Shown piece after piece: positions 1-64,000 of a DNA stretch of 64,000 nucleotides. Made by a program: the position numbers and the translations under genes. The DNA is from an uncultured Chthoniobacterales bacterium (GTDB lineage: Bacteria > Verrucomicrobiota > Verrucomicrobiia > Chthoniobacterales > CALDSX01), in assembly GCA_937924445.1 (NCBI GenBank), contig CALDSX010000009.1:25141-89140 (forward strand), in the 5' to 3' direction. Under the pieces are notes generated by a model. The model made no database searches and was not told the origin of the DNA. It saw only the letters and a list, made by a program, of their open reading frames with translations. Within the stretch, counting starts at the first letter, position 1, and each line of letters opens with the position of its first letter.

Positions 1-239
1 ATGACGACCCAGGCGGGGCACATCACGGCGAAATTGACGGCTTCGACAGCAAACGGGCCGCGACCGAGATTACCAACGGCTTTTTGAATCGCCGCTAGGA
101 TATCCTCCGGAGCCACTTCGACTTTTGGGCCGTCGCAACGGGATCGAAAGAATGCTCTGCCGGATTCCTTGAGCAGACGTCTTCCTTTGAGTATCCCTGC
201 AATCACAGAGGAAGAACCAATATCAATCGCAAGAATCAT
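1..239 (-). CDS. FGGY/ASKHA-type carbohydrate kinase, N-terminal fragment (gene continues beyond window start)
   Basis: Reverse-strand ATG at 239-237 opens a frame reading MILAIDIGSSSVIAGILKGRRLL..., which stays open to position 1. ILAIDxGoSS is the phosphate-1 motif of FGGY sugar kinases. The ORF is absent from the track because it is truncated at the window edge. Confidence 0.5.
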   Translation of the reverse strand, partial: MILAIDIGSSSVIAGILKGRRLLKESGRAFFRSRCDGPKVEVAPEDILAAIQKAVGNLGRGPFAVEAVNFAVMCPAWVV

Positions 240-447
240 AAAATCTAAGATTCAATTATAATAGCGCTCAAATTTTCATTTTCTACGCTCAACTCTGAGG
301 ATTACTTCATCAACAACCTGTCTTTTTGCCGACAGATCATTCGCCCCACGCCTCTTGGGGAGGAGGCGGTTTGGACAACCGATGTCGTCCGGGGGCATAA
401 TCCAGCTGCTCCTTCCCTTGGTGGTGACATTTGAGCTTCGGGCTGGT

Positions 448-2208
448 TCAGCTCGGGCGGTCGCTATCGAGAATGCGCAACCGGGTGGGATGACGCATTT
501 TTCGCAGAGCCTTGGCCTCAATCTGTCGAATGCGTTCGCGGGTAACGCAGAACATACGGCCTACTTCCTCCAAGGTGCGGCATGAACCATCCGCGAGTCC
601 GAAACGTTGTTCGAGCACTTGGCGTTCGCGCGGGCTGAGCGTTTCGAGAACGTCCCGAATTTTTTCCCGCATCAATGTCTTAGAGGTCAAATCGGCTGGG
701 GATTCTGCCGCTTTGTCTTCGATGAAATCACCAAAAAGAGAATCCTCTCCGTCGCCTACGGGAGCCTGTAGAGAGATTGGCTGTTGCGCCATGCGGAGGA
801 TCGCACGCACTCGGTCGGCCGACAAATGGATTTCCTCAGCGACCTCTTCAGGAGTCGGCTCCCTCCCATATTCCTGGTGAAGCTGTTTTTGAACACGAAC
901 AAGCCGGTTAATAGTATCCATCATGTGGACAGGGATTCGGATGGTGCGACTTTGGTCAGCAATAGCGCGAGTGATCGATTGACGAATCCACCAGGTGGCG
1001 TAGGTGGAAAATTTGTAGCCGCGACGGTATTCAAATTTTTCGACAGCCCGCATGAGACCGACGTTCCCTTCCTGAATGAGGTCGAGGAAAGAGAGTCCTC
1101 GCCCGCTGTAATTTTTGGCAATGGCGATAACCAGACGGAGATTTGATTCAACCATCTGGTTTTTGGCTTCATGGGCTCGCGCGAGAGATAGCTTTAGAGA
1201 GTCGTGGACTTCAAGAAATTCATCGTGTGTTGCCCAGAGAAGTTGCTCGAACTCATAGAGTTTTTGCTGCGCGGAGAGAGGAGTTGCACCTTCTTTGCCT
1301 TGGTGGGTTGATTCGGCTGATGGGGGATCTTTCCTGGTGTTACCCTCCAGATCGGCTTGTTCCTTTAGAAGAACGAGAAGGCGACGATTGTTGTCGGCGA
1401 TTTCGACGAATTGTTCATTGATAAGTTGTTTGAAGTTAAATTTCGGGTAGAGGCGACAGAGCGCTTTGTGGGAGGCATCAAATTTGGCACGCGCACGGGC
1501 AATAGCAGCAGGAGCTTTGAGGGCGGTCAGTTCGCGATAAGCTTGGGCCGTTTCCTCGGCGAGTGCGTCAACCTGTTTGATGAGGTTCGGCAAAGACCGT
1601 AGAAACTTGTCGCGACTTTCGATTTTTCGATCGAGTATTACGCGGTCGAATCGCTCCTGCCCATTAATGAGTTTGCGAGCAAGGTCGAGGTAAGCGCGTG
1701 CGGTAAACCCGAAACGTTCAAGGCAAGTTCGGACGTGATCTTGGGCTTCTTCAATCCGTCGGCAAATGGCTACTTCTTCCTGACGGGAAAGCAACTTTGC
1801 CCCGGCCATTTCCCGCAGGTATGTGCGGACAGGGTCTTCTCCCGGCTCGGAGGATTCTGACGCGGTATCTGCTTCCGAAAGTTCTGCTGCCGTTGATGGA
1901 TCCTTGCGTGGCTCTGGGGGGGCGTCCACTTGGGAACTGTCGATGAGATTGATCTCTAACTCTCGAAGGCGATCAACGATCTCGTCCACACACGTTGGAT
2001 TGCATAGATCAGGTGGCAATGCTTCATTGAGATCGTCGTAGGTAAGATACCCCTGCTCGCGACGTAACGAGACGAGATAGCGAACTCTTTCCTTTACGAG
2101 ATCCTCCTCTTTGGTCGCCGTTTTCTCAACTGGCGGCGTGGTGGTGGGGGAGGAGGAATTTTTTTTGCCGTTGCCGTTTTCGAAGCTTCGCGATCTCACA
2201 GGGAGCAC
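448..2208 (-). CDS. rpoD: RNA polymerase primary sigma factor (sigma-70)
   Basis: 586-aa ORF. Region 2 is present ([32 protein letters not shown]). Region 4 HTH is present ([30 protein letters not shown]). The N-terminal region 1 is acidic. The gene lies directly downstream of dnaG, as in the classic dnaG-rpoD arrangement. Confidence 0.97.
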
Positions 2209-2307
2209 AGGTGAGGCTGTTATGCCAAGTAGGAGCGCATTGGTGACTGGTTAATGGGGGAAGATATGAGAAGAGTCCGATTTGATCGGCTCTGCTGGCC
2301 CCAATAC

Positions 2308-4113
2308 TTAACCTTCGTCGGATTCAATGTTCTGAAGGTGCGCCAAAGCTTTGCGGTGGTCAACAATTTCTTTTGCAAGCCTTGAGAGTTCCGAGAAGTC
2401 GGGATTTTCCGAGGCAGCAATCCTGTCGCGTTTTGAGACGAGCTTCGCGATGGCGGAGCGGATCGTGATTTCGTGCCACCAGCGCTTGGCGATTTGGATT
2501 GAACCACGAGGCGGATTTGCATCTGCGAGAGAGGCCAGGTAGGCTGCAAGCCCCGGCCGGGATGCCGCATCGGCCAGTGGGGTGAGCGCTTTGTCTTCTC
2601 CTGCTCCGAGAATGAGTGCGAGTGGTTCGGGGTCCGTATCCATTTCAGAGAGGATGGTGCGCCAGTCTTGGTTCCTCAGCCATGTGCGAATCTCGGCGTT
2701 ATGATAGGTGAGAATGCAAAGAATGTGGATTGGTTCTGAAGGGCGAATTTGGTTGCCTGCTTCTTTGAGAGGATTGTCCTGAGTTTGGGTTGGCTTTATG
2801 CCAAGGGAATTGGACTTGGGCACTTTTGGCAGGCGTTTTGCGAGAACGTTCACCGAGAACCCGAGCCCGGAGGCAGCTTTCATGAGCAAATCTTCGCGAA
2901 CAACCGGATCGCTGGCAGCAGCGACCGCTGCGGCCGCCAGATCGGCTGCCTCCATGCGCCCTCGCGTGGTGGAGAGATCGTGTTCGCGACGAAGGCGCGC
3001 GACGAAAAATCTGATGAACTCCGGAGCGGCATCGAGAATTTTAACCAAATGCTCGGGCCCGTTTTTTAGAATGAAAGAGTCGGGATCTTCGCCGCTTGGT
3101 AAAAGGGCGACACGAACACTGAGACCGGCATCGGTCAGGATTGGAAAGGCGCGACAGGCGGCTTGCTGACCAGCCTCGTCTGAATCGAGACAAAGGATCA
3201 CTTCTTCGGCATAACGTTTGATTAAACGCGCTTGTTCCGGCGTCAAGGCTGTGCCCTGAGGGGCGACGGTATTTAGGATTCCGGCGCGATGGCAGCGGAT
3301 GAGGTCGATTTGTCCTTCGATAAGAATGGCAGTTTTCGCATCGAGAATGGCTTTGCGGGCTCGATCTAGGCCGAAAAGCACCCGGCTCTTTTTAAACAGT
3401 GAGGTCTCGGGTGAGTTTAGGTATTTCGGAGCGCTGGGATCTTCACGGAGAAGTCGTCCACTGAATGCCACCACTTCACCGATTTCATTGCGGATGGGAA
3501 ACATTATTCTGCCCCGAAACCGGTCGTAAACTTCGCTTGGTGATGTTGCGTCTTTTGTCAGGACCAATCCCGATTCGAGAAGTTCCTCGGAGGTGTAACC
3601 TCTCGCGGATGCCCAATCGAACAGAGCGCGCCGCTGATCCAGCGCAAAACCGAGACGCCATAGCTTGGCCACATCCGAACTGAGTTCCCGTCTCTTCAAA
3701 TATTCTCGCGCCACAGATGCCTCGGCGCTTTTGAGAAGAATTCTATGGAACCACTCGGTCGCCTCGGCGTGCAAGTTTTTCAGGCGATCTCTCCGCGTGC
3801 TTTCGGTGCGGGTTTCAAAACCCACCTCAGGTAGTGGGACGCCTGCCCGCTGGGCGAGTTTGCGAACCGCCGAAGGAAAATCAAGATTTTCATAATCCAT
3901 TACAAAGCGGATGACTCCGCCCCCTTTTCCACAACCAAAACAATGGAAGGTTTGGCGTTGAGGGTTGACATGGAAGGAAGGGGTTTTCTCGTTGTGAAAA
4001 GGGCAGAGGGCGCGGAAGGAGGAGCCTGCTTTTTTGAGTGGCAGATAGCTGCCGATGATTTCAACGATGTCGTTGGCCTCGGCTACCCGGCGAATGGCTT
4101 CTTCTGGGATCAT
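2308..4113 (-). CDS. dnaG: DNA primase
   Basis: Zinc-ribbon CPFHNEKTPSFHVNPQRQTFHCFGCGKGG. TOPRIM-like ILIEGQIDLI...LCLDSDEAGQQA. The ORF opens at 4194, but the Met of MIPEEAIRRVAEANDIVE at 4113 is the more plausible start and avoids overlap with the miaA 3' end. Confidence 0.93.
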   Translation of the reverse strand: MIPEEAIRRVAEANDIVEIIGSYLPLKKAGSSFRALCPFHNEKTPSFHVNPQRQTFHCFGCGKGGGVIRFVMDYENLDFPSAVRKLAQRAGVPLPEVGFETRTESTRRDRLKNLHAEATEWFHRILLKSAEASVAREYLKRRELSSDVAKLWRLGFALDQRRALFDWASARGYTSEELLESGLVLTKDATSPSEVYDRFRGRIMFPIRNEIGEVVAFSGRLLREDPSAPKYLNSPETSLFKKSRVLFGLDRARKAILDAKTAILIEGQIDLIRCHRAGILNTVAPQGTALTPEQARLIKRYAEEVILCLDSDEAGQQAACRAFPILTDAGLSVRVALLPSGEDPDSFILKNGPEHLVKILDAAPEFIRFFVARLRREHDLSTTRGRMEAADLAAAAVAAASDPVVREDLLMKAASGLGFSVNVLAKRLPKVPKSNSLGIKPTQTQDNPLKEAGNQIRPSEPIHILCILTYHNAEIRTWLRNQDWRTILSEMDTDPEPLALILGAGEDKALTPLADAASRPGLAAYLASLADANPPRGSIQIAKRWWHEITIRSAIAKLVSKRDRIAASENPDFSELSRLAKEIVDHRKALAHLQNIESDEG

Positions 4114-4156
4114 GAGATTGAAGAGGGAGGCAGAAGACGAACAGGGAGCATGTGAA

Positions 4157-5071
4157 TTAAAAAGACAACTCAGCGATGTGAGTGGCCGGATCAAGGCAGT
4201 TCTTTTCCAGCTCTTGCAAGTCCAACTGCCGAAACCACGGTCGGGCGTTGAACCAAGTCATCTGACGTTTGGCGTATTTTCGAGTCGCCATGTTAATCTG
4301 ACCGATGCAGTCCTGGAGGGAAAGTTCCCCATCGAGGTAAGCCCAAATTTCATTCAGACCAATCGGCGGCCGTGCGAGCGGGCGCTTGCCAAATGCTGCG
4401 ACTTCCTCTGTAACTTCGGCATCAAACATCTCCGCTGTGCGTTGCGTGATAAGTGAGTGCAAAGAGGTCCGGTTGCGGACGAGGAGAAACGCTTTGATTT
4501 CAGCAGTTGGGGTGGCCTTCCACTGAGCGTCAGGTGGGGTGACCTGTCCGAGCATGGCTCGCTCCAGAGCGCGTTCCACCCTGCGGCGGTTGGCCAGATC
4601 AATCCGGGCTGCCCATGCGGGAGCGGTCGCGATGAGTTTCTGTTGCAGTTCCTTGTTACTCATCGTGGACAGCTCTCTGCGAATATCCGGCGAAGGCGGC
4701 GGTGCCGGGGCGAGACCTAAAGCGAGTGCTTGTAAATAAAGACCTGTTCCACCAACAATAATTGGGCGACGGCGTCTGGTGATGATTTCATCTATGACAA
4801 CACGCGCCATTTCCATGTAGTCGAAGACAGAAATTCCCTGATTGGGTGGGAGGCACTGCACCAAATGATGTGGCACCATGCTCCGCGTTTTGGAATCTGG
4901 TGCTGCGGTGAGTATTGGAAACGCGTCATAAATCTGCCTTGCGTCCGCACCAACAACTTCCCCGTCGAGTAATTTTGCTAGACGCAATGCAATGATCGTT
5001 TTTCCCACAGCCGTCGGGCCTGCAAGAAATATGGGCGTTGACTTGGGCATAACCAACTTGGCCGTAAGCAA
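4157..5071 (-). CDS. miaA: tRNA dimethylallyltransferase
   Basis: N-terminal P-loop GPTAVGKT. Also IVGGTGLYLQAL and the C-terminal KRQMTWF motif typical of MiaA. 304 aa. Confidence 0.93.
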   Translation of the reverse strand: MLTAKLVMPKSTPIFLAGPTAVGKTIIALRLAKLLDGEVVGADARQIYDAFPILTAAPDSKTRSMVPHHLVQCLPPNQGISVFDYMEMARVVIDEIITRRRRPIIVGGTGLYLQALALGLAPAPPPSPDIRRELSTMSNKELQQKLIATAPAWAARIDLANRRRVERALERAMLGQVTPPDAQWKATPTAEIKAFLLVRNRTSLHSLITQRTAEMFDAEVTEEVAAFGKRPLARPPIGLNEIWAYLDGELSLQDCIGQINMATRKYAKRQMTWFNARPWFRQLDLQELEKNCLDPATHIAELSF

Positions 5072-5134
5072 AAGGGCGCCCCACCGGAATGGCAGAACGC
5101 CCTGGGCATTAAAGGCGTGCGCTTCAGAGAGCGG

Positions 5135-5722
5135 TTAACCTTCCTTTTGTGCGTAACCCTCCGGCCGAGCCCCGCTGACAAGCAGTTTGCGGCCCATGAA
5201 CTCTCTGTCGTGTAATTCAGCCACTGCTCGTTTTGCGTCGTCGATGCTTTGCATTTGCACAAATGCAAAACCTTTTGAGCGGTGGCTGTTCTTGTGGCTG
5301 ACCACTTCAGCGTTCTGCACTTTTCCGACGCAATTAAAGAGCGCAAACAAGTCGCTCTCTGTCGCATCGTACGAGAGGTTCCCGACGTAAAGCCGCGGGG
5401 ATGTAACTTCTAGGCAGACAGGTGGGCGTGGCGTTCGGACAGGTTGATACGCGGCTGCCTCGGCTATCGGTTTCCGGGTGGGTGATGTTTCATTGGGTTG
5501 AGACGCCTTGGCCGAGGATTTTTGGCCTGTCGTCGCGGAGGATTTGCTGCCGCTCAACAGGTTGGAGATGAAGGTCGTAATCCGTTGCAGAACACTCTGC
5601 TGAGCGACGGCCATCCGTCGCTGTTTGGAAAAAGCATAATGTCTTCGAGATTTCGACCCGGAGAAACCGCGTTTACGGCGTCGGGATTTGCCGCCGCTGC
5701 GGGCGGTCGTCGTGTCATTCAT
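5135..5722 (-). CDS. RRM-type RNA-binding protein with basic Ser/Arg/Lys-rich N-terminal extension
   Basis: C-terminal RRM with RNP2 LYVGNL and RNP1 KGFAFVQM. The track ORF extends to 6172, but its first 150 codons are Cys/Trp-rich and not protein-like. I place the start at the Met of MNDTTTARSGGKSRRRKRG (ATG at 5722-5720). Confidence 0.8.
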   Translation of the reverse strand: MNDTTTARSGGKSRRRKRGFSGSKSRRHYAFSKQRRMAVAQQSVLQRITTFISNLLSGSKSSATTGQKSSAKASQPNETSPTRKPIAEAAAYQPVRTPRPPVCLEVTSPRLYVGNLSYDATESDLFALFNCVGKVQNAEVVSHKNSHRSKGFAFVQMQSIDDAKRAVAELHDREFMGRKLLVSGARPEGYAQKEG

Positions 5723-6193
5723 GGATGTTGTATCAACGATTGTTGTATGCAACGGGCTCTCCTCAGTGCTTGCCTGTGCGAAAACAAACAATGGCAGGAG
5801 ACGGCTCTTTAGCCACCACGCAAAGCAGCGGAGGATGGCCCGCGATCTGTTATTTTTGATATTTTCGGGGCAGCCCACAAACGAGCACAAGCCCGCTCGT
5901 AGCACGCCACCGATGTCCTCTGTTTTTTGACTGTGCTCTTGCTGGTTTTGCGGGTGAATACTGCCGCCGCCTATTTGCCATGTCGCGCAGGGGGACCATG
6001 GAGAGAATTCAGCGAGAGAACACAAGCGCAGGAGGGGCTCTGCCCAAAAATTTGGGCGATCAAAGACATAGAGTTGATTTGAAAAAGCTCCTCTTAACAC
6101 ACATGTGAAGATACACTTGGCGCGCCTGATGGCAAGAGGCTGGAATTTTAATGTTGCGGAAGAACCGAACACGTCAATGTTAATTGATTAGAG

Positions 6194-6916
6194 ATGTTTG
6201 CGACGTTTTTCACTGCTGTCACAACCGCTTTCGGTGCCGGGTTGATCACCGGTATTCATTGCATAGGCATGTGCGGCCCACTCACCTGCGCCCTTTGCCC
6301 AAGGGCCACCCGTGCATTTTCCTCATTGGCTGCTTATCACGCATGCCGGACGCTTTCTTACACTCTGATAGGAACCCTTCTTGGCCTGTTGGGGGAACGA
6401 TTGGAGTTTTTTTTCATCGGCTGGCCGGCGCGGATGCTTCCATGGATTTTCGTGATTTTATTTTTGCTTATCGGATTTGGGCTTGAACGTTTCGTGCCAG
6501 TGCCAGCTTTATTTCGCAAGCTCTGGGCGGACATCGTGGCTTGGAGTTCGCGAAAGCCAGCTGCTGGAGGGGCGGCGTTGGGGCTTGCAACCCCGTTTCT
6601 ACCCTGCGGACCTCTTTACATTGCCTTTGGCATGGCTTTTTCCACCGGGGTCGCTTGGTTCGGCGGGCTGCTTATGTTCTCGTTTGCACTCGGCACTATC
6701 GGCCCGCTTGCGCTCGCTCAAGCGGGATTGATCAAGCTGCGCAACGTTTTCGGCGCGGGAAAAAATGCAGCAGGACTCGTTATCGCTCAGCGAGGGCTTG
6801 CCCTTCTCGCGGCCGGCCTGGTCTGCTGGCGCACAATAGCCGGAGAGCCTTTTCATCCAGGGCAGAACGGACCCTCATGCCCAATGTGCCCTTCATCATG
6901 GGAGAAAAAGCATTAA
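6194..6916 (+). CDS. Polytopic membrane protein of the DsbD_2 / TauE-SafE-like type with Cys-rich metal-type motifs
   Basis: 240 aa with about six hydrophobic segments. GIHCIGMCGPL lies in TM1 and PFLPCGPLY in a later TM. The C-terminal tail carries CPMCP. The family assignment is from motif memory only. Confidence 0.6.
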   Translation: MFATFFTAVTTAFGAGLITGIHCIGMCGPLTCALCPRATRAFSSLAAYHACRTLSYTLIGTLLGLLGERLEFFFIGWPARMLPWIFVILFLLIGFGLERFVPVPALFRKLWADIVAWSSRKPAAGGAALGLATPFLPCGPLYIAFGMAFSTGVAWFGGLLMFSFALGTIGPLALAQAGLIKLRNVFGAGKNAAGLVIAQRGLALLAAGLVCWRTIAGEPFHPGQNGPSCPMCPSSWEKKH

Positions 6917-7030
6917 AATCTGCCAGAGATCAATAAGTTGCATTGGCGGAATGCTGCGGAATGATAAGAATATCCCAAAAGAAAAACCCAGTTGAAACTT
7001 TTTCAGTGAGGAGAATCGGGCAATAAACCT

Positions 7031-8110
7031 ATGAATAATCACATCAAACTCTTCATCCCCGGCCCAGTGGAGGTGTCGGAAAAAACTTTCAAAGCCTTTT
7101 GCTCCCCGATGATCGGGCATCGCTCCGAGTCATTTAAGGAGCTCTATCGCTCGATCCACCCGCGGCTACAGCAGCTTTTTGGAACAAGACAGCCGGTTTT
7201 TCTCTCGACTTCGAGCGCTTGGGGTGTGATGGAAGGCGCAGTTCGTAATCTTGTTCGTGGCAGAGTGCTCAATTGCATGTGCGGCGCATTCTCCGATAAA
7301 TGGAACGACGTCTCTCTGCGCTTGGGTAAAAACACCTGCCGACTGCAGGTTGAATGGGGAGAGCCAATTCGACCGGAACAACTGGACGAGAAACTTGCCT
7401 CCGGCCAATTTGACGCCGTCACCATCATCCACAACGAAACATCAACCGGTGTCCTGAATCCATTATCCGACCTCTGTGCTGTAGCCAAAAAATATCCTGA
7501 AACCCTGCTTATCGTGGACACTGTTTCCTCGTTCTCTGTGTTGCCGATTAACATGGACGAACTCGGAATTGATGTTCTATTGACTGGCAGTCAGAAAGCC
7601 CTTGCCCTCCCTCCAGGGCTGGCGTTGTTCAGCGTTTCTGAACGCGCCTTCCAGCGCGCCTTAGAAATTCCTGATCGCGGCTACTACTTCGACTTTCTCG
7701 AATTCAAGAAAAATCAGGAGGCTGACATGACGCCTTCTACACCTTCGATTTCTCACATTTACGCACTCCGTTCAAAACTAGACGACATTTTTGCCGAGGG
7801 TGTTGAAAACCGTTACGCCCGGCATGCCACCCTCAACACCATGGTTCATGACTGGGTTCGGCGTCATGGGTTTGAGTTTTTTGCTCCGGAGGGCTATCGC
7901 TCCCTTTCACTGACCTGCGTTAAAAACAATCGCGGAATCGATACAGTCAAACTGAACAAACTTCTCAAGGAAAATCATCACATGATCATCGATGGCGGCT
8001 ATGGTAAAATCAAAGGGACCACTTTTCGGATTTCGAACATGGGTGACGAGACCCCCGAAAGCATCACCGCCCTTTTGAACGCTCTTGACGATTGTCTTGC
8101 AAGACTCTGA
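7031..8110 (+). CDS. Class V PLP-dependent aminotransferase (serine-pyruvate / alanine-glyoxylate type)
   Basis: [10 protein letters not shown]-terminus. HNETSTGV. The [12 protein letters not shown] segment carries the Schiff-base lysine. 359 aa. Confidence 0.85.
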
Positions 8111-8178
8111 CCAAAAATCTTTTGCCCTTCTCCACCGACTCCATCACCTCTCATTCATTTGAACTGTTTCTTAAAACC

Positions 8179-10155
8179 ATGGATATTGATCTTCTCAAAA
8201 AAGCGGCCAACCAGGCGCGCGGCCTCGCGATTGATGCTGTTCATGCCTGTAGCAGTGGGCACCTCGGTCTGCCTCTTGGTTGTGCGGAAATTGGTGCAGT
8301 TCTCTTCGGATATGCTCTTCGCCATGATCCTTCTGATCCCGGCTGGCTGAACCGCGACCGGTTCGTTCTTTCCGCCGGCCATGGAAGCATGTTTCTCTAT
8401 GGATGGCTCCACCTCAGCGGCTACGCACTGCCCATAGAGGAGATCAAAGCGTTCCGCAAAATGGGCTCCAAAACGCCCGGACATCCCGAATTTAAGGAGA
8501 CGCCGGGGGTCGAATGCACCACTGGCCCCCTCGGGCAGGGCGTGGGTAACGCTGTCGGCATGGCTGTGGCTACCAAGATGGCCGCAGCCCGCTTCAACAC
8601 CTCTGAACATACAATTTTTGATCATCACGTTATTTGTCTTGCTGGAGATGGGTGCCTCCAGGAAGGCGTGGCCGCCGAAGCCTCCGCTTTTGCAGGGCAT
8701 TTTAAACTCGATAACCTCATCTTCATCTACGATTCTAATGATGTCACCTTGGACGCCCCGGCAGCCGCCACCCAAAGCGAGGACACGCAAAAACGCTACG
8801 AGGCTTATGGGTTTGATGTGCAACAGGTGGACGGGCACGACATGCCCGCTTTCCTGGCCGCCTTCCAAAAAGCAAAATCCGCAAAAGGCCGCCCGCAACT
8901 CATCATCGCCAAAACTGAGATTGCCCGAGGTATTCCGGAAGTGGCAGGGACTGCCAAAGGCCACGGTGAGGGTGGGGCAAAGTTTGCTGAGGCAGCCCGG
9001 AGAGGTCTCGGGCTGCCGGTGGAGCTTTTCCACGTGTCCGAAGACGTTCGAGAGTATTTTGCCGAGCATGCCAAATCTCTCGCCAAGGAACATGCGGAAT
9101 GGAACCTCAAGTTTGAAGCATGGCGTTTTGCCAACCCTGGCTTGGCACAGGAACTACAGAATATTCTTTCAGGGCGCCTCCCGACCGGGCTTTTGGATCA
9201 TATTCCTCCGTTTGATCCCTCTGTCAAAGTGGCTACGCGTAAGGCCGGGGCTGATGTTCTCCAGCCCCTCGCCAAAGCCTGTCCTCAGCTTATCAGCGGA
9301 AGCGCCGATCTTCACGGCTCAACATTAAACATGATTGCAGGCGGTGGCGATTTCACCCCCGAGAACCTCGCCGGAAGAAATATTCGCTTTGGAATACGTG
9401 AACATGCTATGGGAGCCATCCTCAATGGCTTTGCATACCACGGCATTTTCCGGCCTTCAGGTGCTACCTTCCTCGTCTTCTCCGATTATCTTCGACCCTC
9501 CATCCGAGTCGCCGCGCTCTCTCACCTGCCAGTTATTTACATTTTCACTCACGACTCTGTCGGGGTCGGTGAGGATGGTCCCACACATCAGCCTGTCGAA
9601 ACCGTCAGCGCTCTTCGGCTGATTCCAAACTTGGACGTTATACGCCCGGCCGACCCCGAGGAGACTGCCGCAGCGTTTGTCTCTGCTCTCGAACGCACGA
9701 GCGGTCCAACGGCCCTCATACTCACCCGTCAAGCGGTGCCAAACCTGCCACTCTCCGCTGAGCAACGGCGGCAGGGCGCTCTGCGCGGAGGGTATGTCGT
9801 GAAAGAGGAATCCACTCCGCTGGAATGTATCGTTATTGCCTCGGGCAGCGAAGTTCAGCACGCCCTGGCCGCTGCCGAAACTCTCGGTTCAGGCGTCCGT
9901 GTCGTCAGCCTTCCTTCCTTCGAAATTTTTGACCGCCAGTCGGCTGATTACCGTGAACAAGTACTTCCGTCTTCTTGTAAAAAACGGGTTGCTATCGAGG
10001 CCGGAGTGACCTCCCTGTGGTGTAAATATGTCGGAACGCAGGGCCGCATCATCGGCATCGAACGCTTCGGCTTGAGCGCCCCTGGTGGAGAGGTGATGAA
10101 GGCTCTTGGGATTACCGCCGACGCTGTCGTTGCGGCTGTTCGCGAACTCGCCTGA
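8179..10155 (+). CDS. tkt: Transketolase
   Basis: [21 protein letters not shown], a TPP-binding segment. [18 protein letters not shown]. The track ORF opens at 8092, but [21 protein letters not shown] at 8179 matches the usual Tkt N-terminus. Confidence 0.97.
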
Positions 10156-10167
10156 CTCGGGCCGTTC

Positions 10168-10647
10168 TTAGCCTCCCGAGCGTCTGCCCGATTTACCTTC
10201 TCCTCTGTGGTAGGGATGACCTTTGATTATTGTAAAAGCCCGATAAATTTGCTCCAGCAAAACCACCTGCGCGAGTTCATGCTGAAGAGTCAGCGGGCCG
10301 AGCGAAAGCGACCATGCCGCACACGATCGCACCTCCGCCGAATGGCCTTCTGCTCCGCCAATGAGGAAAGCAAGATCTTTTCCCTCTCGAACGATGTGAC
10401 GTTCCAGACGCTTCGAAAACGCCTCGCTGGAAAGGTTCTCTCCTCTTGGATCAAGTGCCACAACAAGGGCACCGGATACTGCAGCGAGAAGATCTCTCCC
10501 TTCAGACAGAGAATTTCCTGGCGCGACAGAACGAAATTCCAACCGAATAGGCCGTGCCAAAAAAACCGTCCGTTCTGCATATTCGGCAATCGCTAACCTG
10601 GCATATTCCAGGGCGGGACGACCAACGGCAGCAACAATAAGTTTCAA
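10168..10647 (-). CDS. rlmH: 23S rRNA (pseudouridine1915-N3)-methyltransferase
   Basis: 159 aa, SPOUT-type. MKLIVAAVGRP start, LIGGAEGHS, and LSLGPLTLQHELAQVVLLEQIYRAFTIIKGHPYHR at the C-terminus. Confidence 0.9.
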   Translation of the reverse strand: MKLIVAAVGRPALEYARLAIAEYAERTVFLARPIRLEFRSVAPGNSLSEGRDLLAAVSGALVVALDPRGENLSSEAFSKRLERHIVREGKDLAFLIGGAEGHSAEVRSCAAWSLSLGPLTLQHELAQVVLLEQIYRAFTIIKGHPYHRGEGKSGRRSGG

Positions 10648-10694
10648 TTCTCTGGAACTCGTTGGCTTCGCGTTGCCGTCAAATATTTTTGATT

Positions 10695-11108
10695 CTACTC
10701 CGAAGATTGACGGATCACTGCGGCGATAGCAGTTTTGTCGAATTCAAGCTTTACGTTGTCGCCGGCCTTTAAAATAAACGTTTTATCCTTCACATTGGCC
10801 ACAATTCCGTGAAGCCCGGCGTTTGTAACCACTTTGTCACCCGTTTTCACCGAGCCGATGAGTTTTTCGTGCTCCTGCTGCTTCTTTTTCTGCGGACGGA
10901 TCATCACAAAATAGAGGAGCACAAACATGAAAATGACCGGCGTGAGCATATCGAGAAGGCTCGGCTGTGGCGGTGCGATAGGCACCTGTGCCGGAGGCTC
11001 GGTGGCGACCTGGGCAAGAAAAACAGGATGATTATTCATAGCTAAATCATTCATCGGTGCGAAACGGTTTTTTGCCAAGGGAAAGTTACAAAATGAGGTG
11101 TCGGACAA
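10695..11108 (-). CDS. yajC: Preprotein translocase subunit YajC
   Basis: A single TM followed by MIRPQKKKQQEHEKLIGSVKTGDKVVTNAGLHGIV. The true start may be an internal Met (11054 or 11039). Confidence 0.85.
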   Translation of the reverse strand: MSDTSFCNFPLAKNRFAPMNDLAMNNHPVFLAQVATEPPAQVPIAPPQPSLLDMLTPVIFMFVLLYFVMIRPQKKKQQEHEKLIGSVKTGDKVVTNAGLHGIVANVKDKTFILKAGDNVKLEFDKTAIAAVIRQSSE

Positions 11109-11578
11109 AGGTTTTTTAGCATCTGAGAGTGATTTAAAACTGATGGATGAGGTTTGGCAAAATCAACGAATAAAAATTTCTAACGACACTCGATTTTCAT
11201 TTTACTCTGAACGGCATTTAGAGAAGAGCCCTGGCAGAACAAATCCGTTCCGTTTGTCGCAACAGTCGCTTTCGCGCTGAGGGTTTTGTGAATTTTGTCT
11301 AGGGCGTTATCTTTCCGCGCACACACAGCATGATACTGACATTGATTTCGCGGTTCCTGAAAATCTGGCTCCCAGCCGCGCAAGAGGTCCAGAATTAAAA
11401 ACCGCCCCAGAGGAGTTGTTCTTGGTTTGACCGACCGTTTGCGCCTCTCCTTGCAGAGTCCGCTCGAGGATGAGGGCAACGGATGAAAAGCCCGACGCTT
11501 TTTTCTTCTCTCCTTAGCCTGAAAAGCAAGTCGCTTCTAGCAACAACAACAAACAAGTTCGAAAAAAAATTTTGCGGA

Positions 11579-12229
11579 CTACTTTTTCTCGTCGCCTTCG
11601 TCCTTCTTCTTCTCTTTAAGAACTTCCGGCTGAGTGGGCCCCCCTTCAGAGGTTGCCTCAGAAACGCGAGGTTCGGAGACCAGAAAGACAGTCAAATCCG
11701 CATCTGAGACTACCCGAACACCCTGAGGAAGCGGTAGGTCACCAACGTGCAGTGATTGTCCGAGGCCGAGCCCGGTGACGTCCACATGGATGACATCCGG
11801 AAGATCTTTGGGAAGGCATTCGATAGTGATATGGCGGATGAGTTGTTCGAGCAATCCGCCAAAGTTGCGGACGCCTGCAGCTTCTCCGATCGGTTCGATA
11901 TTAACCTCTGTTTGAATGGTCTCGTCCATGGAGACCTCGTGGAAATCCACATGCAAAATACGCCCGGAGATTGGTTCATGCTGGACTTCTTGAATGAGAG
12001 CCAACCGGTTTTTGTTTTCCCCGGCGATTTGGAGATTTACGAGGAGATTTTCGCCCGCCGCATGGGAGAGGAGATTGGAGATCTCTCGCTCGTTAACCTG
12101 AAGATTGGCAGGTGGATTTTTAGAGCTGTAAATGTTTGCTGGGACAATTCCTGAAGTACGCAATCGTTTGGCGGGTTGGCGTCCGGTGGAATTGCGCGGC
12201 GTGGCGGTTAATTTAAGCTGATTTGTCAT
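11579..12229 (-). CDS. rplY: 50S ribosomal protein L25 / general stress protein Ctc
   Basis: 216 aa. RxxxGxxxARRLR-like N-terminus (TGRQPAKRLRTSGIVPANIY), a two-domain length, and a Lys/Glu-rich tail. It lies immediately downstream of prs, the conserved prs-ctc pairing. Confidence 0.9.
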   Translation of the reverse strand: MTNQLKLTATPRNSTGRQPAKRLRTSGIVPANIYSSKNPPANLQVNEREISNLLSHAAGENLLVNLQIAGENKNRLALIQEVQHEPISGRILHVDFHEVSMDETIQTEVNIEPIGEAAGVRNFGGLLEQLIRHITIECLPKDLPDVIHVDVTGLGLGQSLHVGDLPLPQGVRVVSDADLTVFLVSEPRVSEATSEGGPTQPEVLKEKKKDEGDEKK

Positions 12230-12315
12230 AGTGCGTAGGAAGCTGGTTTAGGAGATGTCGGGTTATCAGGTGTTTGTGGCGTGAAGAAAGTTCGGTCGAA
12301 TGTTCATTCGGCGGA

Positions 12316-13269
12316 CTAAGGGTGGTCGCCATTGATTTCAAAAAGCGAGGTCACCGATTCATTTTCGTGGATTCTCCGAATCCCCTCACCCAAAAGTCCG
12401 GCGATCGAGACGACCGAGAGAGAAATGTTTTCCGCCTCGGGAATTGGAGTTGAGTCCGTAGTGATTAATTGACGGATTTTTGAATTTTTCAAGCGTTCGA
12501 ACGCAAGAGGTGTGAGCACTGCGTGAGAGACCCCCGCATAGACAGCGGTTGCGCCATGTTTTTCGAGGATGGTTGCGGCACTTGTGAGGGTGCCAGCAGT
12601 CTCGGTAAGGTCATCGGTCATGAGCACAACCTTGCCTGAGACGTCACCGATCACATGGAGAGCCTCAATTTCTGTAGCGCTGCGTCGGCGCTTGGCAACG
12701 ATAGCCAAATCTGCTTTGAGTGCGTGTGCATAAGCTGAGGCCATTTTGATACCGCCAACATCAGGTGTCACTACCACTTCAGGGCGTATGCCGTGGTCGC
12801 GCATGTGCTTAATAAGAACCGGCATCGCATAGAGATGATCTACAGGAATATCGAAAAAGCCCTGAACTTGTTGGGCATGAAGATCCACTGTCATCACCCG
12901 GCCGACGCCTGCAGCCACCAGGAGATTTGCGACAAGTTTTGCGGTGATCGGCACGCGAGGCTGGTCTTTGCGATCTTGTCGTGCGTATCCAAAAAACGGT
13001 ATGACCGCGGTGATGCGCGCCGCACTGGCTCGACGGGCAGCATCCACCATGATCAGAAGCTCCATGAGATTTTGATTTGTGGGGGGACAGGTGGACTGAA
13101 CTATAAAGACATCTCGGCCGCGAACGTTTTCGTTAATTTTTACAAAAGTCTCACCGTCAGGGAAAGACGTCACTGTGGCGTCTCCCAGCGGAACGCCAAC
13201 ATGCTGCGCAATTTTCTTGGCCAGCGCGGGGTGCGATGTCCCACCGAAAATTTTCAGTTCGCGGCTCAT
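12316..13269 (-). CDS. prs: Ribose-phosphate pyrophosphokinase
   Basis: 317 aa. DLHAQQVQGFFDIPVDHL and the PRPP-binding loop VLMTDDLTETAGTL. Confidence 0.97.
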   Translation of the reverse strand: MSRELKIFGGTSHPALAKKIAQHVGVPLGDATVTSFPDGETFVKINENVRGRDVFIVQSTCPPTNQNLMELLIMVDAARRASAARITAVIPFFGYARQDRKDQPRVPITAKLVANLLVAAGVGRVMTVDLHAQQVQGFFDIPVDHLYAMPVLIKHMRDHGIRPEVVVTPDVGGIKMASAYAHALKADLAIVAKRRRSATEIEALHVIGDVSGKVVLMTDDLTETAGTLTSAATILEKHGATAVYAGVSHAVLTPLAFERLKNSKIRQLITTDSTPIPEAENISLSVVSIAGLLGEGIRRIHENESVTSLFEINGDHP

Positions 13270-13515
13270 TAAAGTGGAGTAGTGAAGATCAATAGTTCAA
13301 ATTTTGAAGATCTCAGGTGGCTCCGGGGAATTTGTCAAATGCCAGGACAAGCTTCCACAAAGCCTTCAGTTAGCCTTCAATTCGGGTAGAGGGTAAAGAA
13401 AAGAAACTACCCGATTTCAGATCGGGATGCAAGTGATGATTATGGAGAATGGGGACCTTTCGCGTGGGAGGTGACTAGAATCGCCTAGATCACGCACCGG
13501 TGGCCGGCGGCCATT

Positions 13516-14058
13516 TTAGTCGACGTCTCGGTCGTGTTCATAATGAGATGTCTTTTTGCCCTTTTCAGCTTTACCGACAGTTTGGTTGTGACGAAAATCA
13601 GGTCGGCGGATGAGACCGCCCGACTCTGCGATGAAAATGCCGGACACCAACGCCGCGACGCAAAAGAGTGCTGCAATTGACGCAGGAGTGCGAATCTGTT
13701 GAGGTCTCAAAAGAACCAAGCCAAGACTAATAGTTGAGACGAGAGCAGAGGCATACATCAGCTTAGACCATGTCTCTGCGCGGTGCTCATGCTCTTCAAT
13801 AAACCTCTCTGCCTGAGGATCAAGGTTCCGCACGGCCACGCTATGTTCGTAACGCTCTGCAGCTTCCTCGCCGGTGCCCATGACAAACGGAGTTACCCAC
13901 CCAGAGAGACTGGCAATCTCCAGACCAGCTAGAACTGTCATTCGATTTTGCGCAAAAATTCCCATCACAAGGGGAATAAGCGCAAAACCCGCGCCAAGGA
14001 ACGGGAGATGGTTTAAAGCGACATGAAGATGTTCGGGATTGAACAAGGAGGAATTCAT
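13516..14058 (-). CDS. Hypothetical integral membrane protein (4 predicted TM segments)
   Basis: 180-aa ORF. Hydrophobic segments are separated by a charged loop (EEAAERYEHSVAVRNLDPQAERFIEEHEHRAE). I recognised no family motif. Confidence 0.55.
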   Translation of the reverse strand: MNSSLFNPEHLHVALNHLPFLGAGFALIPLVMGIFAQNRMTVLAGLEIASLSGWVTPFVMGTGEEAAERYEHSVAVRNLDPQAERFIEEHEHRAETWSKLMYASALVSTISLGLVLLRPQQIRTPASIAALFCVAALVSGIFIAESGGLIRRPDFRHNQTVGKAEKGKKTSHYEHDRDVD

Positions 14059-14104
14059 TTTTTAGCCGCCTATTTTCGTGTTCTCTTGAGGTTATAACAA
14101 TTCT

Positions 14105-14133
14105 TTGACCCGTCAACAAGTTGCGAGTATCAA
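14105..14133 (+). promoter_or_regulatory. Candidate sigma-70 promoter for the SulP transporter gene
   Basis: TTGACC (14105-14110), a 17-nt spacer, then TATCAA (14128-14133), about 90 nt upstream of the ATG at 14221. Pattern match only. Confidence 0.35.
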
Positions 14134-14220
14134 GGAGCGAAGCGGAACGATGAATTCATACCGGTAACTGAATTTTCTTGTGGCGGCAAAAGTCACGCCC
14201 AGCAGATAGAATCCGTCATT

Positions 14221-16605
14221 ATGATGATGTGGAAAATGCAAAAAGAAAAAATTACCACATTCAAGCCCTCGTCGTTAGTCACCGGGCTTCTCAGGTATGC
14301 CCGCACAGATGCACGCGCTGATCTGATTGCCGGACTGACTGTTGCTGTAATGGGCGTCCCTCAGGCGATGGCCTATGCTCTCATCGCGGGGTTGCCTCCG
14401 ATTTACGGGCTCTACACGGCAATTATTCCCACGATCGTTGCGGCAATTTTTGGAAGTTCAAACCATCTTTCCACAGGACCCACTAACGCGGTCTGCATGG
14501 TCATTTTCAGTCTCACAGCGGCATTGCCTCAAAGGTATGGGGTCAGCCAGCTTGAGGTTGTTTTATTGTTAACCTTCTTAGCCGGATTCTTTCAGGCGCT
14601 TTTTGGTTTTATGAACCTAGGCGGCGTGGTGCGTTACGTGTCAAACTCTGTTGTTGTCGGTTTCACCGCCGGCGCTGGAATATTGATCTCGGTTAATCAA
14701 CTCAAGAGTCTCTGTGGTATTGAAGTCTCTGCAGAGCCGGGTGCCCATTTTCTCGTTACGTTATGGAGGACATTGTCGCATATTGACCAGAGCAATCCCT
14801 ACGCTCTTACGATAGGATTGGGAACAATTGTTATTCTTGCCCTGTTCAAAAAGTTTGCATCGCGGTTCCCGGGCCAGCTTGTGGCGATCATCTTACTTTC
14901 GACCGTGGCTTTTCTTCTCGGGTGGGACGGAGAGGGTATGGGGGCACAGCGGGTGAAGGTTGTGAGCGACATCCAGGAAATAAAGCCTGCACTCGAGCCG
15001 TTCAGTATCCCACATCTTCTGAGACATCCGAATCTGAATCTCCTGCGAGATTTGCTTGGCGGTGCGCTTTCCTTAGCGATTCTTGGGCTGATTGAGTCCA
15101 CTTCGATTGCGCGATCTATCGCCTCGAGCTCGGGACAGCGCCTGGATTTTAACCGCGAGTTTATTGCTCAAGGTATTGCCAAGTTGGTTGGCTCCTGCTT
15201 CCATTGTTTTGCATCGTCAGGTTCGTTCACTCGGAGTGCGATTGCTTTCCAGGCGGGAGGACGCACCCGCATGGCGGGGTGCATAGCAGGTGTCTGCACT
15301 GGGATGATTCTTTTGCTTTTTGGACCGCTGGCCAACCACATCCCCCTTGGTTGTCTTGCGGGCATTATTGTTTTCACCGCGGCAACGATGGTCAAACGCG
15401 AGCGATTTTTAATGACCTGGAAATCGGGCGTCAACTCCCGGATTGTCCTCGGAGGCACACTTGCCGCAACATTGCTCATGCCTCTTGAGACAGCCGTTTT
15501 TGCAGGTGTTATGATTTCCATCGTCATTTTGCTTCGCGTCACCGGAAAGCCCGACCTCACGCAACTCGTCCAACATCCAGACTATGGCTTCGAGGAGGTG
15601 CCCTTCAACCGCGCTGCACCATCTCCGGTGGCAATTATCAATATCGAGGGTGATCTCTATTTCGCTGCGGCCGAGGATCTTGATTATGAACTTCTCCACG
15701 CCCTCCGGCCGGAAACGAGGGTGGTGGTGTTGCGGATGAAACGTCTCCGAGCCGTAGGCAGTAGCGCCATGTCAATGTTAGAACATTTTCATGAACTTCT
15801 TCATGCCCGTGGAATTCATCTGATCGTTTGCGGTGTTGAGGAAGAAATGAGCGACGTGCTCACCGGATCCGGAGTTCGTAAGTTAATCGGAGAACAGAAT
15901 ATCTTTTATGCCGATAACCGGATTTTTCAGTCCACCGAACTCGCTCTCGCTCGGGCAATGAGTATCGTCGAAATGCAGCGAACTCGCTCGGAGTCGACAA
16001 CAGTTGCCGCGCAGAGCCAAGCACTAGTGGATATTACCGCAGCAGGGCTTATGCAGCGACGCTGCCTTCGTTTTGGCGCAAAACATCAGACCCGTGAGGC
16101 GATGTGGCTCATTTCGCAGTTTCAACAAAAGATGAAGACAGGTCATCCTCAAACCGTTTTCCTCCAGGACGAGGAGGGAAAGCTGTGCGGTGAAATCTCT
16201 CTGCGCTCCATTCTCAAACAGCTCGCTGGGACGATTTCCGACGAAATGGCATCTGAGATTGACGACGCAACCCTCGCAAAGCTCATGGAACCCAAACTTT
16301 TTCAAAGTATCTTATCGTTTTCTCTTCACCACCCGATTACCCTGGCGCACGACACCCCGCTTGTACAAGTGTTCTCGCGTGCGGCGAGGCATGGGTTCCG
16401 CCCGATGCCTGTTTCCGACCGTCATGGCCGTCTGGTCGGTGTGTTTGACGAACTCGCCATGCTTCGCGGTCTGACAATGCTGGTCAAAACAGCCAACAGA
16501 GCCGCAGAAACAGATCTCAATCATCCTGTCGGCGGAGATGACACGGAATCCTCCTCAACATCCTCCGGCAATTCAACGCATCACTTCAAGGAGAATGTCA
16601 CGTGA
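14221..16605 (+). CDS. SulP-family anion transporter fused to STAS and a C-terminal CBS pair
   Basis: 794 aa. SulP core (DLIAGLTVAVMGVPQAMAYALIAGLPPIYGLYTAI). STAS-like segment (VAIINIEGDLYFAAAEDL...VVVLRMKRLRAVGSSAM). Two CBS-like modules follow (...VFLQDEEGKLCGEISLRSILKQL and ...RPMPVSDRHGRLVGVFDELAMLRGL). Confidence 0.9.
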   Translation: MMMWKMQKEKITTFKPSSLVTGLLRYARTDARADLIAGLTVAVMGVPQAMAYALIAGLPPIYGLYTAIIPTIVAAIFGSSNHLSTGPTNAVCMVIFSLTAALPQRYGVSQLEVVLLLTFLAGFFQALFGFMNLGGVVRYVSNSVVVGFTAGAGILISVNQLKSLCGIEVSAEPGAHFLVTLWRTLSHIDQSNPYALTIGLGTIVILALFKKFASRFPGQLVAIILLSTVAFLLGWDGEGMGAQRVKVVSDIQEIKPALEPFSIPHLLRHPNLNLLRDLLGGALSLAILGLIESTSIARSIASSSGQRLDFNREFIAQGIAKLVGSCFHCFASSGSFTRSAIAFQAGGRTRMAGCIAGVCTGMILLLFGPLANHIPLGCLAGIIVFTAATMVKRERFLMTWKSGVNSRIVLGGTLAATLLMPLETAVFAGVMISIVILLRVTGKPDLTQLVQHPDYGFEEVPFNRAAPSPVAIINIEGDLYFAAAEDLDYELLHALRPETRVVVLRMKRLRAVGSSAMSMLEHFHELLHARGIHLIVCGVEEEMSDVLTGSGVRKLIGEQNIFYADNRIFQSTELALARAMSIVEMQRTRSESTTVAAQSQALVDITAAGLMQRRCLRFGAKHQTREAMWLISQFQQKMKTGHPQTVFLQDEEGKLCGEISLRSILKQLAGTISDEMASEIDDATLAKLMEPKLFQSILSFSLHHPITLAHDTPLVQVFSRAARHGFRPMPVSDRHGRLVGVFDELAMLRGLTMLVKTANRAAETDLNHPVGGDDTESSSTSSGNSTHHFKENVT

Positions 16606-17093
16606 CCGCTGCAGATCTTCTCACAGGTAAGTTCGTTCGGATTGGCGAATCGCACACAGTGGCGGAGGCTATCGGCATTATATTCGATCCGGAATCTTCC
16701 TCCCTTCGTGAAATTATCGTCGTTGTCCTCGCCGGAGATGGTTCATATCTGGGGATCGTCGAGCCCCGCGATATTCTTGAAAGTCTTGGTACAGAGCTTT
16801 CTCTCGCGGGTGACGACCCAGTGGCCCAGGTGGAGGGAATTCGGCGGGGGCTTGCAGTTGCTGTTTCAGAGATCGCAAAGCGAAACATTCCTGCGGCTCG
16901 AAAGTTGGACAACCTCGCCACACTTCTTACGATTGCCGCACGGACCGATGCCTCTGCCATTCCTGTATTCGAAAAACGCCAGTTTGTTGGTGTGATTCAT
17001 GTGACAGCCCTCTTCGACGCCCTCTGTAAAGCAACAATTGCCGTTGAAGAATCAACGCTTCCTTTTATGTCTGGAAATCCCCAGAAATCATAA
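16602..17093 (+). CDS. Stand-alone CBS-pair domain protein
   Basis: 163 aa. The GTG start overlaps the SulP stop (GTGA). Two CBS-like halves are present (VVVLAGDGSYLGIVEPRDILESL and AIPVFEKRQFVGVIHVTALFDAL). Confidence 0.8.
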   Translation: MTAADLLTGKFVRIGESHTVAEAIGIIFDPESSSLREIIVVVLAGDGSYLGIVEPRDILESLGTELSLAGDDPVAQVEGIRRGLAVAVSEIAKRNIPAARKLDNLATLLTIAARTDASAIPVFEKRQFVGVIHVTALFDALCKATIAVEESTLPFMSGNPQKS

Positions 17094-17273
17094 CATTTTT
17101 CGCGACGCTCGCTCGGCTGCTCTTTCTCCTGCAAGCTCATAAATTTTTTCTCAAAAAAACGGTCGAGTCGGAAGAAAAGTGATAATTTTGATCAAAGCGA
17201 AAAGATACACAGGCACAAATCATTCCTCATAATAAAATCAAACCAGTTTACAAAGTTTGCCTTCAAGTCGCCC

Positions 17274-17969
17274 ATGTCGAACTCTCGTCACATCCTTTCC
17301 CATTTCGATGCGTCTCTAAATGAGTTGTATGAGCAGCTCTATTTTATGGCCGGGCTCGTGGAGCAGAGTTTACGCAATGCACAGGAAGGTCTTTTGCTGA
17401 GAGACGTTGCAGCCTGCAATCGCGCGATAGCCGATGATGTGGATATTGACAATCTCGAGGTTCGAATTGATCAGATTGGGCTCGCGGTCTTGGTTCGATT
17501 TCAGCCAGTGGCCATCGACATGCGTCGCGTCATCACCGCGATGAAAATTTCTTCGCATCTTGAACGTATTGCTGACCAGGCCACCAGTATCGCCCGGCGA
17601 GCAAAGAAACTTAATGACATGGAGTATTTGCCCGAGACCGCACTCACCGGGCCGATGTTTGAATTTGCCGCCACAAATCTTAAAGACAGCATCGCGGCGC
17701 TCAGTAATCAAAAAATGCTAGAAGCGAGAGCTATTAAGGAAAAGGATCGAGATCTCGACAAGATGTATCGCGAATTGAGTGTCAAAATCAACTCACTTTT
17801 CGGTGCTCGACCTCAATTTGCCGAGGCTTTTGTTCATCTGCTTTTTGTTGCGGGCAGTCTCGAACGCATCGGGGATTTTGCAAAAAACATCGCTGAGGAT
17901 ACCATTTTCATGATCTCCGCTGAGGATATTCGTCACACACCAACAGTTGACACGGCTGCCAATATCTAG
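17274..17969 (+). CDS. phoU: PhoU-family phosphate signalling/transport accessory protein
   Basis: 231 aa with a duplicated PhoU repeat. Signatures are HLERIADQATSIARRA and SLERIGDFAKNIAED. Confidence 0.9.
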   Translation: MSNSRHILSHFDASLNELYEQLYFMAGLVEQSLRNAQEGLLLRDVAACNRAIADDVDIDNLEVRIDQIGLAVLVRFQPVAIDMRRVITAMKISSHLERIADQATSIARRAKKLNDMEYLPETALTGPMFEFAATNLKDSIAALSNQKMLEARAIKEKDRDLDKMYRELSVKINSLFGARPQFAEAFVHLLFVAGSLERIGDFAKNIAEDTIFMISAEDIRHTPTVDTAANI

Positions 17970-18775
17970 GTTAGGCTGAGAGAGAGGACGTCACTCTCTT
18001 CTGGCGCCGAGGTACTTGGCTCTCTATTTTCGCCAGTAATTTCGAGGTAAATTCGACGGCTTGTTTTTCCGGTTTCAGGGTCCATTATTTGGACTCTCAT
18101 CTGCTTGAGGATCCATCCGATGGACGATTTTTGGGCTGAAATGACTTCGAACCGGCGCGTTAACTTTCCTTGCCAGTTATGCCCGTCCATCCGCATAATT
18201 GCGCCATTTGCCTGGTCTATCCAGGCAAAGACCACCATGTGCCGAGCAGTGCGACTCGGGGCATTGAGGCGCACAAGGTAACATTTACGAGTCTTGACCA
18301 TCTCCTGACGTTCAATAAGGGCATCCGGCCAATAGAGGAAATCGAGCGCTAATTCTCCCTTGGCCAACCCGGTCGATCCGATCTGTGAAGAGGGATCAAC
18401 TTCTGACATCGCTGAGCCATCCCGAATTTCCCGCAACACTGGTGCGGAGGGTCCAAATTCGAGCTCGAAAATCTGCCCAAGAGTAGGGAACGTGTAGCGG
18501 ACCCGCCCAGGCACCGCCTCTAATCCGAATGGCAGAGAGTCTCGTCCGTTCCGAAGCCGACCCTCGAGCCGCATTGGACGAGCGGTCGCGTTGAGACGAG
18601 CTGCCTCGAGCAACTCGCGCGGATTCGGCCAGTTTGAGCGGTCTTCTGCAAATATGGCGTTGCCAAATGACAGGTAGACTACGCAGCAGCAGCTCGCGCA
18701 CAGTAAAGAGAACCTCGACAATTTTGATTTTGAACAGAGTAACCGCTGCATATACACTCTCATTTTCTTTGGCAA
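17966..18775 (-). CDS. Hypothetical secreted protein, possibly LolA-like / lipoprotein-sorting fold
   Basis: 269 aa. N-terminal hydrophobic signal-like segment (FSLLCASCCCVVYLSFGNAIFA). The body is beta-rich. The fold suggestion is from general resemblance only. The stop overlaps the phoU stop by 4 nt (convergent). Confidence 0.45.
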   Translation of the reverse strand: MPKKMRVYMQRLLCSKSKLSRFSLLCASCCCVVYLSFGNAIFAEDRSNWPNPRELLEAARLNATARPMRLEGRLRNGRDSLPFGLEAVPGRVRYTFPTLGQIFELEFGPSAPVLREIRDGSAMSEVDPSSQIGSTGLAKGELALDFLYWPDALIERQEMVKTRKCYLVRLNAPSRTARHMVVFAWIDQANGAIMRMDGHNWQGKLTRRFEVISAQKSSIGWILKQMRVQIMDPETGKTSRRIYLEITGENREPSTSAPEESDVLSLSLT

Positions 18776-18845
18776 ACTCTCTCCGGCAACGTCTTTTTCT
18801 ATGCTACCAAATTTATCTTCCTTCTCAATTTCGGTTTAAGCTGCT

Positions 18846-20462
18846 TTGAAACATCGCCACTTTTTCCTCATCGCCAATTTTGCGCTTGTGTTTCTCACCG
18901 TGGCCCGACTGTTCCTTTCTGCTACGATGGAGCTGTCTCCGGATGAATCTTACTACTACCTTTGGTCTCAGCGTCTGGATTGGGCATACTACAGCAAAGG
19001 CCCTGGTGTCGCTCTCGCAATCAAACTCGGCACACTGCTTTTTGGGCCCACAGAACTCGGTGTCCGGCTGCTGAGCCCGTTTCTTGCGCTTGGCACAAGC
19101 CTTTTAATTTTTTGGCTCACAAATCGCCTTTATGGCTTGACCGCAGGCCTCTGGGCGACAGTGCTCGTCAATAGTCTGCCCATTTTTAATGTCGGCGCAA
19201 CGGTTATGACCATTGACCCGCTCTCGATTTTCTTCTGGGTTGCTGCGCTTTGCGCGTTCTGGCTTGCGCTGGAACGTGCCCATAAGCTCTCCGGATGGTG
19301 GCTGGTTTCTGGATTGCTTGTTGGTGCTGGTTTTCTTTGCAAATACACCAACGCCTTTCAGATTCTCTCGATGCTGCTAGTGCTCCTTGTGGTGCGACGT
19401 CACCGGCCTCATTTGTGGCGGGGGGGTGTTTTTCTTTTGCTTATCGGGTTTTCTCCCGGCCTTATACCGCCTCTTCTTTGGAATGTAAGCCATGCCTGGG
19501 TGACTGCCAACCATTTACTCGATCGTGGAGGTCTCACAAACAGCGCGGGATGGCAGCCTTTTGATATCCTCACCTACCTCCTCATGCATTTCGGCGTTTA
19601 TTCGCCGTTTATCTTTTTGGGCATGACAATAGCTGCTGGCGCTGCCATCAAAGCTGCCAGAAACCACTTTCGTCCCTTGTTTTTGCTCTGTTTTGCGGCC
19701 CCTATCATTTTGTTCTATTTTGGCCTTTCGCTCAAGCAGGTCGGCGAAGTGAACTGGACCGCCCCCGGCTTTGTAACACTAGGCATTCTAACCGCAGGCT
19801 ATTGGTCGGAACGTATTTCCCTATCCGTGGCGGCCCAGCGCTGGAGTTTTGCCGCTGTTATTTTAAGCCTGGGTATGACGGTGGCGCTCCTTTGTTCTGA
19901 CCTGCTCCGCAGCGCGGGTGTACCATGGCCCTACGCTCTTGACCCTGGCACTCGGCTGCGTGGTTGGAAATCTGCGGCGACGGAACTCGATGCGGTGCGT
20001 AAAAAATTTGAGCGCGACCACCCTGAGCTGGGACCTGTCTTTTTAATCGCGAATAAATACGGCACAGCCGCCGCGCTTGCATTTTATCTGCCCGACAAAA
20101 GAACCGAAGGCCCGGCTCATCCACCAATTTACACGCCCGAGTCTCAGGATATCACAAACCAATTTGCCTTCTGGCCGCGATATGATGAACACCTTCTCCC
20201 GGAAGGAGAACCACTTCCGCGCATGCAGGAAAAACTCGAATTTACAGAAGAAGCCGGTATAAACCCCTTCATGGGGCGCACCGCGCTTTTCATCACGGAC
20301 GACGTCTCGCCGGATGGAATCTCACCAAAGTCCCCACACGAAGTGGAGCGGGGTTTTGGCCGCTTCGCCCGTCTAGGTGATATTGTCATTGAACGGCACG
20401 ACGAAAAAATCCGGGTGCTCCGCATTTTCGCGTGTTACAGATACAAAGGTCTTGATTTATGA
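18846..20462 (+). CDS. GT-C (family 39, ArnT/PMT-like) membrane glycosyltransferase
   Basis: 538 aa, about 11-12 TM segments. N-terminal SPDESYYYLWSQRLDWAYYSKGPG loop, typical of ArnT/PMT_2-type enzymes. Soluble C-terminal domain. TTG start in the track. Confidence 0.8.
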   Translation: MKHRHFFLIANFALVFLTVARLFLSATMELSPDESYYYLWSQRLDWAYYSKGPGVALAIKLGTLLFGPTELGVRLLSPFLALGTSLLIFWLTNRLYGLTAGLWATVLVNSLPIFNVGATVMTIDPLSIFFWVAALCAFWLALERAHKLSGWWLVSGLLVGAGFLCKYTNAFQILSMLLVLLVVRRHRPHLWRGGVFLLLIGFSPGLIPPLLWNVSHAWVTANHLLDRGGLTNSAGWQPFDILTYLLMHFGVYSPFIFLGMTIAAGAAIKAARNHFRPLFLLCFAAPIILFYFGLSLKQVGEVNWTAPGFVTLGILTAGYWSERISLSVAAQRWSFAAVILSLGMTVALLCSDLLRSAGVPWPYALDPGTRLRGWKSAATELDAVRKKFERDHPELGPVFLIANKYGTAAALAFYLPDKRTEGPAHPPIYTPESQDITNQFAFWPRYDEHLLPEGEPLPRMQEKLEFTEEAGINPFMGRTALFITDDVSPDGISPKSPHEVERGFGRFARLGDIVIERHDEKIRVLRIFACYRYKGLDL

Positions 20463-21178
20463 GCTGCACCCCCTCCACTGAACCTGAACTCTCCGTGGTC
20501 ATCCCGCTTTTTAACGAGGAGGACAACGTTACTCTGTTGCAGGATGAGATTGAGCGTGTGTTAAATGGCATCGATTACGAACTCGTGCTGGTGGACGACG
20601 GATCGCAAGATCAAACTGTCGCGCGTATTCGTCGCGACAAACGAACGCGCCTGATCAGATTTGAAAAGAACGCCGGACAAAGTGCGGCCATGTTCGCTGG
20701 TATTCACGCCGCGAAAGGTCGGGTGATCGCTCTGCTCGATGGGGACTTGCAAAACGATCCTGCAGAAATCCCCGCAATGCTCGCCCGAATTAACTCAGGT
20801 GAGGCTGACCTCGTCTGTGGCTACCGAGCGAAACGCAAAGACACGTGGTCCAAGCGCATAACCAGCCGGGTGGCGAACTTCATCCGCAGCCGCTTTATTG
20901 GTGACGGCATTCGTGATACCGGCTGCACGCTCAAAGTCATGAAACGGGAGTGCCGCCAAATGCTCATCCCTTTCTATGGAATGCACCGCTTTATCCCTGC
21001 TCTCATCAAAGGTGGCGGTTATCGCATCGTGGAGATGCCTGTCAATCACCGCGCACGCCATTCTGGTGTCAGCAAATACGGGTTCAGCAACCGCGCTCTC
21101 AAAGCGACCGTTGACATGTTTGGCGTCGCCTGGCTGCTCTCCCGACAGGTCCGTTACCGCGTTATTCTTGAAGAGTGA
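20459..21178 (+). CDS. GT2 polyprenyl-phosphate glycosyltransferase (ArnC/GtrB/DPM1-like)
   Basis: LSVVIPLFNEEDNV, LVDDGSQDQT and DGDLQNDP (DXD). 239 aa. The start overlaps the upstream GT39 stop (ATGA). Confidence 0.85.
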   Translation: MSCTPSTEPELSVVIPLFNEEDNVTLLQDEIERVLNGIDYELVLVDDGSQDQTVARIRRDKRTRLIRFEKNAGQSAAMFAGIHAAKGRVIALLDGDLQNDPAEIPAMLARINSGEADLVCGYRAKRKDTWSKRITSRVANFIRSRFIGDGIRDTGCTLKVMKRECRQMLIPFYGMHRFIPALIKGGGYRIVEMPVNHRARHSGVSKYGFSNRALKATVDMFGVAWLLSRQVRYRVILEE

Positions 21179-21207
21179 TTTGCTTTTCAGGTCGCCCACT
21201 TTTTGCC

Positions 21208-21813
21208 ATGAACATGACCGTTGCCAACTGGATCACCGTTGCTAGGATCCTACTGATCCCCGTGTTTGTGACTTCTGCGGTCTACTATGGAACTAGCTTG
21301 CAGGAGGGGGCCCCTCAGGAATGGTATCGTTTAGTTGCTATCTTCGCATTTATTTTCGCCGCCGTGAGTGACGCTTTGGACGGTTTTGTGGCACGAAAAT
21401 TCAAACAATTCTCGGCACTGGGGCGCATACTGGATCCCATCGCTGACAAAGGACTCCTTCTCGCTGCCGTTGTCACTCTCAGCTTCAGCAAATGGCATTA
21501 TCAACTCCCACTCTGGTTTGTCATCCTCGTAGTTAGCCGCGATCTTGTCATCATACTTGGTTTTGCTGTCCTTCACTACCTCGCGGGACGCTTCGAAGTC
21601 CATCCTCGTTTCCTCGGCAAAGCTTGCACAGCGTCGCAAATGATTTCAGTCACCCTCGTGTTACTTCAGACACCTCACGCACCGGAGCTTATCTATGACA
21701 TCCCCGTTTACATTGCTGCCGTGCTGACAGTTCTTTCGGGACTCGACTACATTCGAGACGGCATACGCCGTCTTAACACCCATGGCTTGGCTTCGTCGGA
21801 GGAAAGGCGGTGA
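21208..21813 (+). CDS. pgsA: CDP-alcohol phosphatidyltransferase (phosphatidylglycerophosphate synthase-like)
   Basis: CDP-alcohol motif DALDGFVARKFKQFSALGRILDPIADK. The track ORF opens at 21175. The Met of MNMTVANWITVARILLIP at 21208 is the typical N-terminus. Confidence 0.85.
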   Translation: MNMTVANWITVARILLIPVFVTSAVYYGTSLQEGAPQEWYRLVAIFAFIFAAVSDALDGFVARKFKQFSALGRILDPIADKGLLLAAVVTLSFSKWHYQLPLWFVILVVSRDLVIILGFAVLHYLAGRFEVHPRFLGKACTASQMISVTLVLLQTPHAPELIYDIPVYIAAVLTVLSGLDYIRDGIRRLNTHGLASSEERR

Positions 21814-23291
21814 TGAATTGTAAACAACCAAGGTCGGATGCAACCTCCCGGCCTGATTCACCTTACCAGGCACTTTCTAACCCGGCTCAGGAAACCACGC
21901 ATCCCGTCGTTGCCATTATTGGCAGACCGAATGTTGGCAAGTCAGCCCTCTTCAATCGCCTTGCAAAACGACGGATCGCCATCGTCCATGACCAGCCCGG
22001 TGTGACCAGGGATCGGATCGAGGCAGTTTGCACCGTTGGAGCCAGGAAAGTTTTGGTCCTAGATACGGGAGGAATCGCCGGAACCCTCTCGGACGATTTT
22101 GCCAAGTCCATTGAGCGCGAAGCAGATATTGCTATCGGCATCGCTTCCGTCATACTATTCGTTGTGGATGCCAAAGACGGGGTCACCCCGTCGGATTCAT
22201 TTGTTGCTGACAAGCTTCGCAAGGCTCTCTGCCCCGTTATTCTCGTGGTCAATAAGGTCGATGTCCAAGCACATGAACATCGCGCCAGCGAATTCGCCAC
22301 ACTCGGCTTTGAGCACACGGTTACCGTCAGTGCTGCACACGGACGTGGCATGCCGCACCTTGTCGGCATCCTTAGCGCACTTCTACCGGAACCCCCGCCT
22401 CTCCTCCACCAGCTGGAACCGGACGAAAACGGATTTGATAAGATTGCCGAAAGAACGGCCCTTCCCCTCCGCATTGCGATCGTCGGCAAACCCAACGCCG
22501 GTAAATCGTCCCTGACCAACGCTCTCCTCAACGAACAGCGCACCATTGTCAGCCACATTGCCGGAACCACTCGTGACGCCGTGGACATCCCTTGCCGTAT
22601 CGGCGGACGTGAGGCCATTCTGATTGACACTGCGGGTCTGCGTCACCGCCGCAAACACCGCACCTCTGTCGAGGTTTTCAGCGCGATGCGTGCTGAAGAG
22701 AGCATCCACCGCGCCGATCTCTGTCTTCTCGTCGTGGACCTCACCGAGAGGGTCACTGTTCAGGACAAAAAAATCGGTCAGCTCATCCAGGAAGCCGCCC
22801 GACCGGTCATCGTCGCGGCAGGAAAATTCGACCTGGTCAAACCCTCACTTGCTCCCGGCCAGCATAAGGAACTTTGCCGGGCCCTTTCAGCCGACCTTTT
22901 TTTCCTCGAATACGCCCCCGTTGTGCTTCTCTCGGCCAAGACCGGCGAAAACATCCCCCGGCTGGTGCGCGAAATTTGGAGTGTCGCCGCTGCCGCCCGC
23001 CGAAGGGTTTCTACAGGTAAACTCAACCGTCTCCTGCAAGAAATCCAAACCTCAAACCCACCTCCGCTCAAAGGCAACCGCCGTCTGAAAATTCTCTATG
23101 GCACCGCTCTGAACCACTCCTCCACAGGAACACTCCCTGTGCCCGTCTTCGTTCTATTCGTCAACGACCCTTCGTTGATGTCCGACACCTACCGACGTTT
23201 CCTGGAAGGCCGCATCCGCGAAATCGAACCTTACCCAGGTGTTCCCCTCCAATTTCGCCTCCGCGGGCGTAGCTCAGATTCTCGGCCGTAA
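21810..23291 (+). CDS. der: Ribosome-associated GTPase Der (EngA)
   Basis: Two GTPase domains with G1 loops GRPNVGKSALFNRL and GKPNAGKSSLTNAL, plus a KH-like C-terminus. The start overlaps the pgsA stop. Confidence 0.95.
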   Translation: MMNCKQPRSDATSRPDSPYQALSNPAQETTHPVVAIIGRPNVGKSALFNRLAKRRIAIVHDQPGVTRDRIEAVCTVGARKVLVLDTGGIAGTLSDDFAKSIEREADIAIGIASVILFVVDAKDGVTPSDSFVADKLRKALCPVILVVNKVDVQAHEHRASEFATLGFEHTVTVSAAHGRGMPHLVGILSALLPEPPPLLHQLEPDENGFDKIAERTALPLRIAIVGKPNAGKSSLTNALLNEQRTIVSHIAGTTRDAVDIPCRIGGREAILIDTAGLRHRRKHRTSVEVFSAMRAEESIHRADLCLLVVDLTERVTVQDKKIGQLIQEAARPVIVAAGKFDLVKPSLAPGQHKELCRALSADLFFLEYAPVVLLSAKTGENIPRLVREIWSVAAAARRRVSTGKLNRLLQEIQTSNPPPLKGNRRLKILYGTALNHSSTGTLPVPVFVLFVNDPSLMSDTYRRFLEGRIREIEPYPGVPLQFRLRGRSSDSRP

Positions 23292-23360
23292 CCGCAAGCT
23301 CGGCTGGGGAATGCGTTTGCTTGCTCCTGTTAGCTTGTTGCTCTCTCGAATGACGTCTGA

Positions 23361-24185
23361 TCAGCCACCGACTCGAACGGAAATCTGGTTGTCAAATCCA
23401 ATCCACACAGACGCAAACTCCCGTGCCAACTGCTCTGCACGGGCAAGGGCCGAGGCGCGCGTTTCAACCCCCAACCTCTCATACAAGCGGATGGTATGCT
23501 CCTTGACCGTTGGCACGCTCAGCCCAAGGATGCTCGCTGTTTCATCAAGAGTCTTGCCCATCGCAAACCAGCGCAACACATCCTCCTGGCGGGGTGTGAG
23601 TCCTGCCAACTCCAAAACACCTCTTTTTTGAAGCAACGACCGCCAGTCCGATACCTGCCGCGCTAACCAGAAAGCGTTGCGAAAATGCGGCTGCAGTATC
23701 TGAAGCTGCTCACGCTGGGCAATTCGGAATTCCCCAGTTTGCCGCTCCAGGCCGATAAAAATTTCTTCATCCCCTGCCCGGCCGACATAAACTGCAGCAT
23801 GATCAGAAAGACCAGCCTTCTGGAACCCTTCCCGAAAAACCGGCATTTCGACAAAACACCTTCTCGCGAGGAAATCCCCCCGTATAAAAGCGCGGCCACA
23901 GTTGAAGGTCGGGTCGAAATTGAAACAAGGATGCTCACGAAAATGGCGGCCAAAGCCCTCCACGCCATCCGATGCCCCCTCAAAAACGGTATCAAAATCC
24001 ACAGTCAACCGTTTTGTCTTACTATTCCACCCAGCGAACGTCACAATGTCGCACCCCACACTGGTTCGGAGCAACCGTGCCACACGCTCTTTCACCGTAA
24101 AGACGTCCAGACCTTGATCATACAAATCTGCAAGAAGTCGCGTTAATTTTTCAAAACTAATTTTCACACACAAAGAAGTGAACAA
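23361..24185 (-). CDS. LuxR-family transcriptional regulator (unassigned N-terminal sensor domain + C-terminal HTH)
   Basis: C-terminal LTPRQEDVLRWFAMGKTLDETASILGLSVPTVKEHTIRLYERLGV is a GerE/LuxR HTH. I could not assign the roughly 190-aa N-terminal domain. Confidence 0.85.
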   Translation of the reverse strand: MFTSLCVKISFEKLTRLLADLYDQGLDVFTVKERVARLLRTSVGCDIVTFAGWNSKTKRLTVDFDTVFEGASDGVEGFGRHFREHPCFNFDPTFNCGRAFIRGDFLARRCFVEMPVFREGFQKAGLSDHAAVYVGRAGDEEIFIGLERQTGEFRIAQREQLQILQPHFRNAFWLARQVSDWRSLLQKRGVLELAGLTPRQEDVLRWFAMGKTLDETASILGLSVPTVKEHTIRLYERLGVETRASALARAEQLAREFASVWIGFDNQISVRVGG

Positions 24186-24397
24186 TCACACGATTGAGGT
24201 TTCTGCGTGTTGCCATATCCCGGAAAAGATCTCTCACCCATCCAAAAGTAGGGTACTAAAAATAAGAAATTCATTTTATGATTCAAATCAACACACAATA
24301 ACGGACACGTGCTCCGTTCGAACTTGCAAAGCTCAGTTCTGTCGTCCGTTGTCATCCTGAACCAAAACTCTGTATCCATCGCCACACACAAATCCAA

Positions 24398-26557
24398 ATG
24401 AAGACAAAAATCCTTTCTGTGTTTGTTGCCATCCAACTGCTCTTTTGTGCGGCACTTCACGCCGGTGGCCTTGCTCCTGACGATGGAGGTGCCAACGACT
24501 ATTTCGGTTGGAGCGTTTCCCTATCCGGCAACCAGGCAGTGACAGGAGCCTATGCAAATGACAGCTCTCCCGGATTTGATCAGGGGGCAGCCTACATCTT
24601 CCGCAACGTTGACACCGCCGGCACAGGCTACACTACGGAGGACTTGAGGCTCATCACTTCCGATGCCGCCAATCAAGACCAACTCGGCGTTTCCGTTGCC
24701 ATTTTTGGGACCAACGCGGTGGTGGGAGCATACGGGCACGATTCTGGCGGCACCGATCGCGGTGCAGCCTACATCTTTCGCAACATCAACACAGGGAGCG
24801 GCAACAAAACGCAGGATCTCAAATTGACCGCTTCTGACGGACTCGACGGTGATTACCTTGGCATAGCGGTTGGCATCTCTGGCAACCTCGCCATCGCCGG
24901 AGCCCAAGGCCATCTTGTGAATAAGGGAGCCGCTTATCTCTACCGAGATATCGACACGGCTACCGGCAACAAGACCGAGGATCTTAAACTCCTCGCCTCC
25001 GACGGCGCAGCCAACGACGCCTTCGGGCGTTACTTGTCCCTCTCCGGCACCATCGCCATCGTTGGCGCTTACACCCATGACCTCTCTGGTGGATTTGACC
25101 AGGGCGCAGCCTATATCTTCAGAAATCTTGACTCCGGCTCCGGCACAAAATCCGAGGACCTAAAACTCCTCGCCTCCGATGCGGCCAATCAAGATCAATT
25201 TGGTGCCTCGGTCAGCATCTCTGGCATTAACGCCCTCGTCGGAGCCTACGCCCACGACACGGGCGGCACCGACCGAGGAGCGGCTTACCTCTTTCGCACT
25301 GTTAACACTGGCAGCGGGAACAAAACTCAAGATCTCAAACTCACGGCCTCTGACGGCACGGACTACGACAACCTGGGTATAGCCGTTAGCCTCTCCGGCC
25401 ACACCGCAATTGTGGGTGCGGATGGTGACGATATCGGCTCGAATGCCAATCAAGGGAGTGCTTACATTTACCGCAACCTCGATACCGGCTCGGGCATTCG
25501 CACAGAAGATGTGAAAGTTTACGCCTCCGACGGCAGCTCGGGTGACAGCTTCGGTCGCTCCGTGGCACTCGACGGAGACACATTCGTCGTAGGTTCCCCT
25601 TTCGGCAGTCTGACAGGCAAGGCTTACACTGGGAGTGTCAGTGCACTGACCACGCTTAATGACGGCGACGCTTACCGTGAAATTGGCCTCATCAGCTTTG
25701 AATCCCGCACTGATTGGATTATTGGCAACACAACTTCCAACAACACCGTCAAACTCTCTGCGGGCGATACCGCCACTATAACGGCCCCGAGCAAATTGGT
25801 CCGGATCGGCGTTGGCTCATTCGCCTTTTCCAACACACTAATCATTGACGGCACCCTCAACGCGAACCAGATCGAAGTTGGTGCTAGCGAGAATGGCGGC
25901 AACGCTCTTTTTGTCAACGGCGTGGTCAACGCCCCGGTCAATGTCAATTTCGCTTCTCTTTTAGGTGGCACAGGAATCGTCAACGGCACAGTGCAGCTCA
26001 AGGATTCCGCCACTGTCTCCCCAGGCAATAGTATAGGAACCTTGACAACCGGGAGTAACATTTGGGAGGAGCACGCCGAATTTAATCTGGAATTTAAAAC
26101 CGACGGCACCGGCACAGCAGGCATAGAATGGGATTTTCTCTCTATCCTCGGTTCGTTGACAATTAATGCGACCTCATCAGGTCCATTTATCCTCAATCTT
26201 TTCACCATGAGTAACTCCACAACGCAGGGTATGCTTTCTTCATGGGATCCGAACGTTAACCACACCTGGGCCGGCTTTGTGCAGACCACCGGCGGGATTA
26301 CAGGGTTTGCAATAGATAAATTTACCATAGACACCAGCAACTTTCTCAATCCGATCAATGGCGACTTCACTCTGGCTCTCAACGGAAATAACCTCGATCT
26401 TGTTTACACAGCGGTTCCGGAGCCCGGCACAATGGCGCTTTTTAGCTTGGTCGCCATCCCAGCAGTCCTACGACGTCTTCGCAGCCAACGGCAGTTTTCC
26501 CAAGGCGGGGCGAACCTTGGCCATGCGAAAAAACAGTCGGAGGCGATCCCTCGCTAA
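24398..26557 (+). CDS. Secreted seven-blade FG-GAP-like beta-propeller protein with beta-strand-repeat region and PEP-CTERM sorting signal
   Basis: Signal peptide MKTKILSVFVAIQLLFCAALHA. Seven repeats of the form D.FG.SV..SG..A.VGA...D....GAAY.FR. SPGNSIGTLTTG motif. C-terminal VPEPGTMALFSLVAIPAVLRRLR is a PEP-CTERM anchor (PEP, TM helix, Arg cluster). Confidence 0.85.
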   Translation: MKTKILSVFVAIQLLFCAALHAGGLAPDDGGANDYFGWSVSLSGNQAVTGAYANDSSPGFDQGAAYIFRNVDTAGTGYTTEDLRLITSDAANQDQLGVSVAIFGTNAVVGAYGHDSGGTDRGAAYIFRNINTGSGNKTQDLKLTASDGLDGDYLGIAVGISGNLAIAGAQGHLVNKGAAYLYRDIDTATGNKTEDLKLLASDGAANDAFGRYLSLSGTIAIVGAYTHDLSGGFDQGAAYIFRNLDSGSGTKSEDLKLLASDAANQDQFGASVSISGINALVGAYAHDTGGTDRGAAYLFRTVNTGSGNKTQDLKLTASDGTDYDNLGIAVSLSGHTAIVGADGDDIGSNANQGSAYIYRNLDTGSGIRTEDVKVYASDGSSGDSFGRSVALDGDTFVVGSPFGSLTGKAYTGSVSALTTLNDGDAYREIGLISFESRTDWIIGNTTSNNTVKLSAGDTATITAPSKLVRIGVGSFAFSNTLIIDGTLNANQIEVGASENGGNALFVNGVVNAPVNVNFASLLGGTGIVNGTVQLKDSATVSPGNSIGTLTTGSNIWEEHAEFNLEFKTDGTGTAGIEWDFLSILGSLTINATSSGPFILNLFTMSNSTTQGMLSSWDPNVNHTWAGFVQTTGGITGFAIDKFTIDTSNFLNPINGDFTLALNGNNLDLVYTAVPEPGTMALFSLVAIPAVLRRLRSQRQFSQGGANLGHAKKQSEAIPR
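24464..25648 (+). repeat. Seven tandem coding repeats (55-64 aa each; the seventh is shorter) forming the propeller blades
   Basis: Blade boundaries counted from the translation: aa 23-86, 87-144, 145-199, 200-258, 259-316, 317-375, 376-417. Blades 1/4, 2/5 and 3/6 are the most similar pairs. Confidence 0.85.
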
Positions 26558-26922
26558 ATTGTGCGTCTTGGGCGCTGGGCAGCACAAATTTGGCAACAGT
26601 TGGTTCGGCAGAAGATTTTCAAAGCGCCACGGCTTTAGTGCAGCCCCGGAATACACAGAATTGGTGGAACGACAGCATTCCGTGAAAGAGCAACTGCCGA
26701 GGTCAGGGGTGAATGCAGATCAGGTCGGTTGCCCGCTCTACCACCGCACCGGTTTGATCGGCAGGGCGGTAGAGCCATTAACCTTCAGGCTGAGGTAAAT
26801 TCTCGAAGAAATAGTGTTGTCTCGCCAAAATGTCACCTCACCGGTCAGACGTATCGACCTTGGTCAGGTGAGCCACCTTCTGAGGCGGATATTTTGCCCT
26901 TGAGAAATCGCTTTGACAGATC

Positions 26923-26949
26923 GGCTTCTGTTTAGAAACCTCTTTTTAT
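26923..26949 (+). terminator. Candidate Rho-independent terminator (plus strand)
   Basis: GGCTTCT gttt AGAAACC is a 7-bp stem with one C-A mismatch on the plus-strand RNA. On the minus strand that position is a G-U pair. It is followed by TCTTTTTAT. It lies 30 nt beyond the nrdJ stop and about 365 nt beyond the PEP-CTERM gene stop. Confidence 0.35.
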
Positions 26950-26971
26950 GGTCTCCCTATTTGCGGATGCG

Positions 26972-29900
26972 TTAAGAGCAACCTTGGCTGGTGCCGCATT
27001 CGGTGCAAACGCCGCAAGCTCCGGCGCGGATGACCTTGTCACTGCCACAGTTTGAACAAGTGACGTGCATATACATGCTGCTCATGACGTTTTTCACACG
27101 GTCAGCATAGCTATGTCCGGAGGTGTCGGTGCCTTCAGAATTGCCTTCGTGGGTGAGAACTTCTATTACGCTCCGTTCGCCGGTGCGGGGCAATTCGGGC
27201 ACCGGTCGGTTGATAGCTTTTTTATCCATCTCAGCGATCTCCTTCATCGCCAGTTCTGGTTGGTGATGTTTTGGCGAGATAGATTCCTTATAGCCGGGGA
27301 TGAATTGGCAACCGAGCCAGCGGAAGACGTAATCAGTAATACTGAATGCGTTTCGGATGTCAGGATTCTTGGTATAGCCGCTGGGTTCGAAGCGTTGATA
27401 GGCGAATTTCTTCACGAGACTTTCCAAAGGCACCCCGTATTGGAGGGCAAGAGAAGTGAGTGTTGCGACGGTGTCCATGAGGCCGCCGATGGTGCTTCCT
27501 TCTTTGGCCATTTGAATAAAGAGCTCTCCTGGTGTGCTGTCTTCGTAGAGGCCAACAGTGATGTACCCTTCGTGTCCTGCAATCTCAAATTTATGCGTTA
27601 GGGAGAGTCGGGTTTCAGGCATCCGACGGCGCACAGGACGTTCGGCAGCCTGTTTGAGGAGCGCAATTTGGCTCTCGAGTTCCGCGATGCGAGCGACCAG
27701 AGATTCCTCTTGCTGCCCGGAGCCCATGTCTTTGGTCTTGCGATTTTGCACTGGCTGCGACCGTTTTGATCCGTCACGATAGATCGCAACACACTTTAAA
27801 CCCAATTGCCATGCCTCGATGTAGGTGTTTTTAATCTCCTCCACCGTGGCTGACTCCGGCATGTTGACAGTTTTTGAAATTGCACCACTGAGAAAAGGTT
27901 GTGCTGCAGCCATCATTTTCAAATGTCCGCGGTAGTGGAGGCTGCGTGAGCCGCGGGCTGGTTTGAAGGCACAATCAAAGACATGCAGATGCTCGGGCTT
28001 GAGCCCGCTTTTGATGATGTGTGTGGTGCCATCGTCGGATTTTTCGACCGCATCTTCGATGGTATCGAATTTGTCAATGTGCGCGATGATGGCCTGAATT
28101 TTCTCTTCGGAATACCCCAGGGCCTGCAATCCCGGGCGGACAGTTTGGTTTACGATTTTGAGCATGCCGCCACCGGCGAGCAGTTTATATTTCACCAAGG
28201 CGATTTCTGGCTCGATGCCTGTCGTGTCGCAATCCATGAGAAAACCGATCGTGCCTGTGGGAGCCAAAACGGTCACCTGGGCATTTCGGTAGCCGTAGTG
28301 GTCGCCGAGTCGAATCGCCTGATCCCACACTTTGCGGCCGGCGTTTTTGATGAAACCAAACCGCGACGAGGTGTTGATGTTTTCGACTGCTTCACGGTGC
28401 AGGTGCATGACTTCCCGCATCGATTCCACATTGCTGGGGGCAGATGGGTTGGGCGTTCCGTAGCAGCGTGCGTCATGATAGCCGGGAAAGGCCCCCATCG
28501 CTGCGGCAATTCTTGCGCTTTGAGTGTAGGCTTCTCCTGTCATGACGGCAGTGATCGCGCCCGCCAAAGCTCGGGCTTCGTCGCTGTCGTAACCCAGGCC
28601 GTAGCTCATGATGAGTGAGCCGAGATTGGCGTAACCAAGACCGAGCGTGCGGAAAATGTGGCTGTTTTCAGCAATCTCCCTTGTCGGGTAAGAGGCGTTG
28701 TCCACAATGATTTCCTGGGCGGTGATCAGAATGCGGACGGCTCTCTTGAAGCGTTCTACGTCGAATGTCCCGTCGTCCTTCTTGAACTTAAGGAGATTTA
28801 TCGAGGCGAGATTGCAGGCGGTGTTGTCAAGGAAGAGATACTCCGAGCATGGATTTGTGCTGTTTTGACGTCCGGTGCCTTTGCAGGTATGCCACTTGTG
28901 AATCGTCGAATCGAACTGCATTCCTGGGTCGCCACAAATCCATGTACCTTCGGCGATCTTGCTGAGCAGTGCGCTGGCGTTTTTCCTTTCGCACGGCTGA
29001 CGATCTGTGACCCGACGAGTCCAGTAATCTTCGCCTTTGATGGCCGCTTCCATGAACTCATCACTGGCACGGACAGAGAGATTTTCATTCTGATACATGA
29101 TCGAACCATAGGCTTCCCCGTTAAAACTACCGTCATAACCCTGCTCGATCAGCGCCCAAGCTTTTCGTTCTTCTTTTGCTTTGGCTTCGATAAATTCCTC
29201 GATATCGGGATGCCAGTCTTTGAGGGTATTCATCTTGGCCGCGCGACGAGTTTTGCCACCACTTTTGACGACGTTAGCAACCTGGTCATAGACTTTCAGG
29301 AATGAAAGCGGGCCGCTGGGTCGCCCGCCGCCGCTGAGCTTTTCCCGCGTCGAACGAAGGGTAGAAAGGTCTGTGCCAGTGCCACTCCCAAACTTAAAAA
29401 GCATCGCTTCACTTGTGGCCAGTCGCATGATGTCTTCCATAGAATCCTCGACTGATTGAATGAAGCAGGCGCTGGCCTGAGGGTATTCATACTGCGTCGG
29501 GGCGCGTTCGGCCTGTTTGCTTGCGCGGTTGTAAAACCAATTTCCGCGTCCGGCGTCTTTGCCCACGCTGTACTGTTGCCACAAACCGACGTTGAACCAA
29601 ACAGGACTATTGAACGCCGCATGCTGGTGAAGGCAGAGCCAGGTCAGATCTTTGTAAAAAGCTTCGCTGTCAGCGATCCCGGCAAAATAACCATCCTCAA
29701 GGCCCCAATCGGCAATCGTTCGTGTCACACGGTGAATGAGCTGACGGACCGAGGATTCGCGCCCGCCCTTGTAGGGGTCAGTGCCATTGGCGATGTCCCC
29801 GTAAAAGTACTTGGACACCGCAATCTTAGTGGCCAACTCACTCCAAGTGGTCGGCACCTCGACATTTTCCTGTTTGAAGATTACTTTGCCCGAGTCGTCA

Positions 29901-30115
29901 GAGATCTGTGCCGTCCGCTTCTCCCAAGTTACCGTCGCAAAGGGCTCGGCATCCTCAGGGCAGAACGTTTGTTGAAATTGGAGCTTTTGCCCGGCCAGGG
30001 GAGCTTCGGTTTCTTCTATGATCTCATCGAGGCTCTTTGTTGCCCTCGACTGGTTTGCGGTCGAGAGTCCAGAATAGGCCTTTTGCGGGGGCACGGTTGC
30101 AGTAGTTGTTGTCAT
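26972..30115 (-). CDS. nrdJ: Class II (adenosylcobalamin-dependent) ribonucleotide reductase
   Basis: 1047 aa. Typical long-form NrdJ blocks ([63 protein letters not shown]). C-terminal Cys-rich tail [28 protein letters not shown]. Confidence 0.95.
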   Translation of the reverse strand: [1047 protein letters not shown]

Positions 30116-30361
30116 GTGTCGGATATTGCTTTTCTGAGTTTGATGTTGGCACTCGGTATTTTTTTAAGTTCTGAGAGTTTTGTGGTGCTCATCTATTGCG
30201 CCTTGTGAGGATGGGTGGGGTAGCGAATGAGACAAGCTAGGGATAACTTTGGGAATAACCGGTGAATTGATGTGAGGATTTTTGTTGGCGGTTTGGATTT
30301 ATAGAGGAGAAATGAAGTTAATTTTTTAACAATAAAAGATATGACTGTTGTGAAGAAGAAC

Positions 30362-30409
30362 CCACATCATATGGATGTCTTTATTGCTATCAGACACTAC
30401 AAATTGTGG
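30362..30409. promoter_or_regulatory. Possible tandem NrdR boxes in the nrdJ/gatC divergent region
   Basis: ACACTACAAATTGTGG (30394-30409) matches 12-13 of 16 positions of the NrdR-box consensus acaCwAtATaTwGtgt. A weaker box, CCACATCATATGGATG (30362-30377), matches about 9 of 16. The centres are 32 bp apart, the usual tandem-box spacing. The boxes lie about 250-290 bp upstream of the nrdJ ATG. Confidence 0.3.
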
Positions 30410-30704
30410 CTTTGGTCTGCAAGAAGATTTTTCGCTCTGTTCTGAATTTTAACCCTTGACAGCCGATGGCCACCCCTTTCGCGGTTGCTTTTGCAAGGGG
30501 TTATCGATGGAGTCTCAGTTTTAATGGTGACTGAATTTGTTGGCTCTTTGGTGCAGAATAAGTTTGTTGCATTGTTGGGCGGCCAAATGAACCGATCTTC
30601 CTTCAGCACAAAAATCTGCTTTTAAAATGGAGACGGGTGCGGTTACTTTGGCTCAGCCAGCGCGCAAGTTTTGGATTTTGCGCAATAGTCCCAATAACCG
30701 ACCT

Positions 30705-30992
30705 ATGCTAGACAGCACGATTAACGTCCGTCACCTCGCCCATCTCGCGCGACTTAACCTTACCGAGGAAGAAACCGTGGCATTTGAATCCCAGCTTGGG
30801 CAGGTTCTTAATTACGTAAAGACCCTTGAATTGCTCGATGTTTCAGGCGTTGAACCGACCGCCCACGCGGCCCCTGTGTTTAACGTCTTCCGCGAGGATG
30901 AAATCCGCGAAAGTTTCTCCGAGAGCGAGGCCCTCGCGAATGCACCACGCAAAGCAAACGACCTTTTTATCGTAACCAAAGTTGTCGAATGA
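30705..30992 (+). CDS. gatC: Glutamyl/aspartyl-tRNA amidotransferase subunit C
   Basis: [31 protein letters not shown]...PTAHA is typical GatC. The track ORF opens at 30627. The Met at 30705 gives the usual ~95-aa protein. The stop overlaps the gatA start. Confidence 0.9.
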
Positions 30993-32440
30993 GCCAGCTT
31001 CACGAACTCTCGCTTACAGAATTACGCGGCCTCCTTACAGCCAAAAAGACCAGTCCGACGGAGATTATTGACGCCATTGCTTCGCGGGTGGATGCTGTTG
31101 ACCCATCCATCCGGGCTTACGTTTATTTTGACCCCGCGTCGGCGAAAAAACAGGCCGCCAAAGTGGATCTCTCACTCCCGCTCGGAGGCATTCCGGTGGC
31201 AATTAAGGATGTTATTAATGTCAAGGGTGACCAATGTTGTTGTGCCTCGAAAATTCTCGATGGCTACACGGCACCTTATGACGCCACTTCTATACGGGCG
31301 CTGCGCAGTGCAGGAGCGATTCCTCTGGGCCGAACGAACATGGATGAGTTTGCAATGGGTTCTTCGACGGAAAACTCGGCCTTTCAGATCACACGCAATC
31401 CATGGGATACAACGCGCATACCGGGTGGGTCGAGTGGGGGCTCTGCTGCTGTAGTGGCTGCTCGCGAGGCGGTGGCGGCACTCGGTTCCGACACAGGCGG
31501 TTCGATTCGCCAACCTGCCGCGCTTTGCGGTATAGTGGGGCTCAAGCCAACATACGGGCGCGTATCGCGTTATGGCCTTGTGGCGTTTGCTTCATCTCTC
31601 GACCAGATAGGGCCGATGACACGCACGGTCGAAGATGCCGCTCTGATTTTTAAAGCGATTGCAGGGCATGACGAAGCGGATTCGACCTCACTTAACACAC
31701 CGGTTGAGGACCCTTTGCCGCTCCTCAGAACGGGTATCAATGGCCTGCGCGTGGGGTTGCCCAAAGAGTATTTTATTAAAGGAATTGAGCCTGGCGTGGA
31801 GAAAGCTGTGCGAGATGCTATTAAACAGCTCGAATCGCTTGGGGCAGAGATCCACGAGATCTCGCTTCCCCACACGGAGTTCGCGGTTGCCACATATTAC
31901 ATTATCGCCACGGCGGAGGCCTCTGCTAATCTCGCCAGGTTCGATGGCGTGCGCTACGGCCATCGGACCAACCAGGCCGATTCTTTGATTGAGATGTATG
32001 GGCGCACCCGCGAGGAGGGCTTCGGGCCCGAAGTCAAGCGTCGGATCATTCTGGGCACATACGTTCTCAGCAGCGGTTACTACGATGCCTACTACCTCCG
32101 AGCGCAGAAGGTTCGCACGCTCATCCGGCGTGATTTCATAAAGGCTTTCGAGGAGGTGGATGTAATCGCTTGCCCCACCACACCGGGGACTGCCTTCAAA
32201 CTCGGGGAGAAAACCAACGACCCTCTGCAAATGTATCTGGCCGATATTTTCACAATCGCGGCAAATTTAGCTGGCATTTGCGGCTTGAGTCTCCCGTGCG
32301 GGTTCTCGGAGGATTCTGGATCGCGGTTGCCAGTTGGTTTACAACTTCTTGGCGCGCCGCTTGATGAGGCTATGCTGCTTCGCACCGCCTATGCTTACGA
32401 GCAAGCTACTGGTTGGCATAAAGAGACTCCGGCACTTTAA
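30989..32440 (+). CDS. gatA: Glutamyl/aspartyl-tRNA amidotransferase subunit A
   Basis: Amidase signature [13 protein letters not shown]...[13 protein letters not shown]. 483 aa. Translationally coupled to gatC. Confidence 0.97.
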
Positions 32441-32472
32441 TCTCTGCAAGGTTCTTTGCATTGGAAAGGTCA

Positions 32473-33894
32473 ATGAGCTTACGAATTGAACACGATTCAC
32501 TCGGCCCCGTGGAGGTAGAAAGTAGCGCTCTCTACGGAGCCTCCACGCAGCGCGCTCTGAACATTTTTCCCGTCAGCGGTATTTCTTTGCCGCGCTCTTT
32601 TATTGCCGCGCTCGGATTGGTAAAGCTCGCAGCAGCTCAGGCAAACTGCGAGCTCGGGGTGCTATCGTCGTATAAAGCTGATCTCATTATCCGCGTGGCA
32701 GAAGAGATCATTTGCGGGGATTTAGACGCTCATTTTCCGGTGGACATTTTTCAGACCGGTTCCGGGACCAGCATTAACATGAATGCCAACGAGGTCATTG
32801 CTAACCGCGCGGCGATTCTAGAGGGTAAAGCACCTGGGCGTCGCTGCCCCCTTCATCCAAATGACGATGTCAACCGCGGGCAGTCCAGCAACGACGTCAT
32901 CCCTACCGCTATCCACATTGCGCTGGCCACGGAACTTGCCTCGCGGCTTGGCCCAGAGCTCAAATCGCTCGCGGTCGCTCTGGCCGACAAAGCATCGCAT
33001 TTTTCTGACGTTGTCAAACCGGGACGAACCCATCTTATGGACGCCGCGCCGGTCACCCTCGGTCAGGTCTTCGGTGGTTTTGCGCGGCAGGCGAGAAAAG
33101 CCTCACTTCGTGCTCAAAGAGCCATTTGCACTCTTGAAGAACTTCCCCTAGGAGGAACCGCCGTTGGCACGGGCCTAAATACACACCCGTCATTTGCCGC
33201 AAAAGCTATCGCAATTATTCATGAGCGCACTAAAATCCCCTTTCGTGAGGCTGTAGATCATTTTGAAGCCCAATCGGCAAAAGACGACCTGGCTGAGGTA
33301 GCCGGAAATCTCAAAACGATTGCCATCAGTCTTTACAAAATTGCCAATGACATCCGCTGGCTTGCCTCCGGGCCGAGGTGTGGGCTGGCCGAAATCCGTC
33401 TTCCCGCTCTCCAGCCTGGCAGTTCCATAATGCCCGGCAAGGTCAATCCGGTAATGAGCGAATGTCTGATGCAGGTTTGTGCAGACGTTATCGGCTCGGA
33501 GACGACGGTCTCCTTCGCTGCAAGCCAGGGTAATTTCGAATTAAACACCATGATGCCTCTCATTGCTTACCGATTGCTATCCTCCACGTTGCATCTGGCC
33601 AAAGCGACAGGGCTCTTTTGCCGCAACTGTGTGCAAGGAATCGAAGCTGACGTCTCTCGCTGCCGCGAGATGGTTGAGCAAAGCGCAGCGCTGGCGACCG
33701 CCCTAGTTCCAAGGATTGGGTATGATCGCGCGGCCGAGATCGCAAAAGAAAGCGTTACCACGGGGCGCACCATTCGAGAGATTGTCCTCGAGAGGAAAAT
33801 GTTTGAGCCTTCCGAGCTGGATCGTATCTTCGACCCTGCCGCGATGGCCTTCCCCGATGGACGTCAAAAGCTGACATTTTCTCCTGCCGGTTAA
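32473..33894 (+). CDS. fumC: Class II fumarate hydratase / aspartate ammonia-lyase family enzyme (more FumC-like)
   Basis: GSSIMPGKVNP signature. HPNDDVNRGQSSNDVIPTA and IANDIRWLASGPRCG resemble FumC. NMNANEVIANRA and the C-terminal REIVLERKMF...LDRIF resemble aspartase. Subfamily assignment is therefore tentative. Confidence 0.8.
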   Translation: MSLRIEHDSLGPVEVESSALYGASTQRALNIFPVSGISLPRSFIAALGLVKLAAAQANCELGVLSSYKADLIIRVAEEIICGDLDAHFPVDIFQTGSGTSINMNANEVIANRAAILEGKAPGRRCPLHPNDDVNRGQSSNDVIPTAIHIALATELASRLGPELKSLAVALADKASHFSDVVKPGRTHLMDAAPVTLGQVFGGFARQARKASLRAQRAICTLEELPLGGTAVGTGLNTHPSFAAKAIAIIHERTKIPFREAVDHFEAQSAKDDLAEVAGNLKTIAISLYKIANDIRWLASGPRCGLAEIRLPALQPGSSIMPGKVNPVMSECLMQVCADVIGSETTVSFAASQGNFELNTMMPLIAYRLLSSTLHLAKATGLFCRNCVQGIEADVSRCREMVEQSAALATALVPRIGYDRAAEIAKESVTTGRTIREIVLERKMFEPSELDRIFDPAAMAFPDGRQKLTFSPAG

Positions 33895-34019
33895 GAAATG
33901 CAAACGGCAACCGCGGGGCGACGACACGCGCTTGGGCAACGTCGGGGCGAACACGCCGGGCGATGCAAAAACCAGCTTTTTCTTCCTTACGCCAGGACAA
34001 AGGTCTGCGTTTCGTGCAA

Positions 34020-34049
34020 AGAACAATGGACTTCTCTGAGCGGTCTGCT
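34020..34049 (+). promoter_or_regulatory. Candidate ECF-type (autoregulated) promoter
   Basis: aGAACAAT (34020-34027), 16 nt, then TCTGCT (34044-34049). This resembles the GGAACTT-N16-TCTGA pattern of RpoE-like ECF promoters. It ends only about 15 nt before the ECF sigma ATG, implying a very short leader. Confidence 0.3.
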
Positions 34050-34063
34050 ATAACCGGGCCCAG

Positions 34064-34648
34064 ATGGATTTCGAAAATCTTGATGATGCCGGGCTTGTGG
34101 CCCGAACTCAGGCAGGGGAGCCGAGGGCGTTTGATGAATTGATGCGACGGTTTGCTCCACGCATCTACGGGCTTGTCTATAACATGACCTCGAACCACGA
34201 GGACACAGGCGATTTACTGCAAGAAATTTTCGCAAAGGCCTATCGATCGATTGGCGGTTTTCGGGGGCAATCCAGTTTTTACACCTGGCTTTACACGATC
34301 GCGATAAATATAACTATTAATTTTCTAAAAAAACGCAACCGCCAGCCCAAGATCAGTCTGAACGATCTTGCTCCAAGTGCTTTCAAAGAGGATACATTAA
34401 CTGAGCTTTCGGCCGGCACCGACCCAGTTAAAGAGACGGATCTGGCGGAACTTCAAGTGAGGTTGAACGAAGCTATGCAGAAACTGTCTGAGGAGCATAG
34501 AACAGTGGTGACCCTCTTCGATATTCAAGGACTTCCACACAAAGAAATAGGAAAGATCCTTGGCATTTCCGAAGGAACGGTCCGTTCCAGATTACATTAT
34601 GCACATAAACAACTTCAGATTTATCTGCGAGAATTTCGCCCGAATTGA
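34064..34648 (+). CDS. ECF (group IV) sigma-70 family sigma factor
   Basis: 194 aa. Region 2 (FDELMRRFAPRIYGLVYNMT...DLLQEIFAKAYRSIGGFRGQSSFYTWLYTIAIN). Region 4 HTH (EEHRTVVTLFDIQGLPHKEIGKILGISEGTVRSRLHYA). Confidence 0.9.
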   Translation: MDFENLDDAGLVARTQAGEPRAFDELMRRFAPRIYGLVYNMTSNHEDTGDLLQEIFAKAYRSIGGFRGQSSFYTWLYTIAINITINFLKKRNRQPKISLNDLAPSAFKEDTLTELSAGTDPVKETDLAELQVRLNEAMQKLSEEHRTVVTLFDIQGLPHKEIGKILGISEGTVRSRLHYAHKQLQIYLREFRPN

Positions 34649-34721
34649 GGGCAAGCACTTTCCACTAACTTTCACTTTTCATTTTCGTTAAAACCTCTAA
34701 ATTCCTCAGATTACAGATCTC

Positions 34722-35333
34722 ATGACCGCAAAAAAATTAGCGCCAGACGAAGATCCAATTCTTAATTTCCTACGGCTGAAGCGACATGAAACCCCGACGG
34801 CGGATTATTTTGAAAGATTTATTGAAGAATTTCATCGCCGCCGAAGCCTCGAATTAATCCGTCGTCCCATCTGGAAACTTGCGGTTGACCGCATCTTATC
34901 GCGCCTGATCGATCCCGCCAGAGGATTTGCTCCAAGTCGGCGTGCCACAGTCGGAGCCGCCTTGGCGCTCGCGCTGGTAGCAATCGGGTTTGGCGCCGTC
35001 ACCATCAAACCTTGGCAAACGGGAGCCCGAGAGAGGCTGACAACGCTATTGCGCGGCGGAGAGGCGCAATCCGAACAATTAGCTTTTTCCGAACGCCCTG
35101 GCGTTGATGTTCTCAGTCAGATCAATAAACTCTCTCTCGATCCAAACCTGGATCAAATTTTCCTTGAGGAAAGCCTTGGTGAACGCAAGGTCAGAGCATC
35201 GACCGGAGCTGCATCTATCTCGACCTTGCGCGGGATTGGCAACGGCACCGCCCCGAGGCATGCTCTCTCCGCACCCAGGTATGTCATCGACGTTCGCCCT
35301 GTGAGTCATGACTCCCCGGTGCTAAGCTTTTAA
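34722..35333 (+). CDS. Putative single-pass anti-sigma factor (by position and topology only)
   Basis: 203 aa. About 85-aa cytoplasmic N-terminus, one TM (VGAALALALVAIGFGAVTI), and about 100-aa extracytoplasmic part. It lies immediately downstream of the ECF sigma gene. No HxxxCxxC (ZAS) motif is present. Confidence 0.45.
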   Translation: MTAKKLAPDEDPILNFLRLKRHETPTADYFERFIEEFHRRRSLELIRRPIWKLAVDRILSRLIDPARGFAPSRRATVGAALALALVAIGFGAVTIKPWQTGARERLTTLLRGGEAQSEQLAFSERPGVDVLSQINKLSLDPNLDQIFLEESLGERKVRASTGAASISTLRGIGNGTAPRHALSAPRYVIDVRPVSHDSPVLSF

Positions 35334-35343
35334 CCTCTCTCGC

Positions 35344-36363
35344 GTGCGCTTTTTCCCTTTTCCTCGGTATGTCACTTGCATAATTCTGCTGCTGGCCGGG
35401 CCGCAGAAATGGAGTTCAGCCATCGCGATAACACCCGACCGGCTGGAGCAGATTCGGCAAGAAGCCGCTCATGCAGTTGTGAAAATCGAAGGAACCGACC
35501 GGTTTGGCACCCTCATGGGAACCGGCTTTTTTATAGATGCCACTGGCACTATTGCAACCTCCTACAGCGTCGGGGGCGAAGCGGAAGATCTCTTCGTCAT
35601 CACCGGAGCACTCAAACTACCCGCCCGGCGTCTTGTCGCAGATAAACGTTCAGGGTTGGCTTTTTTAAAAATTGAAGCGATGACGCCCTCCCTCTCTGTT
35701 TACGACGACATGGTACCTGAGGGAACTGAAGTGGCCACTTTTGGCTATCCGATGGGGGGTGAATTGGAGGCGTCTTCAGGGCGTGTGGTGGCTTGTCAGG
35801 TAAGGAGTGGCGATCGTTTTTTTGCCACCACTCACCTTCGTGCCCTCGTCGCAGCACAGCCCGGAATGGGGGGGGCTCCAGTGCTCGATTCTGACGGGCG
35901 AGTTGTCGGTATTGTCATTAGTAAAACCGAGACCTCTCTGGGTTGTTTTGCTTTGCCCGGTAGAGCGATGCTTAAAATTCAGGCGGATCATCTCCGCTTT
36001 GGCGAGGTCCGGCACGCCTGGTTTGGTATTGAGCTGGCCGAGATAGATCTATCTGAAGAAAACCCTCTGGCTCGGGTGGCTGCGTTGACTAGGGGAGGAC
36101 CGAGTGAAAAATGTGGATTATTGCCCGGGGACTTAATCCGCAGAATCGGCTCAACGCCAATCAACTCAGCCTTCGATCTACTCGACGCCACGTTTTTCCT
36201 TGATGTGGGGAGCGCTGTGACTGTAAGAGTGGAGCGCGACGGCAAGCTTAGGGAGTTTGAAGTGGTGGCCGCGAACCATCCTGGATTGAATGTGGCTGAT
36301 TCCGGGCGGAGGTCATCCGGGGTCAACAACCGCGAGATCCGGCCGCTCTCATCGCCCCGGTGA
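35344..36363 (+). CDS. HtrA/DegS-like trypsin-fold + PDZ protein with apparently substituted catalytic triad (pseudoprotease)
   Basis: 339 aa. GTG start and signal/anchor segment. Trypsin-fold blocks align by eye to HtrA. TSYSV stands where TNNHV is expected (His to Ser). SGLAFLKI stands for TDLAVLKI (Asp to Gly). PGMGGAPV stands for PGNSGGPL (Ser to Gly). PDZ-like C-terminus (GLLPGDLIRRIGSTPINS...VTVRVERDGK). Confidence 0.7.
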   Translation: MRFFPFPRYVTCIILLLAGPQKWSSAIAITPDRLEQIRQEAAHAVVKIEGTDRFGTLMGTGFFIDATGTIATSYSVGGEAEDLFVITGALKLPARRLVADKRSGLAFLKIEAMTPSLSVYDDMVPEGTEVATFGYPMGGELEASSGRVVACQVRSGDRFFATTHLRALVAAQPGMGGAPVLDSDGRVVGIVISKTETSLGCFALPGRAMLKIQADHLRFGEVRHAWFGIELAEIDLSEENPLARVAALTRGGPSEKCGLLPGDLIRRIGSTPINSAFDLLDATFFLDVGSAVTVRVERDGKLREFEVVAANHPGLNVADSGRRSSGVNNREIRPLSSPR

Positions 36364-37142
36364 TTATGGTGTCTGTTGAGGAAGCGCACGCTTCGAGCCC
36401 CCAGTTCGAACCCCATTTCAATTTCTCGAACCCTTTTTTTCCGTTTCGAAGCTGTGTTGGCGGCGAAGAGCTTGAACGTCAGGCAGCCCAGTTTGTCGTC
36501 GCACCTGACGCGTTTATAACCTCCGAGCGCCTCATCGAATCCTTCGGAAGAGCTGCCCCCCTAGAGATAGACCTCGGATGCGGTGACGGTCGGTTTCTAT
36601 CTCAGATGGCACGCTGTTACCCCGACAAAAATTTCCTCGGAGTTGAGCGGCAGACGGAGCGTGTGAGAAAAACCGCAAGAAAGGCTGTACTTTTCGGGTG
36701 CCAAAATGTGCGAGTGGTCCAAACTGAGATTTTATCTTTTATCCGCTCCCTGTTACCATACGGTTCCGTTTTACGCATTCATGTTCTTTTCCCTGATCCC
36801 TGGCCGAAGAGGCGGCACAGCAAAAAGAGGCTTCTTTGTCCTGCCTTTTTTGAGGCCGCAGCAGCAGCACTTGCTCCCGGAGGTGAGGTGAGAGTTAAAA
36901 CAGATTGCGCGAGATATTTTCAAGAAGCTGTCTGCGCAGCGGGGCAGTGCGTTCTTTTGGAGCAGGTGGAATGGGTTGAGCTAAACCCTCCGATCCACAC
37001 CACCTTTGAAACCCGATTTCTTTCGGAAGGTCTTCCTCTCTTTGCTGCGCGATGGAAAAGGGCGGATGAGAGGATATTTAAACGCAATGGGGCTGATTTG
37101 GCCGAAAATCACTTGAACATGGGAAGAAAGTTACCAGAATAA
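36360..37142 (+). CDS. trmB: tRNA (guanine46-N7)-methyltransferase
   Basis: LEIDLGCGDGRFL SAM-binding motif, FLGVE, and IHVLFPDPWPKRRHSKKRL. The start overlaps the upstream stop by 4 nt. Confidence 0.92.
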   Translation: MIMVSVEEAHASSPQFEPHFNFSNPFFPFRSCVGGEELERQAAQFVVAPDAFITSERLIESFGRAAPLEIDLGCGDGRFLSQMARCYPDKNFLGVERQTERVRKTARKAVLFGCQNVRVVQTEILSFIRSLLPYGSVLRIHVLFPDPWPKRRHSKKRLLCPAFFEAAAAALAPGGEVRVKTDCARYFQEAVCAAGQCVLLEQVEWVELNPPIHTTFETRFLSEGLPLFAARWKRADERIFKRNGADLAENHLNMGRKLPE

Positions 37143-37165
37143 GAAAAACTTATTTTAGTCGTGTC

Positions 37166-37280
37166 ATGACATTCTGGCTCTCGATCGTTGTTCAAATTTT
37201 TACAAATCCAATCTTGAACCAGGTTTCGCTACCAGATAAATCTTCAGCGGCATCGAACAATAACCGAGTCAGAATGTCAT
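37166..37280. repeat. 11-bp perfect inverted repeat pair (ATGACATTCTG ... CAGAATGTCAT) separated by 93 nt
   Basis: Read directly: 37166-37176 and 37270-37280, in the trmB-mutA spacer. No flanking target-site duplication is visible. Confidence 0.6.
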
Positions 37281-37372
37281 TATGGAACCTCCTGTACCAC
37301 AAAGAAGTGGAGTGGCAGGTTACATCAAATGAGTCATAACCAGCAAAATAAAAACCCTCAACAGACAAATTT

Positions 37373-39514
37373 ATGCCCAAACTCCTGGATTTTCCTCCCT
37401 CAACGTATGACGACTGGCGAAAAGAAGCTGAGGACTCGCTGAAGGGAGCACCTTTTGACAAAAAGCTCGTTTCAACGACGGCCGAAGGTATTTTAACTCA
37501 ACCTATCTATAATAAGACCGACATTGTTGGCCTGCCTCATCTGGGAGGGGTTCCGGGCGTGCCGCCATTTCTGCGTGGTTGCACAGCCGCTGGGGCACTC
37601 ACCCGGCCTCCTTTGATCGCTCAAGAGATACCGGCGTTTCTCGCCAAAGACTTTAACTCTTCTCTGCGTTCCGACATCGAACGTGGGCAGACGGCGGTGC
37701 GTCTTGTGCCCGACAAAGCTACTCGTGAAGGGCTCGACCCTGATTTGGCGCTCGAGTCTGAAGTCGCCTCCGGCGGGGTCTCCCTCTCGTGCATTGAAGA
37801 CATCGCCCGGGCGCTGGAGGGTATTGATACTGAAAAAACCCCGGTTTTTTTCTCCGCTGGCTCGGCTGCACTGCCGCTTTTCGCTTTACTCATTGGTGCG
37901 CTCCAAAGGGTGGGTCGGGATCCTCGAACTCTGCGTGGCGGTATTGAGTTTGATCCCTCTGCAACGCTTGCCAGGCGTGGGGCTCTTCCCTTTGAGCTTG
38001 AGCGCGTCTACAGAGAGCTTGCTGCATTGAACCGATGGGCTGCCTCTGGAGCACCCGGTTTTCGCACGCTTGTTGCCGACTCAACACCGTGGCATGACGC
38101 CGGAGCTGATGCGGTTCAGGAGCTTGCCTTTGCTCTAGCATCCGGCGCCGATACCCTCCGACGTCTTGGCAAGTTTGGGTTTGAAACAGACCAGCTCGCT
38201 TCCAGAGTCTATTTTGTGATGGGCGTTGGGTCGGATTTTTTCATGGAAATCGCGAAGTTCCGAGCTGCGCGTCTTTTGTGGCATCGTATTCTTGTGGCTT
38301 TTGGTGGTTCGGGAGAGCCTGGATTGCCTCTGCACGCCAGGACGTCGCGCTGGAATAAAACATTCCTTGATTCCCACACCAATATGCTGCGTTCGACCAC
38401 AGAGGCATTCTCTGCTTATGTTGCCGGCGTAGAGGCGGTCACGGTCGGAGGGTTTGATGAGATCTTCCGAATGCCAGACGAGTTTTCGCGTCGCATCGCG
38501 CGAAACACGCAAATCATTCTGGGCGAGGAATGTTCCTTAAACCGTATCATTGATCCGGTAGGTGGCGCTTATTATCCCGAGTGGCTCACAGATCAGGTGG
38601 CGCGAAAAGCCTGGGCGTTGTTTCAGGAGATCGAGGCTCAGGGTGGCATGATGCAGGCTGTTCTTGCAGGCTACCCCCAAAGTCTTACCGCAAAATCTGC
38701 CGATGCCCGCCAGGCCGCACTTGCCCAGCGTCGGCGCAATATGGTTGGCGTGAACATTTACGCCAACGCGGCAGAAGGGTTTCTTCCTGATGATACCTCT
38801 CCCGAACGCGCAGCTCACATTTCCGAAATCCGCCGTAAAATTCGGCAAAAAAGCTCCGAACGCCGCATTTCCGCAGAGCATGGCGAGGCCATCGAAACGC
38901 TGGAGAAACTCTCCGGGCTTCTCGGCTCAATGGATGAGGATTTGATTGAAACGGCAGTTGATGCCGCTCTGCATGGGGCGACACTCGGTGAAATAACGAA
39001 AACCTTGCGTGCCTCCTCCTCTAGCAGCATATCGGCCATACAGATCAAGCCCCGCCGGGCGGCAGATCAATTCGAGCGGATTCGCCTTGCGACCGAGGCT
39101 CGCAGGGTGCGTACGGGTGTTCGGCCTAAAATTTTTCTTGCCTGCTTTGGCCCGTTGAGACAACACAAAGCTCGAGCCGATTTCTCTCGTTCATTTCTCG
39201 AAACCGGAGGGTTCGAAGTGGTGGCGGGTAAAGGTGTCCCTGCCCCCGAAGATGCCGTTCGGCTTGCGATTGAGGTCAATCCGGAGGCAGTCGTGATTTG
39301 TTCAACGGACGAAACCTACCCGGAAATCGTCCCGACGTTTGCTCGTGAAGTCAAACGCCGTAAACCCTCCATTGTCGTTCTGCTCGCCGGTGCACCCGGC
39401 GAAAATGAAACCGCATTTCGGGAGGCGGGAGTGGACGATTTTATCCACCTGCGCGCCAACTGCCGCGATGCTTTGGTTGCTCTTCAGGAACGCATTACTG
39501 GGAGCCAATTTTGA
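37373..39514 (+). CDS. mutA: Methylmalonyl-CoA mutase small (beta) subunit
   Basis: 713 aa. Mutase-fold N-terminus (YDDWRKEAEDSLKGAPFDKKL...TQPIY). Homologous blocks to the downstream alpha subunit (RIARNTQIILGEE, DPVGGAYY). The C-terminal Rossmann-like domain lacks the DxHxxG cobalamin motif, as expected for a beta subunit. Confidence 0.85.
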   Translation: MPKLLDFPPSTYDDWRKEAEDSLKGAPFDKKLVSTTAEGILTQPIYNKTDIVGLPHLGGVPGVPPFLRGCTAAGALTRPPLIAQEIPAFLAKDFNSSLRSDIERGQTAVRLVPDKATREGLDPDLALESEVASGGVSLSCIEDIARALEGIDTEKTPVFFSAGSAALPLFALLIGALQRVGRDPRTLRGGIEFDPSATLARRGALPFELERVYRELAALNRWAASGAPGFRTLVADSTPWHDAGADAVQELAFALASGADTLRRLGKFGFETDQLASRVYFVMGVGSDFFMEIAKFRAARLLWHRILVAFGGSGEPGLPLHARTSRWNKTFLDSHTNMLRSTTEAFSAYVAGVEAVTVGGFDEIFRMPDEFSRRIARNTQIILGEECSLNRIIDPVGGAYYPEWLTDQVARKAWALFQEIEAQGGMMQAVLAGYPQSLTAKSADARQAALAQRRRNMVGVNIYANAAEGFLPDDTSPERAAHISEIRRKIRQKSSERRISAEHGEAIETLEKLSGLLGSMDEDLIETAVDAALHGATLGEITKTLRASSSSSISAIQIKPRRAADQFERIRLATEARRVRTGVRPKIFLACFGPLRQHKARADFSRSFLETGGFEVVAGKGVPAPEDAVRLAIEVNPEAVVICSTDETYPEIVPTFAREVKRRKPSIVVLLAGAPGENETAFREAGVDDFIHLRANCRDALVALQERITGSQF

Positions 39515-39565
39515 TCCGCGACTCGAACTCACACATTCCAAGTCTCAATCTCCCACTTTTTTGAC

Positions 39566-41752
39566 ATGAAATTTCCTGATTTTACTACGATCCCATTCGA
39601 AGCCGCTCCTGCGACACTCAAACCGAGCTTTGAGGAATGGAGAGCCGCTCTTGAAAGGGAGACAGGCAAAACCCTCGAGGAATTGGCCTGGAAAACAATG
39701 GAACAAATTGAACTCGGGGCCCTCTTCACAGAACAGGATCTTGAGGGGCTCGAGCATCTCGACTACACCGCTGGTGTACCGCCTTATCTCCGTGGCCCCT
39801 ATGCCACGATGTATGTGACCCGACCCTGGACGGTTCGTCAATACGCGGGATTTTCTACAGCCACCGAATCAAACGCCTTTTATCGCCGTAATCTTGCTGC
39901 CGGCCAGATGGGGCTCTCTGTTGCGTTCGATCTTGCAACACACCGTGGCTATGACTCCGACCATCCGCGAGTGATGGGTGACGTGGGAAAGGCCGGTGTG
40001 GCTGTGGATTCTGTTGAGGACATGAAAATTCTTTTCGACGGCATTCCGCTCGACAAAATGTCGGTCTCGATGACGATGAACGGCGCTGTCATCCCCGTTC
40101 TGGCATTTTACATTGTGGCTGCCGAGGAACAGGGTGTTAGGCACGAGCAACTGACAGGCACCATCCAGAACGATATCCTCAAGGAATACATGGTGCGGAA
40201 TACCTATATCTATCCGCCTGAGCCTTCGATGCGGATCATCGCCGATATTTTCCGCTTCACATCCAAGAATATGCCGAAGTTTAATAGCATCTCGATTTCC
40301 GGCTACCACATGCAGGAAGCGGGAGCCACTGCGGATCTTGAAATGGCTTACACACTTGCCGACGGGCTGGAATATGTGCGCACCGGCATTCAAGCCGGTA
40401 TTGATATTGACGCATTCGCTCCTCGGCTTTCGTTTTTTTGGGCGCAAGGCAAGAATTTCTTCATGGAAGTGGCCAAGATGCGCGCCGCCCGCGTGCTCTG
40501 GGCCAAGATCATCAAAGGGTTTAATCCTCAGAACCCAAAGAGCATGGCTTTGCGCACCCATTCGCAAACCAGCGGATGGTCACTCACTGAACAGGATCCG
40601 TTTAACAACGTCGTTCGCACTGCCGTCGAGGCAATGGCCGCAGCTCTCGGCCACACCCAATCGCTGCACACGAATTCCCTCGATGAAGCAATAGCGTTGC
40701 CAACAGATTTCTCGGCCCGGATTGCCCGCAACACTCAGCTATATCTTCAAGACGAAACCGGCATCTGTCGGGTGGTCGATCCGTGGGGCGGCTCTTACTA
40801 TGTTGAAGCCCTTACCGGCGCTCTTATCCAGCGGGCCTGGTCGCATATTGAAGAGGTTGAAAAACTTGGTGGCATGGCCAAAGCAATTGATTCCGGCCTT
40901 CCGAAGCTTCGGATCGAGGAGGCTGCTGCCCGGCGCCAGGCTCTCATTGATTCCGGCCGAGAGGTTATTGTAGGGGTCAACAAATACCGACTCTCCAAAG
41001 AGGAGCCCCTTGAAATCCTCGACGTGGACAACACGGCTGTCCGTAATGCGCAGATTGCCGCGATTAAAAAAATTAAAGCCACCCGCGACAACGCCCGAGT
41101 CACCTCGGCCCTCGCCGCGCTTCAAAATGCTGCCGCAACCAAGACCGGAAATTTGTTGGAACTCGCTCTTGAATGCGCCCGTGCTCGCGCGACATTGGGC
41201 GAGATTTCCGACGCAATGGAATCAGTGTTCGGACGTCACAAAGCGGTTATCCGCTCTGTTTCGGGGGTCTATGGCAAGGAGTTTGGTGACTCCGCACAGA
41301 TAGCCGAGGCCCGGCGGCTGACGGATGATTTCGCTCTGCGCGAAGGTCGTCGACCTCGCATCCTTATCGCCAAGATTGGCCAGGATGGGCATGACCGCGG
41401 CGCAAAAGTCGTTGCCACAGCCTATGCCGATCTCGGTTTCGATGTGGATATCGGGCCCCTCTTTCAAACACCAGCAGAGACCGCCCGCATGGCGGCTGAG
41501 AATGACGTGCATGTCGTCGGCATGTCAAGCCTTGCTGCCGGCCATAAAACCCTTCTCCCGCAACTTGTCGCGGAGCTTAAAAAACTCGGGCGCGAGGACA
41601 TCATTGTCATCGTCGGCGGTGTGATCCCCGCGCAAGACTACGATTTTCTGCTTGCCCATGGCGCAGCCGCCATTTTCGGGCCAGGCACGGTTATCCCCGA
41701 GGCGGCCATCAAAATAGTTAACGAACTGAACAAAAGGCTTGCCTCAGCCTGA
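39566..41752 (+). CDS. mutB: Methylmalonyl-CoA mutase large (alpha) subunit, adenosylcobalamin-binding
   Basis: 728 aa. [43 protein letters not shown], and the B12-binding [13 protein letters not shown] (DxHxxG) with GMSSLAAGH. Confidence 0.97.
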
Positions 41753-41837
41753 AGGATAATTGCTCGCTCCCCTCACATTCTTGGTAGTTCCCGCACAAAA
41801 AATCGTCTTCGGGAGACTCTAACTCCTTTCGAGGATC

Positions 41838-42716
41838 CTACCTTGCTTTACGCGGGCCAATAAGGGCGTCTACCGCCGTGCGGGCATGGGCATTGATGTT
41901 CACCACATCCTCCCGCGTCAACAAATCACCAGGGGGCTTGTCTATGATAGCACGAATGCGCTGTGATTCGGCAATGAGAGTTTGTATCACCTTACGTTGG
42001 GAGATCTCCGGGTGGAGGGTGGAGAGCCTATCCAGAAAGTAATCGAGCAATTCGATCTTGCGCAATAACTCCGCCCGTTCAGGCGAGTAATTCTCCATGA
42101 TCGTGTGGCTGGTGATTTCGAGGCCACGAATCCACCCTCCGACGCTGACAAGATGGGCGATTTCCTCGTCACGCAGTTCGATCATCGCCTGCTCTGCGTC
42201 CGTTTGTGCGGCTGAGAGTTCTGATTTGAGATCAGCCCAGTTCCCTGAGGAGCCGAGTTCAATCAGACTGCTTGCTCTAGGAAGAACTGCTTCGAGCACC
42301 GAGAGTCCACGAGCATGGCGCAACAATCCGCGGGCAAGATCTTCAAGATCGGAGATTTTTTCCGCATCAACCAACGCAAAACCTTGAGCGATCAACACAC
42401 CCATTGTGAGGGCGATCGTAGGCCGGTCCGTAGAGATTTTTCCTGGAACAGGCCGGCGGATTTTGGTGTAGGGAATCGGGCGAAGATTTTCGAGATCTTT
42501 AAGCAGCCGGGCAATCGAAGGCGCTGTGAAAACGTTAACGCCCAATTCTTCCCTTGCGTGTTCATCGGAAAGTATGTCCAGAAAATCATCTCCTTGAGCT
42601 TCACCCGTTACGTCTGAAGTTTTTTTTGAAACAGGCGTATCCCCGGCACCAAGGCAAATATCTAGCAAAGGGACCAGCCACGCGCTGCAGATAATGATCA
42701 GGGTCCGGGGTGTCAT
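41838..42716 (-). CDS. Hypothetical secreted, mainly alpha-helical protein
   Basis: 292-aa ORF with an N-terminal hydrophobic segment (LIIICSAWLVPLLDICLGAG). The sequence is acidic with helical heptad-like character. I recognised no family motif. Confidence 0.5.
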   Translation of the reverse strand: MTPRTLIIICSAWLVPLLDICLGAGDTPVSKKTSDVTGEAQGDDFLDILSDEHAREELGVNVFTAPSIARLLKDLENLRPIPYTKIRRPVPGKISTDRPTIALTMGVLIAQGFALVDAEKISDLEDLARGLLRHARGLSVLEAVLPRASSLIELGSSGNWADLKSELSAAQTDAEQAMIELRDEEIAHLVSVGGWIRGLEITSHTIMENYSPERAELLRKIELLDYFLDRLSTLHPEISQRKVIQTLIAESQRIRAIIDKPPGDLLTREDVVNINAHARTAVDALIGPRKAR

Positions 42717-42827
42717 TTTAAGTGTCTCATCCTACTAATAGCCCACGCCGAAGGCAAGCGACAACAGGAATTTTGTGGAAGATTCGATCTGGCAATTAAG
42801 AAAAAATCTATTACCCAAAGGAGTGTT

Positions 42828-43655
42828 ATGAAATTAAGTTTTGCTAAAAATTCCTGGGGCCTGAATGGGTCGCTTTCTGACATTCTTGACCGAATTGCAG
42901 ATGCGGGTTTCGACACATTCGAGACGCCTCTTCCCTTTGCCGCTCAAGAAATCGACCGTTTGCGCGAAGGGGTTGAAAAGCGAGGGCTTGGCTTGATTGG
43001 CCAGGCGTTTTCACATGCAGCAGAAGCGCTGCCAGATATTTTTCGCAGGGCTTCAGCTGCAGGGTGCAGACTGGTGGTCTTGCAGGCCGGCAGTGACCGC
43101 ATGGATCTCGATGCGGGCCGGGCTTTTATTCAGCACGCACTAACCGCAGCACGCGTGACTGGCGTGAAGGTGGCCTACGAAACCCATCGGGGACGACTTT
43201 TCTACGCACCCTGGATTGCGGCGATCTATCTGAGAGAGTTTCCCGAATTGCAAACCTGCCTCGATCTCAGCCACTGGACAGTGGTAACGGAGAGCCTGCT
43301 GGAGGAATCGGATGAAAGCGTGGCCCTTGCCATCGCTCGAGCACTTCATATCCATGCCCGAGTTGGGTCTGAACAATCGGCCCAGGTAGATGATCCGTTC
43401 CTCCCAGAATGGGAAGACCATCGGGAAAGGTTTTTCTCTCACTGGCGCGACGCAATTTTGGCGGCAGCGGCAAGAGGTGAGGAAATTTTTACGATCAACC
43501 CCGAGTATTCTCTTTCACCCTACCCCGGGCCCGCCGGACGCATAGGAGCCGAGTATCGGATTCGCACCACCACTGCGTATGATCCTTGGCCTGTTGCATT
43601 AAAGATCGTAGAAGAATTCCGCTCGCGCTTTGGCACCGAAATTTCGGTCGCCTAA
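42828..43655 (+). CDS. Xylose isomerase-like TIM-barrel (sugar phosphate isomerase/epimerase family) protein
   Basis: 275 aa. The pattern of conserved acidic/His positions (AYETHRG, LDLSHW, HIHARVG) is typical of the AP_endonuc_2 / TIM-barrel family. Confidence 0.7.
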   Translation: MKLSFAKNSWGLNGSLSDILDRIADAGFDTFETPLPFAAQEIDRLREGVEKRGLGLIGQAFSHAAEALPDIFRRASAAGCRLVVLQAGSDRMDLDAGRAFIQHALTAARVTGVKVAYETHRGRLFYAPWIAAIYLREFPELQTCLDLSHWTVVTESLLEESDESVALAIARALHIHARVGSEQSAQVDDPFLPEWEDHRERFFSHWRDAILAAAARGEEIFTINPEYSLSPYPGPAGRIGAEYRIRTTTAYDPWPVALKIVEEFRSRFGTEISVA

Positions 43656-43658
43656 TCG

Positions 43659-43684
43659 CTTCGAGTGGCAAAGCCTTCTCGAAG
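43659..43684 (+). terminator. Strong stem-loop immediately after the TIM-barrel gene (possible terminator lacking a U-run)
   Basis: CTTCGAG-t-GGC-aaa-GCC-tt-CTCGAAG (10 bp paired) starts 4 nt after the stop codon. No T-tract follows. Confidence 0.35.
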
Positions 43685-43870
43685 GTGCAAAGTTATTTCG
43701 TCAAACCAACGCTCAAACCAGTCACGCCGAAAATATAAATCCGAATTGCTCCGGGGCGCCCTGCCGAGGGCCACTACGCAAAACCACTCCCGCAAGATTC
43801 GCAAATATTTCCCCGCTCTAAGCAGATGAAATGAGCCTGGAAAAACGAGAAGCATGGCGGGAGAGACTTT

Positions 43871-46702
43871 GTGCACGGTAATGTAACGAAGATGTTACAA
43901 AAAATTGCTGGCAACGATGATCAATCGGACCTTGTTCTTAATATGCTTAGACCCGTTCGGAGATTAGCGGCCTCCGCCGTGGCAATAATCTTTTTGTGTG
44001 GGCTTGTCCGCTTGCAGGGGAGAGGAGAGACGGCAGAAGAATTGCTCAACCGCGGTTCAACAGCATACTCTGCGGGTAGCTTTAAAGAGGCTGAAGTCGC
44101 CCTGGCGAAGTTTCTCACGGATTATGGGCAGAGCGGACAGGTTGCTCAGCTTTTACCGCGGGTTTTGCCGATGTTGGCGATTTGTCAAATTCGTAACAGC
44201 AATTTTGAAGATGCAGGGGCTACAATAGATCAAGTGTTAGCTCTGAGGGAATCCCTTCCCTCCGCAGCCATCCTCGAAGAGTTAAGGTTTTGGCGTGGGA
44301 TTTGCCACCTTAAGAAGGAGGAGTTCGAGCTGGCTCGTGAGACATTTCAAAAATTCGCGACCTCCCATCCGCGTTCGGATAAGCGTGTGGAAGCGTTGCT
44401 CCTCTCAGCCACAAGTTATTCTTTGGAGAAAAATTGGAAAGAATCAGCGGATAACCTTGCCCAATTAATTCAAACACTCTCACAACCTGAAAAAGGCCGG
44501 GCCGTTGTCCTGCGGTTCCATTGTCTTTTGCAACTCGGTGCACTTGACGAGGCACTTCGGCTTCTTATCGAATTTTTTCCCCAACTCGACCAGATGATTC
44601 AGATCTCCGCAATGCAAGTCTTTGCCTTGGAACTCGGCACCGCTTTCCTCGCTGAGCAACGCCATCTTGACGCCATCGCCTGTTTCCAGAGAATTTGGAG
44701 TCGCGCACGCGTGTTGGCGCTACAACAGGAACGGCTCAACGTCCTTACCGCCCGCAAAACAGCCGCAGAACAACGCAAGGACACTTTTACCATTTTCCAA
44801 ACATCCCAGCTCCTTGCCAAGGTGGAGCGGGAATTGAAGATTTTCCGTGAATTTCCATCATTCGACGCCGCTTTGCGGCTCCGACTGGCGTCGGCTTACC
44901 TTGCAATGGAACGTTTCCGAGAGGCAGCGCTTGTGCTCGATGCGATGCTTCATGAAATGCCTGCGGATGAAATTGTGGAAGGAGCATCGGCTACTTTGCT
45001 AAAGTGCTGGGGTGAAATAGAACGATGGCCAAAAGTCATCGAGGCTGCAGATCTTTTTATCGCCAAATTCCCTCAATCAAAAAATGTGCCCGAGGCACTT
45101 TTCCTGAAAGCTCGCGCACAGCAGGAGCTTGCGGCCTACCCCGACGCAGTGGCCACCTATGATCAACTCGCAAAAACCTTTCCGGATTCTTCTCTCGCAC
45201 CACGTGCGAAATTTATGGCGGGCTACACACAGCTAATGGCCGAAGAATATCACGATGCTTCTGAACGAATGGAGGCGGTCTACGACAAACATCAGAAGCA
45301 TGAAATTGCCGAGGCGGCAGTCTTCTGGAAAGGGATGGGTCTTTCTATGGCCAAAGCACATCAAGAGTCCCGCGCCCAAATGGAGCGTTACCTCAATCTT
45401 TACAAGAACGGAGCCTACCGGACCCAGGCGCAGTTTCGTAAGGCCTACTCCGCACATTCAATGAAGGATTACCAAACAAGTATTTGTGAATTGCGCTTGT
45501 TTCTCAGGGATAACCCCGATTCTGCGGAAGCAGATGAAGCACTTATCCTTCTGGGTGACGCATTGATGGCGACCGGCGAGATGCAACAGGGTATTGCGGC
45601 CTACAAACGCATTTCACAAACAAACCCGCGTTTTTTCGAAGAGGGTTGGTTTAAAGTGGGCAGAGCTCTCAAACAACTGGAAGATCTCGAAGGCATGAAA
45701 AAACACTTTGAGGAGTTCATCCAGTTGCGGCCGAAGAGCACCAGGCTTCCTGAGGCGTTTTACCAGATTGGTTGGGTGCTAAGACAACAACAACGTGAGG
45801 ATGAGGCGAAGAAACTCTACTGGTCAGCGGTCAAAGAAATGGGTGACGATGCCGGACGCCACGCCGTGGAGGATTTGTTGCTAGGCCTTTTGCGCCTCCA
45901 CAGGGGCGAAAAAGAAAAACATTCTTTACGTGAAGGACTACGCGCACTACGGGACAAGGCCGAGGCAGAGGGCAAAAAGGTCTTTCAAAGTCGTTTGGCA
46001 TGGGCCCTTTCCAAGACCTACAGCAAAGACGATGAGATCATGGCCCAGACATTGCTCGATGAAGCAGGCCGACTGGCCGATCCTGCCACTGCAAGCCCCC
46101 AACTCCTCGCCGATGTTGCGGAAGCCTCTTACAAAGCAGATCTCAAAGAACGGGCAGCCCTCCTCTATCGCAACTTGATTAAATGGAACCCCCGCGCTCC
46201 ACAAAAAGACCGCGCTTTGTTTTGTCTGGGTTTCATAGCCAAAGAGCAGGGACGCTCCGAAGAGGCACTCAAACTCTTCGCAAGATTCCAGAGGGAAGTC
46301 CCCGACTCCCTGCTCGCCTCCCGGGTTCTCTTGGCAAAATCAGCCATCGAGCTTGACTTAGGCCAAGCCGATGAAGCCTTAAAAACCCTCGAGACCCTTC
46401 TGGCTACCCAGGGGGCAGCAGGTCGAGACAAGGCAGCCGCCCTTTTTGCGATAGGCGAAATTTTTCAATCGAAAGGCGATCTCAAAAAAGCCTATGCCTA
46501 CTACCAGCGCATCTATGTTTTATATTCAAAATTCGGCGATCTTGTCGCCAAGGCCTATCTTCGCTGCGGCACTCTGCTTGAGACCCTCAAAGATCTCGAG
46601 GGCGCTCGCAAAACTTACGAGGAAATGTTGGGGCGGGAAGATCTACCAGATGGAGAAGAACTTCGAACGGCCCGGGAACGGCTTGCGCAGCTCGCCTCAT
46701 GA
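43871..46702 (+). CDS. Large TPR-repeat protein (first gene of the ExbB/ExbD/VWA operon)
   Basis: 943 aa. Many TPR-like A..Y..A..(F/Y).....P units (for example FPQSKNVPEALFLKARAQQELAAYPDAVATYDQLAKTFPDSSLAPRAKF). An N-terminal hydrophobic segment follows the Met at 43943, which may be the true start. Confidence 0.8.
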   Translation: MHGNVTKMLQKIAGNDDQSDLVLNMLRPVRRLAASAVAIIFLCGLVRLQGRGETAEELLNRGSTAYSAGSFKEAEVALAKFLTDYGQSGQVAQLLPRVLPMLAICQIRNSNFEDAGATIDQVLALRESLPSAAILEELRFWRGICHLKKEEFELARETFQKFATSHPRSDKRVEALLLSATSYSLEKNWKESADNLAQLIQTLSQPEKGRAVVLRFHCLLQLGALDEALRLLIEFFPQLDQMIQISAMQVFALELGTAFLAEQRHLDAIACFQRIWSRARVLALQQERLNVLTARKTAAEQRKDTFTIFQTSQLLAKVERELKIFREFPSFDAALRLRLASAYLAMERFREAALVLDAMLHEMPADEIVEGASATLLKCWGEIERWPKVIEAADLFIAKFPQSKNVPEALFLKARAQQELAAYPDAVATYDQLAKTFPDSSLAPRAKFMAGYTQLMAEEYHDASERMEAVYDKHQKHEIAEAAVFWKGMGLSMAKAHQESRAQMERYLNLYKNGAYRTQAQFRKAYSAHSMKDYQTSICELRLFLRDNPDSAEADEALILLGDALMATGEMQQGIAAYKRISQTNPRFFEEGWFKVGRALKQLEDLEGMKKHFEEFIQLRPKSTRLPEAFYQIGWVLRQQQREDEAKKLYWSAVKEMGDDAGRHAVEDLLLGLLRLHRGEKEKHSLREGLRALRDKAEAEGKKVFQSRLAWALSKTYSKDDEIMAQTLLDEAGRLADPATASPQLLADVAEASYKADLKERAALLYRNLIKWNPRAPQKDRALFCLGFIAKEQGRSEEALKLFARFQREVPDSLLASRVLLAKSAIELDLGQADEALKTLETLLATQGAAGRDKAAALFAIGEIFQSKGDLKKAYAYYQRIYVLYSKFGDLVAKAYLRCGTLLETLKDLEGARKTYEEMLGREDLPDGEELRTARERLAQLAS

Positions 46703-47646
46703 AGATGTCATTCGCTGCCTTTGGGATTACTCTCGCTCTTGCCGTAGCGCATGGGACAGAGTCTGGCACCCCCACTCCAGGTCCCGCCGCCTCTAAAGAC
46801 GTGATCTTTAGGCTCTCAGGCGGAGTGCTTGCCGGAAGGATTTTTGCTTTTGACCACGACGCAATCCGCATGGAAGTCGATGTCATTCCCGGTCAACCAC
46901 CCGGCCGGATTGCCGTTCCAAGAGCGAACATCCTGCGTATTGAATTCGCGGAGGATCCCGAAGCGGAGGCACTTTTGGCAGCGCGGAATCTTTCACAGTT
47001 TGATGCGATCGAAGCGCATTGGCTCAAACGGCGTCCCACCCTCTCAATCGAAGGTTCCAACGCTGGCGAGTTTGGGCTTGCTACCGCCGAACTTCTTCTC
47101 GACCGCGCTCGCTCCGGAGATCGCGAGCGGGCACTGCAACTTTTTGAATTGATCGAGCGAGAAGATTGGTTCGAACTTCGAAAATCTTCCGCCCGCGGGG
47201 GCAGACTTAAGGCAATGGTACTCTTAGGCCGTGCCAACGAAGCGATTGAGGAAGCCCGCCAGGTGCTTTCCCAAACGGAAGATCCCGGTGTTCTTATTGA
47301 ATCTCATCATGTTCTCGGCGAAGCTTCCTTCGCGGCTTTAAAAAAACTTGTCGAAGAGAACCCGCGTTGGAGAGAAGATCTGTTCGTGCGCCCCGACTAT
47401 GACCGCTTGCTCAATGAAGCGCTCGACCACTATCTTTTCGCACCTCTTTTTCACGGTTCCGTGGAGGAAGCCGCGGCTCGCGGCTTGTGGGCGGCCGGCC
47501 AAGTATTGGCATTTCACGGTGCATTCTCCGAACAAAAAAAACTTGCGAACGATATCACCGCCCTTTACCCCCGCAGCTCTTTTGTAAATCAGGCATTGTC
47601 TGTTCTTTCAGATGCCCCTAAACCTCCCTCACGCCCTGCCGAATAA
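46699..47646 (+). CDS. Hypothetical secreted helical-repeat protein
   Basis: 315 aa. Signal peptide MKMSFAAFGITLALAVAHG. The start overlaps the TPR gene stop (ATGA). No recognisable family motif. Confidence 0.55.
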   Translation: MKMSFAAFGITLALAVAHGTESGTPTPGPAASKDVIFRLSGGVLAGRIFAFDHDAIRMEVDVIPGQPPGRIAVPRANILRIEFAEDPEAEALLAARNLSQFDAIEAHWLKRRPTLSIEGSNAGEFGLATAELLLDRARSGDRERALQLFELIEREDWFELRKSSARGGRLKAMVLLGRANEAIEEARQVLSQTEDPGVLIESHHVLGEASFAALKKLVEENPRWREDLFVRPDYDRLLNEALDHYLFAPLFHGSVEEAAARGLWAAGQVLAFHGAFSEQKKLANDITALYPRSSFVNQALSVLSDAPKPPSRPAE

Positions 47647-47696
47647 AATCCCTTATATTTCGCATTATATTTAACCACACTGAAAACCAATCCAAC

Positions 47697-48512
47697 ATGA
47701 AAACATCGTACCATTATAGCCACCCACGCCTTGCCACCCTTCTGCTTCTGTTTTGTCTTTTTACCGCACCGACTGCTGTGTCTGCTCAGAATGATGCCGC
47801 GCCGACTGTGAAGACCAAGACGCTGCTCGATCTTTACAATCAAGGCGGGTTTCTCATGCACCCGATCTTGCTCTGTTCCATCGGCACTATCGCGGTCTGT
47901 GCCTACTGCCTGCTTCAGATCAACCCAAAGAAGATGGCACCAAAAAGCCAGTTTGACGCGCTGAGCCACTTCATGCGCGTGCGCGACCCGAACAGCGCCT
48001 ACGAGCTTTGCCAAAACAACCCCAACGCGTTGGCAAACACCACTGCCGCAGCTTTGTTGAAAGTAAACTTCGAAAGGGAATTGGCCAATAAGGTATCAAT
48101 GGAACAGGCAGCCGCAGAAACACTCAACACAGAGGAAACCCGCCTTATGATCTGGGTGAATTACCTCAACGTGTTTGCCACCATCGCCCCGATGCTCGGT
48201 CTCCTCGGCACCGTTACCGGCATGATCTCTAGCTTTGACCAACTTGCCGCAGGTAAAAGCGAACCGCAGGATCTCGCAGGTGGTATCGGCCAGGCTATGA
48301 TCACCACAGCAGGCGGACTCATCACAGGCATCCCTGCAATGTTCTTTTATTTTTATTTCCGCAACAAACTCATGGTCGCCATCAATGACATCCAGCGCAA
48401 CGTGACCTTCCTCATTGACGTTCTATCGGGGGAACTCAAACTCGAGGGGGCCGTCGAGGAAGCCATCCCAACTGCAGAGACCTCAGGGAGCACAGCAAAC
48501 GCTCAGGCTTGA
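47697..48512 (+). CDS. exbB: MotA/TolQ/ExbB-family proton channel
   Basis: 271 aa. Conserved C-terminal core IAPMLGLLGTVTGMISSF...GGIGQAMITTAGGLITGIPAMFFY. It also has its own N-terminal signal peptide (LATLLLLFCLFTAPTAVSA). Confidence 0.9.
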   Translation: MKTSYHYSHPRLATLLLLFCLFTAPTAVSAQNDAAPTVKTKTLLDLYNQGGFLMHPILLCSIGTIAVCAYCLLQINPKKMAPKSQFDALSHFMRVRDPNSAYELCQNNPNALANTTAAALLKVNFERELANKVSMEQAAAETLNTEETRLMIWVNYLNVFATIAPMLGLLGTVTGMISSFDQLAAGKSEPQDLAGGIGQAMITTAGGLITGIPAMFFYFYFRNKLMVAINDIQRNVTFLIDVLSGELKLEGAVEEAIPTAETSGSTANAQA

Positions 48513-48545
48513 TCCACTCAGTCGGCTTTTACAAACAAAACCGCC

Positions 48546-48953
48546 ATGATCGTCCGCCGCCGATCCCACGAGGAAGTCAGCTTTCAACTGGCTCCTATGA
48601 TTGACATGACTTTCCTCCTGCTGGTCTTCTTCATGGTCACGACCAAAATCAGCAAGGAACAGCTCAAAATGGATATCAAACTCCCGAAGGCCTCTCATGC
48701 CGAGATCCCCAAAGACCTCTCCAACCGCGACATCATTAACATTAGCGCCAACGGGGATTACTATCTTGGTGACCGTCTGCACTCGACCAAAGAGATGGCT
48801 GAATATTTGAAAAACCGGTTTATCAATTTTCCACCGCTGCGGATTTATGTTCGTGCGGATCACAACACGCCGGCAAAGAAAATAAAAGAACTCATGCGGC
48901 TGGCCACCGAGGCCGGAGCCATTGATGTGATTTTCGGTTCTTACCAGGATTAA
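48546..48953 (+). CDS. exbD: ExbD/TolR-family biopolymer transport protein
   Basis: 135 aa. N-terminal FQLAPMIDMTFLLLVFFMVT with the conserved Asp in the TM. Confidence 0.9.
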   Translation: MIVRRRSHEEVSFQLAPMIDMTFLLLVFFMVTTKISKEQLKMDIKLPKASHAEIPKDLSNRDIINISANGDYYLGDRLHSTKEMAEYLKNRFINFPPLRIYVRADHNTPAKKIKELMRLATEAGAIDVIFGSYQD

Positions 48954-48998
48954 CGTTATGGTCTGCTTCTGCCCACGTCAGCAAACCAACCCTGCCCG

Positions 48999-49448
48999 AT
49001 GAGACTCAACCGACGAGATCTCGGCACGGTCGAGATTCAGATGGGGCCCATGATTGACATGGTCTTCCTGCTCCTTGTTTTCTTCATGGTGACAGCCAAA
49101 CCCACTAAGCAGGAGGCCGACATAGGTCTCAAGCTTCCGGGCACTGTTACCCAGGAAGAGGCTTTGGAAATGCCTGACGAGCAAAGAATCGTAATACAAG
49201 CCAATGGTCAGGTAGTTCTTAACGATGCTCCCATCGATAGCCACAACAGCAGTGACCTGCCGCGCCTTCTGGCCACCCTCGCACGCTTCAAAAAAACGGC
49301 CGACGCCAACCGATCCGAAGCGCTCGTAACAATCGACCCTCACGACAGCGTCCCACATCAGCGGATTGTGGATGTGCTCAACACCTGCGCGAAGGCGGAG
49401 ATCACCGGGGTGACTTTTGCCGACAGCCCACCTGGGGAGGAGGAATAA
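48999..49448 (+). CDS. exbD: ExbD/TolR-family biopolymer transport protein (second paralogue)
   Basis: 149 aa. IQMGPMIDMVFLLLVFFMVT, and HQRIVDVLNTCAKAEI in the periplasmic domain. Confidence 0.9.
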   Translation: MRLNRRDLGTVEIQMGPMIDMVFLLLVFFMVTAKPTKQEADIGLKLPGTVTQEEALEMPDEQRIVIQANGQVVLNDAPIDSHNSSDLPRLLATLARFKKTADANRSEALVTIDPHDSVPHQRIVDVLNTCAKAEITGVTFADSPPGEEE

Positions 49449-49452
49449 TCCA

Positions 49453-50586
49453 ATGCCTATCGCTGCCACACCTCTCTTATCAACCAGACCTAAAAAACCG
49501 CACACACCGCCTGACGTCGCACGCCGACGCAAAGTCATCACATCCGTCATTACATTATCTCTCCTGATCCATTTAGTCGCCGGGCTCGGGGCCGGGCTTT
49601 TCATTGTGGCCAAATATGTGTTCCAACAGCCGGCCAAATTCGAGGTGAAAAAAGACATCCGCCTCCCGGCAAAAGAGCGAGAGCATCGGATGAACATGGC
49701 TGAATTTGACGCCATGACACCCAAACCGGTTTTCAACGAAAAGCTCGCTAGTCTGCGCCCAACAAATTTTGCATTGCCTGATCTTCCGAAAGTCCCGCTG
49801 GACCAAATGCTCCCGCTCGATCCTGCCTCAATTATTTCGGATCAAGTCAGCAGTCTGGTCGGCGCGGCGGGAAGTGGCTCCGGCGGTGCGGGCTCCGATG
49901 GTCTGGGTGGATTCGGATCTGGCATGAGCTTTTTCGGCATTAAAGACACGGGCCGTTCCGTCTTGATTATGATTGATGTGTCCGATTCGATGTTCGGACG
50001 AACCGGAGATTATGATTATCACACAAGAAGTAAACTTCGCGAAGGAAAAGAGCAGAGCTTTCAGGCCGTTCGCAACGAGGCCATCAAGTTAATCGATGGG
50101 CTTGGGATTAATACTCGCTTTGGGATTGTCCGCTGGTCTGGCGGGGCCTACAGTTGGCGTCAGGAACTGGTGCCCGCCACAGATCAGAACAAAGAGGCCG
50201 CCCGGAAGCACATCCAGGAGCAGGTGGATGTCAAAACTGCCGCACCTAGGGATGGCCGTCCAGGGGGCACACGCCATGATTACGCGTTGGAGGAAGCCTT
50301 CCGGCTTAAGCCGGAAATCATTTTTATGCTCACTGATGGGAACGCTACTGAACCAAAAGGCGGGCGTGGAGAAATCTCCCCTATCCCGGCCCGGCGCATT
50401 TATGAAGTCGCCGAATCAGGTCAGCGCGGACTCGAAAAACCCGCGCGGCTCCATGTGATTTACTACTTAACTGGCGAAGCCAAAAACGAGGAGGAACGGA
50501 TGCTTCGCGGTCTCGCATCTCGTAACGGCGGCAAATTTTCTAAAATCAAAGCACCTCGCCTGCCCTCTCCAACGGAGCGGAGGTAA
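49453..50586 (+). CDS. Membrane-anchored VWA (MIDAS) domain protein occupying the TonB position
   Basis: 377 aa from the ATG at 49453, 4 nt after the exbD stop. Basic N-terminus. One TM (VITLSLLIHLVAGLGAGLFIVA). A Pro/Lys-rich then Gly/Ser-rich linker. VLIMIDVSDSMFG (DxSxS) and FMLTDGNAT are typical of VWA domains. No TonB C-terminal motif recognised. Confidence 0.75.
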   Translation: MPIAATPLLSTRPKKPHTPPDVARRRKVITSVITLSLLIHLVAGLGAGLFIVAKYVFQQPAKFEVKKDIRLPAKEREHRMNMAEFDAMTPKPVFNEKLASLRPTNFALPDLPKVPLDQMLPLDPASIISDQVSSLVGAAGSGSGGAGSDGLGGFGSGMSFFGIKDTGRSVLIMIDVSDSMFGRTGDYDYHTRSKLREGKEQSFQAVRNEAIKLIDGLGINTRFGIVRWSGGAYSWRQELVPATDQNKEAARKHIQEQVDVKTAAPRDGRPGGTRHDYALEEAFRLKPEIIFMLTDGNATEPKGGRGEISPIPARRIYEVAESGQRGLEKPARLHVIYYLTGEAKNEEERMLRGLASRNGGKFSKIKAPRLPSPTERR

Positions 50587-50770
50587 TCGCGGCCAGAGCG
50601 AGAAATAATTTAAAGGCTTCTGCCCGACTCGTGTTGAAAGGGAAAAAAACCGAGTATTTTGCACTCGCAGTCATCCATCCGTCGAGGTAGAGTTGGCGGT
50701 TTGTCGTTGGATCTTTCCGCTTTATTCCACCCGCAGACATAACCCCATGTTTTTCGAACGACCTTTTTGA

Positions 50771-51760
50771 ATGAATATTTTTGAACATGTTCTTTTCGAA
50801 ATTCGCTCCGCACGCTCGGTTTTGATTGTCTCTCATGTTCGGCCTGACGGCGACGCTATCGGCTCGACTGTTGCGCTGGCGCGCTCGCTGAAGTTGGCAG
50901 GCCTAAAAGTTGTTGCCTGGAACGAGGATGGCGTGCCCGAGCGGTTGCTGTTTCTCGACCCGGACGGGGCAGTGACACGCCCGGATACCTATTGCGGTCA
51001 GTTTGACCTTGTCATCGCCCTTGATACCGCGACCAAGAAGCGTCTTGGCGAGCGAACGCTGGCAGCAATCTCTGAGGCTTGTCCCGACGAGGCCCCCCGC
51101 TGGATTAACATTGATCATCACGTCACAAACGCCCGTTTTGGGGATCTGAACCTCATTGATACTGAAGCACCTGCCACAGCGCAGATTGTTTTTGATCTCA
51201 TTCAAGTGGCAAATTTGCCGCTCGATGCCATCACCGCCGGAGCGCTGTTTGTTGCCCTTTCAACCGATACCGGATCATTTCAATATTCCCTAACCACAGC
51301 GGCCACCTTCGAGACCGGAGCCGCTCTGATCCGAGCGGGTGCAGACGTCGGCAAGCTTAGCACGCTTGTGTATGATTCCATGCCAAAAAGGCGTTTTGAT
51401 CTCATGCGACGGCTGCTCAGCTCGGTTGAATTTCATTTTGACGGTCTCTGTGCCTGCATGACAGCGTTACGCCGTGATTTTGCCGACACCGGGGCTCAGC
51501 CGGAGGACACTGAGGATATGATCAACCTTATCCGCGCCATTAACTCTGTAGTGGTCGCCCTCTTCGTTGAAGAACTCGACGACGGGATGGTGCGCATCAG
51601 TATGCGGTCGAAAGCTCCCGCCCTTGACGTCTCAATGATTTGCTCAAAACTTGGTGGTGGCGGACATTCTGCGGCCGCAGGTGCCCGTAAACGCGGCAGG
51701 GTCGAAGACGTTCGCAACGAAGTTCTCGCTCTTATTCATGAAAGCCTCCAACGAAATTGA
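50771..51760 (+). CDS. nrnA: DHH/DHHA1 phosphoesterase (NrnA-like oligoribonuclease / pAp phosphatase)
   Basis: SHVRPDGDAIGS, NIDHHVTN (DHH), and C-terminal GGGHSAAAG (DHHA1). Confidence 0.85.
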   Translation: MNIFEHVLFEIRSARSVLIVSHVRPDGDAIGSTVALARSLKLAGLKVVAWNEDGVPERLLFLDPDGAVTRPDTYCGQFDLVIALDTATKKRLGERTLAAISEACPDEAPRWINIDHHVTNARFGDLNLIDTEAPATAQIVFDLIQVANLPLDAITAGALFVALSTDTGSFQYSLTTAATFETGAALIRAGADVGKLSTLVYDSMPKRRFDLMRRLLSSVEFHFDGLCACMTALRRDFADTGAQPEDTEDMINLIRAINSVVVALFVEELDDGMVRISMRSKAPALDVSMICSKLGGGGHSAAAGARKRGRVEDVRNEVLALIHESLQRN

Positions 51761-52460
51761 CGGGGTTCTGCTCGTTGACAAAGCCCCGGGCATGACCTCG
51801 CATGACGTCGTCGCTATGGTGCGTCGCACTCTCAACATCAGGAAAGTTGGCCATTGCGGAACGCTTGATCCGATGGCCACCGGCCTGCTCATCGTAGTTG
51901 TGGGACGTGGGACAAAGATCCAGGATCTACTTATGAGCGAGGACAAGGAGTATGAAGGAACTCTTACTCTAGGTCAGACAACTTCAACTCAGGATCGGGA
52001 GGGCGAAGTTTTGGAGGTTCGCGAAGTACCCCCTTTTACAAATGAACAAATCGCGGCGGCTTTTGCCAAGTTTCAGGGTGATTTCTACCAACTACCGCCG
52101 ATGGTTTCTGCTATTAAAAAGGATGGCGTGCCGCTGTATAAATTGGCACGCAAAGGTCAGGTAATCGAGCGCGAACCCCGATTTGTCAGCGTTACGGCCC
52201 ACCGGATACTTTCTATAAACCTGCCCGAAATCGGCTTTCGCGTCTTGTGCAGTAAAGGTTTTTACGTCAGGACCTATGCGCATGACATCGGTCAGGCGCT
52301 CGGCTGTGGGGCACACCTTTCCTCACTGCGTCGCACCCGCTCGGGTAAGTTTGATCTCTCACGGGCGGTCAGCATCGATTTGCTAAAACCCGAAAACCGC
52401 CTCGAGGTTATTGAAAAAATGTTTTCGCTACCTGAGGTATCTCTGCTCCGCGGAGCGTAA
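51738..52460 (+). CDS. truB: tRNA pseudouridine(55) synthase
   Basis: GVLLVDKAPGMTSHDVV and GHCGTLDPMATGLL (catalytic Asp). The track ORF opens at 51651. The Met at 51738 gives the canonical N-terminus and overlaps the nrnA end by 23 nt. Confidence 0.95.
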   Translation: MKASNEIDGVLLVDKAPGMTSHDVVAMVRRTLNIRKVGHCGTLDPMATGLLIVVVGRGTKIQDLLMSEDKEYEGTLTLGQTTSTQDREGEVLEVREVPPFTNEQIAAAFAKFQGDFYQLPPMVSAIKKDGVPLYKLARKGQVIEREPRFVSVTAHRILSINLPEIGFRVLCSKGFYVRTYAHDIGQALGCGAHLSSLRRTRSGKFDLSRAVSIDLLKPENRLEVIEKMFSLPEVSLLRGA

Positions 52461-52465
52461 TCGGC

Positions 52466-53407
52466 ATGTGGATTGGTGATGACATTCGCGATCTGGCGCG
52501 TTTGGGCAGCTCTGTGCATCTGGCAATCGGAGTGTTTGACGGCCTCCATTTGGGGCATCGGGCGGTCATTGATCTTGCCACGGCGAGCGCCGCCGAGATG
52601 GGTGGCCATGCGGTGGTGGTGACGTTCGAACCGCATCCGGCCACTGTCCTCCGCCCTGAAGCCGCTCCTGCCCTGCTGACATGTCGCGAGCAAAAGCTCA
52701 GGCTATTCCGGGAGGTCGGCGTCCGTCATGCGTTGTTGCTCCGGTTCGATCGTGAAATGGCCAAGTTATCGGGAGAGGAGTTTCTCGATGAAATAATGGG
52801 TGCGGCTCTGCATTTGGCAAGCGTCACGGTCGGCCCCGACTGGCGGTTTGGCGCGGGACGATCGGGTGATACCGAATTACTGAGACGTTTTGGCCTCGAA
52901 CGGGGATTCCGCGTGCGCGTGGCGGAGCAAGTGGAGATCGAGGGTGAGCGTGTCAGCTCAACAGCCATTCGTCGGATGATTGCCGCCGGAGAACTGGAGC
53001 GTGCGGCACGTTTTTTGGGACGAAACTTTTCACTGTTTGGTCATGTGGTGCATGGGGCGGGTCGCGGGCGTTCCATCGGTTTTCCGACTGCCAACGTCCA
53101 ACCATCGAACGGCCTACTCCCTCCCGACGGTGTCTATGCCGCAACGGTGCTCGCAGGATTTGCTCAGATACCCTCTGTGCTAAATTTAGGTACCAGGCCC
53201 ACGGTTAATCTGAGCGGCAAAAGGTTGTTGGAAGTGCATCTGCTTGATTTTGATGGCGATCTCTATGGCCATGAAATCGAGGTTATTTTCGAGGCATTCC
53301 TCCGAAGCGAACAGCGTTTTGATTCGATTGAGGCGCTCTCGCGACAGATTCGCGAGGATATCGCAACGGCCCGGCGCATTTTTCGCTCCCGATCTGCTGA
53401 GCGGTAA
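52466..53407 (+). CDS. ribF: Bifunctional riboflavin kinase / FMN adenylyltransferase
   Basis: IGVFDGLHLGHRAVI, GRSIGFPTANV, and EVHLLDFDGDLYG. 313 aa. Conserved truB-ribF order. Confidence 0.95.
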   Translation: MWIGDDIRDLARLGSSVHLAIGVFDGLHLGHRAVIDLATASAAEMGGHAVVVTFEPHPATVLRPEAAPALLTCREQKLRLFREVGVRHALLLRFDREMAKLSGEEFLDEIMGAALHLASVTVGPDWRFGAGRSGDTELLRRFGLERGFRVRVAEQVEIEGERVSSTAIRRMIAAGELERAARFLGRNFSLFGHVVHGAGRGRSIGFPTANVQPSNGLLPPDGVYAATVLAGFAQIPSVLNLGTRPTVNLSGKRLLEVHLLDFDGDLYGHEIEVIFEAFLRSEQRFDSIEALSRQIREDIATARRIFRSRSAER

Positions 53408-53410
53408 ATC

Positions 53411-54532
53411 TCAGCCTCTTTCTGGAAAGAGGCTCAAAATTTCCGCCTCTGACGCGCCGCAGATGCCTCTTTCTGTGATCAGACCGGTTACGAGGCGGGC
53501 GGGAGTGACATCGAACCCGGGATTTGCGGCAGGACTCGATGCGTTTGAGATGTGGACGTTCACCTCCCGTCCCTCAAACCATCCGGCAGCATGGGTGACT
53601 TCAACTGCAGACCGTTCCTCAATCGGAATCTGCGCGAGCCCATCGGATATTTTCCAGTCAAAACTGCTGGAGGGCAGCGCGACGTAGAAAGGGATATCAT
53701 TGTCACGAGCCGCGAGTGCCTTGAGATAGGTGCCGATTTTGTTCGCCACATCGCCGGTGCGCGTGGTGCGGTCGGTCCCAACCAGCACCAAATCCACAAG
53801 TCCACGTTGCATGAGATGTCCCCCCGCATTGTCGGCGATCACACAATGAGAGACACCGTGACTTGCTAGTTCCCAGGCGGTAAGTCGCGCACCCTGACAA
53901 CGTGGACGTGTTTCGTCCACCCACACGTGAACAGGAATGCCCGCATCATGGGCCGCATATATGGGTGCGGTAGCGGAACCAAAATCTACAAACGCCAGCC
54001 AGCCGGCATTGCAATGAGTAAGAATATTTATCGGGCGCGCCAAACCGATGCGTTCTTTTCGCAATTTCTGGATGAGTTGAAGCCCGTGGCGCCCAATTGC
54101 CTCACAACAAGCGGCATCTTCATCGGCGACTTTGCAGGCCTCTTCGAGAGCTGCTTCGATGACAGCCTCGCCGGATCCGGCAGCCAATATTCTGGAACAA
54201 ACGCGTTCCACTGCCCAAGCCAGGTTGACCGCTGTGGGGCGGGTGGATTTTAAAAATTCCGCTGCCGACTGGAGTTGTTCATTCAGGCGTAATGGATCGG
54301 ATAAATGTGCAGATGAGAGTTTAGTAACAGCCAGATAGATGCCAAACGCAGCGGCTGCGCCAATCAAACCCGCTCCGCGGACGTGCATGTCACGAATCGC
54401 TGTTGCAACCTCTGTGCAACTTGTTAAGTCTTCAAACACCAACCGGTGCGGCAGCCAACGCTGGTCAATAATGCGAACCTGACCGGGTGCATCGAGCCAT
54501 ATCGTTCGATAGTTCTTGCCGTATATTTTCAT
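53411..54532 (-). CDS. mtnA: S-methyl-5-thioribose-1-phosphate isomerase
   Basis: IIDQRWLPH, the THCNAG block and GTDRTTRTGDVANKIGTY are typical MtnA / eIF-2B-related blocks. The ORF opens at 54718, but the Met of MKIYGKNYRTIWLD at 54532 is the canonical start. Confidence 0.92.
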   Translation of the reverse strand: MKIYGKNYRTIWLDAPGQVRIIDQRWLPHRLVFEDLTSCTEVATAIRDMHVRGAGLIGAAAAFGIYLAVTKLSSAHLSDPLRLNEQLQSAAEFLKSTRPTAVNLAWAVERVCSRILAAGSGEAVIEAALEEACKVADEDAACCEAIGRHGLQLIQKLRKERIGLARPINILTHCNAGWLAFVDFGSATAPIYAAHDAGIPVHVWVDETRPRCQGARLTAWELASHGVSHCVIADNAGGHLMQRGLVDLVLVGTDRTTRTGDVANKIGTYLKALAARDNDIPFYVALPSSSFDWKISDGLAQIPIEERSAVEVTHAAGWFEGREVNVHISNASSPAANPGFDVTPARLVTGLITERGICGASEAEILSLFPERG

Positions 54533-54563
54533 ATCCGCACGCCTGACCTTCGTGAAAAAAGGA

Positions 54564-54797
54564 TCAACGGAAGAATTTCGGTGCATCCATGACCGATTCT
54601 GCGCTCTGCGGCAGCGCATCTGGTTTTTCCTGATCGGCCGGTTTTTTTTGTTTATCGAAGTGTTCGCCCTGCTTTTCTGTTTTAACCGCCTCTTCACCCC
54701 AGACAACTTTAGGGTCATGTTTGTCGCAGGCGGTTGTAAATAACGATGCGGAGGCGCTTGCGGCGGCCAACATAAGCAAGGAAAAGCGGTTTTTCAT
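54564..54797 (-). CDS. Small putative lipoprotein
   Basis: 77 aa. Signal peptide plus lipobox (LFTTAC) followed by a Lys/Glu/Asp-rich tail. It lies 31 nt upstream of mtnA on the same strand. Confidence 0.5.
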   Translation of the reverse strand: MKNRFSLLMLAAASASASLFTTACDKHDPKVVWGEEAVKTEKQGEHFDKQKKPADQEKPDALPQSAESVMDAPKFFR

Positions 54798-54895
54798 AGG
54801 TCGCGACCAACTAGAACGTCGCTGGCAAGGAAGTCAACGTCAGGATGTAGGAACGAGGTGTTTGCCTTTCGATTGATGCGTGAGATAGTCAGTCT

Positions 54896-55957
54896 ATGAA
54901 CCCGCTTGAGGAAGAGACAAAGGCCTATAATGGCCTGCACCTTGACAGAAGAGAGTTTCTCAAATTCCTGACAGGCACCGTCACGCTCGGAGGGGCGTCT
55001 GCTTTGTTCCCGCTCTCCACACAGGCCGCAACCGGGAGGTCAGACCGGCATGGGCCGCTCTTGCCCTGCCGTAAATTCGGCCGAGCACCAGTCGAGGTGA
55101 CATCACTATGCGTGGGTGGTGACCATCTTCAATCGGCGATGGATCGCGCTGGAGCGGAGCGTCTGATCGAGACGGCGATCAGTGAGGGGGTGCGCTTTTT
55201 CGACAATGCAGAGAGCTACGGAACTGGCGAGAGCGAAACACGGCTTGGCATGTTTCTTTGTCCGAAGTTTAGAGACGAAATTTTTCTAATGACCAAGAGC
55301 CGGGCCCGATCGGCGAACGACGCACGCCAACACCTTGAAGATTCGCTGAAACGGTTGAGAACGGATCGGATTGATTTATGGCAAATCCACTCTCTGGAAA
55401 ATGCCCAGGATGTGGACCAACTCATCGAAGCCGGTGTTTTGGATGTTTTCCTTGACGCAAAGGCATCCGGGAAGGTGCGCTTTATTGGATTTACCGGTCA
55501 TGCCCGATATTCCGCCATGCTTCGGATGCTGCAGCGTCTGAAGGAAATTGGGGTGGAGATGGATGCCTGCCAAATGCCGATGAACGTGGTTGATCCGAAT
55601 TATGAGAGTTTCATTCTCAACGTTCTCCCAGAGCTTTTGTCACGCGGCTATGCGGTGCTCGCCATGAAAACCCTCGCCTACGGACAGTTTTTCGGGCGGC
55701 GCACAAGCTGGAAATGGAACCGCCCGGGCGTGCCCGGGCGGTTGGTTGGCGATTGCCTGTCTCTTTCCGAAGCGCTGGGCTTTGTGTGGTCACTGCCCAT
55801 CACCTCACTTGTGAGTGGAACTGCCAACGCTGAAGAGTTGCGAATTAACGCGGAGGTCTGCCGCAGTGTTCCGCGATTCAGCAAAGAAGAACGCAACCAG
55901 TTCATCAAACGAGCTACCGAATTTGCGGGCCCGCAGATGGAGTTTTACAAAGCCTGA
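54896..55957 (+). CDS. Aldo/keto reductase with twin-arginine (Tat) signal peptide
   Basis: DRREFLKF twin-Arg motif, then the h-region LTGTVTLGGASALFPLS and TQA-A. AKR blocks FFDNAESYGTGESETRLG and RLRTDRIDLWQIHS. Confidence 0.88.
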   Translation: MNPLEEETKAYNGLHLDRREFLKFLTGTVTLGGASALFPLSTQAATGRSDRHGPLLPCRKFGRAPVEVTSLCVGGDHLQSAMDRAGAERLIETAISEGVRFFDNAESYGTGESETRLGMFLCPKFRDEIFLMTKSRARSANDARQHLEDSLKRLRTDRIDLWQIHSLENAQDVDQLIEAGVLDVFLDAKASGKVRFIGFTGHARYSAMLRMLQRLKEIGVEMDACQMPMNVVDPNYESFILNVLPELLSRGYAVLAMKTLAYGQFFGRRTSWKWNRPGVPGRLVGDCLSLSEALGFVWSLPITSLVSGTANAEELRINAEVCRSVPRFSKEERNQFIKRATEFAGPQMEFYKA

Positions 55958-56158
55958 TCCAACTGAAATTTGCCAGCGATCGGATCAATCTCAATGCAAC
56001 GGTTCTGCGCGCGGGAAGGAGGGGCATTTGCTGCTTCCCGGAGCGACAAGCAGCGAGAGAAACGAGGACGTAAGCCACGTTATGGGCTGATGAGAAATGC
56101 CATTTTGTTCTGATTTTTACTTGAGCGAGATCAACGCTGCTGCTATTCCGACCGAATC

Positions 56159-57142
56159 ATGACAATACTTGTTACCGGCGGTGCCGGTTTTATCGGATCA
56201 AACTTTCTCCGTCATATCCTCGGCCACTATGGTCAGTTCAAAATCGTGAATGTGGACGCACTGACCTATGCTGGCAACGAAAGTAACCTAGCAGGGCTCC
56301 ACGAATCGTACTGCGACCGCTATGAATTCTTCAAAGCAGATATCGCCGATGCCAAGCGTATGGAGGAAATCTTTTCGCATACGAAATATTATGCGGTGGT
56401 AAACTTCGCTGCGGAGAGTCACGTGGATCGTAGTATTGAAAATCCGCAAAATTTTATTCACACAAACATTGTTGGCACCAGCGTTTTGCTTGATGCAGCA
56501 CGGCGCCATGGCGTTCGGCGTTTTCTTCAGGTTTCTACAGACGAAGTTTACGGTTCCCTTGGTTTAGAAGGCCGCTTCACGGAGGAATCTCCCCTGAAAC
56601 CCAGTTCCCCCTATTCCGCCAGCAAAACTGCGGCCGATCTTCTTGCCCTGGCCTGTTATCATACCTACGGCCAGGATGTCATCGTCACCCGTTGCTCAAA
56701 TAACTACGGCCCGTTTCAATTCCCCGAAAAACTCATACCGCTGATGATTGCCACCGCGCTGGCTGACAAACCATTGCCTGTTTATGGCGACGGTCTGAAC
56801 GTCCGGGATTGGATACACGTCGAGGATCATTGCACAGCCGTCATCTCAGTTCTGCTTAAGGGGCGCGCTGGAGAGATTTACAATATCGGTGCCGACTCTG
56901 AAATGCGGAACATAGACGTTGTGAAAGCAATTCTACATCTGCTCGACAAACCAGAGTCGCTTATCTCTTACGTCAAAGACCGCCCGGGTCACGACCGGCG
57001 GTATGCTATTGATTCCTCAAAAATCCGGAGCGAAATCGGCTGGAAACCGATGCGTGCGTTTGCCGATGGACTTGCCGCAACTGTTCGCTGGTATCTTGAC
57101 AATCGTTCCTGGTGGGAGCCCCTCATCAAACGCTCACTCTGA
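56159..57142 (+). CDS. rfbB: dTDP-glucose 4,6-dehydratase
   Basis: ILVTGGAGFIGSNF, STDEVYG, and YSASK catalytic motif. 327 aa. Confidence 0.95.
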   Translation: MTILVTGGAGFIGSNFLRHILGHYGQFKIVNVDALTYAGNESNLAGLHESYCDRYEFFKADIADAKRMEEIFSHTKYYAVVNFAAESHVDRSIENPQNFIHTNIVGTSVLLDAARRHGVRRFLQVSTDEVYGSLGLEGRFTEESPLKPSSPYSASKTAADLLALACYHTYGQDVIVTRCSNNYGPFQFPEKLIPLMIATALADKPLPVYGDGLNVRDWIHVEDHCTAVISVLLKGRAGEIYNIGADSEMRNIDVVKAILHLLDKPESLISYVKDRPGHDRRYAIDSSKIRSEIGWKPMRAFADGLAATVRWYLDNRSWWEPLIKRSL

Positions 57143-57145
57143 GAG

Positions 57146-58042
57146 ATGTTACCTGTGCGAACGCTCATCATTGGTAGCGGGGGACGTCTTGGGCGAGCCC
57201 TCTCTGTGGCTTTCCAGAGCAAAGGGCACCTCGTCCAGGCGTTTGATCGCTCCATGCTCGATCTTTCATCTGCCAACGCGATTGAGTCGACACTCCGACC
57301 GCTCGAATTCGATCTGCTCATCAATTCCGCCGCTGCGACCAACGTGGATCGCTGTGAGATACACCCCGATGAGGCTTTTGCGGTCAATGCCAACGCCCCC
57401 GGCCATCTGGCTCGTATTGCGTTCGACAAAGGAGCGTGGCTTATTCATCTCAGCACGGATTACGTGTTCGATGGCCAAACCAATCGTCCACTCACAGAGC
57501 AGGACGAGCCAAACCCTGTCAGTGTCTATGGCCGCTCCAAACTCGCTGGAGAGCAGGCGGTGCTGGCCGTCTCGACGGCTTTTCTCAACGTCCGGGTCTC
57601 ATGGGTTTTTGGCCCAGAACGCCCGAGTTTTCTGGATTGGGTGATTGACCAGGCAAGGATAAGCTCCTCTATCGCTGCGATTGGGGATAAGTTTTCTGCC
57701 CCCAGTTACACCAGAGATCTCGCTTCCTGGCTGTTGTACCTCATGGAAATGCCGGACCGACCAAGCGGTCTTTTACACCTATGCAACTCAGGCTCCTGTT
57801 CATGGCTGGAATACGGGCAATTCGCTTTGGACACCCTCCTAAGTGCAGGGCAGACGTTGGTCTGTTCAAAGATCGCTTTCAAGCGCTTGGCTGAGATGGA
57901 AAAATTTGTAGCCTGTCGTCCAGTTTTCTCAACGCTCTCCACTGCAAGATTCAGGGCGCTGACAGGATTGGAACCGCGTTCGTGGCAGGAGGCGGTAAGA
58001 GAATATGTGCTCAAGCATAAACTGATGGCCACTGCCGCATAA
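57146..58042 (+). CDS. rfbD: dTDP-4-dehydrorhamnose reductase
   Basis: IIGSGGRLGRAL, STDYVFDG and YGRSKLAGE. 298 aa. Starts 3 nt after rfbB. Confidence 0.9.
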   Translation: MLPVRTLIIGSGGRLGRALSVAFQSKGHLVQAFDRSMLDLSSANAIESTLRPLEFDLLINSAAATNVDRCEIHPDEAFAVNANAPGHLARIAFDKGAWLIHLSTDYVFDGQTNRPLTEQDEPNPVSVYGRSKLAGEQAVLAVSTAFLNVRVSWVFGPERPSFLDWVIDQARISSSIAAIGDKFSAPSYTRDLASWLLYLMEMPDRPSGLLHLCNSGSCSWLEYGQFALDTLLSAGQTLVCSKIAFKRLAEMEKFVACRPVFSTLSTARFRALTGLEPRSWQEAVREYVLKHKLMATAA

Positions 58043-58136
58043 CCTGTCGGCAAAGTCGGGGTGTCCCTCTTCCCTCGCGAGGTGGCTGGCTTCTGTGTTG
58101 GCTTGCAAACCTTATGTTTCGAGGGATGTTTTCTAG

Positions 58137-59117
58137 GTGTTTGAGAATAATACAGAAATGTCGGACACTTGGCGAGATCGTTCAGGAGTGTTGCGTGCGC
58201 TGGGCTTTTTTCTGCTCTTAGCTGCTTCGGGGACACTCTTTGCTGCCCCGATCCTCTTCCTACGCAAAAACGGAAGCATCATGGAAGCGATTGGTCTGTT
58301 TTTCCAGTGTTTTCCGCTGGGCGTGACGCTCTTGATCTGTGGCTTTGGGTTAAGTCGATTGCGACGATGGTCTCTACCGGCGGTTATTGTTGTGTCGTTT
58401 GTGTTTCTCGCAAAGGGAGTCCTGTTTACGTTGCAATTTATCAACCAACTCCCGTTGCTTATCGAGCAATTTGCACTCTCTCAGAAAGCACTGTCACCAG
58501 ATTTGATTGAGGGATTGCAGAGATTTAGTATCCTCTTAGCAGCTTTTGTCTATCTGTTCCTGCCTGCCGTTTACCTTTGGGTGGTTTCCGGACGCAACGC
58601 AGCGCGCACCGTTGCTTCAAAAGATTCCACTTCACCCTGGATGGAACACATACCGGGCCCTGTGCTAGCGCTTGCTTTTCTTTTTGCTTGGGAAGGGGCT
58701 GGCTTGTTGACGATGCTCTGGTTTAACGCCGCCGTTCCGGTTTTTGGGCGGGTTGTCTATGGCGGATCTGGCTTTTGCGTGCTGACGGGGGCGGCATTAT
58801 GCTGTTTTGCATGCGCGCGTGGATTGGCAAAAAAGGCGCTTAGCGCGTGGCGATTCGCTGTCGGCCTGCTCATTTTGGCTTCTACTAGTTGGGCGATCAC
58901 TTACCAAAAAAGCTCTGACCCGGCCCTCTATCGTGAGTTGTATGCACGCATGGGCTTTTTGGCTGACAATTTGCAACTATTGCTCCTTACAGAAGCTGGC
59001 CCTTGGAACGCACGCTGGACTCTTGCCGGAACAGTTGCCACGCTTGCTTATGCTCTTTGGTTGAAAAGATTTTTTGTTTGCTCAGATCAATGGTCAGAAG
59101 GGGAGGAGAACTCGTGA
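58137..59117 (+). CDS. Hypothetical polytopic membrane protein (about 8 TM)
   Basis: 326-aa ORF with hydrophobic segments throughout. The stop overlaps the coaX GTG start (GTGA). No family motif recognised. Confidence 0.55.
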   Translation: MFENNTEMSDTWRDRSGVLRALGFFLLLAASGTLFAAPILFLRKNGSIMEAIGLFFQCFPLGVTLLICGFGLSRLRRWSLPAVIVVSFVFLAKGVLFTLQFINQLPLLIEQFALSQKALSPDLIEGLQRFSILLAAFVYLFLPAVYLWVVSGRNAARTVASKDSTSPWMEHIPGPVLALAFLFAWEGAGLLTMLWFNAAVPVFGRVVYGGSGFCVLTGAALCCFACARGLAKKALSAWRFAVGLLILASTSWAITYQKSSDPALYRELYARMGFLADNLQLLLLTEAGPWNARWTLAGTVATLAYALWLKRFFVCSDQWSEGEENS

Positions 59118-59968
59118 AAAAAGCCCCCGTCCTTCTTATAGATGTCAGTAACTCATATACGAAACTTGCTTTCACAGATGGTGAACGCCTTATTCGCCGC
59201 TGGAAAGTTCCGACGCCAGATCTCTCTAACAGCGCAGAGTCGAGGCGCAAAACGTTAGTGCATCAAGGGCCTTGGGCACATTGTGTGCTTTCTTCCGTGG
59301 TCCCAACGGTTACCAAAGAAATAAGAGATACACTGCGAGGAGAAGGACTTCCGCTTCCACTGGTTGTTTCACATAAATGTCGCCTCGGTCTGGGGCTGGA
59401 CTATCCCAATTCGAGAACCATTGGGGCAGACCGCCTGGCCAATGCGGCAGCCGCCGCCGCTCTGTACGGGTATCCGGCGGTTGTGGTTGATTTTGGCACA
59501 GCAGTAACGTTTGACATTATAGACTCCACCCGTCGATACGTTGGCGGGGTCATTGCGCCTGGTCTTGAGGCAATGACACACTACCTTCATGAACGAACCG
59601 CGTTGTTGCCGATGATCCATCTTCGAGAGCCACCAAAGATCATTGGCAAATCCACCCGAGAGGCGATGCTCTCGGGCGCTGTTCATGGCTACCGAGGATT
59701 AGTGCGGGAGATCCTTTCAGAAATCCAAGCTGTTCCGACTATCGGAAGCAAGGCAGCGGTTATTGCAACTGGTGGCTATGCAAAATTGATCGCTGCAAAA
59801 TTATCTGTCATTCAAATCGTTGATCCAGATCTCACTCTGCACGGCGTGCGAATCATCGGAAATCTAAACCTCCAAATGAACGCCACAGTGCAACGGTATT
59901 CTCAAAGTCCGGCAGTTCATGGGATCCGAATGCCCGCACCGGCATCACCCCGAGGCCGCTTGAGGTAA
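59114..59968 (+). CDS. coaX: Type III pantothenate kinase
   Basis: LLIDVSNSYTKLAF, GADRLANAAAA, VVVDFGTAVTFD and ATGGYA. GTG at 59114 is the plausible start (the track ORF opens at 59003). About 30 extra C-terminal residues overlap the convergent gene. Confidence 0.9.
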   Translation: MKKAPVLLIDVSNSYTKLAFTDGERLIRRWKVPTPDLSNSAESRRKTLVHQGPWAHCVLSSVVPTVTKEIRDTLRGEGLPLPLVVSHKCRLGLGLDYPNSRTIGADRLANAAAAAALYGYPAVVVDFGTAVTFDIIDSTRRYVGGVIAPGLEAMTHYLHERTALLPMIHLREPPKIIGKSTREAMLSGAVHGYRGLVREILSEIQAVPTIGSKAAVIATGGYAKLIAAKLSVIQIVDPDLTLHGVRIIGNLNLQMNATVQRYSQSPAVHGIRMPAPASPRGRLR

Positions 59969-60659
59969 GAAACGCCGCTGTCGCCGCTTTAAACATACCC
60001 AAGTCAACAGATTCTTCCGCCGCATCCAAAAGCGGCAGCACCCTGGCGCGAAGCACCCCAGGGCGGGCACCGTCTTCCTCCAGCGGGGTTACCCAGCGAT
60101 CTCCCAAACAAAGAAAAAGATTCGCCATTGCAGCCCCTTTGACTCGCCCGTTCCAAGCCGTGATCACTACCTCATCATAACCTCTCTGCCGTGCGTCCCA
60201 CAACACATCAATGTTGGCCCAGTAATTGAGCGTTTTGATGTGGCGATGAATAGTTCGATCACACAAAACCGGCTCTGCAACAGCGTAGCCTCTCTGATAA
60301 CGTTCTTGAGGCAAAGGAGCACACGCTTCAAAAAAGAGAAACTCGCGTGGCTCAAGAACAGGATCACGCGGCCCGCCATCGCCTGCCGTCAGGATGAGTC
60401 GCAGGCTTCCATCGGGGAGAGTGGCGGCAAGATGCTCAATCGCTGATTGCCGGAGAGACCCAACCTGTTCAAGGGGAAGGCCAGTTTCCAAACAGGCACG
60501 CTCAAAAAGTTCAAGATGAGCAGGGAGAAATTCCGCTCTGCCCAGGCGGATCCTGATCGTTTCAAACACACCCATACCGTAACGGAAACCGCGGTCAGAA
60601 AGTTGTATCCCAAGGGTTGGTTCTAGACATCCCCGGCTAAATTTCCACGCACCCGTCAT
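59853..60659 (-). CDS. Class IV aminotransferase-fold protein (aminodeoxychorismate lyase / BCAT-like)
   Basis: 268 aa. DRGFRYGMGVFETIR N-terminal block, typical of fold-type IV PLP enzymes (PabC/IlvE/Dat). Confidence 0.8.
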   Translation of the reverse strand: MTGAWKFSRGCLEPTLGIQLSDRGFRYGMGVFETIRIRLGRAEFLPAHLELFERACLETGLPLEQVGSLRQSAIEHLAATLPDGSLRLILTAGDGGPRDPVLEPREFLFFEACAPLPQERYQRGYAVAEPVLCDRTIHRHIKTLNYWANIDVLWDARQRGYDEVVITAWNGRVKGAAMANLFLCLGDRWVTPLEEDGARPGVLRARVLPLLDAAEESVDLGMFKAATAAFLTSSGLGVMPVRAFGSHELPDFENTVALWRSFGGLDFR

Positions 60660-60669
60660 ACATCCAACA

Positions 60670-62253
60670 TCATGCGGCGCCCTCTGCTTTAATGCCGGAT
60701 GGGTTTACCTGGGTGGCAGCTGGTTGCGGTTCATCGTAAGAAATCCTGCGATGCAACATGCTCGCCAAAGTCGCCTTAAAACTGTCAGCGATCTCCCAAA
60801 TTTCCGCCAGAGTGAGTTCGCAGTCGTCAAGTTGACGTTCGGCGATGCGGGTTTCTATAATGTCGTCAACCAACTGTTCAATTTTTTGCGGAGTAGGATT
60901 TGCAAGAGAACGGGAGGCACTTTCAACGGAGTCGGCCAAACTTATAATTCCCGACTCGGGGAATTGTGGTTTTGGCCCGCTATAACGGAAGTTGTCTTCA
61001 CATACCCCAGGGATGTCTTCCTCTCGCATGTTGGTTATCTTTCCGCCACGCCTTGCGTCCTCTTGAATGCGCAGGGAGCGCTGGTAGAAATAGGTGACCA
61101 AAGAGGTTCCGTGGTGCTGTTGGATAACGTCAACTATGGTTTGGTTTAACTTGTGTTTGAGGGCTAGATCCACACCCTCTTTCACGTGTGCAAGGATAAT
61201 AAGGGCCGACATTGTCGGGGTGAGGTCATCATGCGGGCTGCGACCCGGAGGAATGTTTTCTGTAAAATACTCCGGCTTAACTAACTTACCAATGTCATGG
61301 AAATAGGCGCACACCCGACAGATGGTATCGTTTGCTCCAATTCGCTCGGCTGCTGCCTCAGCAAGTTGAGCCACAGCCATGCTATGATAATACGTGCCTG
61401 GCGCTCGAAGGCTCATCTCGCTAAGTAGCGGGTGATTAAGGTCAGCCATCTCTAGCCAGGAAATGTCTGTTGTCACGCCGAAGGCGCTCTCAAACACCGG
61501 CAACAAACCTCCCACAAGTGTTGCTGTCAGAATTCCGGAAGCCACAGCGACCATAACCTGTTTCACAAAAAATACCCACACACCATTCCCAAAAACGGGA
61601 GGGATAGCGATGAGCCCAAACGCCATGTAAAGAACGCATGTGGCAAGGCCCGCAAAAAATCCGGCTCGAATAAGCCGGGCACGGCGACGCACCTGAAGCG
61701 TCAGGAAAACCGCTGTAAAACCACTGATCAAGCCGATGACCAACAGAAAAGCGTCAATCTTCTCGTGCAAAATTGAACCGAGCAAACTGGCGAACGTGGC
61801 GGCATAAAGACCGTGGTTGCGCCCGAGCAACACACTGAGGGTCAACGGGGCAAAAGCATGAGGAATCGCCAAAAATATCAACGGACGAATCTCGTCGTAA
61901 GCCAATCCATAGATGAGACACGCCTTGGTGGCTCCGAGTTGAATGAAAATCACACCAAGAATAAGCGCCAACCGGGAATTCTGTGCGAAGGAGTGATTAT
62001 GGTTAATCCAAAGCTGAGCAACGGCGGTGGCCAAGATCAACGACCCGATAAGCAGCCGCTTGAAAAAAAACGCGAAGTCGCCACTCGGTAACAAATAGCT
62101 CAACACAATCAAAAAAACGCAGAGAATCAGTGTCTTAATACCGTTGGAACATTCGAGAAACCGCGCCAACTCATTGTTGGGACGCCGACGCCGGGTTTTT
62201 CCACAAGATAACCCTCTGCGAACAAGCTCGTTACGTTTCAAAAACTTGAGCAT
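60670..62253 (-). CDS. 7TM receptor with intracellular HD (HDIG) phosphohydrolase domain (PgpH/YqfF-like)
   Basis: 527 aa. Seven hydrophobic helices, then HSMAVAQLAEAAA...AYFHDIGK...QQHHG (HD domain). It lies directly downstream of phoH, as in many bacteria. Confidence 0.85.
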   Translation of the reverse strand: MLKFLKRNELVRRGLSCGKTRRRRPNNELARFLECSNGIKTLILCVFLIVLSYLLPSGDFAFFFKRLLIGSLILATAVAQLWINHNHSFAQNSRLALILGVIFIQLGATKACLIYGLAYDEIRPLIFLAIPHAFAPLTLSVLLGRNHGLYAATFASLLGSILHEKIDAFLLVIGLISGFTAVFLTLQVRRRARLIRAGFFAGLATCVLYMAFGLIAIPPVFGNGVWVFFVKQVMVAVASGILTATLVGGLLPVFESAFGVTTDISWLEMADLNHPLLSEMSLRAPGTYYHSMAVAQLAEAAAERIGANDTICRVCAYFHDIGKLVKPEYFTENIPPGRSPHDDLTPTMSALIILAHVKEGVDLALKHKLNQTIVDVIQQHHGTSLVTYFYQRSLRIQEDARRGGKITNMREEDIPGVCEDNFRYSGPKPQFPESGIISLADSVESASRSLANPTPQKIEQLVDDIIETRIAERQLDDCELTLAEIWEIADSFKATLASMLHRRISYDEPQPAATQVNPSGIKAEGAA

Positions 62254-62271
62254 AAAAACCGTTCGTAAATT

Positions 62272-63282
62272 TCAGCGGCTCGGAACTCTGCGCTCATGAG
62301 ACGCACCGCGGTGTTTACGGTAGGCCGCCACAATGGCTCGCACAAGATCATGCCGAATGACGTCACCTTCATCAAATTGAACTGTCGCCACGCCGGGCAC
62401 GTTTTTAAGCGCATCACGCGCCTCCACTAGACCAGAAACTTTCTGCGGCGGCAGGTCAATCTGAGTGGCATCCCCTGTGACCACACATTTCGAGCCGACT
62501 CCGAGCCGTGTCAAAAGCATAAACATCTGCTCCACCGTGGCATTTTGCCCCTCGTCGAGGATGATAAAGGCCTTGGAGAGTGTCCGCCCGCGCATGTAGG
62601 CCAAGGGAGCTATCTCAATGGTTCCCCGCTCGACGTGACGCTGAATTTCTTCCGGCTCAAACATATCGTGCAATGCGTCATACAGGGGGCGAAGATAGGG
62701 CAAAATTTTTTCCTGAAAGTTACCCGGCAAAAACCCGAGCGCCTCTCCAGCTTCAACTGCCGGTCGGGTGAGAATTATGCGGCTAACGCGATCTTGACGC
62801 AGAGCCGCAACGGCTGCGGCGACAGCAAGATAGGTTTTGCCGGTCCCGGCAGGTCCGAGCCCAAGAACCAGATCTTCCCGGCTGATGGCTCGCAGATAGG
62901 TGAGCTGACCTGGAGTGCGTGGCAAAATGGGTGGGCGCTTTGCGGAACAGACCACTCGGGCGGCTGCGAGCTGACGGGGATCACCATCCTCTCCGGCATC
63001 CAGCCCTCGAAGGGCAAAAAGAAAAACGTGACGGTCAATCAGAAGCCCACTAGAACGGGCCTCTGCGAGCCGCCAGAAAAGCTTTTTCGCCCGTTCCACG
63101 CTCCCAACCTCACCCTCGATACGAATCCAGCCTTCCCGGGCAACCAAACGAACGCCAAGCTTCGCTTCGGCAAGGCGAAGCAGTGAGGGATCGTCCGCCG
63201 CGAGAGCCATCGGTGTTCTTTCACTGTCAAAATCGAGGGTCTCAATCATCGGAGCCTCCCCCGAAGTGCGGGGTGTATTCAT
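62272..63282 (-). CDS. phoH: PhoH-family ATPase (YbeZ-like)
   Basis: Walker A GPAGTGKTYLAVA, Walker B FIILDEGQN, and GDATQIDLP. 336 aa. Confidence 0.93.
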   Translation of the reverse strand: MNTPRTSGEAPMIETLDFDSERTPMALAADDPSLLRLAEAKLGVRLVAREGWIRIEGEVGSVERAKKLFWRLAEARSSGLLIDRHVFLFALRGLDAGEDGDPRQLAAARVVCSAKRPPILPRTPGQLTYLRAISREDLVLGLGPAGTGKTYLAVAAAVAALRQDRVSRIILTRPAVEAGEALGFLPGNFQEKILPYLRPLYDALHDMFEPEEIQRHVERGTIEIAPLAYMRGRTLSKAFIILDEGQNATVEQMFMLLTRLGVGSKCVVTGDATQIDLPPQKVSGLVEARDALKNVPGVATVQFDEGDVIRHDLVRAIVAAYRKHRGASHERRVPSR

Positions 63283-63722
63283 CTGTAACCGTAGGCTAGC
63301 CCCCAGGAGGAGCGTTCCTCCTTCGCAGATTCCACCGTTACAATAACGTAATATGTGCCGGTGCGTTTAGGAATCACTCGTGCCCCCGAGTAGCGAGTTT
63401 TTTGAAAACTCTCTGAGTCAACGAGCTTGCCGTCTTTATCGTAAATGTGCACCGACACTTTTGAGCCATCGGTGTCTGTGCCGACCCAGAACCAATATTC
63501 CAACCCTCTGAAAAGCTGCTGAGGAATGACTTTCTGCTCGTTCTTCCCAAGGTCGCCCCCCCAATAATCTTCGCGGACAGTGAACCCATTTTTCACGTAG
63601 TCGACAGCAGCTTCGAGAGCGAACGAAAGCGAATCGTTCACAGTTGCTCCAACGTACTTGCCACCCACAAGGGTCGCAAACCAGATGAGGAAAAAAAGCA
63701 AGGTTTTGTTACCAACGCGCAT
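63279..63722 (-). CDS. Hypothetical small secreted beta-rich protein
   Basis: The track ORF opens at 63809. The Met of MRVGNKTLLFFLIWFATLVGG at 63722 has a GGAGGAA Shine-Dalgarno 5 nt upstream and gives a signal peptide. The stop overlaps the phoH start by 4 nt. Confidence 0.5.
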   Translation of the reverse strand: MRVGNKTLLFFLIWFATLVGGKYVGATVNDSLSFALEAAVDYVKNGFTVREDYWGGDLGKNEQKVIPQQLFRGLEYWFWVGTDTDGSKVSVHIYDKDGKLVDSESFQKTRYSGARVIPKRTGTYYVIVTVESAKEERSSWGLAYGYR

Positions 63723-63723
63723 T

Positions 63724-64000
63724 TTATTCCTCCGTGGCAAGAATGGATACCACGAGTTCAGAGGTGATTTCATGGATTTTAATGACAGACTCTTTGGAAA
63801 TAACGTCATTTCCGTCGCCGATCAGTGGGCGAATTTTTTTAAGTCCAGATTTGATCGAAACAACAAAAGAGCTCGCCTCAAGCCCGGGTGGCATCGAGTG
63901 GAGCTGGCTTGAAAAATAGTCGATCAGAAGCGGTTGGTTGAGCAACTCCGCACGATCTGCAGAATAGTTTTTTTCGATGATTGATGTAACCACCTCCGTT
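63724..64000 (-). CDS. Hypothetical protein, C-terminal part (frame open to window end)
   Basis: The reverse frame ending at the TAA (63726-63724) is open up to position 64000. The GTG at 63993 may or may not be the start. No motif recognised. Confidence 0.4.
   Translation of the reverse strand, partial: TEVVTSIIEKNYSADRAELLNQPLLIDYFSSQLHSMPPGLEASSFVVSIKSGLKKIRPLIGDGNDVISKESVIKIHEITSELVVSILATEE

Follow-up and report, generated by a model that had tools for sequence, protein, structure and literature searches.

A Triad-less HtrA-Family Protein Obligately Encoded with an ECF Sigma Factor and a Presumed Anti-Sigma Factor in Verrucomicrobiota

Introduction

Regulated proteolysis of anti-sigma factors, for which the sigma-E pathway is the paradigm, is textbook signalling, and it is an HtrA protease that makes the first cut. 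A locus from an uncultured Chthoniobacterales bacterium raises the question of what an HtrA-family protein might do in an ECF sigma operon once its catalytic residues are gone. Within the window (the whole stretch of DNA analysed, 64,000 nucleotides long), a gene at 35344..36363 on the + strand, with a GTG start, encodes a 339-residue protein that combines a trypsin-like domain with one PDZ domain and lacks the catalytic triad, hereafter the pseudo-HtrA. The gene begins 10 nt past that of a presumed anti-sigma factor, which in turn begins 73 nt past an ECF sigma gene. An initial annotation, made without database searches, had proposed the fold, the substitution of all three triad residues and the position directly after the ECF sigma and putative anti-sigma genes, and had suggested a role as a sensor, a decoy or an anti-sigma protector and not as the site-1 protease. 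The two short gaps bear out the claim of position.

An HtrA fold without a catalytic triad

The proposed architecture, an HtrA trypsin fold followed by one PDZ domain in 339 residues, was upheld by Pfam, AlphaFold2 and Foldseek. Pfam places Trypsin_2 at residues 59-190 (E 7e-17) and PDZ_2 at residues 235-307 (E 3e-11), with PDZ_6 also matched and no extra domain found. The AlphaFold2 model (pLDDT 87.5, pTM 0.82) superposes in Foldseek on DegP, DegQ, MucD, M. tuberculosis HtrA and DegS with E down to 1.6e-24 and TM up to 0.84, the match to DegP 8f0a having E 1.6e-24 and TM 0.83; by sequence, the closest solved structure is the DegP-like protease 22kg (E 8e-25). The protein has the architecture that defines the HtrA/DegP/DegS family (MEROPS S1C), in which a chymotrypsin-like two-barrel domain precedes one or more PDZ domains. 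In NCBIfam the protein scores below the curated cut-offs for the Do family (TIGR02037, 93.7 vs 416), DegS (TIGR02038, 37.2 vs 423), DegQ (31 vs 756) and DegP (26 vs 720). The trypsin-like (S1C) domain, which is catalytically degenerate, spans residues about 44-215 (35473..35988, + strand), and its β-barrel strands extend from residue 45 to residue 205 with pLDDT mostly >90. Residues 1-27 (35344..35424, + strand), MRFFPFPRYVTCIILLLAGPQKWSSAIA followed by IT, read as a probable Sec signal peptide with a basic n-region, an 11-residue hydrophobic core and an A-x-A site, and a comparable N-terminal hydrophobic segment is present in 50 of 52 family members. This N-terminus resembles a cleavable signal peptide more than a membrane anchor, although export is inferred from sequence alone.

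The His-Asp-Ser triad expected at TNxHV, DxAxL and GNSGGP is absent from the pseudo-HtrA. The His position is occupied by Ser75 in TSYS75V (codon 35566..35568), the Asp position by Gly104 in RSG104LA (codon 35653..35655) and the Ser position by Gly176 in PGMG176GAP, which stands in place of PGNSGGP (codon 35869..35871), all on the + strand. The proposed substitutions of His by Ser, Asp by Gly and Ser by Gly all held, three independent alignments (phmmer against four solved HtrAs, MAFFT with canonical DegQ/DegP homologues, and hmmalign) concurring on the positions and the profile alignment from hmmalign leaving no His/Asp/Ser triad at equivalent sites. Because Foldseek superposed the model on DegS and DegP without returning a residue-level superposition, the structural equivalence of Ser75, Gly104 and Gly176 rests on sequence and profile alignments.

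Loss of the triad is conserved through a large family. Among 134 close (Chthoniobacterales) relatives, the His column contains Ser in 76, Thr in 37, Ala in 14, Asp in 4, Gly in 2 and Glu in 1, with no His at all; the Asp column is Gly in 134/134, with no Asp; and the Ser column contains Ala in 72, Gly in 58 and Ser in 4. His and Asp are likewise missing from their catalytic positions in all 68 metagenome relatives, and a further 108 relatives, the named ones being of Opitutales type, carry Ser/Asn/Gly (106) or Ser/Asn/Pro (2), Asn being the residue at the Asp position in the Opitutales-type branch. Among the top 150 library representatives, a full His/Asp/Ser set occurs only in longer proteins (at least 486 aa). 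The oxyanion-hole loop residues G174, G177 and P179 are invariant or nearly so in the family, a sign of selection on ligand-binding features other than the triad. The four close relatives with Ser at the nucleophile position are without His and Asp.

These data bear directly on two rival explanations. The first, that a normal HtrA gene is here decaying in a single strain, has only the missing triad in its favour and is all but excluded by an intact open reading frame, a confident model, and hundreds of orthologues at 25-76% identity with the same substitutions and the same synteny. A survey of orthologues had been proposed in the initial annotation as a check on triad loss; it finds the loss conserved, clearly in favour of that annotation, and refutes strain-specific decay. 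The second, that the protein is still a protease with unconventional catalytic residues, draws on the Ser found at the His position in many members and at the nucleophile position in four, and on His164, which is nearly invariant in the close family. This explanation is very unlikely. Variation at the relevant positions is free (Ser/Thr/Ala/Asp/Gly/Glu for His; Gly/Ala/Ile/Val/Gln/Leu/Pro for Ser), Gly at the Asp position is unable to orient a base, and a search of the broad pseudo-HtrA alignment for an alternative catalytic set found no conserved Ser, His, Lys or Cys, the invariant or near-invariant residues, start Met aside, being only Gly, Pro, Phe, Asp and Arg. Because triad loss is conserved across the family, the pseudo-HtrA cannot be a DegS-type site-1 protease. 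That part of the initial reading is supported; the sensor, decoy and protector roles remain inference.

A conserved three-gene module

The first gene of the module (34064..34648, + strand) encodes a 194-residue, RpoE-like ECF (group 4) sigma factor with the Pfam domains Sigma70_r2 and Sigma70_r4_2. The protein meets the group 4 criterion of sigma-2 and sigma-4 regions only together with a match to the superfamily model, reaching 119.5 bits against the TIGR02937 cut-off of 42.9 in NCBIfam; with the RpoE equivalog TIGR02939 it scores 130 bits, under the cut-off of 236. Across related loci the sigma factor is 61-68% identical, and its gene always lies upstream of the anti-sigma and pseudo-HtrA genes.

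The order ECF sigma, anti-sigma, pseudo-HtrA was examined by tblastn of the window's neighbouring genes against 80 genome loci. All three genes are adjacent in that order in 70/70 loci with enough upstream DNA, while the outer neighbours of the module in the window are not conserved in these 70. The same order is found in divergent branches, in Coraliomargarita sinensis, a cultured species of Opitutales, and in the genome assembly of a member of Opitutaceae. The converse search, from the N-terminal motif of the anti-sigma factor alone, recovers the sigma gene upstream in 63/63 loci and the pseudo-HtrA gene downstream in 60/61. By this obligate synteny, the pseudo-HtrA is a third component of the ECF sigma/anti-sigma module across Verrucomicrobiota, and, because the gene order is essentially invariant, it is under selection as part of that module.

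The words GATTTG and CCTGCT, over-represented upstream of the sigma gene, were considered as a promoter and rejected, as both lie within coding sequence: one corresponds to an N-terminal extension of the sigma factor in Udaeobacter-like genomes and the other to the 3' end of an upstream gene. In a three-way alignment with closer relatives, the region upstream of the sigma gene shows a TGCTATAAC-like box close to the start codon and nothing else. A consensus scan gave hits at background level, and no ECF promoter or regulon could be defined.

The presumed anti-sigma factor

The middle gene (34722..35333, + strand) encodes a 203-residue protein of an undescribed family, predicted by a hydropathy scan to be a single-pass membrane protein. 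Its layout is that of an anti-sigma factor, in that the gene lies beside and is co-oriented with an ECF sigma gene and the product has a short helical cytoplasmic domain, one transmembrane helix and an extracytoplasmic C-terminal part; there are no sigma-binding data. The transmembrane helix, VGAALALALVAIGFGAVTI, spans residues 77-95 (34950..35006, + strand; Kyte-Doolittle 19-residue maximum 2.35) and corresponds to a helix at residues 72-94 of the AlphaFold2 model. The model is of low confidence (pLDDT 50, with 4 homologues reached) and consists of N-terminal helices, the transmembrane helix and a largely unstructured periplasmic part.

The protein shows no homology to described anti-sigma domains (class I ASD/zf-HC2, RseA_N, RskA and others). 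No Pfam match was found for the window protein or for 18 homologues, a profile search against the PDB returned nothing at E up to 10, and the sole NCBIfam match is a weak one to the 'anti-sigma factor' model NF052375 (E 0.02, 15 bits vs 100). The anti-sigma label is therefore inferred from position and topology only. Besides the C-terminus, the most conserved part of the protein is a cytoplasmic N-terminal motif at residues 15-47 (34764..34862, + strand), with the consensus LLRLKRxEQPPPxYFxxFLxEFHRRQRxELLR, which is kept in Opitutales-type partners. A metagenome scan for relatives, with the N-terminal domain only as query, found 551 with the core of this motif alone. One 626-residue protein (P0130) was considered as a natural fusion of anti-sigma factor and pseudo-HtrA and rejected as an Arg-rich chimeric gene call.

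A nearly invariant tail and a conserved PDZ loop

The presumed anti-sigma factor ends in a conserved periplasmic tail, APRYVIDVRPVSHDSPVLSF-COOH in the window (residues 185-203; 35274..35330, + strand), with the family consensus PRYVLDxxPVSYExxΦxF. The tail is rigid in its 18 residues, P-R-Y-V-L-D-x-x-P-V-S-Y-E-x-x-Φ-x-F-COOH, and the C-terminal peptide of the window protein is RPVSHDSPVLSF-COOH. The final residue is Phe in 150/154 sequences, Tyr in 3/154 and another residue in 1/154; position -2 is Phe or Leu in 128/154; and in 144/149 the spacing from the aliphatic residue of RYV to the C-terminus is exactly 14 residues. Complete anti-sigma factors found from the N-terminal motif are Phe-terminated in 74 of 75 cases, and distant partners are likewise aromatic-ended (...TGDF, ...RLAF, ...SLVY). 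In the Opitutales-type partners the tail differs (...SLVY) and the RYVLD element is missing, and a two-point contact of the kind considered below is therefore perhaps limited to the Chthoniobacterales-type branch.

The PDZ domain of the pseudo-HtrA (residues 223-312; 36010..36279, + strand) retains a conserved carboxylate-binding loop, R223-H-A-W-F-G228-I, where canonical HtrAs have RGWLGV. G228 is invariant in a 79-member broad alignment of diverse relatives, and in four Chthoniobacterales-type members the loop has the form R[HP][AG]W[FILM]G[IVM]; two divergent members have RYGWMGM and RHGWMGV, and two of Opitutales type have IHSW[LM]GF. The x-Φ-G-Φ pattern for taking a free C-terminus is present, on the evidence of sequence conservation only and without binding data.

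The PDZ domain of DegS binds the Y-x-F-COOH of outer-membrane proteins, and by analogy, again in the absence of binding data, the Φ-x-F-COOH tail resembles the C-terminal peptides bound by HtrA PDZ domains. The inferred candidate contact is thus between the Φ-x-F tail of the anti-sigma factor and the conserved peptide-binding loop of the PDZ domain, an arrangement that does not discriminate among sensor, decoy and protector. Covariation of tail and PDZ domain could not be measured, because the tail hardly varies. In DegP, PDZ1 anchors the C-terminus of the substrate, which is then cut after aliphatic residues ~13-15 residues upstream, and a 'molecular ruler' model for DegP is mentioned in PMC3169616. 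The correspondence between this 13-15 residue ruler and the 14-residue spacing in the tail is an analogy and no more than a lead.

A possible role for the pseudo-HtrA

The best explanation of the locus is that the anti-sigma tail is held, in the manner of a trapped substrate, by an HtrA that is secreted and non-catalytic, and that degradation of the anti-sigma factor is controlled in this way. The fold, the conserved triad loss, the obligate synteny and the conservation of tail and PDZ loop are shown; the explanation built on them is as likely to be wrong as right. In this model the anti-sigma factor would be a single-pass inner-membrane protein whose periplasmic part is variable and probably unstructured save for the 18-residue tail. 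The terminal Φ-x-Phe-COOH would enter the PDZ domain as the C-termini of outer-membrane proteins enter those of DegS and DegP, and 14 residues upstream the aliphatic RYV-L element would run along the dead active-site cleft. With Ser, Gly and Gly in place of His, Asp and Ser, the tail would be bound without being cleaved. The pseudo-HtrA would then trap or cap the anti-sigma factor as a substrate, protecting it from periplasmic proteases and so keeping the sigma factor sequestered. Free C-termini of unassembled outer-membrane proteins, which also end in Φ-x-Phe-COOH, would compete for the PDZ domain and release the tail, whereupon the anti-sigma factor would be destroyed, first by an active protease and next by an intramembrane protease, and the sigma factor freed. 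One inactive protein would in this way both protect, as RseB does, and read the signal, as the PDZ domain of DegS does. Export, tail binding, the direction of regulation and the nature of the signal are all inferred, with no binding, activity or genetic data.

A bolder form of the model sees an undescribed envelope-stress sensor that works by competitive displacement, in which the anti-sigma tail would combine a mimic of an outer-membrane-protein C-terminus with an element like an HtrA cleavage site at a fixed 14-residue spacing, both clamped by the dead HtrA until unassembled outer-membrane proteins displace the tail and the anti-sigma factor is destroyed. One pseudoenzyme would thereby replace RseB and the sensing half of DegS throughout the phylum. 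This version is held more tentatively and is less likely than not.

The direction of regulation is a guess, and the same anatomy would fit an adaptor role, with the tail handed over to an active protease. In this less likely alternative, the dead HtrA would be a positive regulator of sigma release that presents the anti-sigma tail either within mixed oligomers with a catalytic HtrA paralogue or to a recruited C-terminal processing protease. The obligate synteny, the conserved tail and the conserved PDZ loop fit it equally, and degenerate HtrA protease domains act as oligomerisation modules in plant DEG7 (PMC3194040). DEG7 resembles the pseudo-HtrA in keeping an HtrA protease domain without catalytic residues for protein-protein contacts, but in DEG7 a single chain carries the dead domain fused to an active domain, and it is eukaryotic with no role in sigma signalling. 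Against the adaptor, the module has no linked gene for an active HtrA, only the three-gene core being conserved (80 genome loci by tblastn; called genes of loci L081-L090), and heteromeric bacterial HtrA trimers of the adaptor kind are, to our knowledge, not described.

Relation to known systems

Substrate trapping by the pseudo-HtrA, the preferred reading, invites comparison first with the E. coli sigma-E pathway (RpoE, RseA, RseB, DegS and RseP). Both systems have an RpoE-like ECF sigma factor, a single-pass anti-sigma factor with a periplasmic C-terminal part and a dedicated HtrA-family PDZ protein, and in both the likely signal vocabulary, as read by the DegS PDZ domain in E. coli, is that of C-terminal aromatic peptides. 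DegS is active, membrane-anchored and encoded away from rpoE, whereas the pseudo-HtrA is triad-less, secreted-looking and encoded inside the operon. It differs from any DegS-type site-1 protease in having no active triad, and in Verrucomicrobiota it is the anti-sigma factor itself that bears the aromatic C-terminus. As with rseB, the gene after the anti-sigma gene would encode a periplasmic protein, export of the pseudo-HtrA being inferred from its N-terminus, and this placement in the sigma operon also recalls protectors of the RseB/MucB type. RseB shields RseA from DegS. No homology of the module proteins to RseA or RseB was found in Pfam or NCBIfam (or, for the anti-sigma factor, in the PDB), and searching Pfam and NCBIfam at E up to 1 gave no MucB_RseB family match for the pseudo-HtrA, whose fold is that of HtrA.

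HtrA-family genes in sigma operons have precedents in Pseudomonas and Mycobacterium. The algU-mucA-mucB-mucC-mucD operon of P. aeruginosa, which acts with AlgW, includes the HtrA-family gene mucD among its sigma and anti-sigma genes, and MucD exerts negative regulation; the best structural matches of the pseudo-HtrA include MucD (8k2y) and AlgW (7co*). MucD and AlgW are active, however, MucD has two PDZ domains, and the operon also contains mucB and mucC. MucA is not known to have a comparable conserved Φ-x-F tail. The sigE-rseA-htrA genes of M. tuberculosis (Rv1221-Rv1223) have the same order of ECF sigma factor, anti-sigma factor and single-PDZ HtrA, and structures of the M. tuberculosis HtrA match the pseudo-HtrA at E about 3e-15 by sequence. 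That HtrA differs in its intact triad and transmembrane anchor, and its RseA is cytoplasmic; in the corresponding NCBIfam comparison, with NF050055, the pseudo-HtrA reaches 55 bits against a cut-off of 800.

These precedents suggest a further rival, a co-transcribed chaperone or holdase that, as a regulon member, would bind misfolded envelope proteins without cutting them, like DegP S210A, and damp the stress signal indirectly, with no specific contact to the anti-sigma factor; MucD in algU-mucABCD would be the parallel. In its favour are mucD in Pseudomonas and htrA beside sigE-rseA in Mycobacterium, the place of MucD and M. tuberculosis HtrA among the closest solved structures, and the retained peptide-binding features. 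This explanation is nevertheless unlikely. It leaves unexplained the invariant, precisely spaced, Phe-ended 18-residue tail, the near-absolute pairing seen from the anti-sigma side (60/61), and the loss of catalysis in every member while MucD and DegP stay active.

Loss of catalysis in a bacterial HtrA-family protein put to non-proteolytic use is also seen in MamO, a pseudo-protease of magnetotactic bacteria (PMC4794232). MamO has a metal-binding His pair and a fused TauE-like transporter domain and is encoded in the magnetosome island with no sigma link; the pseudo-HtrA shares with it only the degenerate triad and scores 25 bits with the MamO model NF040961, for which the NCBIfam cut-off is 800.

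Implications

In the literature searched, nothing relevant was found on the sigma/anti-sigma/pseudo-HtrA module or on an ECF-linked inactive HtrA, and the words Verrucomicrobia, trypsin and PDZ are absent from the main text of a paper on ECF classification (PMC7826278). The inferred picture is of an undescribed, non-proteolytic control of an envelope-stress switch. A whole phylum, which includes the abundant soil Chthoniobacterales and Udaeobacter and the marine Opitutales, has kept the HtrA scaffold in an anti-sigma pathway and discarded its catalysis, pairing it with an undescribed anti-sigma family whose tail is like an HtrA substrate. If the contact between tail and PDZ domain is real, a protease would have evolved into a receptor for its former substrate, and a simple, testable model of envelope-stress sensing would be at hand for a poorly studied phylum. 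Experiments would be possible in Coraliomargarita sinensis as a cultured carrier. The analysis also corrects a systematic annotation error, in which relatives of the pseudo-HtrA are named serine proteases, as 'S1C family serine protease' by PGAP and 'serine protease Do' by JGI.

Fold and triad positions of the pseudo-HtrA

The gene at 35344-36363 (+ strand, GTG start) encodes a 339-residue protein of HtrA fold that lacks a catalytic triad, designated here the pseudo-HtrA. Pfam assigns residues 59-190 to Trypsin_2 (E 7e-17) and residues 235-307 to PDZ_2 (E 3e-11), and sequence comparison puts DegP-like, MucD, DegQ, and M. tuberculosis HtrA closest among solved structures (E 8e-25 to 3e-15). A confident AlphaFold2 model (54 homologues in the input, pLDDT 87.5, pTM 0.82) is superposed by Foldseek on DegP, DegQ, MucD, M. 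tuberculosis HtrA, AlgW, and DegS (best E 1.6e-24, TM ≤0.84). Every NCBIfam protease model scores far under its cut-off (Do family, 93.7 vs 416; DegS, 37 vs 423). Aligned residue by residue with four solved HtrAs, by MAFFT with canonical homologues, and to profiles, the protein consistently has Ser75 (TSYS75V), Gly104 (RSG104LA), and Gly176 (PGMG176GAP) at the catalytic His, Asp, and Ser positions, respectively. The initial annotation had claimed these same substitutions, His to Ser, Asp to Gly, and Ser to Gly, and it held in every detail. The predicted structure matches a DegP/DegS-like fold, but the equivalence of the triad positions is based on the alignments, because Foldseek yielded no residue-level superposition.

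Triad loss across the family

Protein searches delineate a tight family (homologues P0001-P0054, E 1e-220 to 1e-44), with a wide gap before the ordinary DegQ/DegP proteins begin at E 1e-21. Identity to the closest homologue is 76%, and the named relatives belong to Verrucomicrobiia and Chthoniobacterales. A scan of one genome per species finds at least 473 relatives, the best 80 of which are all Verrucomicrobiota, mostly Chthoniobacterales, 'Spartobacteria', Udaeobacter, and Chthoniobacter. Among 134 family members, the His position is occupied by Ser (76), Thr (37), Ala (14), Asp (4), Gly (2), or Glu (1) and never by His; the Asp position is Gly in 134/134; and the Ser position is Ala (72), Gly (58), or Ser (4). 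When 1.84 billion representatives are searched exhaustively with a profile, most of the top 150 clusters prove triad-less, with Asp replaced by Gly or by Asn in the two main types, and every full His/Asp/Ser protein among these clusters has a length of at least 486 residues. A second search, started from 79 diverse members, recovers further relatives that come, where the source is named, from Opitutales, Opitutaceae, Puniceicoccaceae, and the cultured Coraliomargarita sinensis. At the triad positions, 106 of the 108 newly examined proteins carry Ser/Asn/Gly and the other 2 Ser/Asn/Pro.

Triad loss is thus a family trait. The alternative that this gene is a normal HtrA in decay, which the initial annotation had raised as a strain-specific possibility, did not hold in this survey of orthologues and is all but excluded by the family-wide loss together with the conserved gene module described below. 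Residual catalysis by an unconventional mechanism is likewise excluded in essence by the family data: start Met aside, the invariant or nearly invariant residues in the broad alignment are only Gly, Pro, Phe, Asp, and Arg, with no alternative conserved nucleophile or base. In the absence of any conserved catalytic set, the oxyanion-hole loop keeps its backbone elements (G174, G177, P179) and the PDZ domain its carboxylate-binding loop (W-x-G228-Φ); the family has therefore retained a peptide-binding architecture while losing the chemistry.

The four members with Ser at the nucleophile position (QRGESGAP; loci L012, L032, L059, and L078) still lack His and Asp; this Ser could have been either retained or regained. 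Outside the family, another HtrA homologue with one PDZ domain (P0090, 383 residues, on a 5.6-Mb contig) also has a substituted triad, with Lys, Glu, and Gly (TVDKAV, SEVAVI, PGYGGAP), so triad-less HtrAs may have more than one origin.

An obligate three-gene module

The pseudo-HtrA gene is the third of a module that begins with an ECF sigma gene (34064-34648, +), followed after a 73-nt gap by the gene for a 203-residue protein without a Pfam match (34722-35333, +) and, 10 nt later, by the pseudo-HtrA gene. The N-terminus of the middle protein is cytoplasmic, helical, and conserved (LLRLKRxEQPPPxYFxxFLxEFHRRQRxELLR); a single transmembrane helix (residues 77-95) leads to a variable and probably disordered periplasmic stretch, and the C-terminus is strongly conserved. 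It has no detectable homology to described anti-sigma domains or solved structures, and its assignment as an anti-sigma factor is inferred from position and topology only.

Searched by tblastn with the window's genes, 80 genome loci show the trio in unchanged order wherever there is enough upstream DNA (70/70), at 61-68% (sigma), 25-55% (middle protein), and 37-44% (pseudo-HtrA) identity. The same trio occurs in divergent loci of the Ser/Asn/Gly type (L081-L083), in L084, whose short contig retains only the end of the gene preceding the small protein, in Coraliomargarita (L085) and Opitutaceae (L086), and in two closer relatives (L088 and L089). An independent test searched metagenome contigs only with the N-terminal cytoplasmic motif of the middle protein (LR[LM]KR[HYF]E[QTK]P), giving 551 relatives, of which 80 were kept. 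A sigma gene lies upstream in 63/63 loci with ≥700 nt of upstream sequence, a pseudo-HtrA gene lies downstream in 60/61 with ≥700 nt of downstream sequence, and none of 68 downstream proteins has His or Asp at the catalytic positions. The module is obligate, and its distribution is phylum-wide.

The single locus with enough downstream DNA but no pseudo-HtrA, L119, has a truncated middle gene and is the sole anti-sigma relative without the C-terminal tail, ending early at ...GSVGC. A frameshift or assembly error is the likely cause; natural joint loss of tail and pseudo-HtrA remains conceivable. An apparent anti-sigma/pseudo-HtrA fusion in the representative library (P0130, 626 residues) was rejected as an Arg-rich, low-complexity chimeric gene call, which probably arose from frameshifts in high-GC DNA and gives no evidence of a natural fusion.

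Public annotations label pseudo-HtrA relatives 'S1C family serine protease', 'serine protease Do', or 'PDZ domain-containing protein'. In the full-text literature searched, neither an inactive HtrA linked to an ECF sigma nor the middle protein family is described. The gene order resembles those of algU-mucABCD, in which mucD is the HtrA-family gene, and mycobacterial sigE-rseA-htrA. The pseudo-HtrA is not an active S1C protease, because it lacks the triad, nor RseB/MucB, because homology is absent. It also differs in context, domains, and score from MamO (PMC4794232), to our knowledge the only bacterial pseudo-HtrA studied in depth. Plant DEG7 illustrates that dead HtrA domains can be retained for protein contacts (PMC3194040).

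The anti-sigma tail and a proposed clamp

The last 18 residues of the middle protein follow the family pattern P-R-Y-V-L-D-x-x-P-V-S-Y-E-x-x-Φ-x-F-COOH (PRYVIDVRPVSHDSPVLSF in the window). Of 154 sequences, 150 terminate in Phe, 3 in Tyr, and 1 in another residue, and 128 have Phe or Leu at position -2; in 144/149, the RYV aliphatic residue precedes the C-terminus by exactly 14 residues. Distant partners with otherwise unlike tails keep the aromatic end (...YDPTGDF, ...YDSRLAF, and ...VASLVY in the Opitutales type).

The PDZ domains of HtrA proteins take free C-termini of hydrophobic or aromatic character as ligands, and DegS is turned on by the Y-x-F-COOH of unassembled outer-membrane proteins. 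In DegP, PDZ1 tethers the substrate C-terminus while the active site engages an aliphatic residue ~13-15 residues upstream; a 'molecular ruler' model of DegP is referred to in PMC3169616. The tail carries both the terminal aromatic and the aliphatic element, at a spacing that would fit such a ruler. The N-terminus of the pseudo-HtrA resembles a cleavable signal peptide in the window and in 50/52 relatives, so the protein would be periplasmic, alongside the tail, although export is inferred.

These tail elements, the retained PDZ loop and cleft backbone, and the apparent export underlie a proposal in which the dead HtrA would clamp the anti-sigma tail as an uncleavable substrate, keeping proteases away from the disordered periplasmic domain. 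Competition for the PDZ domain by the C-termini of outer-membrane proteins would release the tail, and anti-sigma degradation would begin. RseB shields RseA from DegS, and the proposed working of the module is closest, in the E. coli sigma-E pathway, to a merger of RseB with the PDZ half of DegS. The fold, the triad loss, the synteny, and the conservation of the tail and PDZ loop are shown; tail binding, the direction of regulation, and the nature of the signal are inferred. The pseudo-HtrA might instead act as an adaptor, handing the tail over to an active protease, or be a co-transcribed, MucD-like holdase without specific anti-sigma contact; both are possible but less favoured.

Flanking DNA

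The start of trmB (36360-37142, +; tRNA m7G46 methyltransferase, TIGR00091, 127 bits, above cut-off) overlaps the pseudo-HtrA stop by 4 nt, and trmB is therefore probably co-translated with the module. The methylmalonyl-CoA mutase small and large subunit genes follow (37373-41752, +). None of GatA, fumarase, TrmB, and methylmalonyl-CoA mutase adjoins the module in the 80 Chthoniobacterales genome loci by tblastn, and trmB does not follow it there. L088, a 57%-identical relative, shares the trmB arrangement; L081-L083 have a PrmA-like methyltransferase in this position. Rfam gives 0 matches at gathering score across the whole 64-kb window, and thus no cobalamin riboswitch or other known RNA was detected.

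No ECF-type -35/-10 pair is recognisable upstream of sigma, and no promoter or regulon is defined. The region 34040-34063 contains an extended -10-like TGCTATAAC box whose end is 12 nt short of the sigma ATG; the corresponding site in L089 reads TAGTATAAC. The box may mean that the leader is very short and that the promoter is of housekeeping type, not ECF type. In Udaeobacter-like genomes (L047, L077, L072, L044, and ~40 other loci), the position equivalent to the window's sigma start is preceded, 45-57 nt upstream, by a conserved in-frame stretch, ATG ... GCN YTN CCN ... CGN CGN ... TCC GAT TTG TTR TCG TCS GG, tentatively suggesting an N-terminal extension of ~35 residues that is missing from the window sigma.

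Follow-up and report, generated by a model that had tools for sequence, protein, structure and literature searches.

The six co-directional genes at positions 43,871 to 50,586 of the window (the whole 64,000-nucleotide stretch of DNA analysed here, from an uncultured Chthoniobacterales bacterium) probably encode a Ton/Tol-like, PMF-driven force-transduction machine in which a VWA domain replaces the C-terminal domain of TonB/TolA, a reading that we hold with moderate confidence. All six genes lie on the plus strand and encode a giant TPR protein (43871..46702), a secreted 315-aa protein, P315 (46699..47646), an ExbB/TolQ-type proton-channel subunit of the pentameric type (47697..48512), two ExbD/TolR paralogues, ExbD1 of 135 aa (48546..48953) and ExbD2 of 149 aa (48999..49448), and a 377-aa candidate VWA force transducer (49453..50586). 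ORF coordinates and junction sequences bore out the gaps given in the initial annotation (-4, 50, 33, 45 and 4 nt) as well as the ATGA junction, a 4-nt overlap, between the gene for the signal-peptide-bearing P315 and the TPR gene, and these two genes are predicted to be translationally coupled. Overlaps of 4 nt are conserved at the TPR/P315, ExbD2/VWA and P315/VWA junctions; in the window the ExbD2-VWA gap is 4 nt, and a Shine-Dalgarno-like run, GGAGGAGGA, lies inside the last codons of ExbD2. From the spacing and the conserved synteny we infer that the six genes form one co-transcribed operon.

The product of the sixth gene, previously described as a VWA anchor, scores below cut-off in Pfam (VWA_2, 24.4 bits against 27) and receives no Bat assignment from NCBIfam. 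An AF2 model (pLDDT >90 for residues 157-370), whose top Foldseek matches include ITIH4 (2.3e-11), ITIH1 (6.2e-10), BatB (3ibs, 2.4e-08) and the Bacteroides fragilis aerotolerance-related membrane protein 4jdu, confirmed a VWA fold at the level of the predicted structure. A short cytoplasmic N-terminus precedes a transmembrane helix (residues 21-56, nt 49513-49620) that contains S36-x3-H40 (His codon 49570-49572), a conserved juxtamembrane segment with a Gly-rich linker (~100 residues, 57-156) and the VWA domain (residues 157-370, nt 49921-50562), whose MIDAS is intact (D175-x-S177-x-S179, nt 49975-49989, with T273 and D295). Across 80 orthologues, H40 is invariant whatever the genomic context (80/80), as are all five MIDAS residues (80/80), and S36 is kept in 59 of the 80. 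From the SHLS motif only S and H are retained, the positions of L and the second S being A47 and I/V51, and the 'motor box' beta strand (residues 61-70) is modelled with low confidence (pLDDT ~53). With its invariant transmembrane His and its TonB/TolA topology, the protein is predicted, by sequence and model alike, to be a TonB/TolA analogue and more than an anchor. It has 740 homologues, every named one of them Verrucomicrobial.

The motor genes were assigned from family models and residue-level alignment. ExbB belongs to the MotA_ExbB family (PF01618, 9.5e-26), with TolQ as its top NCBIfam match (65.6 bits, under the cut-off) and TolQ (2.9e-09) and ExbB (1.8e-07) as its top PDB matches, and ExbD1 and ExbD2 both match PF02472 (2.9e-21 and 1.6e-22), although at 31% identity they are divergent paralogues. 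TolQ and TolR are the best-scoring curated NCBIfam families for the motor subunits, all of which score under the equivalog cut-offs. In 27 orthologues the Thr ring of the channel (T172 and T204) and the transmembrane Asp20 of both ExbD1 and ExbD2 are invariant, whereas the position equivalent to E. coli ExbB E176 and TolQ E173 is variable and is occupied by Q199 in the window; since this Glu is unconserved, the motor may work differently. The cleavable-type signal peptide that the initial annotation had noticed in ExbB (residues 1-~30, nt 47697-47786) is present in all orthologues and hence conserved in the family, but it is not a novelty: 'long' ExbBs with a processed signal sequence and a periplasmic extension are documented in Serratia marcescens and many others (PMC9008036).

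The same six-gene order recurs at 21 other loci with different flanks, in 20 species-representative genomes and at a locus (L002) on a 6.4-Mb metagenome contig. Because of this recurrence, and because a published class corresponds to it, the description of the operon as a self-contained envelope machine distinct from standard TonB or Tol-Pal systems holds, and the earlier interpretation as a whole is supported in part. Among 80 Verrucomicrobial genomes, the VWA gene accompanies the motor and the TPR pair at ~20 loci, the TPR pair only at another ~20 and the motor only at 4-5 (L019 and L024 carry VWA and motor genes without the TPR pair), and stands alone in ~33; in L027 and L029, ExbD2 and VWA are adjacent with ExbB and ExbD1 absent. 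The linkage of the TPR and 315-aa genes to exbBD, on which the earlier reading had been staked, is broken in the ~20 motor-less genomes, where the TPR-P315 pair is coupled directly to the VWA gene and no ExbB or ExbD was found within 10 kb, even at relaxed thresholds. Because the pair stays coupled to VWA without a motor, the conserved core is TPR-P315-VWA, to which the motor is linked facultatively. By gene context the VWA gene is the hub among these 80 genomes, an observation that is new here, and because it stands alone in ~33 of them, the evidence that it is a physical partner of the motor and of the TPR pair comes from synteny in the other lineages.

The separability of the motor, as seen in the ~20 genomes with TPR-P315-VWA and no exbBD nearby, is also what would be expected of an ordinary Ton system, in which ExbB and ExbD1/2 energise TonB and receptors encoded elsewhere and the VWA, TPR and 315-aa genes are unrelated neighbours. 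The clear family assignments of ExbB and ExbD fit such a system, and one ExbBD complex can serve several TonB paralogues (PMC9008036). We nevertheless regard this explanation as highly improbable, given that the VWA protein has its transmembrane His in the S-x3-H arrangement of TonB in all 80 orthologues, that translational coupling joins ExbD2 to VWA, a pairing that persists even without ExbB and ExbD1, and that the six-gene order is kept amid unrelated flanks. Moreover, the claim that no Pal, TolB or TonB-dependent receptor gene is adjacent stands: no TonB, TonB-dependent receptor, TolB or Pal gene was found within ~10 kb or among 20 further window ORFs, mostly the largest, and the scanned genes of the 64-kb window include no TonB_C or TBDT match.

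The TPR protein reads as 943 aa from GTG 43871 or as 919 aa from ATG 43943. The ATG is probably the start and the GTG less likely, because the signal peptide is then N-terminal, as it is among the homologues; the length of 943 aa was probably overstated. The TPR identity proposed for the protein was upheld (TPR_6, 3.5e-28). Many TPR families match in Pfam (YfiO at 7.8e-24), and NCBIfam returned TIGR02795 ybgF (2.5e-49, over 8 stretches), BamD TIGR03302 (3.2e-30) and a weak BatC-type model (5.5e-05). The protein consists of BamD/CpoB-type TPR_6 modules, and its CpoB/BamD matches may be due only to TPR_6 being a generic repeat type of periplasmic proteins. Its signal peptide is of the Sec (SPI) type, and homologues occur at 37 related loci; more than 30 homologue N-termini are plain signal peptides, and their comparison revealed no conserved lipobox Cys. 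P315, which has no sequence match in Pfam, NCBIfam or the PDB, begins with a signal peptide (residues 1-~30), which is followed by a beta domain of five strands (residues 34-82, nt 46798-46944) and a TPR-like helical solenoid (residues 87-304, nt 46957-47610), with HPRW, LFHG and AARGLW as motifs in the alignment. A remote-homology search with its AF2 model (pLDDT 85.8, pTM 0.73), as had been proposed, returned generic TPR/BamD/LGN matches only (Foldseek, E ~4e-3). The family comprises 299 representative clusters, some members showing weak TPR_14/TPR_6 and DUF4429 matches, and a TPR::P315 fusion occurs once (P0265). P315 defines a conserved family without a Pfam model, which is new in the present analysis, and both it and the TPR protein look soluble and not lipidated.

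VWA and TPR proteins, together with a small beta domain, are the parts list of Bat systems, and the operon could accordingly be a static Bat-like scaffold, structural or stress-protective, with no force transduction and with a regulatory or incidental linkage to exbBD. The Foldseek matches to BatB and 4jdu, the weak BatC-type match of the TPR protein and the many genomes with the trio or a lone VWA gene and no adjacent motor all point in this direction. However, no MoxR ATPase or DUF58 gene occurs among the scanned neighbours, and a static scaffold explains neither why the transmembrane His is invariant nor why the coupling of ExbD2 to VWA is conserved; we know of no Bat VWA protein with the TonB S-x3-H motif, and consider this reading improbable. 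Even less credible, and in our view very improbable indeed, is a role in surface adhesion or gliding, with the motor driving an adhesin-like VWA module in the way that Agl-Glt uses the VWA adhesin CglB. VWA domains do mediate adhesion, a gliding-type role has been offered as a possibility (PMC12204202) and Myxococcus gliding is reported to be powered by TolQR-like motors (PMC11761067), but the ~100-residue linker ties the VWA domain to the inner membrane, the domain is predicted to be periplasmic, not surface-exposed, the six-gene operon encodes no outer-membrane component or secretion gene, and its housekeeping context and broad conservation would span lineages not known to glide.

Upstream of the operon, 3' of an AP-endonuclease-2-family gene, a hairpin on the plus strand (43659..43684) consists of a 7-bp perfect stem and 3 inner pairs (-13.5 kcal/mol). 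The stem-loop said to close the preceding gene is thus present, but it is a weak terminator candidate: 19 of 200 shuffles fold equally well (z = -1.48), it has no U-tract and a terminator scan made no call there. It is not demonstrably a member of the six-gene system. The 20 other window ORFs scanned are all housekeeping. Because of these flanks, the vertical conservation and a likeness to TolQ/TolR/CpoB/BamD above that to ExbB/ExbD, we favour a housekeeping envelope role, a Tol-like coordination of the outer membrane, peptidoglycan or periplasmic assemblies, with substrate-specific uptake as the main alternative.

That alternative could take the form of polymer uptake related to MUL1 of Akkermansia muciniphila, with a motor-VWA-TPR complex supplying the energy for capturing glycans or glycoproteins or for importing them through the outer membrane. 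According to papers citing Davey et al. 2023, MUL1, including the periplasmic Mul1A and Mul1B, is needed for mucin import into the cell and is the sole cluster of ExbBD plus unknowns that has been studied genetically in the phylum; these papers describe it as Sus-like and call mul1A a mucin transport gene needed for competitive gut colonisation. Its annotated parts, in the same phylum, are similar: Amuc_0543 (mul1B), Amuc_0544 (mul1A) and a further gene are hypothetical, Amuc_0546 is ExbD/TolR, Amuc_0547 hypothetical and Amuc_0548 MotA/TolQ/ExbB. We judge this explanation unlikely all the same. The gene order is unlike that of the six-gene operon, A. muciniphila is absent from the best 120 VWA homologues and from the 80 species loci, and loci labelled 'Akkermansia' are environmental, with 61-67% GC. 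MUL1 synteny is reported to be missing in aquatic Akkermansiaceae, whereas the six-gene cluster is broadly conserved, and the flanking genes scanned in the window are housekeeping, with no CAZyme or sulfatase genes among them.

For the favoured force-transduction machine, we propose that five ExbB subunits and an ExbD1/ExbD2 heterodimer would assemble a 5:2 rotary motor, that the VWA helix would dock outside the ExbB pentamer via its His in the manner of TonB and TolA, and that the conserved juxtamembrane segment would engage the ExbD periplasmic domains. Rotation could then pull on the linker, such that the VWA domain exerts force on a carboxylate ligand at the MIDAS, its most likely direct partners being the TPR and P315 periplasmic scaffolds.

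Comparison with known systems places the operon as follows. MUL1 (Amuc_0543-0548) is likewise a Verrucomicrobial six-gene cluster with ExbB, ExbD and 'hypothetical' periplasmic proteins, but its gene order differs in a comparison by annotation only, and close orthology is improbable. As in Bat (BatA-E), a membrane-anchored VWA protein, with BatB among its best structural matches, and a TPR protein are co-encoded, although the window operon lacks MoxR/DUF58 genes and adds a motor of the ExbB/ExbD type and a His in the transmembrane helix. Like the 'long' ExbB of Serratia, the window ExbB carries a signal peptide, but its mature extension before TM1 is ~15-20 residues as opposed to ~50, and its partner is a VWA protein and not a TonB paralogue such as HasB, which the Serratia extension contacts (PMC9008036). 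Tol-Pal shares the motor subunits scoring best against TolQ/TolR models and TolQ structures, the housekeeping context and a co-encoded periplasmic CpoB/YbgF-type TPR protein (TIGR02795, 2.5e-49); in contrast, TolA domain III, TolB and Pal are lacking from the window operon, the motor scores fall under the TolQ/TolR cut-offs and the TPR protein is ~3.5x the length of CpoB, with 8 repeat modules. The Ton system shares ExbB/ExbD homologues in which the Thr ring of the channel and the Asp of ExbD are kept, and an accessory protein with an N-terminal S-x3-H helix, a linker and a globular domain, but the window operon has a VWA/MIDAS domain where TonB has a beta-strand-augmentation C-terminal domain, two ExbD paralogues, an unconserved ExbB E176 equivalent and no nearby TonB-dependent receptor. 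Closest is the 'vWA force transducer' class proposed by computer analysis (Mol Biol Evol 2025, PMC12204202), defined by a conserved His within a transmembrane helix, a ~100-residue disordered linker and a C-terminal vWA fold, for which AF3 models position this His on the motor at the site used by TonB/TolA and no deletion phenotype is reported for any member. The text of that paper is silent on a 315-aa gene that separates TPR from tolQ-like genes, on motor-less TPR-P315-VWA arrangements and on an invariant MIDAS, and the window protein differs in retaining only S and H of SHLS. The window operon nonetheless has exactly the same architecture (helix with His, linker, vWA and motor), and we conclude that, matched by architecture, it is a member of this class.

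ORF calling on the window bore out the six co-directional genes described in the initial annotation, all on the + strand and encoding a TPR protein (43871-46702), P315 (46699-47646, a secreted protein of 315 aa), ExbB (47697-48512), ExbD1 (48546-48953), ExbD2 (48999-49448) and VWA (49453-50586, a von Willebrand A protein of 377 aa). The TPR and P315 genes share an ATGA overlap, the other gaps measure 50, 33, 45 and 4 nt, and a GGAGGAGGA run lies within the 3' end of exbD2, ahead of the 4-nt gap to VWA. Homologue comparison suggests that the TPR protein starts at the ATG at 43943, a start that leaves its signal peptide at the very N-terminus. A hairpin at 43659-43684, previously taken to close the preceding gene, does exist, but it is statistically unremarkable and lacks a U-tract, and makes a weak terminator candidate; promoter and terminator scans inside the operon returned nothing above chance. 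A 252-aa ORF on the opposite strand (48978-49736, -) overlaps exbD2 and the start of VWA, and antisense 'shadow' ORFs of this kind form clusters in 30 related loci and almost certainly do not encode proteins, being artefacts of sense-strand codon bias.

The VWA protein gave only sub-threshold VWA matches in Pfam (24.4 bits versus a cut-off of 27), and we analyzed it by first aligning 35 homologues and then widening the comparison to 80 orthologues drawn from species-representative genomes. The alignment revealed a short cytoplasmic N-terminus, a transmembrane helix, a conserved juxtamembrane segment (P-A-x-F-x-V...IPAQxREH, just past the helix), a Gly-rich linker and a C-terminal domain. The helix, predicted at residues 21-56, carries Ser36-x3-His40, of which His40 is present in 80/80 orthologues and Ser36 in 59/80. 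In the AF2 model, residues 57-156 connect the helix to the VWA domain, with pLDDT below 50 in the Gly-rich part (130-155), whereas residues 157-370 are modeled with pLDDT above 90. Foldseek aligned this model with the VWA domains of ITIH4, ITIH1, BatB, the calcium-channel alpha2delta subunit and vWF-A1 (E 2e-11 to 1e-6), and the residues of the metal-ion-dependent adhesion site (MIDAS), D175-x-S177-x-S179, T273 and D295, are each found in 80/80 orthologues. The VWA protein thus has the topology of TonB or TolA with a different head.

The motor is encoded by gene 3 (MotA_ExbB in Pfam, 9.5e-26) and genes 4 and 5 (ExbD, 2.9e-21 and 1.6e-22), and against NCBIfam its subunits score highest with TolQ and TolR, although well under cut-off (65.6 versus 221 for the TolQ equivalog, about 50 versus 127.3 for TolR). 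Alignment of ExbB to the E. coli ExbB and TolQ structures, together with column counts over 27 orthologues, identified T172 and T204 as the counterparts of E. coli ExbB T148 and T181, both channel Thr residues being invariant, whereas the position of the functionally important Glu of E. coli ExbB (E176) and TolQ (E173) is occupied by Q199 and varies between Q, A, K, E and V. Given this variability, the ExbB subfamily of the operon may handle protons differently. The transmembrane Asp is invariant in both ExbD paralogues, which share only 31% identity, and a heterodimeric ExbD1/ExbD2 plunger would fit this divergence and the retained Asp. All ExbB orthologues carry the signal peptide, a feature initially regarded as unusual; it has precedent in Serratia ExbB, whose precursor carries a signal sequence that is processed and whose periplasmic extension touches the TonB paralogue HasB, and in other 'long' ExbBs, which are common (PMC9008036).

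The product of the TPR gene matches many TPR families in Pfam and, in NCBIfam, the CpoB/YbgF TPR model (eight stretches) and BamD. Its TIGR02795 score of 166.8 bits (cut-off 90.1) is a sum of eight repeat stretches over 919 aa, and the protein reaches 60 bits versus 383 with the full-length CpoB model NF008068. A lipoprotein anchored in the outer membrane was ruled out by the absence of a conserved lipobox Cys from more than 30 N-termini; since, in addition, every homologue opens with an ordinary Sec signal peptide, the TPR protein is a secreted, probably soluble periplasmic solenoid. P315 has no match in Pfam or NCBIfam, nor in the PDB by sequence, and its AF2 model (pLDDT 85.8) places a TPR-like helical solenoid after a five-stranded beta domain (residues 34-82). 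The remote-homology search proposed for this protein, conducted with Foldseek, yielded generic TPR, BamD and LGN structural neighbours without a specific match, and some family members show weak matches to TPR_14, TPR_6 and DUF4429. Word-indexed searches, one with a 23-sequence profile included, retrieved just six to seven proteins, whereas an exhaustive representative search reached 299 clusters (263 at E <= 1e-10) that share the motifs HPRW, LFHG and AARGLW. P315 therefore represents a compact but real family, previously unremarked as a partner. One representative protein (P0265, 1383 aa) consists of a complete TPR protein and a complete P315 connected by a Pro/Ser-rich linker and therefore provides Rosetta-stone support for a physical partnership between the two. 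In another (P0147, 466 aa), located at a contig end, P315 runs directly into the signal peptide and first transmembrane segment of ExbB, which could mean that the genes are fused, that a stop codon was lost or that the assembly is wrong.

Next, we compared genomic arrangements by scanning species-representative genomes, which yielded 80 loci that were annotated by iterated HMM searches seeded with the window proteins. The full six-gene order recurs at 20 loci and at one further locus on a 6.4-Mb contig with unrelated flanks (L002); the 'six-gene operon' is one layout among several modular ones. ExbB-ExbD-ExbD-VWA without the TPR pair occurs at two loci (L019 and L024), with LysM, KpsF and CorA genes upstream, and two others (L027, 9228-11101; L029, 9543-11095) retain only ExbD2 and VWA, adjacent, co-directional and without ExbB or ExbD1 upstream, which suggests that, of the two paralogues, ExbD2 serves the VWA transducer specifically. 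A 994-aa and 303-aa pair at L029, considered as divergent TPR and P315, proved to be a sulfatase/YHYH protein and a BrkB-family protein. At about 20 loci the trio TPR-P315-VWA is found with no ExbB or ExbD inside 10 kb, even at E <= 10 after the filters were switched off. VWA occurs alone at approximately 33 loci (L051-L084), whose labels read Chthoniobacterales, Spartobacteria or uncultured Verrucomicrobiae, and in many cases these loci have the block OPT-VWA-cupin-DsbD in common; this block comprises an OPT oligopeptide transporter (sometimes duplicated), VWA, cupin, DsbD, AhpC/redoxin, an ABC ATPase and an FtsX/MacB-type permease, and is probably lineage synteny, though its redox and envelope theme is noticeable. 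Four-nucleotide overlaps recur between TPR and P315, between ExbD2 and VWA and, in the trio, between P315 and VWA. Because the arrangements vary around VWA while its transmembrane His is unchanged in every one of them (80 orthologues), we conclude that the VWA gene is the hub between the motor and TPR modules. All-against-all clustering of the flanking ORFs identified no further conserved partner genes, the clusters being either antisense shadow ORFs or genes that are syntenic within particular lineages (OPT transporter, cupin, DsbD, AhpC, ABC/FtsX). Verrucomicrobial or unspecific labels apply to 79/80 loci; the exception, a 3.6-kb contig binned as Xanthobacteraceae (L082), encodes a VWA with 62% identity to that of the window, followed by cupin and DsbD as at Chthoniobacterales-type VWA-alone loci, and most likely contaminates that bin and does not represent a proteobacterial member.

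We also surveyed approximately 10 kb around the operon and 20 other window ORFs, mostly the largest. All surveyed neighbours were housekeeping genes (for example, RpoD, DnaG, transketolase, class II RNR, methylmalonyl-CoA mutase, NrnA, TruB and RibF), and the reported absence of TonB, TonB-dependent receptor, TolB and Pal genes was borne out for this region and these ORFs. Upstream of the operon, a 292-aa ORF on the opposite strand (41838-42716, -) has a signal-peptide-like N-terminus and no Pfam match, and is separated from the operon by an AP-endonuclease-2-family gene. Elsewhere, a 345-aa protein (5135-6172, -) combines a C-terminal eukaryote-type RRM_1 RNA-recognition motif (1.9e-20) with an N-terminal region of about 260 residues lacking a family match, an architecture unusual among bacterial RRM proteins, and a 719-aa protein (24398-26557, +) whose gene adjoins that of the Der GTPase contains seven FG-GAP_2 repeats (4e-89), an integrin-alpha-like beta-propeller. 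Two neighbouring methylmalonyl-CoA mutase-family genes (37373-41752, +; 713 and 728 aa) and a class II ribonucleotide reductase with a TSCPD domain (B12-dependent; 26972-30115) point to B12-dependent metabolism.

Owing to the housekeeping context, the vertical conservation and the TolQ-, TolR-, CpoB- and BamD-like scores, we favour a Tol-like coordination of the envelope as the output, with a gliding or adhesion role being less likely. The main alternative is polymer uptake by a machine possibly related to MUL1, the A. muciniphila cluster Amuc_0543-0548, which according to its annotation table and citing papers encodes ExbB, ExbD and several hypothetical periplasmic proteins and, in those citing papers, is required for mucin import and competitive colonisation. 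Against this alternative, A. muciniphila is missing from the best 120 VWA homologues; the loci labeled 'Akkermansia' are high-GC environmental MAGs, and the abundant cluster P0104 is environmental as well. No solved structure of MUL1 was found in the PDB by sequence search.

As the mechanism, we envision that an ExbB5-ExbD1/ExbD2 motor would turn proton flow into rotation, that the VWA helix would ride the ExbB pentamer via His40 while its juxtamembrane segment engages ExbD, and that linker tension would reach a ligand carboxylate gripped at the MIDAS, the TPR/P315 complex being the best candidate for a VWA partner or adaptor. To our knowledge, TonB and TolA are the sole characterised proteins that transmit proton-motive energy from the inner membrane outward to the outer envelope, and all TonB and TolA proteins characterised so far grip their targets by beta-strand augmentation. 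A VWA/MIDAS head, if true, would constitute a third type of transducer, with 5:2 motors wired to another mechanical coupling, and could explain how the outer envelope is energised in PVC bacteria that lack a recognisable TolA or TonB. A bolder proposal, which we regard as improbable, is that the trio TPR-P315-VWA rather than the motor forms the conserved core, the MIDAS of the VWA domain tethered to the inner membrane making a force-bearing, integrin-like bond that pulls a periplasmic TPR/beta-domain scaffold; with metal-mediated gripping of a ligand in place of beta-strand augmentation, the trio would serve either as a Tol-Pal-replacing machine for envelope coordination in Verrucomicrobiae or as a polymer-capture machine ancestral to MUL1. 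The window offers a clean, compact example of a candidate VWA transducer operon, with testable handles in the invariant His, the invariant MIDAS, P315, the natural TPR::P315 fusion and the core formed by the trio and not the motor. The initial reading of a self-contained envelope machine is largely right, with corrections for the role of VWA, the novelty of the ExbB signal peptide, the linkage to the motor and the terminator.

Among named systems, the Ton motor shares with the window motor the channel Thr residues and the ExbD Asp (the ExbD Asp25 feature), but the window ExbB has no conserved equivalent of E176, and TonB_C and TBDT families are absent from the operon proteins and the scanned window ORFs; an ordinary Ton motor with bystander neighbours is a less likely explanation. 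Unlike Tol-Pal, the operon and scanned window ORFs lack tolB, pal and TolA domain III. A static Bat-like scaffold is likewise less likely, since the window VWA domain resembles BatB in structure only (Foldseek), and the MoxR-type ATPase and DUF58 protein, which in the Bat aerotolerance operon accompany BatA/BatB VWA and BatC/BatE TPR proteins, are absent within approximately 10 kb and among the scanned ORFs. An anti-phage defence function (MotAB-like, such as Zorya) was excluded, with 0/6 proteins matching PADLOC at E <= 0.01. [quoted passage not shown] A second family from this study, the vWA 'transpore-helix' proteins, has an ExbD-like helix with a proton-binding Asp, tolQ without tolR/exbD, and paired vWA genes (PMC12204202); the window VWA was ruled out as a member by its helix, which has a His and no Asp, and by the two exbD genes and single VWA gene of its operon. 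The text of PMC12204202 makes no mention of a P315 gene, the motor-less trio or MIDAS conservation. The window operon has the features of the force transducer class, qualified for two of them: VWA keeps just the S-H half of SHLS, with A47 and I/V51 at the positions of the L and second S, and AF2 shows no strand, at low confidence (pLDDT about 53-66), in the conserved segment past the helix where a motor box would lie. It shares the domain II of about 100 residues, the vWA-fold C-terminal domain and the two ExbDs, in the order TPR-P315-ExbB-ExbD1-ExbD2-VWA. We conclude that the window system joins a recently described, experimentally uncharacterised class that is itself already in the literature.

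Follow-up and report, generated by a model that had tools for sequence, protein, structure and literature searches.

A six-gene verrucomicrobial operon with a putative proton-driven envelope motor and a putative TonB-like transducer that ends in a VWA domain

The six genes at 43871-50586 of the analysed window, a 64,000-nucleotide stretch of DNA from an uncultured Chthoniobacterales bacterium, probably make up a single operon, encoding an envelope machine powered by the proton-motive force, in which a 377-aa protein would act as the transducer and belong to the vWA force transducer class. To our knowledge, TonB and TolA are the only well-understood routes by which inner-membrane energy reaches the outer envelope in diderms; if our reading is true, this would be a third kind of transducer, with which a 5:2 motor drives other work on a target gripped via a metal-dependent adhesion site. 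The phylum Verrucomicrobiota is known for degrading polysaccharides and colonising the gut. The initial annotation of this DNA knew of no described function for such a module; this holds for the function, whereas the class itself and the same mechanistic proposal have already been published (PMC12204202). A TonB-like transducer with a VWA head is not new as a class, and the window adds one more member, a clean and complete example with its six genes intact, to a class known so far from one computational survey. New here are a second TPR-like partner, a variable linkage of the genes and alternative heads. The features, with their coordinates in the window, are as follows.

43871..46702, plus strand: TPR943, periplasmic, 943 aa (936 aa with the start chosen by an independent caller), made up of many YbgF/BamD-type TPR units
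46699..47646, plus strand: p315, with a signal peptide, a small beta domain (aa 34-82) and a predicted cryptic TPR-like helical repeat (aa 87-304)
47697..48512, plus strand: ExbB/TolQ-like subunit of a proton channel, 271 aa, extended at the N-terminus by a signal-like segment (Pfam MotA_ExbB, 9.5e-26)
48546..48953, plus strand: ExbD/TolR-like subunit 1 (ExbD1), 135 aa, TM helix PMIDMTFLLLVFFM with an Asp (Pfam ExbD, 2.9e-21)
48999..49448, plus strand: ExbD/TolR-like subunit 2 (ExbD2), 149 aa, TM helix PMIDMVFLLLVFFM with an Asp (Pfam ExbD, 1.6e-22)
49453..50586, plus strand: VWA transducer gene, 377 aa, TonB/TolA topology with a VWA head, putative vWA force transducer
49537..49611, plus strand: hydrophobic TM helix of the VWA protein, aa 29-53, containing VITLSLLIHLVAGLGAGLFIVA, with S36 at 49558-49560 and H40 at 49570-49572
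49612..49833, plus strand: conserved linker, aa 54-127, 14% Pro and 11% Lys
49834..49920, plus strand: Gly/Ser-rich hinge, aa 128-156, 34% Gly and 24% Ser, pLDDT below 50
49921..50562, plus strand: VWA domain, aa 157-370, from the AF2 model and Foldseek
49975-49989 (D175-x-S177-x-S179), 50269-50271 (T273) and 50335-50337 (D295), plus strand: MIDAS, a putative metal site, from the alignment
50679..50699, plus strand: terminator-like hairpin with a T-rich tail, past the end of the VWA gene, a consensus match only

The VWA gene starts 4 nt past the second exbD gene, as had been annotated: the ExbD2 stop codon occupies 49446-48 and the ATG lies at 49453, preceded by a strong ribosome-binding site, GGAGGAGGA, at 49436-49444. 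An upstream TTG start at 49417 (389 aa) was rejected, since the ATG has the ribosome-binding site and fits the length of the database protein P0001, which is 100% identical to the 377-aa product. An independent gene call on a public contig reproduced the six genes and this product. An antisense ORF at 48978-49736 (minus strand, 252 aa), which overlaps two conserved genes, was set aside as a mechanical artefact. The gaps among the six genes range from -4 to 50 nt, the start of p315 overlapping TPR943 by 4 nt. The terminator scan gave no convincing match between the ExbD2 and VWA genes, one weak match inside the VWA gene (49582-49599) and the terminator-like site at 50679-50699, at which, judging from the sequence, the operon likely ends. 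Co-transcription with exbBD, assumed when the module was first described, is not contradicted by the 4-nt gap, the lack of a convincing terminator between the genes and the best-placed terminator-like site after the VWA gene. The operon lies among housekeeping genes.

The globular C-terminus had been read as a VWA fold with a DxSxS site and without a TonB_C-like segment, and both parts of this reading were borne out. Structure prediction of the protein alone gave a confident VWA fold, with pLDDT above 90 across most of aa 157-370, and Foldseek matched this head to solved VWA domains of the PDB at E-values from 2.6e-11 to 1e-5, including ITIH4, ITIH1, 4fx5, the PilB pilin VWA and the B. fragilis aerotolerance-related membrane protein 4jdu (6.6e-07). 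Pfam gave a mixed answer. TonB_C (PF03544) had no match in the 377-aa protein even at E<=0.1, whereas the VWA matches to the protein itself all stayed just below their gathering scores (VWA_2 24.4 against 27, VWA 21.9 against 23.8 and VWA_3 19.2 against 27); members of the family do exceed the Pfam VWA threshold, with 27.8 and 30.2 bits, and the VWA call therefore rests on the structure and on these family members. A homologue search returned 740 proteins at E<=1e-3, the best 120 of the 740 at E<=1e-100. The MIDAS residues D175, S177, S179, T273 (within GGTRHDYA) and D295 (within TDGNAT) are invariant in a 37-sequence alignment and reach at least 90% conservation among 58 genome-derived sequences.

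[quoted passage not shown] An S-x-x-x-H motif in the TM helix is the one by which TonB and TolA dock on their motors, and the VWA protein carries a motif of this type as S36-x-x-x-H40. H40 is invariant in the 37-sequence alignment and was found in all 77 full-length homologues derived from genomes; the position four residues before the His is S in 56 of these, V in 19, T in 1 and A in 1. The His and Ser are kept across all linkage types, stand-alone genes included. In an hhalign comparison with E. coli TonB, S36/H40 fell in register with S16/H20, over 14 columns and with an E-value (0.094) and probability (0.6%) that are not significant; we accordingly do not claim that the N-terminal module is homologous to E. 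coli TonB, and the apparent correspondence is at the motif level.

The linker is Pro/Lys-rich and then Gly/Ser-rich, as first noted, but it is more than a plain low-complexity spacer, with conserved motifs and a tightly constrained spacing from the TM His to the MIDAS (131-149 aa in the family). These motifs are, in order, a strand-like A-K-F-E-V-K (a candidate 'motor box'), REHRMNM, PKP, LPDLP and DQMLPLDP, and at the family level a strand-like F-x-V, REH(K/R)MN, PKP, LPxLP and DQMLPLDPS. The alternating P-x-A-x-F-x-V-x-K at aa 60-68 is conserved and strand-like by sequence, while the monomer AF2 model has no strand there. AF2 gives the linker mostly low confidence and no globular fold, the sole confident element being a helix at aa 75-88.

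The other five genes encode the candidate motor and two periplasmic proteins. The best solved relatives of the ExbB/TolQ-like subunit are TolQ (2.9e-09) and then ExbB (1.8e-07), and its NCBIfam equivalog scores are all far under the cut-offs; the nearest solved relative of ExbD2 is TolR (3.7e-05). Both ExbD paralogues carry a TM Asp and they are only 31% identical, which points to a heterologous pair. TPR943 matches Pfam TPR_6 (3.5e-28) and YfiO (7.8e-24), exceeds the cut-off of NCBIfam tol_pal_ybgF (166.8 bits in 8 repeated stretches) and matches BatC weakly (22.7 bits against a cut-off of 175); its homologues have SPase-I-type signal peptides and no lipobox. The second partner, p315, had no match in Pfam or NCBIfam. 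Its AF2 model (pLDDT 80.9) rests on a shallow alignment, because a word-indexed homologue search gave only 6 proteins, and Foldseek matched the model weakly (E about 2e-3) to the TPR proteins PilF, LGN and BamD. The TPR-like nature of p315 is thus moderately supported by the predicted structure. It is conserved along with TPR943 and the VWA gene, and is the second co-conserved periplasmic partner added by the present analysis. No canonical tonB or TonB-dependent receptor was found in the 26 window ORFs scanned with Pfam, and the six-gene operon encodes no outer-membrane component. A reading as anti-phage defence (e.g. Zorya-type MotAB modules) was rejected, given that no PADLOC model matched any of the six operon proteins.

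Linkage was counted over 52 informative loci, those with enough upstream sequence. The exbB-exbD-exbD-VWA order is conserved among related genomes, at 17 of these loci, and exbD-VWA pairs occur in 2 more, so that the VWA gene adjoins motor genes in 19/52; the full six-gene order is found in 15, and the motor with the VWA gene and no TPR gene in 2. The VWA gene adjoins TPR-p315 in 28/52, TPR943 being directly upstream of its operon in 27/52. In 12/52, TPR-p315-VWA occurs with no motor gene within 10 kb, and in 20/52 (about 38%) the VWA gene adjoins neither motor nor TPR genes. ExbD2-VWA pairs with a 4-nt overlap and no other partners were found at L023/L082 and L025, so ExbD2 is the paralogue that stays with the transducer gene in two-gene units. 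The coupling of a proton-motive-force motor to a VWA domain, proposed in the initial annotation, is supported at the sequence level by the S-x-x-x-H motif with its fully conserved His and by the recurrence of the exbB-exbD-exbD-VWA order. Against motor coupling stand the loci in which the gene is alone and those in which TPR-p315-VWA has no motor gene nearby; at both, coupling would require a motor encoded elsewhere.

We propose that the ExbB/TolQ-like subunits and an ExbD1/ExbD2 heterodimer would form a 5:2-type proton-driven motor, with the 377-aa VWA protein acting as TonB or TolA does. The TM helix of this protein may dock on the outside of the ExbB pentamer via S36/H40, and the strand-like motif just past the membrane probably pairs with the ExbD periplasmic domains, most likely those of ExbD2; the missing beta strand in the monomer model of that region speaks against this pairing. 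The conserved linker and the Gly-rich hinge would carry the VWA head across the periplasm, where the head may grip an acidic residue of a partner via its MIDAS and a bound divalent cation. Motor activity would then pull on the gripped partner or cyclically release it. TPR943 and p315 are the best candidates for binding the extended linker motifs or the head.

The N-terminal TM helix and linker together are an evolutionary unit. A profile of this N-module (105 positions), searched against 1.84 billion proteins, found 253, and the best 150 matches included 99 proteins of 300-900 aa, whose C-termini are VWA in 52, PA14-like in 37, an alpha/alpha-toroid in 5 and singletons in 5. PA14-headed and toroid-headed versions sit in the same slot, after exbB-exbD-exbD. 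At two loci (L090 and L092), ExbB is 66-67% and ExbD2 58-59% identical to those of the window, and at L093 a PA14-headed transducer directly follows an ExbD2 that is 66% identical. The toroid-head operon L088 repeats the full frame of TPR, TPR-like, ExbB, ExbD and ExbD, with a p315 counterpart at the same position. No second N-module gene lies within the window. One stand-alone PA14-type gene adjoins a sulfatase. The same N-module on VWA, PA14-like and toroid heads suggests that the heads are exchangeable, and possibly that one motor serves several transducers. On this basis we tentatively consider, while leaning against it as a whole, a proton-driven machine of Verrucomicrobiota whose working end can be swapped, in which one TolQR-like motor and a TPR pair would serve several paralogous TonB-like transducers (with VWA/MIDAS, PA14 lectin-like or alpha/alpha toroid heads), the motor-adjacent paralogue differing by lineage, and would power polymer capture or import without TonB-dependent receptors, and in which the machine would be related to MUL1, the mucin-uptake locus of Akkermansia. 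Of all this, the analysis directly shows the exchange of heads in operons whose genes closely resemble those of the window. The whole reading, if true, would provide the first phenotype for the vWA transducer class.

Two other readings keep the mechanism proposed above and differ on the process it would serve. PA14 and GLEYA are carbohydrate-binding folds, and the VWA, PA14-like and toroid heads might grab polymeric substrates or what carries them, whether inside the periplasm or at the outer membrane, as a Verrucomicrobial counterpart of energised 'selfish' polysaccharide uptake that is possibly related to MUL1. The replacement of VWA by PA14 in operons that share 58-67% identity with the window in ExbB and ExbD agrees with this, as does the stand-alone PA14-type gene beside the sulfatase. 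In A. muciniphila, by annotation, mul1A (Amuc_0544, 'hypothetical') lies two to four genes from Amuc_0546 (ExbD/TolR) and Amuc_0548 (MotA/TolQ/ExbB), and the mul genes are, according to published summaries, required for uptake of mucin products. We treat the MUL1 link of the window operon as a lead from gene annotations and not as evidence. Four loci (L024, L033, L036 and L038) are labelled Akkermansia, but a search seeded with the L038 protein gave no cluster named Akkermansia and no large gut-derived cluster among the matches listed, and no gut A. muciniphila cluster is among the VWA-family matches listed. One paper reports no MUL1 synteny in aquatic Akkermansiaceae, and the operon has no CAZyme or transporter gene; substrate capture is, on balance, rather doubtful. 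A Tol-Pal analogue, for outer-membrane tethering or constriction and peptidoglycan coordination, with the VWA protein as the counterpart of TolA and the CpoB/YbgF-like TPR943 as that of CpoB, seems to us unlikely. It would fit motor subunits that score slightly closer to TolQ/TolR than to ExbB/ExbD, the position of the operon among housekeeping genes, the above-threshold tol_pal_ybgF match of TPR943 and a published class whose family was seeded on Tichowtungia aerotolerans, a species with neither TolA nor TonB (PMC12204202). Yet no TolB-like or Pal-like gene lies in or beside the operon, the YbgF match reflects generic TPR_6 repeats, and a head that can be swapped for a PA14 lectin-like domain is easier to reconcile with ligand capture than with Pal mobilisation.

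The remaining alternative drops the motor. BatA and BatB are VWA membrane proteins encoded beside TPR proteins in aerotolerance operons, and the 377-aa protein could be an unenergised, Bat-like inner-membrane VWA adaptor that assembles with TPR proteins, its adjacency to exbBD being a lineage-specific accident. The 12 loci with TPR-p315-VWA but no motor gene and the 20 with the gene alone would be expected under this alternative, and the 4jdu structural match and the weak BatC match of TPR943 point the same way. A plain anchor, however, needs neither the polar TM His nor the Ser, which are conserved in all linkage types; ExbD2-VWA pairs with overlapping start and stop codons occur, and the same N-module with other heads likewise follows exbB-exbD-exbD. 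The operon also lacks MoxR and DUF58, and the VWA protein has no second, C-terminal TM helix. We regard a passive scaffold as distinctly improbable and retain the proton-driven vWA transducer as the best explanation.

The system closest to this putative proton-driven transducer is that of the vWA 'force transducers', a class that Williams-Jones et al. proposed from computational work (Mol Biol Evol 2025; PMC12204202). By its description, that class shares with the window protein an SHLS-type TM motif with the conserved His, about 100 aa of disordered linker and a vWA C-terminus, and its gene order in PVC bacteria (TPR, tolQ-like, two tolR-like, vWA) is that of the window. In the AF3 models of that paper, the His of the TM helix falls on the motor site that TonB and TolA use. 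There is no essential difference, the paper naming one TPR gene and the window having two TPR-type partners. According to the paper, deletion phenotypes have not been described for the class, and the terms MIDAS, 'metal ion', PA14, lectin and 'carbohydrate-binding' are all absent from its main text. It also describes a second vWA family, in TolQ-only operons, whose vWA protein has an ExbD-like trans-pore helix. That family shares a TM-tethered vWA adjoining a TolQ-like gene, whereas the window has two ExbD genes and a TM helix with S/H and no Asp, which argues for the peripheral (TonB-like) and not the pore-inserting type.

With TonB, the window protein shares an N-in single-pass topology, S-x-x-x-H, a gene position after exbB-exbD and a periplasm-spanning linker, but it lacks TonB_C, and its linker is of fixed length with conserved motifs in place of Pro-X repeats. 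TonB binds the TonB box by beta-strand addition, whereas the head here is a MIDAS-bearing VWA fold, so that a partner would be bound via a metal-coordinated acidic residue. The likeness to TolA extends to the SHLS-type TM motif, a Gly-rich stretch that precedes the head and the presence of a YbgF-type TPR protein in the operon, along with motor subunits marginally closer to TolQ/TolR by score; a TolA C-terminal domain, tolB and pal are absent from the operon and from 10 kb on either side. BatA/BatB of the Bacteroides and Leptospira aerotolerance systems have in common a membrane-anchored periplasmic VWA encoded with TPR proteins, and the 4jdu match; the window operon differs in lacking a MoxR AAA+ ATPase and DUF58, in encoding the motor itself and in a VWA protein whose one TM helix is N-terminal and bears a TonB-type motif. 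The Agl-Glt machinery of Myxococcus, with CglB, likewise unites, in a single envelope machine, a motor of TolQR type with TPR proteins and an adhesive VWA/MIDAS domain. CglB, however, is an outer-membrane lipoprotein and not the inner-membrane transducer, the Glt transducers have TonB_C-like domains, and glt-like outer-membrane genes are absent here.

The VWA protein is encoded by the last of six closely packed genes on the plus strand (43871–50586), with intergenic gaps of −4, 50, 33, 45 and 4 nt.

Genes of the operon
43871–46702 (+): gene 1, TPR943, a 943-aa TPR protein
46699–47646 (+): gene 2, p315, 315 aa, no family match
47697–48512 (+): gene 3, ExbB/TolQ-like protein, 271 aa
48546–48953 (+): gene 4, ExbD1, ExbD/TolR-like protein, 135 aa
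48999–49448 (+): gene 5, ExbD2, ExbD/TolR-like protein, 149 aa
49453–50586 (+): gene 6, VWA protein, 377 aa

The ATG at 49453 lies 4 nt past the exbD2 stop, with GGAGGAGGA just upstream, and the best-placed terminator-like hairpin (50679–50699) comes only downstream of the sixth gene. An independent gene caller returned the same six products from a public contig. An antisense ORF of 252 aa overlapping exbD2 and the 5′ end of the VWA gene (48978–49736, minus strand) was unsupported and is most likely a codon-composition by-product of the coding strand. The rest of the 64 kb is ordinary chromosome, with rpoD, dnaG, miaA, transketolase, class II RNR, methylmalonyl-CoA mutase, truB and ribF among its genes. 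It includes a 345-aa protein (5135–6172, minus strand) in which only a C-terminal RRM_1 RNA-recognition motif (E 1.9e-20) is recognised, the ~260 residues before it being unassigned. A 719-aa protein with seven FG-GAP repeats (24398–26557, plus strand; Pfam FG-GAP_2, E 4e-89) is unlinked to the operon and is mentioned because FG-GAP repeats also build the beta-propeller of integrin alpha and the VWA head is integrin-I-domain-like.

The initial annotation had proposed a TonB-like topology ending in a VWA/MIDAS domain in place of TonB_C, and composition bears out the first part: residues 1–28 of the VWA protein are basic, 29–53 form a hydrophobic helix, 54–127 are moderately Pro/Lys-rich, 128–156 are Gly/Ser-rich and the remainder is globular. 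The linker has the claimed composition but is not a featureless spacer, as it holds family-conserved motifs, and the TM His and the MIDAS stay 131–149 residues apart across the family. Pfam gave no TonB_C match in the protein and only near-threshold VWA matches, the VWA threshold being passed by other family members. The AlphaFold2 model (37 homologues) has pLDDT >90 across most of residues 157–370, and the top of its Foldseek list against the PDB consists entirely of VWA domains (ITIH4, 2.6e-11; ITIH1, 7e-10; also 4fx5, the PilB pilin VWA module and the B. fragilis aerotolerance-related membrane protein 4jdu). MIDAS residues D175, S177, S179, T273 and D295 are invariant in a 37-sequence alignment and at least 90% conserved in 58 genome-derived sequences. 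The predicted fold, its structural matches, the invariant MIDAS and the Pfam matches of the family therefore confirm the observation.

The key feature missed by the initial annotation is the S-x-x-x-H motif of the TM helix (S36-L-L-I-H40), through which TonB (S16, H20) and TolA (S18, H22) bind their motors (PMC12204202). The His occurs in 77 of 77 full-length homologues from 80 species-level genomes, while position H-4 is Ser in 56 and Val in 19 of the 77. In hhalign, the S/H pair falls on TonB S16/H20, over 14 columns only and not significantly; judged from sequence, the likeness is a motif correspondence, not demonstrated homology. Both ExbD paralogues retain the TM Asp and are only 31% identical to each other, which would make them a heterologous pair within the ExbB pentamer. 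By score, the motor subunits are marginally nearer TolQ/TolR than ExbB/ExbD, but far under every equivalog cut-off.

A class of 'vWA force transducers', found in several phyla including Verrucomicrobia, was described by Williams-Jones et al. (Mol Biol Evol 2025, PMC12204202). Its members have a TM helix (SHLS motif, conserved His), a disordered linker that includes a 'motor box', a ~100-residue domain II and a vWA domain at the C-terminus; their gene order in PVC bacteria is TPR, tolQ-like, two tolR-like, vWA, and AF3 models docked the TM helix on the motor where TonB and TolA bind (PMC12204202). The window's VWA gene shows every listed feature tested, the motor-box strand aside, and therefore belongs to this class on the basis of those features. 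This description limits the novelty. Within the reach of sequence, structure prediction and comparative genomics, the motor-coupled VWA module that had been proposed is supported, but it is not new. The paper states that the function of the class is unknown and that no phenotypes have been reported, and it speculates on gliding motility (PMC12204202). We consider it fairly probable that the protein is a TonB/TolA-like force transducer with a MIDAS-mediated grip, in which the TM helix and linker (N-module) would couple it to the motor and the C-terminal head would grip a partner via the MIDAS.

Homology search detected 740 family members. Source-named matches and loci were all Verrucomicrobiota or its subgroups, bar one Xanthobacteraceae-labelled MAG and a few named 'bacterium' or 'metagenome'. 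Gene orders were established by HMM detection at the 52 of 80 genome loci with at least 6.5 kb of upstream sequence.

Gene orders at the 52 informative loci
TPR-p315-ExbB-ExbD-ExbD-VWA: 15
TPR-p315-VWA without motor genes: 12
ExbB-ExbD-ExbD-VWA without TPR genes: 2
ExbD2-VWA only, 4-nt overlap: 2
p315-VWA: 1
VWA with none of these partners inside 10 kb: 20

The exbB-exbD-exbD-VWA order, whose conservation the initial annotation had put forward as a check, recurs in relatives, with TPR-p315 at 15 of the 52 loci and without TPR at 2. Of the 52 informative genomes, 37% have the VWA gene next to the motor and 54% have it next to the TPR pair; as judged by gene order, neither link is strictly required. 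Every linkage group retains the TM His and linker motifs, and the stand-alone VWA genes lie in unrelated genomic contexts. Two-gene units of an ExbD2-like and a VWA gene with a 4-nt overlap (L082 9537–11101, on the same contig as L023, JBJTQJ010000025.1; and L025), with no ExbB, ExbD1, TPR or p315 within 10 kb, point to a specific ExbD2-transducer pairing. Four MAG contigs labelled Akkermansia sp. or A. muciniphila (L024, L033, L036 and L038) carry TPR-p315-VWA without motor genes. An L038-seeded search returned no match named Akkermansia, nor any very large cluster: the largest had 56 members, none of them source-named. Perhaps these labels are loose, or perhaps the type species lacks a close homologue.

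A profile of the N-module (residues 24–128, window 49522–49836) matched 253 of 1.84 billion representative proteins at E ≤ 1e-3. Heads were clustered for the 99 proteins of 300–900 aa among the best 150 of these matches.

C-terminal regions of the 99 N-module proteins
VWA-type: 52
PA14-like: 37 (Pfam PA14/GLEYA in 18 at E ≤ 1e-3, some above gathering score; e.g. P0168, P0171, P0174, P0181, P0200)
Alpha/alpha-toroid: 5 (squalene-cyclase-like, SQHop_cyclase_C-like repeats; e.g. P0252)
Singletons: 5

Genes with these alternative heads stand where the VWA gene does in the window's operon.

Loci with other heads (identities to the window's proteins)
L092 2–6122: TPR, p315-like, ExbB 67%, ExbD 67%, ExbD 59%, PA14-headed transducer
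L090 361–3274: same order, 66%, 63%, 58%
L093 2–1637: ExbD2 66%, PA14-headed transducer
L088 116–7488, more distant genome: TPR, TPR-like, ExbB, ExbD, ExbD, toroid-headed transducer

Most simply read, the N-module would be the motor-coupling unit, with exchangeable heads. PA14-headed genes were also found alone. One ExbBD serves several TonBs and, by analogy, a single motor may serve several transducers, which would also explain the stand-alone VWA genes. A cytoplasmic SAM domain in 14 of the 99 proteins (N-terminal to the TM helix in P0249) and a Ser/Thr protein kinase domain in 2 hint that some transducers may be regulated, or may oligomerise, on the cytoplasmic side.

Among possible cellular roles, we rank substrate or glycan capture first, given the PA14 heads, a sulfatase beside one stand-alone PA14-type gene and a candidate resemblance, by annotation, to the Akkermansia MUL1 region. 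In the supplementary tables of PMC11480725, the A. muciniphila mucin-utilisation gene mul1A (Amuc_0544) is annotated 'hypothetical' and has an ExbD/TolR gene (Amuc_0546) and a MotA/TolQ/ExbB gene (Amuc_0548) two to four genes away. The Amuc_0543–0548 region, for which a phenotype is published, may be related to the window's operon. A Tol-Pal-like envelope function ranks second; since the polar TM motif is conserved throughout, a passive Bat-like scaffold comes last. A role in defence was unsupported, with no PADLOC match among the six operon proteins.

TPR943 consists of many YbgF/BamD-type TPR units, and its homologues carry ordinary cleavable signal peptides instead of lipoboxes. p315 has no Pfam or NCBIfam match. 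In its AF2 model (shallow alignment, pLDDT 80.9), a signal peptide and a small beta domain precede a TPR-like helical repeat, for which TPR proteins rank highest among the structural matches, though with weak E-values. Thus TPR943 and, according to its model, probably p315 are periplasmic TPR-type proteins. p315 is co-conserved with TPR943 and the VWA gene, also where the motor genes are absent, and a 309-aa protein of the same build occupies its position in a distant operon. Since extended peptides are typical ligands of TPR domains, the VWA protein's linker, conserved but poor in structure, may plausibly be bound by the TPR partners. The description of the Williams-Jones class mentions one TPR gene only, whereas the window's operon has two TPR-type partners. 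The terms PA14, lectin, carbohydrate-binding and MIDAS are absent from the main text of PMC12204202, and the present analysis adds that non-VWA heads in the same operon slot share the N-module.
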